Below are positions 1 to 64,000 of a stretch of 64,000 nt of DNA, piece by piece. This DNA is from Podarcis liolepis. Lineage: Eukaryota. Location: NCBI GenBank assembly GCA_965112155.1, contig OZ218102.1. One strand, given 5' to 3'. Position numbers and translations under genes: made by a program. The notes beneath the pieces are model-generated. The model had not been told where the DNA came from. It did not search any database and was given only the letters and a program-made list of their open reading frames with translations. Each line of letters opens with the position of its first letter. The stretch's first letter is position 1.

Positions 1-158
1 GCTTGTTTCAACTAAGTAGAGTTAGTGCTAAATTATGACTTCTGGTTCAGTTAGTGAAAGTGGACATAAAACCTTCTGGAGTTGTTTTCCTAGTCATCCA
101 GGGTGTGGAAGGAGCACATGAGCCCAAGTTTTGCTGTAGCTTGTGTACATCCATGTGT

Positions 159-428
159 CGCTCCTGCCAACTTAGCAGTTCGAAAGTACACTAGTGCAAG
201 TAGACAAATAGGTACCGCTGTAGTGGGAAGGTAAATGGCATTTCCATGCACTCTGGCACTCGTCACGGTCCTCTGTGTGCCAGTAGCGGTTTAATCATGC
301 TTTCCACATGACCCGGAAAGCTGTCTGCGGACAAACACCAGCTCCCTTGACCTGAAGCGAGATGAGCGTCGCACCCCATAGTTGCCTTTGACTGGATTTA
401 ATTGTCCAGGGGTCCTTTGCATTTGCCT
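159..428 (+). mobile_element. Sauria SINE, 5'-truncated, with 13-bp TSD
   Basis: Similar to copies at 32040 and 37411; TACATCCATGTGT at 146-158 and 429-441. Confidence 0.8.
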
Positions 429-655
429 TACATCCATGTGTGAATGTGCTTGGGCCTTAATGACTAGAAACTAAAGCAAAGATGAAAAGCCTGTGCAGTT
501 TTTGTGTGTGTTTGTGCTGGAGAGAGCTAGGGCAACAACTAAAAGCCCAGATCCCAATCTCCTAATGCCTGGGTGAGTCTGAAACAGTAGCAAGGATATT
601 TCTCTCTTTATGTCAGGTTGCAAATAGACCTTGTATGTCTTTTGCAGGACATGCC

Positions 656-691
656 TGATTTGATTTGATTTGATTTGATTTGATTTGATTT
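656..691. repeat. (TGATT)n microsatellite
   Basis: About 7 tandem units. Confidence 0.9.
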
Positions 692-1959
692 CAGTATTGT
701 GGCACAAGCCTTGGCTAAACCTGTGGATATGATTGAGGTGCACATTTGGATTCCTGCTGCTATATATTATCCTTGGGAGGTTACCTGCTTTTATGTGATA
801 TTAGGACACTGCAATCAGTGCATTGTAAAAGTCCTTAGAGTGCTAATGTACGGAGTGGTTTCTTGTAATGATCAGTAATTTGCCGGAAAACTGTTCTAAT
901 CTGTGCTTGAGTAGCTTTCCAATTTTCTTCTATAAAGTTTTATAGCACTAGGAGTAGGTGGTTAGAAGGAGGAAAGAAAGATTATCTTTTATCAAGTTGG
1001 AAGGATGTCATTGTGACCATGTCAGGCCTTTAGTAATAAAATATGGCTGCACTTTTCGTAGAATATTGCCCTCCCCCCAGCAACTTCTATTTGTTTGCTT
1101 TACAAGTCTTCCTGAATATTCAGTAAGATCATAATGTGTGTGTTGCATGCAAGGCAATAACAAACCACATCCTTTCGAGTTTGTTGGACTGTTTCATGAT
1201 GGCAAATGTTGAGGATTGGGGACATGAACTTTGCAGGGGTTGCCAATGGGCACATTTGCATATCAGAGAAACTCTTGTTGGTAGTACATATACACCACAA
1301 TAGAATGCTTCTTTCAAGTCTGAATTCCAACAAGTGGAGGTGACCCTGTGGGTGCCAGGAAAAGCCTTGTGGGTGCACAGACACTCATGGGCACTGTGTT
1401 GGTGACCCCTGATATACAACTACAGAGTCTGGGACTGATGGTCATGTGTACTGCAGAAAGCAGTAGGAGGCCATGAGCCTTGGTTTATTAGGATTGTGCT
1501 GTGTTTTATCATATCAGAAGATTAAGCTGTACCTCATATCACATCAAAAGGGACAGTTGTGGAAAGTTATGCTTTAGGCAGAGTGGTTTTCCATATCCAA
1601 AAATGTTTATTGACATGGAGAGACTAGAAGTTGAATTAATGACATGGAGTTGAATTAATGACATGGGGAGACTAGAAGTTGCTTGCAAAGCAGATTAAAC
1701 AGTCATAACAGTTTCTGCACTTTCTAAAGATGCTGCAAAATTTAAAATGTAAAAAATGTTTCCCTTTCTGAGGACGATAGGAAGCTGCCACATCCTAGAT
1801 CAAACCATTGGTCCATCTAGCAACTCTTCAGGTTTTAAAATTGAGAATGTTTCTCCTCTTTGCTTCTTGAATGGAAGCAAATGGAATGCATATCCTCATT
1901 TTTTAAATGGTTTCATTGGCTCCTTGTCTACTTCCAAGCACAATTCAAGGGGCTGCCAT

Positions 1960-2050
1960 TAATCTTTTAAAGCCCTAAATAACTTAGGATTCAAATATAT
2001 CAAGGACCGGCTTCTCTCATATAAGCCTGCCTATGCATTTAGATCCATTT
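1960..2050 (+). mobile_element. L2-like LINE ORF2 remnant
   Basis: Translates FKALNNLGFKYIKDRLLSYKP, resembling the L2 C-terminal region. Confidence 0.45.
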
Positions 2051-2551
2051 CCAAAGCGCTATTAAGGTAAGATGGGGAATATGCAGGAGAAATGATTTTG
2101 AGGAGATATGGAAGGTATTTGTAGAATTTGTCCTGTTAACAGAAAGGGGTCAAGCCATCACAAGGTGTTGAAATTTTGGGAGGTTGGATAGTTACAATGG
2201 AATGGTACAATACAATACAAATGGAATGCACATTTTAAAAAAAATTATTATTATTACTTTGCCAAAAAAGGAAAAAAAGGAAAGATCCATTTCCAGAGCT
2301 ATTCTTGGAGTCCCTTCCCTCCTCCATTGGATGAATGATAGGTGGGGGGCGGGGGGACTAGGCAATAGGGCATTTTGGGATCTACGTTGGTAGTTTTGTG
2401 GTTGTGAGCATGTCTGTCCGCACAAATATAGGGCAGTTCCCAGAGTGGGTTGGGATGAAGCTTTGGGGGGTGCTGTGTTGGCCACACCATTTGAGGACCA
2501 CCTGCGCTCCTTTGGATCAAGGCCACGGATAGCTTTTGCTAGAGCAGAATA

Positions 2552-2793
2552 CAGTGGTACCACGGGTTAAGTACTTAATTCGTTCTGGAGGTCTGTTCTT
2601 AACCTGAAACTGTTCTTAACCTGAAGCACCAGTTTAGCTAATGGGGCCTCCCGCTGCTGCCGCGCCGCCAGAACACGGTTTCTGTTCTCATCCTGAAGCA
2701 AAGTTCTTAACCCGAGGTACTCTTTCTGGGTTAGCGGAGTCTGTAACCTGAAGCGTCTGTAACCTGAATAGTATGTAACCCGAGGTACCACTG
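2552..2793. mobile_element. Tc1/mariner (Tigger/pogo-like) MITE, family A
   Basis: TA|CAGTGGTACC...GGTACCACTG|TA; internal TAACCTGAAG repeats; six related copies in window. Confidence 0.85.
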
Positions 2794-4020
2794 TAGTGAA
2801 GAGGCTGGGCATAGCAGAAAGCAATCTGAACAAGCTGTCTGTGCTTCAGGCGGGAGAGCCTGTGCCTGTCGGAGAACATTCTTTTCCAAAACTTGAAACA
2901 GAACCCATGACTTCTCCATTTGCAGCTCTGCTGCTGGTAGCAAATAGCATTTAATAATACCCACTTGGAGAGCCCTGTCTCTCATCGCCTTCAGCAGCTG
3001 AGCCACACAGAATGCCACAATCTCCTGCTCTATTGGTAGTTACTAGAGTATATCCCCAACTGTGACCCACCAGAAATCAATCCATTGTTGCGTTAGCAGA
3101 AGCCAGCACAAAGACCCTAGCTAGCACAATGGGGTTTTCTTCTCCCTCCCCTGCATGCCCCCTGTACCTCTCCCAGATCCACTCTGGAGGGTCAGCAGAA
3201 CCCTGAGGACAGTGTATTTTCCCTATGCATTTTTTCCTGTGTTGTATTTTCCCTAATCTAATGCATTTTTCTATGTTGTTTTCACAAATGCATGCATTTT
3301 ATGCAAACCTTGGCCATGTGTATGCATTTTTGTACACATAACTTGGCTGGAGAACATGATTTCAAAATTTGGAGAAGCATGAATTTCAGAAGATGGCTAT
3401 TGTGTTGTGTTGGAAAGTGTTGACTAGATAGGTTTACCTTTTAACGATAACTGAATCAAATGCTAAGTGGGCTTTTAAATAGAGAAGGACAAGAGGATGA
3501 TGATAACATTGATGATAAAATAATTTCTTTGTGCACAATTTCTGCCTATTGCTTTCTGGGCTCCATTCAAGGTGCTGGTTCACCGAACCCTAAGAGACTT
3601 GGAGTCATTCTATCTCAGTAATGGCTTCCATCCCTGTGTTTCATCATAACCTTTAAGATCAGCTGGAAACACCTCTTAACCTTGCCATTTATGCACCACC
3701 AGGACCACAAATACTTTTTGGTTGCTGCCTCTCGACTCGAGAATTGTCTTCCACGGAGGCCGAAGCCTAGGGGTCTTTTGGAAGCAGTGTAAGACCTTTT
3801 AATTGGCTTTTGGTGCCAGGGATAGGGTTTGGGGCAGGGAAAGATGGTGGTTAATTATCTTGTAATTGGGAGCTTTGCAGCTAAAATATTGTTACCTGCC
3901 CTAAGCACTTGGGATGGAGCCAGCTGGAAATCAAATGACACAAATTAAGAATGTAGTTAAGTTAACACAAAATGGTGCAAGGTCTGAATGTTGTGTGCTT
4001 TTCTCTTATGTCCCCTCCAG

Positions 4021-4183
4021 ATCGATAAATATCTGTACGCCATGCGGCTCTCTGATGAAACTCTGCTGGATATTATGGGACGCTTCAGGAGAGAGATGCG
4101 GAATGGACTTTCCAGGGACTTTAACCCAACAGCCTCTGTAAAGATGCTTCCTACATTTGTAAGGTCTATTCCTGATGGCTCAG
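4021..4183 (+). CDS. HK1: Hexokinase-1 exon 2 (first coding exon in window)
   Basis: cag|ATC...TCAG|gt; 163 nt; [54 protein letters not shown] is HK1-type; neighbours TACR2 and TSPAN15 fit HK1 synteny. Confidence 0.97.
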
Positions 4184-5541
4184 GTATGCTGTTGTACTTC
4201 GTTAACAAACAGTTTTCTGAAACAACACCAGAACAATCTCTTGTTACTATTACGAGCACAATGAGAGCCATTAGCTACACATGTATGCATAAAGTGGTCC
4301 AAGTATGTAAAACTAAAAGAAACTCTCAGCAATGTTTGTAGCAAAGAGAAACAGTGGTTTTTAAAAAGAAACAAACCTCAGCCTATTTCCCTATGGCCAG
4401 TAGCTTTGGCTCCTGTTGTCTTGGGGTCAGGGTGTGTTACTTGTACAAACTTAAGAAGAAGACAGTGTGTTTGAAACCCAAATCAAACAACAAGTTGCAG
4501 TCTGTGCTCAATACCTAGACACAGTGGCTGCATTCAGATATAACACAGGCCCTTCCTTCTTTGGTGCTGCCCTGAGGAGGTAAGAAGCTTCTGCTTCTGC
4601 CTTTGACTAAACACAGTTTAGTTAGCTATCCAAACCCTAAACTGTGGTTAATCTTAAATTCAGTTTCTGAAAAGCGTAGAACAAAGAATCCCTGTATGCC
4701 CCCAGCTGCCAAAACATTCCATACATATGCGGTATAAAGTATTCAGTCAAATATTAAGCAGGTTTGCATAATAGTGTAAAACTGATTATACAAGTTACAG
4801 TTTTTAAGTGTCTTGTTGACTTGGATGTGAGTGTGCAGACAGGGTGTTAATATGCAACATATCCCAGAGTGGACGTTTCTGAAGTGCTGCATTTGTCTGA
4901 AGTGTATTCCATCGTTCAATTACTTTAGGGGGAAAAGGCCATCTGTTCTAGTGTGTGTTTTTCCTTTTTCCTTTTTTTTTAAAGCTAATGGGGCTCAGTC
5001 TAAACTAGCGATGGACTACAGTGATAAAAGTCTGTTTGCACATTTTGCTTAATGCCCAGTTCTTGTACAGCACAGTGATATTTAATTGGTTTTATCGACA
5101 GAATGGTTTAAAAATTACATTAGCTTCAAAATGATGCTGGTCCTGGATATTATGTTGCCCTAAGTCACTGAGATTATATATATATTTAATGAAAAATGGA
5201 GTGCAGGGCTGCTTGCTAAATAAATAAAATTATAATACACAATTTGGAGAGCTTTGCTGCAAACAGAGCATTGTGGATGCTGGTAATGATGCACAATGGA
5301 GCATAATCAAAGAGCCGTGGCGGTGCACGGACTCTGGGATGCAGCTCCCAGATCTCATGCTTCTTCATTGGCAGCCCTGAAAGTATTGCCTCTTGGATGG
5401 TTGTGTAGTTTGCTCTGCTATTTAGAAATGTGTTTTCCCAAACTGACAGATTTGGGTCTCCCTTTTTTGGTGGCAAACAAGACGAGTCCATTTGTATACC
5501 TGATACGATTTGCATAACTTTGGGCAAAAACACTGCTGTAA

Positions 5542-6157
5542 CATCAGCTTGCAAGAGACTCAGAGTTGCCCTAAGAATAGCAAACTGATTTACCTCCTGG
5601 CCTAATTTCAATTCTTCATTGATTTCTTACCCACATGAGTGGACAGGTCCAAAGAGAGGCAGGTGAGAGCAAGGAATTTGTTGCCATTTTTGCTGAGATG
5701 AGAACACTGTTGGAAGGAAACCTTTGGAAAGAGTAATAGAACACCTAAAAAGGGAAAATCCATGCTTGACATTTTATGTGGGTGTGATGTTAGTGCTGAA
5801 GACAGAAACAAGGCTACTTTAGTGGGAAGTTACAGCTGTGTTGCAAGATTATTGGATGGGTATGATGTCCAAGGCTTATTTGTATGGGCAAAATTGATTG
5901 TGTCCAGGTGGCCAATAATGCGTTGGTGGTGATAAAGTAAGAATAATGTATTTAATGAGTCTCAAACTGAAAGTGAATGGTAAGCCAGCCAGTGTCATAA
6001 ATGACCCAACATTGTATTTTGCTTATTACCCTTCCTGCTTTTTGCCACTTTTAAAGCTTAATGAAAATTCAGAAATCAATGAAGAATTGAAATTAGGCCA
6101 GGAAGTAAATCAGTTTGCTATTCTTGAGGGCAGCTCCGAGTCTCTTCTCGGCTGATG
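5542..6157. repeat. Inverted repeat, ~86-bp arms (5542-5627 and 6071-6157)
   Basis: Direct comparison shows about 8 differences in 87 nt. Confidence 0.9.
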
Positions 6158-6559
6158 CAGAGCCTGTTTTGAGGGTTTGAACATCCTTTTAAAATAGAGT
6201 AGAGGGAGTGTGTGTGTGCATTTGCATCTGCATCTGCATCCATGTACCTGAACTTCAGTGTTTGCCTGTGCTCTGTTTACACACACTGAGTTTTTCTTTC
6301 ATCTCATTCCATGGGTTGTTTTAATTGGTAATCTCAGTCTCCAAACAAATAAAGGATTGTGGTCTTTGCTTGTCTGATTAGATAGGATGAGGCTAATCTC
6401 TTGGGTTGATCAGATATATTTGCAGTGTTAAAAGGTGAATGCTGATAGTTTAACTTTCAGTACCCAATGCATTATTTTATGTAATAGATGGGAAAGATTC
6501 ATTGTGCACCCAGAGTGACTTGATGCTTAAGTGTTGATGTTCTGTTTCATCCAAAACAG

Positions 6560-6708
6560 AGAAAGGAGATTTCATTGCCCTGGATCTTGGTGGATCTTAC
6601 TTTCGTATTTTGCGAGTGAAAGTGTCTCATGAGAAAAAGCAGACGGTGCAAATGGAAACAGAGATTTATAACACTCCCGAGGATATTATGCATGGCAGTG
6701 GAACACGG
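6560..6708 (+). CDS. HK1: Hexokinase-1 exon 3
   Basis: 149 nt, AG/GT bounded; [22 protein letters not shown]...HGSGTR. Confidence 0.97.
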
Positions 6709-9700
6709 GTAAGATTGCTTCCTAGGAATGTTCTTGCAATATATGAGGGTTGTAAAACATTTTTTGAAAAAGCTTCCACATGGTATTGTTTGGATTTTCT
6801 GATACAGTTTTGAAGGATAAAATAAAAACTACTACATTGTAATTTTAATTTTTAAAGGAAGTAAAAGACTTACCTTCAAAATCATTTGGTGGAAAGTTAG
6901 GATGCATATTTTGAGGCCAACTTCTCTGTTGAGAATAATGCAAAATGCTAGGTTTTTTTAATATTAGGAAATTAGATTCTTGTGATAATTTCTTCCAGTT
7001 TATTCATTGCAAACCAATGTTTCCTATACAATGATGACTTGTTGAATTGGAAGGCAGTTTAGAATCCTGATCCATAGGCATGAAAATGATGACCCAGTTG
7101 TGAGCTAAAATATGTATTGCTGTTTGTTTTTTTGTTTATTTGTACACTTATTATACCCCTCTAACTTTGTGACCCAAGATTCATAATACATCAGTTCAGC
7201 TACAATCACAAAAAACTTGCTGTTATCTTTCTTTCTCTTGCCCTTGCGTATGCAAATTTGTCCAAGTATACATTTTGCAACCAGCAACTCAGGCTGTAGA
7301 AGCTACATGGATGGTTGGTGAGACCAAGAAAGGGTGGAGGAGTTTCTCCTATTTCCCCAGCAAAACCTCCTGTGTAAGTTACAGGTATTGGAATCTGCTG
7401 TCACCAATGCTGCCATTTTTTAAAAAGCCTACCTTACCCAATCCATTGCCATTTATTTATCTTGCTTCCCCTAGGATGAGCCTTAATGCCTGTTTTCCTG
7501 AATGCTGGCAGCATGGCCGTTAAGCCTGAATGTCAGTAATTTGGCCGGTTAGGCAGAGGCACTCTGGGCATCTTCTTGCGGTTGCAGAAATTCCCACTTT
7601 GAGCCAGTAGATTCCAGGCTCGCCTGTGCTCTTCTTGCTATTTGGCTCTTGAAAACATCTGCGCAGTCACTTTAGCATGTGAAAGTGGCTCTCCTAAATG
7701 TCCCAAATGGTCTCGTTGGTCATTACTGAATGAGAGAGGTCAGCATCAGTCATACAGTAGTCAAAGAACCAAATTTCTTTTGTTTTATGTTTTGGGGAAA
7801 GTCTGTTGCATTCCTGCGGCCGACACCTTATTCTGCCTGTGGTTCAATAACGATGACAGTGCAAATACTCTTTCATAGTTATTTAAAATGTATTTGTATG
7901 TTTTTCAGGATCCTTCCAATATCCCAGCTCCATGACATTCCAGTTTCTTAGGCACTAGAATCGATTTTTTTTAAATGAACCAGTATCAAAATGCCAAGGT
8001 GCCTGGGATGCTGGCAAACCATACATAATTTTGTCAGGTGTTTGGATTTCTGATGGCATGTTAAGTAACTTGTTATTGGACTCCAACTCCCATGAGCCCC
8101 AGCCAGTATAGCAAATGGCTAGGGATGCTGGGAGTTGTAGTCCAGCAGCATCTGAAGAGCTTAGGAACGTCCTCTGGCTTAAAAAGATGGTACAAGCTGC
8201 TGTTTCCACCGCCACAAGTAAAGTAAAGGGTAGAGGTTGGGCCCTAAAGCTGCAGTGCTCTTGTCACTATTTACTGGCAGCTTGGTGATTTGAGCCCCAC
8301 GCCTCTTCCTAGAAGGGATCCCGAGGGTCATCTGGTCCACCCTCTGCAGTGCAGGAAGGGATGCATTGGCCTGTTCAGTTTTGGAACATGCATGTTGTTG
8401 CCAGGCCGTAAAAGTCAAATGGATGCCAACAACAGCTTTAAGGCTCACCGAGCTTTAGGCTTGCCCCCCAAAAGATTTTGGAGATAAATGATAGGGCATT
8501 TTCTGTGACTTTGCAAGGAAGATAAATGGGGAGGGTATAATGTAAAAGGAAATGGCTTTATGTTTTTTTTAAAAAAGGCATGGAAGATTTTGGGATTTTA
8601 CTTGATGAAGTAAAGGCTCAAGCATCAGAGGAGCCAATTCTGTTCTTCTGTATCTGGCCGTATTTGTGCTGTGCCACCATTTCCAGCTTCCCCATTGCAG
8701 CACTTGTCACACCTGTTCCATGGCATGGAAAGAGCTGCAGCACCGAAACTGTAATTGGAGCTCAAGAGTGCTGCATCGTTTGCCTGCATAGTGCTACGTT
8801 AAAAAAATAAAAATAAAAAGCTCTACATAAATTAAACATGAAACCAGTTCCAGGCATATGCTTTTAAAGAATGAGAGAAGACATTTTCGCTCTGCATGGA
8901 ATCGGCATTCTGGTTATGATTCATCAGTGCATTTAGGAGCTGCCAATTGAAAATGCTTGCTTGGGATAGTTCAGCTGGGGAAGGAGGACTGAGTGGAAGA
9001 GGCAAATCCTGACTAGCCCAAAACTGAAAGTTACTTTCCAATGTTGCAAACGTTTCGTTCCAGAAAGCAATGGGCTATATTCAGATTTGCCACTCAGCTG
9101 ATGGTAAAATGTCCATCAGTGGAATGGGGAGGGTGATTTTTCTTTACAGTTAGCTGAATGACACCATTGAATACAACTCAGTAGGTCTGTGACACCTGCA
9201 GCTCTTGTTTAAAGCAATTGTTTAAAAAGGGGCAGTTGGGTGTTGGGCTCCTCGGGGGGGGGGGGAATCAAGGAGGAAGATTCTTCTAGCATTACAAAAT
9301 CACCCCAGATTTAAATCAGGAATATTTGATTTAGATCATTATTTTTATTTGTGGTGTATGAGTGTTGTTTAGCCTTGTAAATAATAATATACTTGCTCAT
9401 AGAGGTTTTTAACCTGCCAAATGGGCATTCCTACTCTAAACCCAGTTGCTAAACTGTGACATGAAATGCATTGGATAATGTCCATCGAGAGTGCCAGTCT
9501 AAACTTTATTACCCAGTGCAGAGGTAATATTTCTAATTTTGCAACTATGGTTAGGAGATCAGAAATGTGCTGCAGGCTCATGTTTCGTCCTTCCCTCTCC
9601 CTGCATGAGTTCCTCCCTGCCTTCCCTTTTCAGAGTTGACCATGGTTAGTATAATGTGTAGCAAACCATGGTTACTTCAAACCAGATTGTGTTATAACCA

Positions 9701-9727
9701 CAACTGAAGTTAACACTAAGGCCTTCA

Positions 9728-9925
9728 AAAGAGCACTTCTGGATCAGGTCAGTGGCCTATCTGGTCCAGTATCCTGTCCTCACAGTGGCCAACCAGAAGC
9801 CTATGGGCAACCCGCAAGAGACTTGAACCCAACAGTGCTCTTCCCGCTTGTTTCCCCCAGTAACTGCCATTGAGAAGAATACTGACTCTGACAGTGGAGG
9901 CAGAACATGCACATCGTAGCTATCA
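9728..9925 (-). mobile_element. CR1-like LINE 3' fragment (further copies ~25156-25440, ~37159-37402)
   Basis: Recurrent CTGGATCAGG...CTCACAGTGGCCAACCAGA block in three places. Confidence 0.55.
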
Positions 9926-10027
9926 GGGTGTTTCACATAGTTAAAATGACAAAGAATTGGGGAAAGAGAGCTTTATGGAACAGGCTATTGGGGTTTTTTT
10001 TATTATTATTATGGCATAAGCCATAAC

Positions 10028-10556
10028 TGTCAGGGTGCTGTCGACAGCTTCTGGCTGATTGCCCAGGAAAGCAGAAAGACAGAGGAAAACACAGGCTTTC
10101 TAGTCCTTTTTATTATGATTCCAGATGCCAAGGCAAGTCAGCCAAGCACCTTTCAGTATCTAACATTGCTCCGAGTGAAGCTCCACGCCTCCCCCTCCTC
10201 CGTACTTCCCTATTCATCAAACTCCTCCCCTCTTCTATGGTGGCTGTTAAGGGTCCCGTGCCTTTGAGCCCTTTGCTCTGCTATTCTTAGTGAACACCTG
10301 GTTTTAGGGCACAGGACGGGTTCTGGGAGACACTCCAGTGACAGCATATCAGTCAGCTGTTGCTCGGGCCCTGTCTGCTCAGTACTACTTAGCTCTTCAT
10401 CTCCCATTATTTCTCAGCTTCTTCCCTCTTCTTCCTCTGGGGTGTGCCCTGTGTCAAACCAGTCCTGTAGATCTATGCTATCTGCCCTTTCCTCCTCTGG
10501 GATGCTCCTGGGGAGGTGGTCTCTACCACTCCTCTTCATCTGCCCAGTCCCTGACA
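10028..10556 (-). mobile_element. Solo LTR
   Basis: TGTCAGGG...CCCTGACA termini; 5-bp TSD ATAAC (10023-10027 and 10557-10561); AATAAA on minus strand near 10110. Confidence 0.75.
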
Positions 10557-11166
10557 ATAACCTAGCTATGACTAGGAGATCAGGAAGATGTATGCCTTCC
10601 TAGCATGACAACATTTTCCGTACCATGGATTTCACTCTGACCTGCTTCTAAGGAAGTGTGTTTACGGTTGCAGTGACAACCAATGAGAGTTGTTCGCAGA
10701 GAAGTCTGCTGAGCATTATGGCTTCAATGGAGGATTCTGCCCCCATGTATGAAATGCATACCAAAGGACCGGATTCAACAGTGTAGTCCTGCCAGAGTAT
10801 GCTCGCACAAGGTGTTCTGCCGGTGCAGCAGGGCTTCTTTCCACTCCCCCTGCATACCCTGAAATTGGCCTGGGGAGGTTCAGAAAACCCCCAGAACCTC
10901 CCCAAGTGGGAGGAGAGAGCGGATCATTCTTTCAGGCAAGCAAAAACGCTTGCACTGACTGAGTGATCTGCTTAACACTACGTTGAATTCCACCCCAAAG
11001 CCTTACTTTTCAAATGTTCCAGTTTATAGGGCTGCCACCAAAATAGTATTTATTGTTATGGGATCACCTAATGATTTTTCCAGTAGTGGTTATGGGGATG
11101 AAGCTGCAATTATTATTTTTATCAGGCTTTTAAAATGTTGTTTTATTGTCCTTCCTTTCTCCTCAG

Positions 11167-11286
11167 CTTTTTGACCACGTTGCTGAATGTTTAGGCGATT
11201 TCATGGAGAAACAGGAAATCAAGAACAAGAAGTTGCCTGTTGGGTTCACATTTTCTTTTCCATGTAGGCAAACCAAGTTAGATGAG
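11167..11286 (+). CDS. HK1: Hexokinase-1 exon 4
   Basis: 120 nt; [13 protein letters not shown]...[18 protein letters not shown] (hexokinase signature). Confidence 0.97.
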
Positions 11287-11504
11287 GTAAGAATGCAGGC
11301 AGCATCTGTGTTGCATCTGAAATTGCTTTTAGATATGTAATTGTCTGAATCTGTTTTTATATATGTAACGGTTTTAAATTGCTTTTATCCATGCACTTGT
11401 TTTATATATATGTTTTTATGGTATTGTGGAATGGCTTTGGGATGCTTCATTGGAAGCGATCCATAAATACACAAATAACACTGCACAACTTTATTACTGT
11501 ACAG

Positions 11505-11680
11505 AAGAAACATAGGAACCTGCCTTACCCCAAAGCAGACTGCTAGACCATTTAGCTCAGTACTCTGTCTATGCTGACTGGAAGCAGTGCTCCATGGTTT
11601 CAACTTCCCCAGCCCCATCTGGAGGTGGCAGAGATTGAACCAGGGACTTTTGGCAGGCAGAAAGAACATGTGCTGTGAAT
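11505..11680 (-). mobile_element. Squam3-like SINE (further copies ~20874-21030 and ~63106-63291 on -, tail fragments ~1771-1820 and ~31268-31326)
   Basis: Shared GGTTCAATC box and GCAGCTTCCTATGTTCCT-type tail; family name from recalled consensus. Confidence 0.6.
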
Positions 11681-12227
11681 CTTCCCCAGCTAGATGGTAC
11701 TAAAGTGCCCTTTGGCTGATATGACTTGGTTTGAGTGATCTTGCTTGGAATATTGTTCTCGTTGCAATATTGTGTGTGGAAACCGTTGGAAGACACTTGA
11801 ATTAGAACTTCATTGCTCCCAGCACATGGCCAGGAAGCATGCAGTGTTTTTGGATTTTGGAAGTGAGGACCTGTTTAATGTTACGAAGAAGACCCCATAT
11901 AAATCCATCGTATGGAAGAATTTAGCATGTGAACTGTATATGCATACTGTTAAGCATGATTCCCTGATTGTGGTACCTCCAAAATGGAGATGTATAATTG
12001 TAGCAAGGGTAGGTAATGGAGTATGTGGGTAGATTTGTTCACCTGTATTATGTCCTCCATGAGAACGTGAGCAAATTGATGCGTAGGAAATTCAGCAGTG
12101 TCACCACATATGAAAACTGATCTTCAACTCATTTTTTAAAAAAACTGAAAAAGTGAGTCTTGACTCAAAGAAACACTGGGCCTAATATCTTTAGGCCATT
12201 ATTTTATTTTATTTTTCATTTTATTAG

Positions 12228-12338
<111 letters not shown>

Positions 12339-13068
12339 TAAATACATGTATAGCTGGCATTGATACATGAACTTGGCTGATAATGTTTTTGTTACTTGCA
12401 GATGTCTGGAATTGTGTCAATCTTTTTCAGTGTCATTGTAGAATGATTAGATGGTCGCTAATTTCACATTGCTTTTAACTCCTAGTAAAAGTATTGAGCC
12501 AAGAAGATGTTCGGACTAAGAAACCAATTTCTTGGGGAGGGGGCTATATAGCATTTCTTGTTCTAGATAATATTATATACCAAACAGACTTCCATAGACT
12601 CAACAGCCTTAGATTCAAACAATCCTCTCTCAATATCACAGTGAAGTTTTATGCATGTTAACTTGGAAGTTTGTCCAGCTGAGTCCCCCATTGAATGGGA
12701 CTTGCAGCCAAGTCAATGGACCTAGAAGAGAAACCTAAGATAGTTTCAAAGTAGTGGAAAGTTCTGTGTATGTAGCTGCATTTGACATGGATAGGATGGG
12801 TCTTTCGGTGGTCCAGATGTCAATGAGTCTTTTTTTTTTGGCTGATGTAGTTTTTGAGAAGAAAAGGATCTTGAGACTCAAGGGTAAAGTCCCTGGGTCA
12901 GTAGTAAAAAGGGGACAAAATATGAAACCACGAACAGCAAGCAGACCTAAACAAAGTGCCCAGTAAATAATATTTACTGAGATTCTGTGTCACATTAGCA
13001 AGTAGAATATGCCTATCAAAAAGTGTTGGTAAAATTGCATATTAGAAATATTCCCTTTCATTTTGAAG

Positions 13069-13168
13069 GACTACGATGCAGACATCATGGCAGTTGTCAA
13101 TGACACCGTAGGGACCATGATGACCTGTGGATTTGATGACCAGCGTTGCGAAGTTGGCTTGATCATTG
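13069..13168 (+). CDS. HK1: Hexokinase-1 exon 6
   Basis: 100 nt; [33 protein letters not shown]. Confidence 0.96.
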
Positions 13169-13224
13169 GTATTGACATTTGATTCCTTTGACAAGCATAA
13201 TGCATGTTGACATTTTTGTTTTGC

Positions 13225-13230
<6 letters not shown>

Positions 13231-13280
<50 letters not shown>
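13231..13280. repeat. (AT)25 microsatellite in HK1 intron 6
   Basis: Perfect tandem array. Confidence 0.95.
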
Positions 13281-13284
<4 letters not shown>

Positions 13285-13315
13285 ACTGTTGACTAATCCC
13301 ATGGCCTTCTTTTAA

Positions 13316-13501
<186 letters not shown>

Positions 13502-14055
13502 TAATTGAGCTTATTTTCTTCTACTGTTCTTCCATGCCTGTCCCAAAGCTTTGTGGTGGGGAGTTACACCTTAAGGCTTGGAACCAAAGATCCACGAGCA
13601 GAGCCTCCTTCCATTCTTGCCTCCTTCCCTTTTGTTCACCACTTCCCAAGAAGACTTGTGGATGGTTTCAGGACTTTCTAGAATGACCTAGCATGGCAGA
13701 GGGGTTCTTGCAGCTCGGGGAATTTTTTTCAGAAATTGGGGACCCCCCCCTTGAGTGAGTGGAAGTTCCCTTCATTTTTGCCATCCATCATTCTTTCCTA
13801 CTTTTATTCTGTTGGCAAGTGTGTATGTGTTAGGTTGGGTGGTCTTGGTTGAGTTCAGCTGAGAGGGAGAGTGATTTGCTCAGGATTTCCACACTATAAG
13901 CATGATGGCTAAAGAAGGATTTGAACCCTAAGGGTGCCTCCCATCGGCACCTACTGGGAATTGAACTTGGGTAACTATATGCAGGAGCGGGCCACACGCC
14001 CGTAAACTACTCGTGAGTATATCTGATTTGTGTTTCTGCCATAATATCTTTCCAG

Positions 14056-14211
14056 GTTTGAGAAGATGGTCAGTGGCATGTACATGGGCGAGCTCGTCAG
14101 GCTGATCCTTGTCAAAATGGCCAAAGAAGGTCTTCTTTTTGAGGGAAGAATCACTCCCGAACTTTTAACCAAAGGGAAGCTAGAAACAAAGCACGTTTCT
14201 GCCATGGAGAA
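14056..14211 (+). CDS. HK1: Hexokinase-1 exon 8
   Basis: 156 nt; [40 protein letters not shown]. Confidence 0.96.
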
Positions 14212-14763
14212 GTAAGTAGCTTTGAAGCTTTCCTCCTGCACTTCCAACCTAGAATACAGTACTTGTGTAATGAAATGTAGTGGAATATATGCAATTGGAT
14301 TCGAAGAGCAACTCCTGGATGGGCTTTTGAAAATAGAGTTTTGTCATTAGCTTAATAGGCAGCACTTTCCAGCTTTAAAATGATATTCAGTGTATGTATG
14401 TCTGAAGCTGCAGCCTTTTGACCTGACATTTTCCAGCTTTGCACCATGTGGCCTATTTTAAAGGAACGGCTTCCAGAATTTTACCCTTAACTGGTCCCAC
14501 TGATTACAAGTGGTGCACAATACAGAGAGCCCACCACCCAAATCCAGCACAGTGGAACTGAAAACCTCTTTGTGCTCTCTAGGCTCTTAATATCACAGAT
14601 TCTAATCTCAGCCTCCCTTCCCCTTCCTTTCCTCGCAAGATTTCCACGGGACTCTTCTGCACCCATTCTCAGACTCTCGCAACACTCTCCCTCGGTGAGC
14701 AACCTGCCCATCCGTCAAGATTGTGTTATCTTATCGTAACTTTTTTGTGGTTTCTGTTTTTAG

Positions 14764-14997
14764 GAGCAAGGAGGGTTTGCAAAAGGCCAAGGAGATACTT
14801 ACCCGTCTTGGGGTTGAGCCCTCCCATGAAGACTGCGTCGCCGTCCACCACGTGTGCACAATCGTCTCCTTCCGCTCTGCCAACCTGGTGGCTGCCACTC
14901 TGGGTGCCATCCTTAACCAGCTGCGGGACAACAAGGGAGTGGGCCGCCTGCGCACCACCGTGGGGGTTGATGGCTCCCTTTACAAGATGCATCCACA
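14764..14997 (+). CDS. HK1: Hexokinase-1 exon 9
   Basis: 234 nt; [16 protein letters not shown]...[15 protein letters not shown]. Confidence 0.96.
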
Positions 14998-15213
14998 GTA
15001 AGAGCCTGCCAGGTTTCTATAATTACATCTTGGCACCTGTTAGGGACAGTCTCTTGCAAAAGGTCAGAGATGTAGCACATCCAGCTGACATTTGGCTGTG
15101 TGCTCTGGACTTGGGCTAAGTAAACAGGAGGTGAAAGTGGGCTGTAAATATCACAGTCCAAAGGCAGCTCAGTAAGTTAGGCAGGAGGCAGTGCTTGCAA
15201 TGCACGTGGAATA

Positions 15214-15343
15214 ATAGAAGTTGGAAGGGACCACAGGGATCATGTAGTCCAACCCCCTGCAATGCAGGAATCTTTCACCTAACGTGGGCTTGAACCCATA
15301 GCCCTGAGATTGATAGTCTCAGGCTCTACCAGCCGAGCTATCC
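15214..15343 (-). mobile_element. tRNA(Lys)-derived SINE with CR1-like 3' tail
   Basis: Reverse complement reads tRNA-like head followed by GGTTGGACTA...CCCTTCCAAC tail. Confidence 0.7.
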
Positions 15344-15817
15344 CTCAGGGCTAATACCAGGTAGCTGCTTGCAGCAGACAATCTTTGCAACTAGTTTTAT
15401 GCACATTGCAGTGATGTGCCCATAACATGCAATAGCCTGTAGTTTATTCCTCCCCCCCCCATGTTAACTTGTACCATACAGATGCAAGGGGGTACTTTGC
15501 AGTTACACACTCCAAACCACCCTGTGATCCTTGGATGAAGGGTGGTATAGAAATTTAATAAAATAAACAAGTGATGCCACACCATTGGAAAAGCAGCTGT
15601 GGAGGCTCGGTTTTTGTTTGTTTGTTTTGGTGTTGCCTGGATATTACTCTTAAGGTATCTTCCACATACAGGCTCTCTATATGTTTCAAAGCACATTCGG
15701 AGCCTAGGAGTTTATTTTCAGTAGCAGAACTGAGCTGAGCTCACCATCTCTTTTTCACAAAAGTCGCTCATAGCTAGCTTTTCTTCAGCAGGCTGATTTA
15801 AGCAATTTTTCGTTGCC

Positions 15818-15913
15818 TAGCTCAGTTGGTAGGGTATGAGGCTCTTAATCTCAAGGGGGGTTGGACTAGATGACCCTTGTGGACCCTTCCAACTCTACAA
15901 TTCCATGATTCTA
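15818..15913 (+). mobile_element. tRNA(Lys)-derived SINE with CR1-like tail, internally deleted
   Basis: TAGCTCAGTTGGTAG...CTCTTAATCTCA...GGTTGGACTAGATGACCC...TTCCATGATTCTA. Confidence 0.7.
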
Positions 15914-16434
15914 CGAAATCGCCCAGAGATTTGCCAGTAGCCCCCAATGGCCATTTCTCCTACCCACCTCTGGTGTTGGCAGTATGTGCATGCAAATAAG
16001 CAGAGTGGGTGCGGATCAGTATCTGTGTGCAAGGCAGGCACACCATTCCCAGTGCCCCGTCCATTAGGCCTGCAGTACTGGAGCAGCGTGGGAGCTACTT
16101 CCTGCAATTATTTCTCACTCTGCTCCTGTGACGTCTGCAGAGAGGAACCACGTGCAAGAGCTGGACGATGTGGCTCCTTCCCACGCTGGCTTTGTCACTC
16201 TCCTGGTGGTGGCATTGCCAGTTTTAGAAAGAACCATGTTCTTCAGTCTTCCCACAGCATTCTCCTGTATGGATATTTCTGGCCAGGTGCGGGACTATGA
16301 CATGGGAAAATTCCTTACATCTCTCAAATGACATCGATTCTCAGTTAATGTCTGGATTGCGGTTATATGTGCTGTTTTTTCCATCATTAGGTGCTCTACC
16401 TTGTATCTATAAAGCAAACTGCTGTTACACTAGA

Positions 16435-16556
16435 TCAGGATGGGGAACCTGTAGCCTTCCTGATGTTGCTGGACTACAGCTCCCATCATCCTGTCCACTG
16501 GCTGGGTCTGATGGGAGTTGTAGTCCAACAAAATTAGGAGGGCCACATGTTTCCTA
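16435..16556. mobile_element. Short palindromic MITE-like repeat (others ~8075-8175, ~24222-24320, ~48860-48967, ~60532-60620)
   Basis: GGACTACAGCTCCCATCA...TGATGGGAGTTGTAGTCC inverted core. Confidence 0.6.
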
Positions 16557-16666
16557 TTTATCCACTGTCTAGACAGCTCCTTGGGCTGACCCAGTGATTC
16601 CCCTCCACACACACCTTTAATGGAAAATTCCTATTACTGAACCTACTGTCCTTCTCCCCTTTGCAG

Positions 16667-16971
16667 GTATTCCCGACGGCTGCAGAAAACTGTGCGCCGC
16701 TTAGTGCCCGACTCAGAAGTGCGCTTTTTGCTGTCTGAGAGTGGCAGTGGCAAGGGCGCTGCGATGGTCACAGCGGTAGCATACCGGCTATCAGAGCAGC
16801 ACCGCCTGATAGACGAGACCCTGGCTGAATTCAAACTTACTCATGAGCAGCTGCTGCAGGTGAAGAAGAGGATGCGGATGGAAATAGAAGCAGGCCTCAA
16901 GAAGAAATCGCACGATCACGCCAAAGTCAAAATGCTGCCCACCTTTGTCCGCAGCACACCTGATGGGACAG
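16667..16971 (+). CDS. HK1: Hexokinase-1 exon 10 (joins N- and C-terminal halves)
   Basis: 305 nt; [41 protein letters not shown]...[15 protein letters not shown]. Confidence 0.96.
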
Positions 16972-19819
16972 GTAGGTCTTTAGTCCTTGGGAAGGGACCT
17001 TTGGAAGAGGCAGCCTAGTTTCCTCATTACAGAGTGAGGCAGCTAATAATCTAAGGCTGGGAGCCCCCAGATAAAGGGGGTGCATTCTTTCCATGCATTT
17101 CTGGTTTGCTTGTTTTTAAAACACTGAGGTGCTGCTTTCCCAGCATCAGTTCAGCAAACTGAACACAAAAGGCAGTTTCAGGTTGCTCTCACTTTTCACT
17201 GGGGAAATGGAAATAAAATAGATTATGTCCTTAGACTGATGTCCCCCTCCCCACTTTGGAAAGATCCAAACTGCTTTGTAGAACCAGTCAATGTTGAAGA
17301 GCAGTTTTGAGAACCTGGTGGAAGCATTTTCTGAGGAGGCAACGGGGTGCAGAGGGTGTAGATGCCTGTTTAGATCTTGGCCTGTATCTAAAAGTTGAAC
17401 AGATGTTGAACACATTAGATTTAATAAATATGTACCATGCCATATTGATCCTTAATATCAGTCCTGCAGATTTATTTAGTATGTTTACATTGCAGTCTTA
17501 TGCATGTTTACTTGGAAGTAACGCCTACTGTGCTCAATTGGGCTTACTCCCCAGTAAGTGCATTTAGGATTTTAGCCTTAATATGCCACTTTTCAGCTGA
17601 TGAGGTATTCATATGCTCTAGTCATCTCGATTCATCAGAAACAGAAAATCACAATTGTGGTCCAACTAAAATTTCCCATGCCTTTCTTCTACGAGGATGG
17701 CAATAAAAAGATATCCCTGCTCCATGATGAGCTAAGATTCACAATTCCTAAGGACCAATTTTTCCTTAGTTTGCGGACACCTGCCTGATTTGATTTTTGG
17801 TATGTCAAGTAAGTCCAGTGAATGTTCAAGACCCGTCTTTGCTCAGATTGTAGATGTGCTTTCGGAAGATTTCTTAGGATGCGGAGAATTACAGTTTGAA
17901 ACCCATCACATCACATACAGGTTCTGGTCAGGTTCAGTATTCCAGAATCGAGATGCAATCAGTTCAGCCTCATTTCACCACATAAAAAATGCCATTGGCA
18001 ACGGACAGGAGTCCTTGCTTTGTCACTTACTCATTAACTGAGTGGTCCTTTAGCCTTCCAGTGGGTTTTTGATGTGGCACTCAGTTGGTTCTTGCATTTC
18101 CTTGTCTCTCTTCCTGATGGTTCTGTAAAACAAAAGCTTGCCTTTCTTTGAAAGAGCACACCTTTTAAATGAAGATGGAGAAACATCGCCATCTGCTGGC
18201 TAATGTTCCATGTATGTATAGTAATTCATCCATTCCCAGCGAGCCAACTTCTGTTGCTTTTTTGAAGAGAATAATTGCATTGCAGTGTGTCCCCACCCTC
18301 CACCCTGTACAGAAATCCTACTTGTTCAACCAAGGGTTTCCCCCAACACTGTCACCATGTAAATAAGTTTCCTATGTATAGGGCTTTCCTTTCCCACACT
18401 GCCAGCATGTAATGTTTTGTTATTCCAAGTTGTCAGTGTGTGAGAGAGACTAGTGAAAAATCCAAGCCTGCCCACTAGTACTGCCACCACCCCTGTTGGT
18501 CCGCCCCCCCCCATCCTTAGCCAAGGGAAATTCATTTTTTTTCTGGGTGTCCTTGGGATTCACACAGACAAGAGCCAAACAGTTTATTTACTGTCTTTTG
18601 AGCCTCCAACCTACAAATCACTCAGCCAGGTACAAGATGCCGAGACGTACTTACTCTAAGAAGCCACCCAAGGTTAAATGCACAAATGTTTGTAAAAATA
18701 AACATGAGAACCCAATACCATGGAAGGTGGTTAATAAAAGGCTTAGAATGTAAAGATACCATTGGGAATTCAAGTACAAATAAAAAATAACAAAGCTAGC
18801 TTGTCTCATTCTCTATTAGGGTCACAGACCCCACCAACAAGCTGAACCCAGGCATATGTGGTTGTTGTTGTGATTCACAAACAACATCCGAATGGGGGCC
18901 ATCAGACCCAGGCCAAAGACCAGTTTTTATCAGAAAGGCAGAAGGGTAGCTTTTTCAATTAACCAATCAGGGCCTAGGAGCATCTTTGCCCGGCACCAGG
19001 GGGTGTATATGCTGAAAGACCATGTAGCGACTCAAGAGGATTTTTGCACAGTCATTGCAACCTTGATGTGATCTTGCATCAGGCAAGATGAACTAATTAA
19101 ACAGGACTTCTCCCCTCAGTAAGACGGTTCTCAGAATCCTGAGCAGCAAGCCATTTAAAAATGAGCCAAAAAGTCCTCCTTTCTGCTCTCCTTCAGTTAA
19201 CCACATATGCTATAAGTCATGTATTTTGAAGAAGTATGTTCTCACCTGGCTGCTTCTATTTTGTAGTAAAAACATTCATGTTTGTGTGTCTAGATTAGGG
19301 TCCCGTCCTGTTTTTAGTTGCTTGATTCTGAAAGTGCCCCTTTGGGGGTAAGTAGAATATGGGGCAGTTTTCAGCAGTAAACCAGCATTGGGCATTAAAT
19401 TGCATTAGGCCGCTTTTTCACCAAAATAAAAGTAGCCAGGTTAAGCGTGTTTGTTTAAATGCATGAATAACTTGAGCTCAGTGTAAGGATGCGTTCTCGT
19501 TGCCACCTCAGAGTGCTGTGAAGCCCCACCCACAAGTTTCACATTGCCTTCGGCATGGCTTCATTAGTGTCAGATGGGTTTCTGTTTGTGTACACACCAG
19601 AGGGTACTGCCGAGGCAGGGATGTGTTTACACTATGCAAAGGCGCACGTTAGTGTGTTGGCGTGTCACACGAACGCTCCGCCCGCGCTCCTCCCGGGACT
19701 GGAAAGGTTTAACTTCCTGTTTGCTAGTAAAACTGAATTACTGTGTTGCAAAATGATGCAAATCTTTGAATTACTGTGTTGCAAAATGATGCATGTACAG
19801 TGGTACCTTGGGTTAAGTA

Positions 19820-20038
19820 CAGTGGTACATTGGGTTACATACGCTTCAGGTTACAGACTCCGCTAACCCAAAAACAGTGCTTCAGGTTAAGAACTTTGCT
19901 TCAGGATGAGAACAGAAATTGTGCTCCGGCGGCGCGGCAGCAGCAGGAGGCCCCATTAGCTAAAGTGGTGCTAAGAACAGTTTCAGGTTAAGAACGGACC
20001 TCCGTAACGAATTAAGTACTTAACCTGAGGTACCACTG
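19820..20038. mobile_element. MITE family A (opposite orientation)
   Basis: Same TIRs and TA TSD. Confidence 0.85.
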
Positions 20039-20289
20039 TATAAAAAGTGTGTCACCAACATAAAAAGTTGGGAAAGCTCTCGCTTAGGGACTCCTATTGA
20101 TGTGAAGCTGGGGTGAGGAACAATGTACCACATGGATATGTATAGACGCACACATTTGTACAGGATGCATATGCATTTTGGATAAAGTTGTGTAAACTCT
20201 TGATTAAAAACCCAGCACTGGAAACACAATGAGTTCACAGTAGATGAGAGAGCCTTTTCCTCCTGTAACATAAAAGTGCTGGAGACTAA

Positions 20290-20791
<502 letters not shown>

Positions 20792-21511
20792 TAGCGGTTG
20801 AGAAGAGGTATGCAGGCAGACAAGCGTGAGTGTGAGCTTTGCACATGCAAAGAATATTGACACAGTCAATATTCCTTATACTGAGTTAAGATCATTGGTC
20901 CATCTGGCTCAGGATAATCTACACAGAATGGGAGCCACCTCTCCAGTCTTTCCAAGGCCTTAATGGAGATGTTGAGGATTGAACCTGGGAGTTCTTGCCT
21001 GCAAGGCATGGGCTGTTATCACTGAGTTAAGCCCCACCGTGCCTGCAGATTCTAGACTTAACTGCAGTGTGCCTTTAAAAGTGATGCCGAAACAAGATAT
21101 TGCAGGGGCATGGCTGGTTGCCATCAGTCTTTGTTGTTAACCCATGTTCCCATGGTAACAGCTAATGAAAGGAGATACATGATGTCATCTCACTTGTAGT
21201 TTGGATATTCCCCCTGCTCTACTTCATTGGCTGTCATTTGTGCTTGGCTGGAAACTGAACACAATGACATCACACCGTGCATCATCTTTCAGAAGGTGTT
21301 ACTCGGATAATGTTGACTAGTGGTAAATACCACCCCACAGTTTGGATCTCCAGGAACAACAGCTGCATATGTATTCGTATGAGGAGCTCTTGATGCCATC
21401 GTGGGTTCATTAGCTGGTTGGGTCTGCTACTGCACCTGGATGCCCAGGTGGTGATTATTTCTGGTTTGTTCTGATACTGCAATGAACTGAGTTTTTTGTT
21501 CCTTTTCTTAG

Positions 21512-21607
21512 GGCATCCTTCTGAACTGGACCAAGGGCTTTAAGGCTACTGACTGCGAAGGGGAGGATGTTGTTAATTTGCTACGGGAAGGAATAAAAAG
21601 AAGAGAA
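21512..21607 (+). CDS. HK1: Hexokinase-1 exon 13
   Basis: 96 nt; [32 protein letters not shown]. Confidence 0.96.
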
Positions 21608-22064
21608 GTAAGTCCCCCCCCCTGTGATTTCTTAAAATTAGCAGATGGTGTTGATCTTCTTAAAAATCATGTATTGTTTGTTTTATGAGTCACTGTTGTG
21701 TGTTCTTACTCTTCCTCTGCATTGCTTAAGATCCTCTGTTCTGGGGGTTCTCCTAACCTTCCTGAGCAGATCTGTGGAGGGTGTGGTATTGGGAAAGGAA
21801 AGGGTGGTTTTCACGTTCTGCTGGCAGAACTCGTTGCTCTGGCTTCTGCCAGTGCAACAACTTAGTTGAATCCAGCCCTCTGGACATCGGAATTAAAATT
21901 AAATTGCTGTTATTTAAAACAGACCTGTGTTTTCCTGATTATTACAATATTTGCAAATGACAGGCATGGGCTTGTTTCCCTGAACTTGTAACCATTGGTG
22001 AATACTACTCCGCCGTGTTTCAAGAGAAGCAATTGTAGTATATAATTTTGTTACTTCTTCCAAG

Positions 22065-22164
22065 GAATTTGACTTGGATGTTGTGGCCGTGGTGAATGAT
22101 ACAGTCGGGACTATGATGACTTGTGCCTATGAAGATCCCAATTGTGAAATTGGACTCATTGTGG
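22065..22164 (+). CDS. HK1: Hexokinase-1 exon 14
   Basis: 100 nt; [33 protein letters not shown] (catalytic Asp retained). Confidence 0.96.
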
Positions 22165-22313
22165 GTAAGAATGGGACTTGCTATTTAGTTGGGTTCATTG
22201 GGTGCCTCATTATACTAAGACCCATTGCAGTAGGTCCTATAACTACCGGATGATTTTGTGTGTCCTTTTTTTGGTCTATTCTGGTATTGAATCTGATTCT
22301 TTCACTGTTCCAG

Positions 22314-22497
22314 GAACTGGCAGCAATGCATGTTACATGGAGGAAACGAGAAACATAGAGATGGTAGAAGGAGAGCAAGGAAGAATGTGTGTGAACATGG
22401 AATGGGGCGCATTTGGAGACAACGGATGCCTAGATGACATCAGGACAATCTATGACAAAGCTGTTGATGACTACTCATTAAACAGCGGCAAACAAAG
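22314..22497 (+). CDS. HK1: Hexokinase-1 exon 15
   Basis: 184 nt; [11 protein letters not shown]...[21 protein letters not shown]. Confidence 0.96.
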
Positions 22498-22965
22498 GTA
22501 TTTCCGGGTGAAATGTTGTTGGAAATGGGTGAAGGCTTGTGCTGCGGTGACTCAGCAGAGATGGTTTTCGTCACATGCACTACTGTGATCACCTGATTGT
22601 ACTTCAAGACAAACACACAGCCTTGGGCATGCTTTCTTCTGGGAGCCTGGGTGCACAGAGGCAGCAAGGCTGTCGGGTGTCTGAAAACTCCCAACATAAA
22701 CAAGAGAGGAAATTGCGTGTTTCTGCTGTGTCCAGAACAGAAATCAATTCAGCAAACATAGCTGCATATTAGTGCCTGCTGTTGCTTTCAGCCTGAAAAC
22801 AAAATGTATTTGTATCTCCGCCCCCCCCCCCAAATATGCATTGTGTTCCCTTTGCATTGAAATGAATGGGGTGGAATAACGTAATTAGGCTTTTACTGAT
22901 TAAGGATTAATCACCAGCAAAACTTTTCTCAGTTGACCTTAACACACACACACCCTTCTTTCTGA

Positions 22966-23148
<183 letters not shown>

Positions 23149-24411
23149 TAAGTGAGCTTAGATGTATATGTCATTGTCAAGCTATTACTAACAATTACTT
23201 TTTCTCGGAAATCTTAGCTAATGATATCAGCATTACAATAATGCTCTACAATCTACTGTGAGTTTTTACACAATCCATATTTGTGGTTCTCTTTCATGGT
23301 TCTGCATTTTTTGAGTGGCAAACTTGGGCAAATCTTTTTTTTATTGATTTTCATTTGTTTTCCCCAAATTGGTCACTAATTAAAACAAATTAAATTAAAT
23401 TAAAACAAATCAACATTTTCCCAAATCTGAACAAATTTAACATTTTTCCAAATCTGACTTCCTGCACGCCCTCCTGGATGTGTGGATGGTTCTCCTTGCT
23501 GCTGCATCATATTCCCCAGTTAATTTCAAACATTTCGAACAACCTTATATTACAATATACTTGCCACTTGAATAGCAAATGTTAGGGCCTGCCTCCTAAC
23601 GTTGCTGTAATACTGCAACGGTGCTGTAATACCGCAGTCTGACACCAGCTGCCGCTGTAGTGCTTTTTTTTGCATCAGTATAGATGGAGACAGAAACGGC
23701 CCTAGAGCGGCAGACCACTGCGAAGGAGCAGAGACAGATCAACTGGGCAAAGAATGGCTTCCAGAACAGCTGGAAGTGCAGCAGGGCAATGCTCCCCTGT
23801 TCTCTGGGACCAAAACCTATTACAGACCCTGAGAAAGTGAGGATAGTTTGAATGCAGTGTAAAGGGGCTGCTCAGAGTGTGATGGGAGGCGTTTTTAGCC
23901 ATGTAGATTTCAGTACCAGTGTTGTATATAGGTGTCTGGAGATGACATAGGTGGCCTTAAATAGGGAAAGGGCAGGAGTGCACACAGAAGTTTCCCTGGC
24001 TCCATTTGAGACTTTCCTGCATTCAACATCAAAGAGGGTTTTTCTGTGGGGAGGACCTTTGCACTTAATGTGGACTGGTTTGAGGTTGAGCTGGCATTCC
24101 AGCGGGGAGGGGGATGTTGGGTACCTGCGCCTCCATTTATAGCCTGAATGCCAGAATAGGCCTTCAATTGTACACTCAGTGATGCATGTGGGACCTAGGC
24201 CAACGGGAGTCTTTGACTGCATACACCTGTGGCCCTCCAGGTGTTGTTGGCCACATTCCATTGGCCATGTTTGCTGGGCTGATGGGAGTTGGAGTCCAAC
24301 AGCATCTGGTGCCCTTATCCCTGGTGTCCACCGAAGCAGAGAATTTTGGAAACGAGTTCAAGCCTCTGTTTTCTCTCTCTTCCCCCTTCTCCCCTTGGGT
24401 CTTCTCAACAG

Positions 24412-24645
24412 TGACAGGTTAGCGCTGCTTCAGGTCCGTACAATCCTCCAGCAGCTTGGTCTGAACAGCACCTGTGATGACAGTATCATCGTCAAGACGG
24501 TGTGCGGCGCAGTATCAAGGAGGGCGGCTCAGCTGTGTGGAGCCGGGATGGCTGCCGTCGTAGACAAAATAAGGGAGAACAGAGGCTTGGACCACCTGGA
24601 TGTAACGGTGGGCGTCGATGGTACGCTCTATAAGCTTCACCCACA
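24412..24645 (+). CDS. HK1: Hexokinase-1 exon 17
   Basis: 234 nt; [17 protein letters not shown]...[14 protein letters not shown]. Confidence 0.96.
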
Positions 24646-25275
24646 GTAAGTACTGGGAAATTATGAGCTTTTGCTGTCTGGGCTCCGGGAAACAAAGATA
24701 CCAAGTGTCTTAAAGCTTTGTGAAAAGCAGTGCTTGGCTTGTGAGAGATTGGGGATGCTCTGATGAAATAGCCAAGGGAGCCTTTTCTCCTAGCCTGCAT
24801 GTTTTGTGGCTTACTGTGTGCTCGCTTAATGAGTAGTCACTGTGTACTCCACCACTCTTTTGGGCTTGAGCTTATGTTTCACTGCAGACTCCATAGGCAT
24901 AGGTTAAGGATAAGGGGTTTCTAATTCTCATTTCCATAAAAATGAATGGACTCAGATGAATATTTCAGGTGCATGCCTTATGGAAATGACTGCGGATGGG
25001 TGTGTGAAAACAGTGAGAAGGAATTCCCTTTATATCACAGCTGCTCCTTGCTTCCTTCTGCAATCTCCTGCCACTTTCTTCTGTAAAGTCTGCATGTTGA
25101 GTGTCTGGCTCCGTTCACTGACATAAGGAAGGCTTCCGGTTTAACATGGAGGAGCATAAGAAGAGCCTGCTGGATCAGGCCAGTTGGACACTGTTCTCAC
25201 AGTGTCCAACCAGATGCCTGTGGGAAGCCTGCAGGCAGGATGTGAGCACACAAGCTCTCTCCTTTCCTGCAATTT

Positions 25276-25407
25276 CATAGAATCGTAGAGTTGGAAGGGA
25301 CCCTGAGGGTCATCTAGTCCAACCCCCTGAAATGCAGGAAGATGCACGGGGATCGAACCTGCGGCCTTGGCGTTATCAGCACCACGTTCTAACCAACTGA
25401 GCTATCC
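25276..25407 (-). mobile_element. tRNA(Ile)-derived SINE with the same CR1-like tail
   Basis: Reverse complement: GGATAGCTCAGTTGGTTAGAACGTGGTGCTGATAACGCCAAGGCCGCAGGTTCGATCCCCGTG + tail. Confidence 0.75.
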
Positions 25408-25552
25408 GTTTCCAGCAACTGGTATTGAGAAGCGTTGCTGCTGAAAAGAGAATGAAACCTGCTTGGTAATCTTGAGACCTTATCGTGATTATGGACTGGC
25501 AGAGAGAAGCCCTCCCTCACATTTCCCTCCTTTTGTTTGTTTCCCCCCACAG

Positions 25553-25697
25553 TTTTTCAAGGGTCATGCACCAAACGGTAAAGGACCTGGCCCCCAAGTG
25601 CGATGTGACATTCCTTCTCTCCGAAGATGGCAGTGGCAAAGGGGCTGCCCTCATCACTGCTGTGGGATGTAGACTGCGTGAGGCTGAGCATAACTGA
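25553..25697 (+). CDS. HK1: Hexokinase-1 exon 18 (terminal coding part, TGA stop)
   Basis: 145 nt; [47 protein letters not shown]. Confidence 0.96.
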
Positions 25698-28225
25698 ACT
25701 CTGCACCACTGGCTCATTCTGCCTTCCGAGCACTTCCTTGCGAAAAGCAGCGGTTCCGTAGTCTGAACTGGCAAGAGGGGAAGCCCAGAGTCCCACTGCT
25801 GCTTTATGGAAGCGTTGGAGTTAAAAAATAAAAATAGGATACTGAATAGCGTGTGCTGCTGTTGCTGATAATATTTCCCTCCTCTGAACCCCTTGTCTGC
25901 ATGTGTCTTTTTCTGCCCTATTTGGCACATTCCCCGTGTGTAAATCATTCAAAGGAGGAAAAAAGGAGAACCTATAATTTAAACAAATGTCAAAAATAGG
26001 TTTATTATTTGAGGTCTAAAATTACAGCCAAATGATGTCCAAGGAGAAGAGCAGGTGGTTCTGTGTGTCAAGTGTATTATTTCCAGCTGCTACTACATCC
26101 ATGTTAAATACATATACCACCAACAGTGCTGAGTAAGAGACAAGTGCTTATGCTAAGAGGGCTTAGCAGTTCTTTTCCGAATTTCTAGCTAAATGTTTGA
26201 TTCCCCGCACCCTTTTCCTTTCAGACAACTTTGGAGTTTTCACATCTGCTGAGCTGCACTCCGTTCTCCTGTAGCAAGGTCTCCTTTAGCGGCCAGAATT
26301 GTCTCCTGCTCGCTGTATTCAGTCACTAGGAAAGAAATAAGGGGCTCTCCCGACGTGTCTTAATATCACTGGCTTTTCCCGCTGCTTTGGTGAATGATGT
26401 CGTGTTTCCAAGTAAGATTTGTGCTGTTCCAAAAGGCAAGTCTGTGCTAGTAAAAACAAAACAAAACCAAGAGAAGGATTGACCCCAGAGATAATCCAAA
26501 CCTCTGACCGTAGAGCTATCCATAGCTTTCCATGTACCCTTCCCTTGGTTTGGCTAGATTCTGGTGAGTTGAGGATGTTAATTTTTAAAAGGGGAATCCT
26601 GGTCTCCCTTCCTGCTCTGAGAGCCACTTCCAGTGTAATGAGCTGAGTTCACGGACTGCCTTTGTGTAGCAATTGTACGAGTGCTTGCAATGTGGGAGTG
26701 ACATGGCTGCAGGTTATCTAGGGGAGTTCTGGCAAGTCCACGGCATGTATTTGCTTCTGGAAATGTTCTGCCACACTGCAAGGCCAACACCATTCCCAAC
26801 ACCTTTGTCCACCTGCCAAAGCTGGAGTTAACCTGGCTTTCTGGCCTGCCCAGGCCTTTGGCTGTGAGCCTTTGGCTGCTGTGACTGGGAAGCTGCCCTT
26901 TTAATTTTCCCACAATGCTCTTGTGCACCCAATGTAACATTGCCCCGGAAAGTGGCGGACAAATTAAAATAGCAGGCAGCTTCCCAGACACAGCTGCTGC
27001 CTCCTGGTATGTCCATATGTATGGGATGGAATGGATGACCTGAGTGAGCAAAGTGGTGTTTGGGTGCTTTGCTAGGGAGCCCTCTAATCTGCATTAACGG
27101 CTAGTTTCCACATGGCAGCGCTCACACGAGTGCTTTAAAAATTTACACTCTGAGTCTAGCTAAATAATAGGGAAAGGGGTGGAATGAAATGCATCCTAAT
27201 CGCCATTAACAGTGGGTCCTATAGAGGCCAAAACCACACTGATTTTTAATGGAGCTGAATAATGCCCCTGATGTTTGGAAGTATATACCTTTCCATGTGG
27301 ATTTAAAAGTGACATTAGCTTCAGAACCAGGCTTTTAAACAGTGTTGTTTTTCTAGAAAAAGGTGCTGGACTCACCATGAACGCCTCCCTTGTTCTCTTG
27401 GAATGGCAATGGCGCCCACCTGAGAAATGCTGGAGCTAAGTTCCTGCTGGAAAAAAACCCCTGCTTTTAGATGCATAGATAGCAGCAGCATCTAACGATT
27501 AGATGAGTAAAGTTTCGAGGAACTGTCCTTGTGTCAATCCACATAGGGTGTGGAGCAAGGAACTCCAGGGTGCTTGGGAAAGCATTGTGGGCAAATAACA
27601 CCAAACTAGCCTGCTCCAAAGGTGCCTAAAGCAAGGAAATTTCCAGCATTGGGACTAGATTCAGCTAGACTTGCAAGTCAAGCCAGCCTGCCACTCAGCA
27701 AATAGAAAGGGCTGGCAAACAGTGATGTGGGATGCATCCTGCCCCCCCCCCCCACTCCCCGGTTATTTACCTTTCCATGGATCCCCCTGGTTTGTTAAGA
27801 TTCGTAGTAACAATGCATTTGCCCATTGCAAATAAGCCAAGCTTAGCAGATTCAAATCTTTTAGCTTTTTATTATTATTATATTATTAAAATAAATGCAA
27901 GTAAAATAAGCATGCCAGATTATAGCCTTGCGTGAAACTTTTTGGTGCAAATTAATTTATGCAAACTTGCCTAATTTGCACAGAAAAAAAATTGCCATCG
28001 CACACAGACAACCCACATCACCTTTCCCTTCCTATTTGGAATTGCACAAATAGAAAATTAGCTAGCTTGTCTTTTAAGTTTGGTTAGCCTGCAGTTAGTT
28101 TTCTGAACAGCTGCCGCAGAAGCGACCCACTACCATTCTAGATCTTTCTGTTCTCTGAAATATGAATTGTTGTTTGTTCAACTAAATACCACCATTGGCC
28201 AGAAGAAAAGAGATTTGCAGACTTA

Positions 28226-28484
28226 CCGTATTTTTTGCTTTATAAGACTCACTTTTTCCCTCCTAAAAAGTAAGTGGAAATGTGTGTGCGTTTTATGGAG
28301 TGAATGCAGGCTGTGCAGCTATACCAGAAGCCAGAACAGCAGGAAGGATTGCTGCTTTCACTGCGCAGTGATCCCTCTTGCTGTTCTGGCTTCTGAGATT
28401 CAGAATATTTTTTTTCTTGTTTTCCTCCTCCAAAAACTAGGTGCGTCTTGTGGTCTGGTGCGTCTTATAGAATGAAAAATACGG
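28226..28484. mobile_element. MITE family B (CCGTATTTT TIR, Tc2/pogo-like)
   Basis: TA|CCGTATTTTT...AAAAATACGG|TA. Confidence 0.75.
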
Positions 28485-30134
28485 TATTTTTCTTCTCTGC
28501 TCCTCAAGATTTGGATTCCCCATGCTAATAAGCATTTCAATATGCATTTTGGTGCACTGTGATCGAATGTTGTGTGGTAACACGAGTCACAAGCAGTAAG
28601 CTCAGCTTTAAGTGTGTGCGTGTGTGTGTGCGTGTGTGTGTGTCTTCCTGAAGATCTGCATGATTCCCTGGATTTGCAATGCTAGAAAGTCTTTTTACAT
28701 TGCACCACTAGTAGCAGCAGTACTTACTAGTGCAAAGTGAATATTTGTGACAATATTAAACTTTTTTTGACGTGTGTTGGTGTTTGGTGATTCTTTCTGG
28801 CAAAGGAATGATTGGTGCTTTGGAGAAGGGTGGGGAAGATCCCTGTGTGTTTTAAAAGCAATGGAAACAAACTGGATATTTCCTGAGAAATGTTTGCCTC
28901 TAGCAAATGTTTCTTTACACAACAGTGTTAAAATGTCCCACCAGATTTCAGCCTTGGGTTGAACACACTTGCACACCTTTTTGACACAAGAACTGCTACG
29001 TGTTGTGTCCTTGAGTTGAATGTCTGATGGTTAATATTCTATGGGAAAGCGCGTCTTGGTTTTGGAACGGACTTCCGGAACGGATTACATTTGTGAACCC
29101 AAGTACCACTGTATTTGAATTTTTAATGCCAAGATGATGGACTGAAAAAAAAAGATTTGGTTTGGGGTTCCATACAAAATACACAAAGATGAATTTGCAC
29201 TTGTGAATCATGGGCCATAGCACAGTAATTAATAGCCGCCATAAACATAATTCTTCAGTATGGTGAACAAATCATAGTTGCTCGTAATTCTTATCAGAAA
29301 TGTATTAACGATCAAACTATTTCGAAATATCTTAACTTCCACCTTGATTCAGATAACGAATGCTGTTGTCAGTGTTTTACTCAAATGACTGAATATGGTA
29401 AGTCTTTTACTTTTTAAAGTATTTAAAAATAATATGACAATGCTTTACATTTTCTGGGGAAAGGTGTCATTTATGTATATGCCACAAGGAATGTAATTCA
29501 ATCAGTTAAATGTGCATAACAACTGGCCGTTGTTCACCAGACCTGATGGAGACGGTGCACATAACTCTCCAATGAGGAGGGAATTGTGCAACAGGCCTTG
29601 GAGAATTGTGCATATTTTGGCTGAATTTTGTACATTCTCCAGGCAAGTTGCACATTCTCCAGTCAGCATGTACAGTTGGGGGGGGGGAATGCCCTTTTTC
29701 TATTCTGAAGTATGCAATCTGCTCTGTGTGCTCCACAGTCTATCTTGGACCCCCAAAACTGGTCTGTTGCCATCAGGTGCCATGATGGATGCTGTCCCAT
29801 AGCCAGCATTGAAATAAGATTCAACAGCTAGTCCAGTTGGCTTCTGTACATGAAATAAGGAGGTGAGCCACCTTGTCCTTTGCCTCAGGCAGTGAAATGT
29901 CTTGGGTCGGCCCTGTGGCTTTCCATAATAGTATGAGCGTATGGCATTGAGATTATTTTCAGACACTAAGACATTCAAGCAATAACACTGATGGAGGAAT
30001 TGATTGGTTGTGTTGCTGGTATGAAGCACTGCAAAGAATACTCCCGAATCTGTCACAAACCTCTGTGGTAATATTTTTAATCAGCAATGAAGAAACACAA
30101 CAAGAAGTTATTAATCAAGCTATTGGCAAAATAG

Positions 30135-30333
30135 TCAAACGACCAAATACATGGTACTTAATGGTACATTGTCCATATTGGTTGTCTGTGTTCCTGTGCT
30201 TGTCAGGTTGTTAGATGCTTGATCTCTCCAGGTCTTCTTTAAAGGCAATCGGGGAGTAAGGTTAAGTCTGTCTCTTTCCGTTGCTTTGATGCAAGGGCAG
30301 CACTGGAAAGCTATCTTGAAACCAGAGCGGAAC
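30135..30333 (-). CDS. TACR2: TACR2 exon 5 (helix 8, C-tail, stop)
   Basis: cag|G TTC; FRSGFKIAFQCCPC...MYLVV*; total CDS 1143 nt = 380 aa. Confidence 0.9.
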
Positions 30334-31408
30334 CTGTAAATGGGTGCAAACACAAGCTAAGTGTTACATGGTATAAATGAGGGATGGAGAATCTCATACT
30401 TGAGGGATTCCTCAAGTGTTTTGTCTGGGTGGACTGTGTCTTTGTAGGGTGACACCTCTTGCCTGACAGGGTGGAGAGATAAATCTGTATAGAAATACAT
30501 GACGTGTGTGGTCGATACCAAAGCACAAGTCACATTGGCTGTTCTGTCTACTTTTGCCTCTGACCCAGCAACCACTAGCATGTGACCCCCACCCCCCAGT
30601 ATGTAGTCAGAAAAAGCTCCCCATCCCTTGTACAGACTGAGAAGGTAGAAATTCTGCAAAACCCATTATCCATGAGGATCTTGCCATCATGTATGCAAGA
30701 GTGCAGCCTCTCCCCCAAACTGGTAAGAATCAGTTTAGGAGGAACCTAATGGCCAATTGCTTGACAAAGGCACAAGGAAGTCTCCTCATGTACAGCAAAA
30801 AACTTGGGTTGAGTAAGTGTTTTCAAGGACTATGGTTGGGTGAGAGAAGGTGAGGTGCTGAGGTGGCAGAAGGTGGTTGGCTAGAGAATGAATGGTCAAG
30901 ATGATGTATATTTCCTTATATAGGGTGTGTGCTCTCACAGACGCTTTTGTACTCTGTCCCGTAATAAATTATTGAATAAAGTCTGACGAATGAGGAATTT
31001 TGTGTGAGCCTCCGTATTGAACCCCCAAAGGAAATTTTCTCTTCAAAGAAAAATGGACTGTTTCCCTGATGGAATACAGAGGCTATCAAAGGAATGTGAT
31101 GCACATTTAGAGAAAAGCGCTGTTTTTGTGGAATCTAATAATGTCCCTGAGAGTAAGCACCATTGAACTCGGTGGTATTTGCTTCAGAGCGGGAATGTAA
31201 ATGATTGCATTGTAAATGTTAGAGGTCAAGCTAAATATGATACAAGGATAAGCCCTGAGTGTAGGCCACACTGAGCAAAATGGGCCAATGATCTGAACTG
31301 GTATAAGACAGCTTCCTAGGTTCCTATATTTATATACGAGCATTTTTATCTTACACTTCAGTGATACTCCCAAGGTGCTTGCATTCATTTAACACGTGCA
31401 CTACTCAC

Positions 31409-31605
31409 TTTTGATTAAGGCAGCAATAAATAATTGGGCTATACATCGCAGAGCTCATGGCAAGCAAAAACACCGCCAGGTATACTTGTTGAATGTACTT
31501 CTGCCTGTAAATGTCTTTCCGGATGTTCCCCAAGACGAAGTACAGATGATAAGGGAACCAGCAGATGGCAAATGTGATCACGACTGCAACCATTGTCCTG
31601 ACAAA
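31409..31605 (-). CDS. TACR2: TACR2 exon 4 (TM6-TM7)
   Basis: 197 nt; [23 protein letters not shown]...[29 protein letters not shown]. Confidence 0.94.
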
Positions 31606-32037
31606 CTAGAAAAAGGAAAGAGAAATCTTTGAATGCTTTGTCATTCTTCTGGTCCTAGATTTGTGCCTGTGGTGTCAAAGAGGCTGCCACCCATTTCTCG
31701 TGAAATACAGGCTTAGGGTGGGTACTCAGCAAGTCTGTGATGCGTTTCTGTGCAACAATTTGTGCCTGGAGTTTCTTATGAACCAAACCAGACAATATGT
31801 TAAATGCATAGTTATATTAATGACATGTTTCCTCATCCCTGCAATATATAGTAGTAACTTGTTTATAAAGGCAACTGTGGCTGTGCAGAATGCTGCTGTG
31901 ATAATGTTGCCGCAAATCCCAGAAACATGCACTTTTTAGGATTGGAAAGTGACAGGTGGTGACTATTCAAGTTGAACCCCCTTAGCTTGCAGTATCTTGC
32001 CCTACTTGTTTGCTGCCAATGTATATAATGTTGGTTA

Positions 32038-32422
32038 TTGGGACGCAGGTGGCACTGTGGTCTATACCACTGAGCCTCTTGGGCTTGCCGATCAGAAGGT
32101 CAGCGGTTTGAATCTGTGTGACGGTGGTGAGCTTCCCTTGCTCTGTCCCAGCTTCTGCCAACCTAGCAGTTTGAAAGCACACCACTGCAAGTAGATAAAT
32201 AGGTACCGCTATGATGGGAAGGTAAATGGCATTTCTGTGTGCTCTGGCTTCCATCATGGTGTTCTGTTGCACCAGAAGTGGTTTAGTCATGCTGGCCACA
32301 TGATCCAGAAAGCTGTCTGTGGATAAACACTGGCTCCCTTGACCTGAAGCGAGATGAGCACCGCGGCCCATAGTCACCTTTGACTGGACTTAACCATTCA
32401 GGGGTCCTTTACCTTCACCTTT
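32038..32422 (+). mobile_element. Full-length Sauria SINE with 14-bp TSD
   Basis: tRNA-like head (GGTGGCACTGTGG...GGTTTGAATC), ACCTTT-type tail; TATAATGTTGGTTA at 32024-32037 and 32423-32436. Confidence 0.85.
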
Positions 32423-32748
32423 TATAATGTTGGTTAGAGGCATCATGCTGTAGTACCTATCCAGGACAGCAGAGGGCATTTGCTTAGATGGTAATTTGAA
32501 AAATCAAGACTACGCATTCCCACAAACTCTGCACCTAATGCGCTCCTACCATTGGTTTGGGAACAGGTATTTGTCATGATCTGTACCTATCCTGTTGTTT
32601 TTTAAAGAAATACTGCATACACAGTCTGAGTCTTAGCCGGAGGTGTGTCTGGTCTGTTGTTCTTGCTGATAATGAAACTATGCAGCAGTGAGATTTACCC
32701 CTGGGTTCATGTTACCACTGCAGCAATTATTAGCTCACGACAACTAAC

Positions 32749-32905
32749 CTTTTTTTTGGCTGTAATCATATGCTGGTAGCTGAGCACATTAGTGTGATCT
32801 CCAGGAACAGCATTATTCCACAGAGCCTTTCCTATTGCACTGTATGTGATAAACATCACTAGGAGAGGCAGCAGGTACACCAAAACAATGACTGTGATGT
32901 GGTAC
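32749..32905 (-). CDS. TACR2: TACR2 exon 3 (TM5, ICL3)
   Basis: 157 nt; YHITVIVLVYLLPLLVMFITYSAIGKALW...AKKK; frame continuous with flanking exons. Confidence 0.93.
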
Positions 32906-33108
32906 CTGGAAAAAAGAGAAAAAGAGCTGAGCATGGATAGAGCTTGCTTCCCTTCCTTCAGTCCAAAAAGAACCTCCATGTATTGGGAAGATCAATAAAT
33001 GCTTTTCTGCCTGAGTTTCCAAAACTTTCCAGGGGCCAGTGGTTTCCAGGGCAAGAGTGGCCAGAGCAGTGAATGTAAATGGTATCTTTGTACACTGGGG
33101 TAGTTTTT

Positions 33109-33153
33109 ACACACACACACACACACCCACACACCCACACACCCACACACACA
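33109..33153. repeat. Imperfect (AC)n microsatellite
   Basis: Seen directly. Confidence 0.85.
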
Positions 33154-35377
33154 CCCTCTCTATTCTCCATCCAGGCAAGCAACAAGTCATTCTCAGAGTT
33201 CAATGGCATGTTCCAATCAGGCAAAAACACTCAAGGAAGATGTGAAGCAAGGCCGGTGAGGGGAAGCTATCAAAACACAATGTACCATTAATGGTCTTTC
33301 AAAAGTGATACTCTCAAAGTTATAAACTGCTGTTTAGGGTGACCATTTGCCCTACTTTACCGAGAACTTGCATGGGGTTGGATTAGATGACCCTTGGGGT
33401 CCCTTCTAACTCTTAAGGTTCTATAATTTCCGCTGTTTGGAAAGTGTCCTCTGTCAGATATGAAGGGAGAGTAAGAGCCTTGAAGTTGCCCATCAACAAC
33501 AGACTGAGCAAACCATAGTCTTCTCCACCATGACAAAATGATAGTTAATTTATATTTGAATTATAGTGATTATTTCTAAATTTGCAACCATGCATATAAA
33601 TTAGCATATCATGTATACAGTGTGAATTTGTGTAAAATTTTGTGTGTGCCCCCTCCCCCACCTTTTTTTGGTGATGTGACAGTGGCCTCAGTAAACCAGT
33701 GGCATGAAGACAGCTTGTCAGAAGGCTACTATTTGTAGAAGATGGTTGATGATAAATGTTCAAGGAGTGATGTTAACGCAATGCTTAAATAACCGTGCCT
33801 CCTTTCTGGAGGGAGATGAGAATTGTACCCAAAGCTCCATAAATGTTTGGCCTCCTGAATTCCAGAACCTCATTAACAGAACAAAGGACTCTATGTTTTA
33901 GCCTTGAGTGTGGTTTTCCCCGGACTAAAAGGGGAAGAGGTGAGCCAGACAGAGGAAGAGATAAGAACACATGGGGGAAATCCTTCCCTTTGCCACAAAT
34001 AGCAAGGCTAATCACTGCAAGGCTAATCACTGCAAGGTCTCAAGATACCTCTCCATTTTCCCCGCACTCTTTTTATCTACTGGGCCCAAGGTCTGCTTTT
34101 TGAGGTCACACCGCTTCCCCCTTCTTTTTGCGTCCACCACATTGCCATGTTTTGACTATACATTTTTTTCACTATCGGTAATCAACTGTCAAAATTTGTC
34201 TTACAGATTTAATGGGACTTTTACTCTATAGAAGTGTTGCTTCATATCACAGTGAGGGCATCCCATTCAATGCCAGATTTTGATTTGATATTTCTCAAAC
34301 AGGAAGCATGGCGATTGTTCAAACAGATGCTCCTTGCTGTTCCTCCTTTCTGTGTGAATCTAGATTGGGCCAGAAGATTACATACCTGTGCCTTTCTCAT
34401 CAATTTCTTGCAACGGGGAGAGTGCTGCTACTGAGGTAAGTGCTTCGCTTTTTGTGCTGGGACAAAGGCAACCCACCCTGCAACTTTAATTAGAAGCTTG
34501 CTCCCTGTGATCCCTTCCGCTAAGCATTTTCTGTTCAATATGATGTTTCATTAGGAATGAATTTCCCCATATTTGTGACACTATGCTATTTTTCAGTTAA
34601 AAGAAAAAAGAAATCTAGTAATGAAAGTGTAGAGCAGGAAGGACTAATTAAAGGACAATTACAGGCTAAAGCAATTAAAGTTGGCAGCTGCAAAGAGGAA
34701 GCTTTTAGGTAAAGATACAGTAGCTCTGAAAAGCCTCAGGAATATTTTGCTAGAAATTACATGGAAGCTAATGTTGCAATTGACTTTTAAAGACAAGATG
34801 AGAGGGTAACACAGGCACCCCAAAGCAAAGCCCTCCAATGCTATGACATTGCCAGAATTGTCCAGCAAAGGCATCTAAACCAATTACGAGTATGGAAGGA
34901 ATACTGGTATCCCTTTCCCCCCAAGGATTTAAAAGTCTTGGGATGGTCCTGCCATTCAGTTAACTCAGATATGTCTGAAGGTTTTTTAATTGACGTATGA
35001 AGCCCTGTTTGAATTAAATTTGATCACCTTGAGTTCCTGGATCCAACCCTCATTCCCCCATCACAGAATGTCACAGCCGAATGTCATAGACTTCTTTCAC
35101 TTTAGAAAACTGCAACTTCATTGAAATCTGTGGATCAAACACCCTAAATTGGCAGTATCCCTGATTACTGCATGAATATTAACATGGTCACCTGTTTGCC
35201 TCCACTCTCCTCCATCAAGTATAAAGAAGACTTAGTAGTAACATAGATTCTGGCTGAAAACAGATGGTTAAGGCAAGATTTTCAGCAACATCATTCACGT
35301 TCTCTCTTTCCCCCTTAAATCAAGAGTTCTCAGCTGCCAACATGTATTTTGGGGTTCAGGATTTGGGGTGTTCTTAC

Positions 35378-35572
35378 GTGATGAGATGTTTACGATGAAC
35401 GTCATCTGGCCAGGCAACAACACATTTGGTCATTCCATAGTCGACACGAATTTGTGCATAAAAGAACTGTGGGAAAGCAAGTCCAAAAGCTACCAACCAG
35501 ATTATTCCTATGACCACTTTGGTGTACCCAGGAGAGAGCTTTTGCCTGAAAGGGTAAACTATAGCCATATAC
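35378..35572 (-). CDS. TACR2: TACR2 exon 2 (TM4, ECL2)
   Basis: 195 nt; [39 protein letters not shown]...TKCVVAWP. Confidence 0.94.
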
Positions 35573-37410
35573 CTGAAAAGAAGAGAGAAAGAATTAGGCC
35601 GCAGTTCAGCCTGCACAAAATTGCAATTCCTAGCAACCATTTGCAAACAGCAGCACCCAGAATTCTTTGTCGGGAAGACTGTGCTCTGTGCTTTGAAGGT
35701 ATAGTGTGTACACAGCCATATTCACAATAAACAATTCAAACATTTGTAGAAGAAGCAAAGCATTATCCCCTCCACCCTACTCTACTGTGTACATTTATGT
35801 GGAAAGAAATCCACAGATCTAAAGGACTGTGGGAAATGCTTGGTGTGTACAAATGAGTCTTCTGAGCATTCACTCCCAAGCCGATTCTTCTGGAGTGACC
35901 TCTAATAAAAAGCTGTGGCGAGGGGAATATACAGCTCTACTTCAATATTTGCCTGCCTCCAGATTTTATAATGGAGTTCTCTAGTTAAAGAATGCATACA
36001 AATATGCATAGATGGTGTAAATAAGGCCAGACTACTTAGTGATTTGTATGAGCTTTGTGAGGGGCAATCATTTATTTTTTAAAGAAAAAGTCATGCTGCT
36101 GCCACAGGCCTGATTTGTTCACTGAGCAGTGGAAATGTTTTCCCCTCAGCCTCTCTCCAACCCTTGCGCCTTCCAGTTTAAATGACATGTTGTGCATTTT
36201 ATCTCACACCTGTTCTGAACACTCATCTCGGGTTGCTGACTGACACATGACCAGGAAGCCAGTGTGGCCTGCTTGATAAATGTGCTCTGTGATCGTAGCA
36301 CACACGTACTGTAGGACACACAGAAAATGACATTTTCGACAATAATAGATGTTGCATGGCCAGTGTGGCTGAGTTTTTCCAAAATTGGTAGCTTTTTCTA
36401 ACGCCAAGGATAGGATTTATGATCCCAGGGTTTTGTATACCTAAGTAAGTGGCTCTGCTGAGAAGAGTTATTTGTGCAATGATTAATTCCTGCCTCCTTG
36501 TAGTTTGTTTACTCTGAGATTGCAGGAAGTACAGTAATTCAGGGCAAGTTATTCCATGGAAGTGCCATAGCTATGGATGAATGAATGTCTCAGTTTTGGT
36601 TTCTCCAGGTTTTTATTTTTCCCCCATTCTTAAATTCATCTCTTCATATTTCCACAGCAATTTGTGATTTAATCTTTTTAATGCCTCATGCAAATTTGTC
36701 AGCAATTTTGGTGCCATTTTCTACATGGACCTTTGTCCATGTAGTCTTAACCAATATCCACATTTTTAAAATATACCTCCCCAATATAATGCATTTTGTA
36801 TGTTATTGTCACTAACAAGCATTTTTATGCACACTTCCCCCCTAATATACCCATTTTTGAACATGCTAGTTGGAGAATAGCATTGCAAAATTCAGTGAAG
36901 TGCTACTTTTGAAGTGTTTCGGTTTACGCATTGGTTCAATAATGTTTCTCATTAAAAAGCAAACAAAATAAAATTTCTCCCCCATAGCTTAGTGATAGGG
37001 CACCTGCTTTTAACGCTAATAAGAATTTAATTATTTGTACCCCACCCATCTGACTGTATTGCCCCAGCCACTGAGTTGAAGGTTCCAGGTTCAATGCCTG
37101 ACAACTTCAGACAGTGCAAGGAAAGAGAGCAACTGCTAGTCAGTATGTATAGACAATAGAACACAAGAGTAGTCCTGCTGGATCAGGCCCCAGGCCCATC
37201 TAATCCAGGATCCTGTTCTCACAGTGGCCAACTAGATGCCTATGGGAAGCCTGCAAACAGGGCATGAGTGCAACAGAGCTTTTCCTGGCAATTGGTATTC
37301 AGAGACATACTACCTCCAACAGCTGAGGGAGAACATGGCTGCTGTGGTTAGTAGCCATCGCTAGCCTCCATTTTCCTAACACTCTTTTGGGGCCATCCAA
37401 GCTGGTGCCC

Positions 37411-37595
37411 GGGATGCGGGTGGCGCTGTGGGTTAAATCACAGAGGCTAGGACTTGCCAATCAGAAGGTCGGCAGTTCGAATCCCCGTGACGGGGTGAGC
37501 TCCCATTGTTCGGTCCCTGCTCCTGCCAACCTAGCAGTTCGAAAGCACGTCAAAGTGCAAGTAGATAAATAGGTACCACTCCGGCGGGAAGGTAA
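37411..37595 (+). mobile_element. Sauria SINE 5' half (3' part missing)
   Basis: Matches the first half of the 32038 copy; B-box GTTCGAATCC. Confidence 0.8.
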
Positions 37596-39230
37596 GTGTG
37601 TGAGATAGACCAACAATCTGATTTGGTACAATGCAGCTTCCTATGTTCCTAACACAACTTGTGCAACAGTACTTGTCCTGTTCAATTGATATATTGTCTT
37701 GTCGATTCTTAACTTTTGCACCTTTGAGTGAATCAAAACCCAAACAAAAAATATTAGCTTCCAATTACTTACTGCCAAGTTACGACAGCCTCTTTGCTTG
37801 GAAGATCTGTCCGGAGCTTTTGCAGAATGTATAGAATAAATTTTAGGAGTGCCAACTTTTTCTGGCATGGCTCCTGTGTCTTAAAAAGCCACATGACAAG
37901 CAGAAGTTTAGCAGGCAAAGCTTCCCCACATTTTAACCGTGTAGGGAGGAAGATAACTTCATCCATTTGTCACACATGGCGCAGGGAAATCTGGCACCCC
38001 TAATCCAAACAGCAAGAAATGATGGCTTGTTTTTGTAAACTTTTCCAAGGGAGATAAATGCAGCCTACCTGTTTTCCTGAGAAATCTTTTATGACTAGCA
38101 GTAGTGTGAAGGGAAGAAAAACAGAAGAGGCAGCCTCCCAGGCAGGAAAAGGTGGCAGTCCAAAAAGCTGAGCTGAGGCTGGTGTAAGTCTCCGAAAGGG
38201 AGCATTCTGGGGCATGGTGGGGGCAGGACCGGGAGGGTGGGCCTTAGGCTGGATCCTAAGTAGATTCAGCCTAGCTACGTGACCTGGCAACCCAGCACAG
38301 AACGCTGTTTTAAAGACTTGTTTTTCCTCTGCCAGACTTAGGCAGGGCAGTAGCATCCGCCTAGCTGCTGAATGGGATTTGGATCAGGTGTAACTTCATG
38401 CCAACTTTATTTCCACTGGCTTTCTTTACACCAGCTTCTTACACATAGGAGAGCTCCCTAAAGAGTGGTGCAGTCTAGTTATGGCACAAACCTTGTGCTT
38501 TATAAAAATGGAAGTTCAACTTTTCCTACGTAACTAATAAAAATAAAAAAGGCATTAGTTTTATAAGTTCTTCCCCAAGAATCCCAAAGTGGGAGATGTA
38601 GAGAAAATAAACTGATCTGGAGGACTTTTTTTTTTTAAATAAATTTGTGGTAAGCTCCGGACTACACAATGCATCTGTTACCAGCAGCCGTTGACTTCGA
38701 GCCGGAAAAAGCTACTTCTATTAAAGTCATTAATCTTTCCCAGAAACTGATTTATTTCTGTTTTCATGATTGACTACTACTGTCTACCCCACCAAGGACT
38801 AGGCTTATCTGCTTAATAGCACATATTGCTTGCATTCTGCAAGTGTGGATATATTTGGGTTGTAGTGGCTGATTCAGGTTTGTGAAAAGGGAACCCCTAC
38901 AAGCCTGCGTTTTGCCCCATGAGCAGTTTGGCTTGCTTTCTGAACAATGCTATGCATGGCTGATTCCACATTTGATATTTGCTTATTCCTCACTCACCTC
39001 TGCCTCCTGAAAGGAAATGTCTGCACAGTTCTCTTTTCTTCCTGTTCAGGTTTTTCTTTCTGTGGCTGACAGTGCAACCCTATTAGTAAGCCCCAGTTGA
39101 GTTTAGTGGGACTTATGATACTCCCAAGTAAGTCTATATAGGCTGGCAGCCTTGTATTGGTCCTTCCCTCCATTTCTTTCCACTTGTGCAAATCCAAGGG
39201 TTCACCAAAGCACACAGAGACCTCCTTATA

Positions 39231-39456
39231 CAGTGGCACCTCGGGTTAAGAACTTAATTCGTTCTGGAGGTCTGTTCTTAACCTGAAACTGTTCTTAACC
39301 TGAGGTACCACTTTAGCTAATGGGGCCTCCTGCTGCCGCCACGCTGCCGCTGCGCGATTTATGTTCTCATCCTGAAGCAAAGTTCTTAACCCGAGGTACT
39401 ATTTCTGGGTTAGCGGAGTCTGTAACCTGAAGCGTCTGTAACCCGAGGTACCACTG
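39231..39456. mobile_element. MITE family A
   Basis: Same TIRs and TA TSD. Confidence 0.85.
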
Positions 39457-40622
39457 TATGCCATACCGACAATATGCCAATTGTCTCACACCCTTGGACT
39501 CTATTGTTACTAGGAATATAGGAACCACGCAGACACTGAACATAATGGGGAAATAGTGTTTTACATCTGGTTAAAACTTGGGAGTTTATGAATTCTAAAT
39601 CAATTTGAACACAGGAGCTACACTGACATAATTTAGTATTATTTGTATTTTATTATTAAATAAATATCTGATGACTAGTACGTTGGGTGTTTCCCAGAGG
39701 TGACTTTTGTCCTGTTGACTCTAAGTGAAAGATGTTTCTGAACTGGTAGGATCTTGCTAACTTGTCCTTTTTTTGACAAGAGGAAACGGAACCTAATTTG
39801 CATTGTCCTCAGAAATAAGGCATTCAGATATTTCCTGTATTGTAGGTTATGAGTCACTGTCTGTAAATGATGTGTGAACAAGGACTCGGTGTAACACTAA
39901 ACACTAAAACAAAAACAGATAAATAAGAAGGTCAAGTACTGGTATATTTGTAAGTCTTTGCTGGAGATTAAAAAAACCTAGGGAACAGAATGGGACTTTC
40001 AGAAAATGATCAAGATAGTAGAAGCTATGTAGCAGCCCGCTGAAACTTCTGTAATATCGCCTTTTTGATTTGGTAGTGATAAACAATTTCCATAAAGTTT
40101 AAATTACCATAATAGGAATGGACGGCCTTTTTGTGTACTGTGGAGTGATTCCCTGCTGAATTATAAGACTCAGCCAGACTCTGCTATGGTTGAAAAACAC
40201 ATTTAACCTTTGACTTAGGGATCTGCTTTTACTCTGTTACATAAGCTCTTTGATAGCATGAAGGGGCAGTACCTGGGTCTACTGGGTACCAGGCTGTGCA
40301 GATTTCAGCAGCTTCAGAGTGTAGCCCCTGATGTAGGCATCTTAAAGGAACCAGATGGAGCTGTTTGGGAGCTGGTGGTATGCACATGAAGAAGGAAATG
40401 GATGTGTTTTACCAGTGAACCCTTTAAATATTACATCAGTGCAAAAATAATAATTCAGGATCAGAATATAATGCCCCCTTTGTTAATTATCCCATGTTCC
40501 AAATGCAAGTTCCAAGTCATAGTATGACAACTTGATTCTGGCTGTATTTAGAAGTGCTGTGTGTGTGTGTGTGTTCGTTCCCAGGTATAGGACTGTTCCC
40601 CTTGACTACAATCTTAAACATA

Positions 40623-40827
40623 CTGTATTTTTCATCCCATAGGACGCACCGGCCCATTCTCCCGCGGGCTCCCAAGGCTTGCTGGTAGCTTCCTGAAGCC
40701 TGGAGAGCGAGAGGGGTCGGTGCGCACCGACCCCTCTTGCTCTCCAAGCTTCAGCGAAAGCCTGCATTCAGATTTCCCCTTCATTTTTGGAGGGGGAAAA
40801 GTGCTTCCTATAGGGCGAAAAATACGG
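40623..40827. mobile_element. MITE family B relative
   Basis: TA|CTGTATTTTTC...GAAAAATACGG|TA. Confidence 0.7.
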
Positions 40828-41104
40828 TACTTACTAGAGAGTAAGGGTGCAATTCTATGCACGCTTACTTGGGAATAAGCCACAGTGAACACAAAGGGGC
40901 CTACTTTAGAGTAAACATGCATAGGATTGTGCTGTAAAACTCAGTGAGATCTACTTTTAAGTAAATATGCCTAGATTTGTAAAAATTCAGCTGCTTTTCC
41001 AGTTTGGTTAGTATAACTTCTTTCAACCCAGCTTTTACAAGTTAACCCTTTAAAAACAAATAAGAATAGGATAACAAAATTTAGCTCAACTTCAAAACTC
41101 TTAC

Positions 41105-41499
41105 CTCTCAGCAGCAAGAGCAGTCATAGAATAAATGCTCACAAACATTGCCGTAACAGGAATAAAGTTAAGAAACCGACAGAATCCCTCACCGAAATAC
41201 CAGACGTTGTGGCTGGCATAAATAAAATTGAACACTGTGTTCAAGGCAGTCATTAGCAGGTCAGAAAAAGCCAAGTTAACAATAAAATAGTTGGTAACAG
41301 TCCTCATCCGTTGGTGAGACAAGATAATCCAAATGACAGTGCCATTGCCCACAACCGATACGATGACTATGAATAAATAGGTGATAGCCCAAAGTGCTAT
41401 TTGCCAGCCAGGCTGAGAAAACGCGGTCTGGTTGACATGGTCTATGGAAATGTCATCCACTGAAATGTTGCTTATGTTTGAGGAGGACATTGTCTTCAT
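41105..41499 (-). CDS. TACR2: Tachykinin receptor 2 (NK2 / substance-K receptor) exon 1, TM1-TM3
   Basis: [10 protein letters not shown]...[12 protein letters not shown]...[30 protein letters not shown]...[10 protein letters not shown]...; donor AG|gtaa; 395 nt; lies between HK1 and TSPAN15. Confidence 0.94.
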
Positions 41500-42810
41500 A
41501 ACTTTCTTCAGCTCACTGTCGAAAACTGTGTGAAATGGGATTACTTTCTTACAGCAGTCCTAGCATTGTTGCTGTGAACTTGCAGTTTGGAGATCTTCAG
41601 AACACGACACACTGACTTTGATGTGCATCCCACATTCAGTTTACAGATCTTCCGTGCACCACACAATGGTTTTCCACAGGAAGCGATTACAGCTCTTCTA
41701 TGCTCATATCCACCACAAATCCATTTGAATATCTGCTGGTGTTAATGACCAACAGAAATATGCAGAAGATCTGTGATAAGAAGAATCTTCTTAAGAATCG
41801 AAGTGTCAGGTTATGGTAACTCTGTTAAAATGTGTTGTTTTTTAAAAAAGAAGAGATCAAAAGATATCGCAGCATGGAGTTGCTGGACTTTAATTCTCCC
41901 TTCCTTAGTAACACTGAAACATTTCGGAAGCAGTCAAACAGGCAAAAAAAAAATCTACAGGCTTAACGAGAATTGAAAAGAGGTGGAGAGGCTAGAATAT
42001 ACAATAGCTAATGAAATTCAATTTCGTGACGCTGGAGTTCCACCCCTTGCCCCACGTTTTTGTAGTAATCTTCATAGCTCTGTTCCTCTCAGGTTTAAAG
42101 CGAAGAGCGTCAAAGATTTTACCCTATTAGGGCCAAGTCATTTATCCTTTGCATATCCACAACTCACATTTAATTTGGTGAGAGTTTCACTAAGAACTTG
42201 GCCTGCAGTGTGCCATAAATATTATTAGGAGGGTTTGCGACAACAGTTCCAAAGCAACTATACAGAAGACAGTAAAAATGTATTCAGGATTGTGAAATCC
42301 ATCTCCTGCTGACTGCTGTGAGAGCTTCACAGAAGCTCACACATTGGACTGTGAACAGTGGCTGGGAGCTCAACTGCTGTGAACCATATTCTGCTCAGAG
42401 GTAGTCATTTTCATCCTAGGAAAATATCCCAATCTCAAGAACAGCCTTCCTGAGAAGGCTCTGTGAAGCACAAGGGAATGCCACAGGAAGGAAATACCGT
42501 TTCCCCCCACCCATATAAGCATAAGGGCTTTCTGCCTATGCCCAGGAAGTGGTTGCTTGGATCCCATACATTATTTTCTCCTAATAAAATAGTATTTTAT
42601 TGATGCAGTGAGTTGCCTTCAAAGTGTCTTAAAATATGCCTAACTTATCTATGACTACTATTTATTCTTATTACTATGCCTGTATAGTCTAAAACAGTTT
42701 CCTGAGATGTGCCCATTTATTTTTTTCAAACTTTTAAGTAATTTGCATCACACAGGGAACCATCTCTTTTACTGTGTATTTAAAACTTCGGTGGAAATTC
42801 TGAGATTATC

Positions 42811-43032
42811 CCAGTAGCACCTTAAAGACCAACTAAGTTAGTTCTTGGTATGAGCTTTCGTGTGCATGCACACTTCTTCAGATACCTGAAGAAGAATCTG
42901 AAGAAGTATCTGAAGAAGTGTGCATGCACACGAAAGCTCATACCAAGAACTAACTTAGTTCGTCTTTAAGGTGCTACTGGAAGGAATTTTTTATTTTGAC
43001 TATGGCAGACCAACACGGCTACCTATCTGTAA
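42811..43032. mobile_element. Penelope-like non-autonomous insertion with inverted arms carrying hammerhead motifs
   Basis: 75-bp arms at 42811-42885 and 42906-42980 (1 mismatch); CTGAGATTATCCCA duplicated at 42800-42813 and 43033-43046. Confidence 0.75.
42906..42943 (+). ncRNA. Minimal type I hammerhead ribozyme motif (mirror copy at 42848-42885 on minus strand)
   Basis: GTAT-CTGAAGA-A-GTGTG-CATG-CACAC-GAAA-GC-TC-ATAC: stem I, CUGANGA core, stem II, GAAA, palindromic AGCU helix III, UC site. Confidence 0.6.
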
Positions 43033-45190
43033 CTGAGATTATCCCATTGCTCTGAGACTACCCTTAAAATGTAGTTAGATTTCCACCATATTTAAACTGG
43101 ATTATTCAAGTCTGTTGAGAAAGCAACACAGGAAAAACCTCCAGTAATGAAATAGCTAGCATGCCACAGGTGTATAAGCACTATTTCAAGGTTGTTTTGT
43201 TCAGCATCTAAAATCATGTAGTCTACTATGTGAAAGCCAAAGTTATGAATCCAAGCTCTGACTAGTGTGCACTATTGCCAGAAGACTACATCTAATGTAA
43301 CCTGTAGCACAAGACTTTGTTTTAAACCAAACAGTGTCCAACCTTGAGTCAACATTGTTTCACCTCAAGTTCCCCAGCTACTTATTCATATCAGTACATT
43401 TCCATATATCAGTTCACCTGTGCAAGTGTACCTATAAAAATTCCTGGCCTGCAAACATTTTACTAGCACATGAAGTTACGGAGCCTTAGTTTCTATGCTG
43501 GCCACAGAGGAAAGGGAATTTCTTCTTCAACCAGTATGGAAATGTAGGCTACTACTAAGCCATGTAGGCAAGCACCAACCACCCACAACAGTCAATTGTC
43601 TTCTACCAAGGGGTCTGGCGCAGGTACAGAATAGTACTGCATGGAATTCCTGGTGGCCTATGGTGACCAGGCAAATGGTTAAATACAAGGCTGGATTTGA
43701 TTCAAGTTCTTCTCTCATGTTTCTTATCATCAAATACTTTCTGCTAGAGACACTTGAACATCTCTCTAGACGCTACTTATAGAAAAAGGGCCACTCTGTA
43801 TACTGTAGAACAGAGGCAATTTAGTTAGTGCTCTCTGCAAAATCTCCTGTCTGCCAAATGTGCAATTATTAACAGGGACATTATATACCGTTACCCTAGG
43901 ATGAGGTAAAAAAAGTACCGGACTATTTGAGATGTCCCAGCTTTATTGAAGATGCGCTTTAAACCTTGGATAGCTTCCAAAACACATTTAAATTGAAGAG
44001 GTTTAAAAGAGCATCAACTCAGAACTGACTTGTGTAAACAAGTCCTTAACAGATAAACCATTTTAAGAATGCAATATTTAAATGTTAATACCTGGAATAT
44101 TCATGTGGAAAATAATCATGTAAGCCATCTTTGAACTTTTTAATGCAGCCTCACATATTCTTGCATAGTTGCATTAAAATTCCAGCACATGAAAAAGGAG
44201 AAGGCTAAAATACATTGTCTATGTGGACAAGGACAGTACTTCATTAGACCCAACTTTACCAGTGACCAGTCAATTTAATGTTATACTGTACTTTATTTAA
44301 ATTATTGTTTTGTAAAAAAACAACCATATAGCATTTCCAAGAGTACTCTGACAAGCTGAATATGTGCAACTACATTCTTTCTGTGTTAGTTTCACAATGG
44401 GAGTTTGATTCTCTAGAAGATGAATAAATATTTACACCGAGTATATATATGAAAGAGATCTGTTCCATTTTACTGTTAGATCCTTATAAGGGGATATACT
44501 TCTCTCTGGCTCGCAGAAAGGTTCTGTTCTGTTCCAAAAGGAAAACATGCTGAAAGGTCACTTGTAGAAAGCCCAATAGACTTCCAGGGAAATCACTATG
44601 ACTTTACATAGTGGTAAACACAGTATAATTTAGCTAGTGATCTTAACAGTTTTAAGATACTCTTCATAAAGAGAGATATAACTAAGAGCAAAATCTATTT
44701 TCTTTATTAGAAAACACAGGGCTTTATCAAAGACAAAGCGTAAGATTACATTGAATGCTTGTTGCAGAAAGCAAGAAAACCTGAAAAACCATTGAAATGT
44801 TTTCATATCAGACACTTTCAGATTTCACAGCTTCTATAATGCAAATCATTTCTCCTCAATTCCTTCATTCATTCGCTTGCTTGTTGGCAAGTGGGCAAGA
44901 ACAAATTCAGCAGTTGTTAGCAGTGTCAATGAGCTATTCTTCCTCAAGAAAATAGCTTTCTTGTGTAGGGCTTAGAGTGAGGCATTTCTTTCTTTTTCTC
45001 AGCTAGCTTAATATCAGTCACATATTCTCTTCATGTTTGCTCAATAATACAGCAAAACAATTCACATTTTTTTCTTGCTAGTTGCCATTGGGAGAGTGCT
45101 TGAACTCACTTTGTGAGTCCTATAGCATCTCCATCCAATATGCCAACGTTAGATTCACAATGCTAGGAACAAAACCGGGACATCTGTATA

Positions 45191-45432
45191 CAGTGGTACC
45201 TCGGTTTACGAACTTAATCCGTTCTGGAAGTCTGTTCTTAAACTGAAACAGTTCTTAAACTGAGACACGCTTTCCCTAATGAGGCCTCCCGCAGCCGGTG
45301 CCCTTCCACTGTTCTGGCTTCCATTCTTAGACTGAGGTAAAGTTTGTAAACCGGGACACTGCTTCTCGTTTTGCGGAGTTTGTAAACTGAATCATTTGTA
45401 AACAGGGCTGTTCTTAAACCGAGGTACCACTG
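45191..45432. mobile_element. MITE family A, divergent subfamily
   Basis: Same CAGTGGTACCTCGG TIR and TA TSD; diverged interior. Confidence 0.8.
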
Positions 45433-45595
45433 TACTACAATGGAACATTTTTTCTGTTGTTGGTGTGAATGGTTTTCAGCTTATTTGACTCTTGACAATT
45501 GCTCATTGCGTTTGTCAAGAGAAAGAGTGGCACCTTTGAAGGGACGCCCACTGATCACAGTCACACCAATTCTCCAGTAAACAAGACAAGCGGGG

Positions 45596-45749
45596 CCCCT
45601 TCACCTGTTCTCCTCTTTTTTCTTCCTAATGTAACCCTAATGTCTCAACAAATGAAACTGACCTATGGAAAATGTAACTTGAAAAAAGAGACATTGCACA
45701 TACCTTTGTAAACCAAGAAAACTTTAATAAAATATTTTTTTTAAAAAAA
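45596..45749 (+). mobile_element. Short poly(A)-tailed retroposed insertion with 13-bp TSD
   Basis: AAGACAAGCGGGG at 45583-45595 and 45750-45762; AATAAA at 45726 followed by an A tract. Confidence 0.7.
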
Positions 45750-46119
45750 AAGACAAGCGGGGTGGGGCTTTTACAGCACATTCCCACACATGCTTATTCG
45801 GAAATTATTACCATTACTATTACTAGTATCCCGCCCATCTGACTGGGTTTCCCCACTCACTCTGGGCAGCTCCCAACAGAATATTAATAGCACGGTAACA
45901 TCAAACATTAAAAACTTCCTTCATTAGTTGAAATGAGGCTTATTCCCAAGTAAGTGGGGGCACGATTGCATCTTTCATCTAACGATATCTAGAAGGCTAC
46001 TTGTTGTGTTAAGGCTGCCACCACACGTGAAAGACAAATTTATTATGACATCAGCGCTTGTGAATTAAACGTCTGCTTCATCCGATGCAATGGAGCATAG
46101 TAATCAAGTGTCAGAAACA

Positions 46120-47100
<981 letters not shown>

Positions 47101-50100
47101 CAAAGGTTTCCAATCCCACCCAGTGACGGGAAAGCAAGCAGCTCGCTCGATAAGCACGTGCTTTTATTTTTTTGTCAGTGGGAGGCTATTCCGTGGTTTA
47201 AAATAACGCCGATTTCAAAGTATGTAACGGAGGAGACCCTTCAGGGGTGCGGTCAGAATAGCTGTAGCTTGACTTGTGCGGTGAATTTAACTGTAGGCTT
47301 TTAACTTGGCAAACTAGTGCCCTGACTCAGTCGAGGAAGGGAAAAAAGGCATTAAAGTGCTTGTGACACCTGCTGCCTTTCTCTAAAGCGATCATATGCT
47401 GGCAGTGGCTATTAGAAAAGGCAGAGTCACATTTCCTTGTCATCTCCTCTTGCCCTGAAATTTGCTTCTGGTTCTGTCGAACCATTAATAATAAAATAAT
47501 TCATTTTTGCAGTAAAAATTGTTTAAATAGAAATCGTCTCTGAAAATTGTACATATGCTTAATTTTTTTGTGTTGTCATGCACCCATCATTCTGCAACCA
47601 ACATTGCAAACACACAGGTTTGTTAAGAAGTGCAGAAGAAGATAAAAACCATGCATTTATGTGGCCTGCATAGTTCTGAGTTCAAAGTCTCAATTTTTGC
47701 TTGTGGCACACCCCACATTAGTAGAGAGGGAAATTTTAACCTATAAGGAAATATTTAATGAATTAGTCACATGGATGAATTGATAAGAGCTTGCAGGTCT
47801 AATTCAAACAGCCTGTTTTGTTTACAATCACCACCATTTCCTTCCCTTTTCTCTCTCTGCTGTGTTGAATATAGACTAGACACCTTGGGACAGGGAACTC
47901 TGTGTGCTTGTTCTTTGTAAAACACTTATTACACAGTGACAGTGTAATATGACTGACTGATTGAATAATATTGCTCCCAATAAGACTTATTCCAGTAAAA
48001 CCCCCAAGCTTTCATGCTATTTGAAAGACAGTTCAGCTGTCACTTTGGATTGTATTCATACTTATACTGGATTAATTAACCATTAACACATGAGGATCTG
48101 GACTGGACATAATGTTCCCTGTTACTATGAATAATAGTTTATGCGGAGTGTTAGATACACACACGCTTCTCTCTTCTTCTGCACTGGCTTTGGTCTGGAG
48201 AGCCTGGTTTGTTTAAACTAGAGTTCCCTGTTTAGATGAAATAAGAGACTGTGGCTTAATGTTTGCTTACTAATCAGTACATTATTCCAGGGCCAGGAAT
48301 TAACCTAAAGCTAAAGATGAAAAGAGGGGCTTTAGTTTAAACAAACCAAGATATTTGCACTGAAGAGGACTTGCAATGGGAGGGGCAAAAGAGGAGCAAA
48401 AGGTTTTGACACTCGTTCTTGGCTTCATGGTTTATGAAGCTAGGAATAATTAAGTCTGAACTGAACCTTACTTTGTTCATTATTGTATCTTCAGATCTGT
48501 GACTATCGCTCAATCAATACACAACACCGCTTAACTAACATGTAGCTCAGTTAACACACAATGCCCAACCATGAATTTGTGGCTGGAAGTACCTTTGCGA
48601 GTTTGCACATGCTCTTATTCCCTCCCCTCCTCCACTTCCTGAGTTTTTCTAGCTCACATTGCTGTGATGTCCAGATTGGCACCTTATGATTTGTGCTAAC
48701 CTCTGAATCATGGTTTGCAAACCATCTTCAAAGCAACATTTCAAATTCTGTTTAACATCATGGCAAACTATGGTTAGTAAACATCAGGAAGTAGATGGAA
48801 GAGGGTAGATTGTGGTCTGTTGGTGAACTATTGGCCAATTTTGGGTGAACAACCTAGTTCAGGTGTGGGTAACATATGCCCCTGCAGGTGTTGCTGCACT
48901 CCATTCCCATCATGCTTGCCATTGGAGTTCAACCACATGTGGTAGCTCAGAGGTTAGCAACCCCTGATCTTACCTCCTTTAAGTTGTGTTGTTGGGTTTC
49001 TTGCAAAAAATGCTTGACTACGGTAAATGCATTTTGATCTCTTAAGAAAAGAGTGCTTTCATTGTTTAGAGGACTTGCATTCTGGATATGAACTCTTGCT
49101 TTGTAAATATGAAATATTTTGGTGGACCCCTGGGCTTCTTAAGAAAAATAAAACAAGACTTGTCTTGTGGGTATCGTTAGAGTCTTTCATTGGGCAATAA
49201 TGGCTGCCTCAACAGTGAGTAAGCTGAATGAGATGAAAGGTTAGGTAGCAGTTTCTCAGTCAAAATATTGTTCTGTTTCACTGAAGTGAGTTGAAGAGGT
49301 TGTTGGGGTCATGGAACTACTGTAAACTTAAGATCCAGTTAAAAGTGCGAATGTAGAGGCCTTATAATTGTGTTTGTGTGTGCATTGTAGCTTTCTGTGT
49401 ATTAATTATAGGAATCACTGCCGGATAATTCCAGTTTTCATCAGCATAATTCTACCTACATTGGGGGACGGAACTTGCCGATCTGTTTAATAATGCTAAA
49501 AATCATTTTAGAAAAAAATGGGTATTTTTTAATGGCTCAAGTTTAGCTGGAACTGTTTGGATCTTCAGAAGGTGTCTTAGAGGATCCCGGGCTGATATCA
49601 TCTGAAGGATTACTCACTTTCTTCACTCTATTTAGGCATCACAGCTAATAGATCCTCGACTGAAATTCCACTGAAGGTTCATGCTGTTCTTTATCCTTAT
49701 GGGGAAATTCCTTACTTTTGTGTGACGCAAGCTGATTTCCTATTTACAGTTAAAGTTATCTGTATTCCAGGCGGCAAGGATGTAGGTCCCTAGTTCCCAG
49801 TTCGTTATTATTAGTTCTCAGTTCAACAGAGAGCTGCATGAGCAGCCTAAATGGGGAACTGAATTTCGTAACATCTTGGCACCCCAAAATGAGATTTGGG
49901 GCTACTCATACCTTACATCTCCATGACTGGGAGGCTGTTTCCTTCAAGATACAGCAGAGACATGTAGGGGCATTTCCCTGAATGTGCAAATACCTAAGTG
50001 TGGATGGGGGCAGGGACAAATGTTTGAACCCCTGATGCTTCTCAGGATGACATGCATGAGGCTTTTGAAGCAGGGCTTGTTTGTGCACCCTTCCTCCCAT

Positions 50101-51047
50101 CCACAGATAAGAGCGTTTGCATATTCCGAGAAATGCACAAACATGCCTCCTTATTCTCTCTGGTCAAAAGCTTTGCTTTTGCACAACACACGATTCCACC
50201 CTGGTCATTCAGTGTCACAGTGTCAAGCCTTATGTTATAACCAGCTCACATATGCCCAGGAAGGCTGGCACTTCTTTGTATCATGATGCACACATTCCTA
50301 TTTATGGATGAAGGCTTCAACCAAAAGTCAGACTTTTCTAGAAAGAAGCGACTTAAGAACCTCAAATGGAGAGGCCTCTCCCAGCCAATACACTTTTGTC
50401 ATAAAAGATTGGTGGGAGGATCACTCCTTCTTTCTCAGTTTATTTTAAACTGCCTTCTTTGGCAGTTTTTCTTCCTCAGAGGAATTTTTATTGAGGGAAA
50501 AGAGACCTTTTTAAAGCTATGCTTATTTTTAACTTTGATAAATGCAATGGTTTATATTTCTTAGAAGTATATTTTGGCACTGCTTTTTTATATATATAAA
50601 AAAAGGATTTCCCCTTAGTTCTCCGGCCCTCTTGGTTATTGATGGGAGAAATTTTGAAGCTGTGAGTGTGTTGAGGTATGGGAGCTCTAAAAATACAATT
50701 CAGGATTGGTCACTGAAGACAGGAGAGACAGGACCTTTCACCCCAGAGCTAATAGCACTGTGGGGAATATTTCCACCAAGATCATGGTTGAGGGGAGGGA
50801 AGGCTTAAACATCCCCATGTGCTGCAGTCCCGACAAATTTAGATACTGTATTAATATTTATTAAATCAAAATCAATTTGCATTGGATGATCATGGAGCAG
50901 GGATAAACTGATTTTCTCTCTTCTAAAATGTTGAATAAGAAGGCTGCTGAAAATAAGTAGACACACAGTTTTAAACATTATTTTCGTTAGCTTGATTCAG
51001 GTAGAACAAGAACAGAAGAAATATTACCCTGGACCAAACCACTGCAT

Positions 51048-51347
51048 CTAAACAGTCTTTAAACCTCTTTTGTTGACCAGCAGCATTATACTTTCCATTT
51101 TTAAGTTCGGAATAGAGTAGTTGCTTTGGAAGACAATAATCAGGCATCCACACAACACGACCAGTCCAACGAAGTTGATGTTGAAGAATCATTGCTTAGA
51201 CACCGGTGATCTTTGCTTCTTCCAGTACACTGGCATTAGTTCACCTGTCCCGATTGAAATGCAGAGTGTCTGAGGACTGGGACATTCACAGGGAAACCAA
51301 AATGCTTGTTTACAAAGCTATTGTACTACCAACTTTACTGTATGCTT
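51048..51347. mobile_element. Degenerate RTE-clade LINE fragment with inverted 5' segment
   Basis: Minus: TNASVLEEAKIT...LRWTGRVVWMPDYCLPKQLLYSEL...GQQKRFKD; plus 51251-51347: RLKCRV...ETKMLVYKAIVLPTLLYA. Confidence 0.8.
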
Positions 51348-51773
51348 GGGTGTCTCTATAAGGCCATTAAGACCAGAGTGTAAGGCTACCTCGTGCACCA
51401 CTATTATCAAGAAAAACAAACATCGAATATTGTGGCACTTTAAAGATTAACACAATTATTGTTTTATTAGTATGAATCTTTTATGAAAGTGGCACAGGAC
51501 TCTTGGCTGAAGTGGTTTGTCTTCTGGAAATGTATCAGTGGTATCAGTTCTGCTACAGAACAGTTCAATAATGTTTTGGTTGTGACATGGCCTGTTGGAA
51601 ATACAATCTGTCCCTGATTTAGGGACCAGACAAAATAATGCTGTGTGCTTGATGCTTCCAGTTTGCTGTTTTTTAAAAAAAAAAATCAATTCCACCTTTC
51701 AAGATTCCTGCTAGTTTGTACTTTTGTGAAATAAGCAGTAATTTGATTTTCTCTTTTTAATAAGTCAGTTTAA

Positions 51774-52040
<267 letters not shown>

Positions 52041-52753
52041 TAAGTAGGAGTCTACTTGTAACCTGAACTTGATGTTTATAAAACTTATTTTGATCTCTAT
52101 TCTGTAAACAGCTTTAAGACGGCTTAGCTAATAACTTCCTTCTTTGGATAAATAGCAGAGAGAAAGGAAAGTACAAGATGGATTCTAATTTAACCACTGT
52201 AATCGAAGTTGTCAAAGGCAAACGCTTTACTTTAGTGGCACTTAATCATGGTTTTAGAGAAATTGTGGGTGTAACTGGAAAAGCCTGCTTAAACAAAAGT
52301 AAGATTTATGTAAGAAAAATGCAATGTAAATTCAGGCATACAAAATGTTTTTATATTTAACAAATATTTAACATGTGTTTACATAGCTTGATGTTAAAAG
52401 CCGTCAGGATAAAATATTTTCATTCACAAAATGTATTTACTTATTATTTAAACTGAAGTCCATTGATTTACTGCCTCCAGGTTAGCAGAGGTTTCTTTCA
52501 CAGCATGTATGCTTGAACTTTCTCCATCTACATGGTGTTTTTTTAATGTGTCATATTTTTATATAACGTATTTATTTATGAAAAGAGCCCTTTGATCTAA
52601 AGTAGCACCATGATTCCTTTTGGGGTAGAACCAGCGATCGACATTTTCACATCAACAGTAAAACAATCAATATGCGTAAAACAATCAATATGCAAATTAA
52701 ATTTAGAGCAATGTTGAGAATGAAAAGTAAACAGCAAGAATTCACTAACACTA

Positions 52754-52958
52754 CAGTGGTACCTCCGGTTAAGAACTTAATTCGTTCTGGAGGTCTGTTC
52801 TTAACCTGAAGCCTCCCGCTGCCGCCATGCCGCTGCTGCACAATTTCTGTTCTCATCCTGAAGCAAAGTTCTTAACCCGAGGTAATATTTCTGGGTTAGC
52901 AGAGTCTGTAACCTGAAGCGTATGTAACCTGAAGCATATGTAACCTGAGGTACCACTG
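52754..52958. mobile_element. MITE family A with internal deletion
   Basis: Same TIRs and TA TSD. Confidence 0.85.
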
Positions 52959-53468
52959 TATTGGCCTCTGGTGGGGTGTTCCACTGCCAATCTCACGTAT
53001 GCACGTGAATTGATGATTACAATATTAGAGCAGCCCACTCGCTCTGCAACACTCAGTCAGATGTTTATTAAAGCTGACCAAGAAGACGAAATGCAAAGTA
53101 TAAAATACAAAACCACAGCCTACATGAAGCCAATGATTTTAAAATGACAAGCTCAGAACTAAGAATCATAGCAGGCCTATGAGACATTACAACATTCGGA
53201 AGTCTTGCCACCTGCTTAATAATAAACGTATTGATCCCCTCAAGGAAGAAACTTGGAAAATTCTCTGAAGATCAGTTAGGAAACTGTTTCGTAAGTGAAT
53301 ATATTGTGTGCAATCTTCTGATAAAATGACAGAAAAAGAACTGACCCTTTTGACCTCTGAGAGGTCATACAGAAAGCATCTGCCTAACTAAAGGGAACTA
53401 AGTTTTGAAGTGAAACATTAAGATGGGCAAATCAAATAGCTGTTCTGTACTTTGGCACCTAGCAACTA

Positions 53469-53682
53469 CAGTGGTACCTCTGGTTATGTACTTAATTCAT
53501 TCCGGAGGTCCATTCTTAACCTGAAACTGTTCTTAACCTGAAGCACCACTTTAGCTAATGGGGCCTCCTGCTGCCGCCGCACGATTTCTGTTCTCATCCT
53601 GAAGCAAAGTTCTTAACTCAGGTACTATTTCTGGGTTAGCGGAGTCTGTAACCTGAAGCGTATGTTACCCGAGGTTCCACTG
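53469..53682. mobile_element. MITE family A
   Basis: Same TIRs and TA TSD. Confidence 0.85.
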
Positions 53683-54364
53683 TATGTGCTTGCATGGTGC
53701 TGGCTGCAGCGCCCCCATGCCACAAGTGTCTCCTTGATGACCAAATGTAACAGGGAGAAAGCCCCTCCCCTTTCCGTTTGCCAGATTGCGATGATTTGTG
53801 TTACCCTTCTAGTGAGTTGCCCTCACCAGCCAGTGCTGCATGTTTCAATTTCAAAGCCTTGTAAATTTATAAAGAAAAAAGGGGGAAGAAAGAAAAATAA
53901 CACCCCTCACGTTAACCACTCAGTAAACTTCACTATATTCAAATGTCTGAACAGGTATCCAAACAAAATGGATTTTGTTTGTAAATAGTATGTTCGAATG
54001 TAGCAAGGGCAATGGTCTTTGGTCCATTGTGTAATAGAGTCTAAAACATGAGTGCTGCACAGAACACAAGAGAGGAGGATGAAGGCGGCTTGGGGACCTG
54101 ACTGGTGCCACAGGTCTGCCTTCATCTCCTGTACTGTGCTGCTGCTGCCGCCTGCTGCTCATCCTCAGTAGTTGAGAGGCAAGATCATTCCCCGAGGCAC
54201 ATGGGTCTTTGCAGAGTAGCAGTGGCAAGTGCTCCGGTGGCACTGCCTCATCTACAGCAGTTCTAAAAGTTGCTTAATTTCCCTGGAAGTCTTGAGTCAT
54301 GATTTCAGTGCTGAAGATTTTAGATTTTGTATGTTTACGTAATATTTTTGAAATTCTTTTGCAG

Positions 54365-54439
54365 TTCATGTACATCTTGGGAATTTGTTTGCTCATTGAA
54401 TTAATTGGTGGAGTTATGGCCTTAATGTTCAGGAATCAG
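54365..54439 (+). CDS. TSPAN15: TSPAN15 exon 3
   Basis: 75 nt; FMYILGICLLIELIGGVMALMFRNQ. Confidence 0.94.
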
Positions 54440-57400
54440 GTAAGAAAACTGAAATATTCAAGAAAAGGTACCTTTAAAAAAACTTCTCCCTATTTGTTAT
54501 GGAAAAATGGAACCAGTACTCATTTACCTCAAAGCAAAATTACTGATTATTATGGAAGAGTCACAGAAGATCATGTATTTGAGTAGCAAGATTGCAACAA
54601 AATCAGGGCTTGCAAACACTACTGTAAAAATAAAATTGCATTCTGGCACTCCTGATTCTGTGCCCTAAACAACTACGTAACTTACAGAAATCAAGCAAAT
54701 TTTCATAATTTCTTACTTTGTGTAATTTATTCTTCAATATTCACTCTTGCCGGCTATATAAACTCTTTTTATCCTTCTGGCTTTTCAGCAGGTGTTTTCC
54801 ACAGTTCAAAGTGTATGTTTTTACCTTAAAGGCTAAAACTATTACCATTAAAAAAAATGAAATATGAGATTCTTAGGAAGTTAGATTCAGTGCCTAATAC
54901 CACACTATATGTTCAGTAGGCTGTGAGTTTAGTTTATTTGTATGTATGTTGTTTTTCCGTAGTCGGCTGTGCCCAAAGCAACTCATTAAGTTATCAAAAA
55001 TACAACATTTGGGGAAAATCCAGTTTGTAACCAAATATCAATGTCAGTGAATTCAAGTAAGGCAAAAGCTTTTCAACCAGAATAGGATAAATTCAGTATT
55101 ACAAAGAAACAATTAGACTTCAACAGTTAGACTTAAACAATATGTATGAATGAAGCTAATAACACACTTCAAGTGCTGCTCTTACAGCACTCCAAGAGCC
55201 CACACTGGTCTAAATACATTTCGGAGGGGGTTGGGGGCTGCTCATCACCAGGCTAGATGGTTCACAATGGGCTCCCCTTTCTGTCTTCCAGAGGAGACTT
55301 TGACAGCAGCAAAAGGGAAGTTCCTGTTAAGGGCCAATTTGTTGAATTTTTCAGGCTTTAAAGAATCTTGCGTGTTTACTGTAGTAGGAAATGAAAGAAA
55401 GAAAGAAGATGGTCTTTACTTCCAAAAAGAAGGAAATACGTATATGATGCCTTGCCCTTCCTTCAGTATTCCTTCCTTTCAAAAGACACCCATAATTGAG
55501 TATTGGCAAAATGAACATTAACTGAAGCTAAAAGCCTGGTAGCTAATAAACTAAAGATTCTGTAACTGGTTGGCAATTCTAACATTTTGTCATAAACTGG
55601 GAATAGCTTTGAGTGTTGCCAGAATATAACTTCATAGTGCTTTAGGAAGATAAGGATCAACAAGTTGTCTTTGGCAGTCCGCTACCCCTCTGAAGCTTCC
55701 AGTCTGCCTGCTGGCTTTGCATGTGTGCAGTAGCATAAATACGATAGAATGAGACAACTTGCCTCTGTGCAGCCTGGATACGAGCACAATATATAGGCAT
55801 CAAATATCACTCAATACATTATTTCTTAGATTATGTTATGTGAAGTTTCTTTTCAGAATGGAGAAATGCAATAACATTTTCAAGATGCCAGATTACCTTG
55901 TTCGGAGATTTGCAAATCAGGCAGCGTGGTACCACTGCAGCTTCACATTGGCTCTCTGCCTGTGGTCTAACACGATACAGGACATTTAGGCTGTAATCCT
56001 GCACACACTCACCTGGGAGTAAGTCCCACTGAAGTCAGGAGGGCCTACTTTCTTCTTAGAAGACATGTATCACATTGCTCCCATGCCTTGGGAAAAGACT
56101 TGAAGCACAGTAAGTTGGTGAAAAGGTTGTATATGTTAAAATATAACAATCAGAAGAACTGTGGAATAATAGCCAAATCAAACAAATGTGAGCAGAGGAA
56201 GTTAGCTCAGGTGTTGGAGGGCAGCCTCCCTTCTTACATTCTGTGACTCCCCAGCCAAAGATTGGAATAACCATCCCTCCTTGCAAGGTGAATCATGAGC
56301 TGTAGATGTGCCTCAAGCCCCAGTGTTCAGAAGCTTTCATCCAGGCATGCAGCTCTACTCCAGCGATCACTCAGCAGCACCTCTAAAGCTTCTTGCTTTG
56401 GATGATAACTTGTGGTTGTTCCCTGCCTAAAAATGCCTCATGGTACCAGTCAACTGTTGTTTTAATTTCCTTCATCAGCCTGCACAGAATGCTTCAGAGG
56501 CGATCGGCTTCTGCTTGTTTGCGTCCACCCACTCACACACAACAGCTTGAAAATAGCTCTAAGCACTGGCAGATGGACCCCATTGACCCAGTGAGGGGCA
56601 GGAATATCATAACTGATTCTGGGGTGCGGAATATAGCTTCCCCCCAAAAAACTAAGAGAAACTGCTTGATCACGTGGGAGAACCCAACTCGAGTCTCTTC
56701 CAAAGTGAGAGGGATAGAGCAGACTTGTTAATTGGACAGCAGGTTTTTTGCAAAGAGCAAGAGCAATTCATTCTGCGTAGTGAGAACTTGGAATTTCAGC
56801 AGCAGCATCCTTAAAAGTCCACAACTATTTTAAACTTGCCTGAGCATCAGTTCCACAAGGCATGGATAAAGACTTGAGAGCCTGCCCAGGCATAGAAATT
56901 CCTACCCGCAGCACTGTAATGTCCCTTCTTAACTTGAAATAATGAGGCATACACTCATTCTGCCTAGGCCCAAAGGGTGGAGATGTAAATTACTTCCTTC
57001 CCCCAAGCTTCTCATTTTACAGGTAGGTTTCGGTCAGCCTGTTCCAAGTGCTAGTAAGCAATTCTGAGCCATTAGTGTTTTGGAGAAGCGTGGAGCTTGG
57101 TGTTTCCTCTTGCAGCACAAGCTGGCCTGACAAGCCTGTTTTGTCTCTAAAGTTGACGTACAAGTCCTCTGATTTGCAAAGGCTTGTCTACCTTGAATGT
57201 CTAACTCAGGGAAACTGATTGCTTGCTAATAAAAGTGAAATGAATAAAAGTTTGAGATAATAGGGACCCCCTCACACACATAATAAATTTTCAGTTATGA
57301 TGTTGTACCTTCAGATGCCTTTCCTCAAAGTAGTATTTCTGTAGTGTGAATATTGCATTTTCCTACCATTCAAACTGAATATTGTATCTGTTTGAAAAAG

Positions 57401-58974
57401 AATGGTGCACCAATGCAGACAGGATTCAGCCTGAGCAGATAGAGATCTTGGGCCTCGCAAGTTGATTTTTTTTTTTTTTTGGAAGAACTTGGCCATTACG
57501 GGATGTATCCTGCTATTAGAATGATACTCATGTGGGAGATAGGTATTTTCTGGTTTGTTTTAAAGAACCATTTTATATTCCAGCATTAGATGTTGGGGAC
57601 AACGGTGCTGATTTGGGCCCCACACTGTGGGTGCCCAGCATGACTTGCCCCCTGCCCACACTGTGACATTATGATGCACATGCCATGACATCATGATGCA
57701 CGCTGTGGTGTCATGACGTCATAGCGCGGGGGAGGACACAAGCTCCAGCTGCACAGCAACTGGACCCCTCCTGCCAGAACTCACTCACTCACTCTCTCTC
57801 TCCAACTCCACGCTCTCTCTTCCACCCCATGCTTGATCTCCCTGCTCTTTCTCCCACCCACCCTGCCTGAACTCTGTGCTCTCTTCCACCCCAACTCTAC
57901 ACTCTTTCACCCCCTAACTCAACACTCTCTCTTCCCCTCCTGCCCGAACACCACACTTTCTCTCCCACCCCCCGTCTGAACTCGGTGCTCTTTCCATGCG
58001 GTGTGGAGTCTGCGTGCCAGCTCCTGCATTTTGCGGGTGCCCAGCCCCTATATGGGAAATTTTCTGAGTGCTTGGGCACGCAGGACCCCGGGGAGATAGT
58101 GCCTATGATAGGGGCGTATGCAATCTTCAAATAATTTTTTGTGTGTGGACAAATTGGAGTAGAGGAGAGCTTGCTGGTACCCACCACTTGTTGAAGGGAG
58201 AGATTACAATCTCCAGGTTGGAATGGTATAGTGGGAGAGTTTTTATCTTCTAAAGCAGTAAAAATAAAGAAAAAAATCCAAATGCTACAAAATTGACATT
58301 GGAAGGATGTATTATTTGTTACTTATGATACATCGCAGGCATTGTCCAACAGTTAATAACCATATTCCACGCAGCAATGTAAATGACAGGAAAAATCACA
58401 TTTTCCTATTGGCAAAATACTCCCGTTGGTATGCTGGGAAAATGCAAAAATCCTTTAACAAAGCCACTTTTTCATTAAGTTAGTTCTGTGGATCCTACAT
58501 AGTGGTCTAAGTAAGATATTTCACATTTATTGCATGAAAACAACTATTAAACCATAAGCAAACATTTGCAGGAGTAGGTTCTTGTTTTCCTACAATTTTA
58601 TATATTGACAGAGCCTAATACCAGACTAGTTCTTGCATATTGCTTATTTTTAGGGCTGTCAATCAGTTACACATTCTTGACCCATAATCTGCCTTTGATT
58701 CTTACATTAAATTGTAGATATCATCATCATCATCTTTCTAAGATACCAAAGGAAGTGTGAGAACTTACAGCATGTTAAAAATTTCTCTTTCATTTCCTTT
58801 TCTAGCAGCTTATCAGAACTAAGAGTCTAAAAAGCATTACAATCATTCTCAGCCCCACTGCTGAATAGACTTGTTAAAACTTGTTGCCGGTTATAGATGG
58901 TATGAGTGCATGCTTATACTTTTTTCTTTTCAAATTATGTGTGCTTGATCTTATTTAGTTGTTTTTCCCTTTAG

Positions 58975-59091
<117 letters not shown>

Positions 59092-60339
59092 TAATCAAAC
59101 AGTAGTAGGCTATTCATTGATCCCATGTGCTACAATATAGCAGTAGCTTCCAGCTATTTGCTGTTCAGGTGGATGTGTTGGGGTGCTCAATGCTGGGGTG
59201 GCTTCCTTGCTGACAGTGGACCCCCCCCCACTGGTGGAGGCTGGCAGAGCTGGGCAGGGGCATCTCTCCATTCAGACCCCTCCATCATGGTGAGCTGGGG
59301 GTTTGGATGGCTCTGTTAATTGCTTACAATTTATATGATTTAGTTTCCATACAAACATTTTTCAGGCACTAAGGTGTTTGTCGGAACTTGAAACCCTTGC
59401 TGAGGGAAATAGGCCATTGAGAGTTAGAAATTGTTTTGAACCACGGCTGTGTCTTATGCCATAGCATGCTTAATTGACTCATTGGTTTGTGTTGAAATAC
59501 TTACTGGGTTGCTTTTGCCTTGAGCTACAGAGATGTTAAATGAAACGGAAAAGTTGGATATTTTTTAACATACAGAGAACAGCATGTGTATAGATATATA
59601 GATGAAAACTCCCAACATTTAAAAGACAACTTTGACTTTATGGTGAAGATTTTGGACACAAGCCAGAAGAGAGTTTCTTTTGGGCAAACTAAATTGAAAT
59701 GAAGGGAAGTGTGCATAAACATAAATGCTCATTTCAATGAGGCTTGCTCAGAAGACCAACGTGGTGAATTGTGTTCCTTATAAGATATTTTTTAAAGGGG
59801 ACAGCCTTCTTTTAAAAAAAGGTCAGGAACAAATTGTTTTAGGCGTGTACTAATTCATAGCTTTCCAAGTCGCCCTTTTGTTAAATGTATACACAAAGTT
59901 TTAGAGTTCTCGTAAGTAACTGGTTTATCCTTGTTTCGGTCCCTGCCAATGAGATGTTTAGTTAATGCGTTAATGATTGATCAACAGTGTTTAGTTTTCT
60001 AGTTCTTGTTTTATAAATGAAATTACATTAGCTATTCTCTTTTACTCTGTAATGATACTCATAAAATCTGGGACGATTCTGTGGTGCGTAGTCAAAGCTG
60101 AGAAAATTTTGATGCGGCAAATAGAAACTGAAGGTCACAAATGATGCAAAGGAAAGTTTAATCAATCATTTTATGATGCTTATTGTAAATAGCGCATCAC
60201 AATCCAAATGTTTTTTGAGTTTGACCTTCAGGAGTGTAGTCATCAGCAGATCTCTGCTTTTGGCTGTGGCTGTTTTGCCTGAAGGAAGATGCTACGTTCA
60301 AAATGTATGGGGATTTCATGATATTTTAGCCATTAAATT

Positions 60340-60341
<2 letters not shown>

Positions 60342-60378
<37 letters not shown>
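60342..60378. repeat. (AC)n microsatellite
   Basis: Seen directly. Confidence 0.9.
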
Positions 60379-60380
<2 letters not shown>

Positions 60381-60881
60381 TAAATTACGCAGTATTCAGA
60401 ACTTTGGCTAGATAGCTCCTGCCCTTTTTGTTCCTATTTCAACCCTACACATTCATTGCTTTAGTGTTTTTCTTTCCTTTTTTGCAGTCAGACTAGACAT
60501 CATACAGCATAAATTTAAAGCAACATATTGGTCAGCCTTTCCCAACTTGGTGTCTTCTGGATGTTTTGGACTATTAACTTACATCAGGTCCAGCCAGGGC
60601 ACCAGGTTGGGGAAGGCTCCCTTATACCTATAATTTGGGGTTCTAAAATGAATAGGGATTGCTTTGGAATCTGGTAGGATCAGGCCTTGAGACTTCCTCA
60701 CAGAGTTCTTTACAGGCTCTTCTTGCCCCAGAATAGAGCTGCAAACAATATACATTTTGGTGGTTTTGTGTTCCATATGTTTAAATTGGTGATTTGTAAA
60801 TAATGTTAGGCACCTCCACACATGCCTATAATAATAATAATAACAACAACGAGAAATTAGGACATGAAGCCTCTATAATAA

Positions 60882-61157
<276 letters not shown>

Positions 61158-64000
61158 TAATTTTTTTTTCTATGAAAGAAAATCAGTCTGGCAAGCTAAA
61201 ATTGCCACCAAGAATGGAGATCTGTACACGGAAGGGTTCGTTATGTGATTCGTCTTGCTTGATATGATCTGTGCACACTTAGACTATGTGTAACAAATGG
61301 TAAGCAAGTGTACATTTTCCACACAAAAGCAGATCACCCAGAAACAACCTTGGTAAGGATAACAGGCTCTTTCAGTTCAATTTCACAAAAGGAAAAGTTC
61401 TAGGAATCCTTTTTAAAATAAATTGGTTTATTTGTGTTGGTTTTCTACAGATATTTTAAGTACTGGATTCCCCTCCCCCCCTAATATTTTTTGAAGCAAA
61501 TGAAGAATTATATCCGTTTTCTTCTAGGCTGTTTGTGGAATTAAAGATTAATTATACCATGTCACCTTTTCCTGACCAATTAAAAATAACCATTAAGAAA
61601 TGTTTCCAAAGAAAGCCTAGTAATAACATCATATCAGTATGATAGAATAAAAAGCTCAACAACATTTGAATGAATTAAAAATTGACGCTCCATTGAGATT
61701 TTGTGACAGAGAGGGTGATAATAGAACGTTGTTTAGCAAAATATTTTTGCATCTCTTTTTTCATTATTACCAAATGAAACCAGTAATGTTCCTATAAATA
61801 GTATTGCCCTTTTTAGGTTATAAGAGAACATGTTACCGTGTATATCACAGAACAGTCCTTGAAATCTTGCAGCACCGTCTTGTTAACACTCATTTGTCTG
61901 GAGGATGCCACACCGGCAGTCTTTAAAAAATAAATCAAGATGAATAAATCTTAGCCGCTTGACATGTTTCCAAAACCAACTTGGCTTTTGCACTGGAAAT
62001 GTACAGATGTGAGCAATAATTAGTCATTTACTCTCTGGTCATGGAAAAGTACTGTTAATATGTGAGGGCAGCGTCTCTATCTTTGGACAAATTTCATGCA
62101 GTACATAAGATTCAGATACTGATACCCAGATGTAAGTGGCTTCCTATGACAGCCAAGCTTGGGGGCAGCCCACAAATTTGCTTGCCAAGGAACATTTTTG
62201 GGTCCAAGCGTGTTTATGTTCTGCCATCTCTGGCATGGTACTGCTCATAGAGCCTAGGAGGGGGTGCCTGGGCACAGTCTGCTCAATTTCTCCTTCCACC
62301 GGCTATCAGAGCTTGACAGGACTAACTCCCACCTGATGGGAAGGCAGGATTAGGAATGACCTGACTCAGTCCAGTGGCCTCCTCCCACATCTTAGCAGAA
62401 CAGAGCCAAGGATCTTAAAATGAAAAGTTGGCAGCCCTATGTGCTACTCCCATATCCTGTAATTGCTTAGAGTGATTCTGCAGACGGACTGACCCTGATT
62501 AAAGAGTCTTACCATTGCCAGAATGGCAGAGGCTGTTTTGCTGCCCTGCGAATGAACAGGCATAACTTTCCCTCCAACCCTCTTGCCTAGTTTTGCAGGT
62601 GTTCAGTGTGGTAGATCCTGAAAGGAGGAGATCTGCCTGTGGAAGATCCTAGCTGGCTAGCAGCTTTGATGTCCAAACTCTAGAGCAGTTTTATGGCTTC
62701 CTTTGAAATTTGTGATTATTATTATTTTTGCTTTAGGAGGCAAGTTAAATATACTTTATACGTGTGTGTGTTTGTGTGTTGCCACTTTGAACAAACCCCA
62801 AAAGGGTGGCAACCCACTTGACTCATGATGGGAAAGACAAGAATTGGTGGTACACAGTATTCAGCTGTGTTCTGTGTACATTTGCAGTACTAGTGGAAAT
62901 TGTACTGGCTGGGCATGAGCTGGGCTCAGCTGCAGTTGAAGAACAGACACTTCTGTTTGCGTGGAACATCTGTCACGACGCTCAGTCTCACGCCTGGAGG
63001 ATGCTTTAGAGCAGTGTCCCTAGGGCAGCACCATCTTCAGAAAGATGACAGCCACCAAGAGTCACTGCTGAAGGAAGCCTGTATGTGGCATCATTCCCAG
63101 TGTTAGGACATAGTACCTAGGAAGCCACCTTCTACTGAGTCAGGCCATATATATATGTTTATCTAGCTAAATGCTGCCTGGCAATGTTTCCAGGGTTTCT
63201 GACAGGAGGCTTTCCTCGCCCTTCCTGAAGATCTTGGGGATTAAGGCTGGGACCTTCTGGGACAAAGCACAAACTCCATCACTGAGCTGCAATCTTTGTT
63301 GCTGAGAAAGCACTTTCTCCACTGCCACTCCTGCCGTCAAGGAAGCATCTGAGGCAGCCTATTTTGTTGCCCTTAAAATGCACCTCATATTTGCTACCTA
63401 TAAAACAAAAGGTGCTTTTTCTTCCACTATGCTCAGTAACATGCAAATGTAACTGTTTGCACTCTGAAGTGGCTTGGCAAAGCTGGAGATCTTTTAAAAA
63501 AAATACAACTACCTATAACTTAAATCATGACTAGTTTTATTCAAAGGTTTTCAACTTTGGCATTGCCAGTTGGTTTAGATGATAGAAAAACAATTTAACG
63601 ATTCCTGACATAGCTTCTGATGACTTTCTCTCTTTATTGGAGGTCCTTCATCTTGCTTATTGACCCTTTGCAGGTTTCTGGAGCATCCCAGGACACACCT
63701 CACAAGTAGTCAGTGCATTTATGTGTTATGTATTGTGAATAGTAACTAAGGGCACAAGGTGCTGGGAACTTCTCTGTAAGCCACACTGAAATATGCCTCA
63801 CATGTGACTAATTTCTATTCCGATACCACCTTTTCAATGGAAGAAGTGAATTCCATGCAGACTGTGTTTAGAGAGCTAAACTTGACAACTGCACACACCC
63901 ACGTTTCGTTGCAAGTATAGGCACTTGGAAAGTACAATTGCTGTGCACATAAAACTTCCTATAGGAGAATATAGGATGTTGTTCAGCAGAGATGACTGGA

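Follow-up and report, generated by a model that had tools for sequence, protein, structure and literature searches.

The inverted repeat between the starts of TACR2 and TSPAN15 is a recent insertion belonging to a very abundant repeat family and is likely a dead-on-arrival, doubly 5′-truncated end piece of an endonuclease-positive Penelope-like element (PLE) whose fold-back was likely formed during its own insertion. It measures 219 bp between the two copies of its target-site duplication and was analysed within a window of 64,000 nucleotides, which is the whole stretch of DNA under study, together with four out of 24 public sequencing runs (DNA runs X1, X2 and X11 and RNA run X23).

Structure and age of the insertion

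The two arms of the insertion comprise 75 nt each, are arranged head-to-head, are 99% complementary and are separated by 20 nt, with the pair 42830/42961 as the sole mismatch (Table 1). The original prediction of arms matching at 74 of 75 positions around a 20-nt loop, with a tail of about 50 nt and a 14-bp duplication on both flanks, was confirmed, the tail being 52 nt long, and its description of the loop as built from repeated core fragments agrees with a spacer of re-copied 12-nt units. The stretch from 42873 to 42894 forms a stem of 9 bp with a loop of 4 nt. Inside the tail the ATG at 43002 shows a good Kozak context and a frame that is open through the end of the insert, and it is possibly the start of a parental ORF. 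The folding energy calculated for the insertion is −154 kcal/mol vs −60.8 ± 4.4 kcal/mol for 200 shuffled sequences (z = −21), none of which reached the same value (0/200). Within the 64-kb window no other copies of the element were found above the level of chance words. The kinds of repeats present in the window suggest that the host is a squamate. Protein matches also verified the proposed location between the starts of TACR2 and TSPAN15, about 1.3 kb upstream of the TACR2 ATG: the first Met of TACR2 at 41499 is 1.3 kb and the Met of TSPAN15 at 46564 is 3.5 kb away from the insertion.

Table 1: Positions of the insertion, its parts and the neighbouring coding regions in the window.
Feature	Position	Strand	Remarks
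TACR2 first coding exon region (substance-K receptor)	41101..41499	-	best hit Substance-K receptor, E 1e-48
Left target-site duplication, 14 bp	42800..42813	+	last 3 nt coincide with the outermost 3 nt of the left arm
Left arm: inverted, tail-less, 5′-truncated copy of the element end (part of the pseudo-LTR)	42811..42885	-	
Minimal type I hammerhead motif	42847..42886	-	C3 is 42881, H17 is 42852, after which cleavage is predicted
Junction spacer of 12-nt units re-copied from the hammerhead start	42886..42905	+	
Right arm: 5′-truncated element end	42906..42980	+	
Minimal type I hammerhead motif	42906..42943	+	C3 is 42910, H17 is 42939, after which cleavage is predicted
One-sided 52-nt tail with length-variable T tract and ATG at 43002	42981..43032	+	
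Right target-site duplication, 14 bp, exact	43033..43046	+	
TSPAN15 first coding exon region, in a CpG island	46564..46662	+	tetraspanin-15, E 1e-10

A young insertion with an empty allele in relatives had been proposed, and exactly such a site was found in two of the three DNA runs, showing that the insertion is recent. In X2 (organism B) contig record 15 connects position 42799 directly with 43033 and includes 500 letters of flank on one side and 518 on the other; the same join is present in record 9 of X11 (organism F), with 500 and more than 500 letters. In both runs exactly 233 bp are absent, corresponding to the insert plus one copy of the duplication, and the 14-bp target sequence is present as a single copy. 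The flanks differ from the window at 7 of 1018 letters in X2 and at 20 of about 1020 letters in X11. X1 (organism A) appears to be filled, but its contig record 8 contains only 22 letters of the element, fewer than the 31 letters required for bridging, and this run may come from the source sample. Evidence for the filled allele is the window sequence itself, and no contig of the runs spans it. The C at 42961, responsible for the mismatch between the arms, is a private change of this copy; the family shows a G in about 99% of the depth, in line with a young age.

Hammerhead motifs and their folding

Both arms carry one hammerhead motif each and both motifs are directed outward. In the isolated motif the conserved core (C3–G8, G12–A14, A15.1–U16.1 and H17) as well as helices I and II are present, and in the plus motif helix III is limited to an AGCU palindrome. 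Helix I has 4 bp on the plus and 5 bp on the minus strand, and the fifth pair on the minus strand comes from the junction, since a different base occupies this position in other copies of the family. The numbering suggested earlier for the two motifs, with cleavage after 42939 on the plus strand and a stem I of 4 and 5 bp, was found to be correct. Within the family the cleavage base varies from C to U in 15–21% of the depth, with U still being a valid UH. A search against Rfam gave no hammerhead match up to an E value of 10 among 20 matches. A known microRNA precursor family was also considered for the hairpin and rejected: 18 of the 20 matches are generic microRNA hairpin models and none of the 20 reached the gathering score.

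Minimal hammerheads of PLE are defined in passages of PMC4209133, which report them from turtle and snakes, describe pairs of motifs on opposite strands 100–700 bp apart and state that minimal monomers are inactive and dimers weak. The motif from the turtle Chrysemys picta bellii (Fig. S3 therein) shares with the insertion the core including an extra A after G8, AGCU replacing helix III, a 4-bp helix I, a 5-bp helix II and a U-rich 5′ flank. Comparison by eye revealed one compensatory pair in each helix, with GCAU/AUGC in Chrysemys vs GUAU/AUAC in the insertion for helix I and GUGGG/CCCAC vs GUGUG/CACAC for helix II. In contrast to Chrysemys, the 4-nt loop II of the insertion turns stem II into a perfect 14-nt palindrome and the cleavage base is a C. 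In that figure the Chrysemys motif is shown without a mark of linkage to a PLE or an ORF (PMC4209133).

For the isolated motif pairing probabilities of 0.76–0.88 for helix I and 0.96–0.98 for helix II were predicted. Within the full element (−147 kcal/mol) both helices were predicted at 0.000, i.e. below 0.001, and the predicted probability of helix I dropped to 0.001 even when spacer, right arm and tail were folded alone. The two motifs were predicted to co-fold via the palindromic stem II and not via AGCU; an active hammerhead fold in the natural context, with a stable or dimeric helix III, did not appear in these models. The original prediction had also proposed that RNA from either strand could switch between self-cleavage and a long double-stranded hairpin. 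This switch is unsupported because the hammerhead helices are below 0.001 in the full hairpin, and in a read-through transcript of either strand the antisense arm is the first to be made. Such RNA would rather form one 75-bp duplex in which the ribozyme is blocked and which would attract editing by ADAR. Also read ends showed no pile-up in X23, one fragmented RNA library that offers a weak test.

Family, origin and alternative readings

The summed contig depth on the element is roughly 1e6 vs 10–42 on the flanks. Ratios of element to flank depth are 24,000–66,000 overall, 34,000–55,000 for the arms and 24,000–33,000 for the tail end, which lies below the arms in all three DNA runs; these ratios are no copy numbers and can be read only as an order of 1e4, giving a family of roughly tens of thousands of copies. 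We observed 223 distinct joints, and each of the 15 listed skips a different stretch across the centre. Fold-back copies are therefore widespread and turn at differing points, with centres in contigs of all three DNA runs. Some centre joints, such as those linking 42863 with 42906 or 42885 with 42923, recur in several runs at summed depths of about 20–90 single-copy units. The spacer has a depth of 500–5000, which is less than 0.3% of the arm depth; the centre of the TACR2-side copy is thus rare and the spacer a product of the junction. Similar re-copied units are found in a small number of further copies, with 8, 16 and 15 contigs showing them at 42895, and four RNA reads carry a longer insert. 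Moreover, 226 RNA reads extend upstream of 42906 (agreement 0.82) and 136 extend behind 42885 (agreement 0.78), and the loose ends on both sides have one common sequence, of which 30 letters are visible. As many copies run further upstream of helix I, the insertion is a truncated piece, and the earlier idea of a fixed mobile unit of about 220 bp is not supported in view of the varying turn-back points, the rare centre and these longer copies.

Five of six PLE features were found, namely the minimal hammerhead, the inverted truncated copy, the one-sided tail, the target duplication with its empty allele and the longer parent. The proposed assignment to Penelope-type minimal hammerheads and their layout is supported by the likeness of the motif and by the described structure of PLE insertions: passages of PMC8557442 and PMC3846280 report an adjacent inverted truncated copy, a one-sided tail, a target duplication and palindromes at the inversion junction. 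The truncated insertions in Fig. 2 of PMC8557442 and Pen2a_Av in PMC3846280 show a head-to-head inverted pseudo-LTR with a hammerhead as found here. In comparison to the insertions described in these passages (PMC8557442; PMC3846280), the tail is 52 nt vs the 30–40 bp quoted in PMC8557442, the target duplication is 14 bp vs a type of 8–10 bp, and both copies are cut to 75 bp, leaving neither an ORF nor a full pseudo-LTR.

The family sequence that precedes helix I on its upstream side has a pyrimidine tract followed by CAG at its end. In Drosophila virilis Penelope an intron likewise ends at helix I (part of PMC4209133), and in rotifer elements pseudo-LTR and tail contain the first codons, comparable to the tail ATG at 43002, which lies behind the T tract (part of PMC3846280). 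By analogy, both the tract with CAG and the tail ATG lend support to the PLE reading but do not prove it.

No RT/GIY-YIG gene linked to the family was found in viral, metagenome, prokaryote, phage and protein searches, all of them in collections without the host genome. Pattern scans listed 0 and 4 loci in viral contigs, 0 and 0 in metagenome contigs and 0 and 40 in prokaryote genomes (about 139 expected by chance), and all 44 listed loci were rejected as chance matches of only 18–31 nt to the tail word, the best one (L027) lying among bacterial genes. The same applies to two phage records found by blastn (39-nt matches), and when the 33-aa frame that includes the tail ATG was compared with proteins, all five matches were to unrelated repeat proteins. 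The supplement of PMC8557442 contains no matching nucleotide consensus. In the literature we found no description of the family using its motifs, Neptune/turtle hairpins, Neptune/Anolis hammerheads and reptile Penelope hairpin microRNAs as queries; Repbase and Dfam, which lie outside this search, probably list it. The family may resemble turtle Neptune-type repeats.

A model for the formation can be derived from PAc, a Poseidon element of Anolis carolinensis. According to passages of PMC11167929, cutting and extension take place on both target strands in PAc, the tail is the stretch separating two RT start sites, the hammerhead requires protein for cleavage and is dispensable for insertion, and public reads contain no RNA ends at the site of the cut. 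The tail between two start sites and the extension on both strands resemble the origin that we infer for the insertion. PAc differs in that its ORF begins in stem II (PMC11167929), whereas the corresponding frame of the insertion stops at 42951 and the sole good ATG is located in the tail, and thus the two represent separate families. By analogy to PAc, an RT/GIY-YIG protein would nick both target strands 14 bp apart and each nick would prime reverse transcription on the element RNA, at the far start site for the tail end and at the near start site for the arm end. Both cDNAs would stop at the first base of hammerhead helix I, i.e. its 5′ edge, and be joined head to head, slip-back re-copying of 12 nt would leave the spacer, and the palindrome of 9 bp with its 4-nt loop would mark the join, with the hammerheads being passengers from the parental pseudo-LTR. 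We slightly favour this route with two primers; the main alternative, a single cDNA snapping back on itself, is somewhat less likely.

Other readings of the hairpin are considerably weaker. It could be a non-autonomous mobile unit in which a PLE enzyme acting in trans copies the entire fold-back RNA, so that stubs would give rise to further stubs, and indeed some centre joints recur in more than one run and non-autonomous PLE derivatives are described (parts of PMC8557442 and of preprint 10.64898/2026.07.22.740005). We regard this as unlikely, since the 223 joints differ, the centre of this copy makes up less than 0.3% of the family depth and the arms differ by a single private change. Recurrent joints can also result from microhomology at the palindromic stem II, and the non-autonomous forms described in the respective passages are head-to-tail and not fold-back (PMC8557442; PMC7229834; preprint 10.64898/2026.07.22.740005). 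Among the latter, non-LTR retrozymes are small, non-coding and PLE-related with type I hammerheads like the insertion, but differ from it by their head-to-tail arrangement, canonical motifs and circular RNA (passages of PMC7229834 and preprint 10.64898/2026.07.22.740005). This class was rejected, as it needs head-to-tail tandems of 150–450 bp with canonical type I motifs and the insertion shows one head-to-head minimal pair. Quite improbable is also a far-reaching version in which the stub represents a self-propagating class of non-coding reptile retroposons copied whole by a Penelope enzyme: the hammerhead would be held off by its antisense arm until ADAR editing or an element protein opens the duplex, tens of thousands of hairpins would make Penelope the dominant hyper-edited repeat of lizards, and the 12-nt units would record a telomerase-like addition of repeats by the PLE reverse transcriptase at the 5′ terminus of the template.

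A MITE or Foldback-type DNA transposon with hammerhead-like words arising by chance would also be short, non-coding, of high copy number and equipped with a long inverted repeat, and MITE-like elements with central palindromes are present in the same window. Nevertheless, the inverted repeats are not flush with the target duplication, a 52-nt tail is present on the right, the arms vary in their inward length, copies extend further upstream and the motif shares its core and compensatory pairs with the turtle hammerhead (part of PMC4209133), making this origin highly improbable. Least probable of all is an artefact of the assembly or a fold-back chimera. Although no contig of the examined runs spans the filled allele, the exact 14-bp duplication matches a single-copy empty site, the arm mismatch is private, the tail is one-sided and fold-back centres occur in all three DNA runs.

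RNA of the family, neighbouring genes and meaning

RNA of the family was seen from both strands in X23. This run was obtained from one tissue of organism F; RNA and DNA runs are from different individuals. As the TACR2-side site is empty in organism F, any editing signal in X23 belongs to other copies of the family. Among the changed places in X23, 56 of 104 are A>G or T>C, compared to 17/57 in X11 (p = 0.005), 11/39 in X1 (p = 0.008) and 15/43 in X2 (p = 0.046; all p values vs X23). The excess is weaker when transitions only are considered (p = 0.045, 0.11 and 0.21 for X11, X1 and X2, respectively). Calculated per base, 56 of 132 A/T places are changed in X23 vs 20 of 90 C/G places (p = 0.002). 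At 42957 (UAG) reads of one orientation show an A>G change in 167 of 412 cases and those of the other in 2 of 287, and it makes up 0.2% of the DNA depth; at 42968 (UAA) the numbers are 151 of 445 and 4 of 368 reads with 0.008% of the DNA depth. A few expressed copies bearing genomic changes could imitate such a signal.

The double-stranded RNA of the family is likely a substrate of ADAR. The proposal that the hairpin is such a substrate thereby finds support at the level of the family, through the strand-specific A>G changes in X23 and the known hyper-editing of Penelope. Passages of PMC5625713 name Penelope as the LINE that is massively edited in lizard, and also describe a palindromic Harbinger repeat of Xenopus of about 200 bp that folds on itself and is a target of ADAR without a neighbouring copy, as would be the case here. 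The explanation by a palindrome is given there for the frog repeat and, in these passages, not for lizard Penelope (PMC5625713).

With its position 1.3 kb upstream of the TACR2 Met, a DNA hairpin predicted at −89 kcal/mol and family RNA from both strands, the insertion might be thought to influence neighbouring genes by serving as part of the TACR2 promoter or 5′ UTR, as a source of small RNA or as a DNA cruciform. We consider this very unlikely, because the insertion is not conserved and is absent in relatives whose flanks are only 0.7% and 2% diverged. A cluster of TATA-like and CRE-like words at about 42090–42115 on the minus strand, identified by eye, would also put the start of TACR2 about 700 bp short of the hairpin, and a spacer of 20 nt disfavours the extrusion of a cruciform. 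No RNA reads were found on the flanks of the insertion in X23 (0 in 24 of 30 bins), one tissue of an organism with the empty allele.

In summary, the insertion works like a truncated inverted PLE insertion and very probably is one, and it is likely ordinary genomic debris and not a new RNA switch. As a single copy it provides a clean and recent presence/absence marker beside TACR2 and is otherwise of minor importance. The thousands of turn-back junctions in the family preserve a natural record of the starting, stopping and joining of PLE reverse transcription, a step that is still unproven in vitro. Furthermore, self-folding Penelope stubs offer a simple and testable reason why Penelope, according to passages of PMC5625713, is the most edited LINE of the lizard.

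Other repeats and motifs in the window

Besides the fold-back stub, the 219-bp insertion near TACR2, several repeats were found in the window. The two MITE-like elements share related ends, and the six copies of a dispersed repeat, which have inverted ends flanked by TA, are presumably MITE-like elements of the Tc1/mariner type. Two CTGATGA words face inward 42 nt apart at 17597-17638; no full hammerhead was found around them and the pair is likely due to chance. By eye, TATA-like and CRE-like words are located at 42027-42113 (minus strand); they precede the first Met of TACR2 by about 550-600 bp and are a candidate core promoter.

Repeats identified in the window
Feature	Position	Description
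MITE-like element	40620-40832	internal palindrome of 62 nt, 94%, at 40693-40754
MITE-like element	28225-28480	internal palindrome of ~71 nt, 79%, at 28325-28395
Dispersed repeat, ~250 bp, n = 6	2549-2798, 19783-20043, 39219-39460, 45179-45451, 52750-52963, 53465-53686	
Inverted pair, 87 nt	5542-5627 and 6071-6157	91% identity, 443 nt between

Tail and upstream sequence of the family

The tail of the stub contains an ATG with a good Kozak context, whose frame is open up to the end of the insert (43002-43034) and which is possibly the start of an ORF of the longer parent element. A protein search with the frame through this ATG (33 aa) gave chance matches only. Immediately 5' of helix I of the hammerhead motif, family copies carry a pyrimidine tract followed by CAG (loose ends before 42906), resembling a 3' splice site, and in several joints, the turn-back junctions of family copies, the long arm extends 1-3 nt past helix I.

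Centre of the stub

The centre is formed by 2.8 copies of a 12-nt unit (42886-42917) that covers helix I and the start of the core. In each of the three DNA runs a minor fraction of the other copies of the family has similar units, and four RNA reads show them as well. The 12-nt units may be a trace of repeated re-copying of the template 5' end by a telomerase-related RT.
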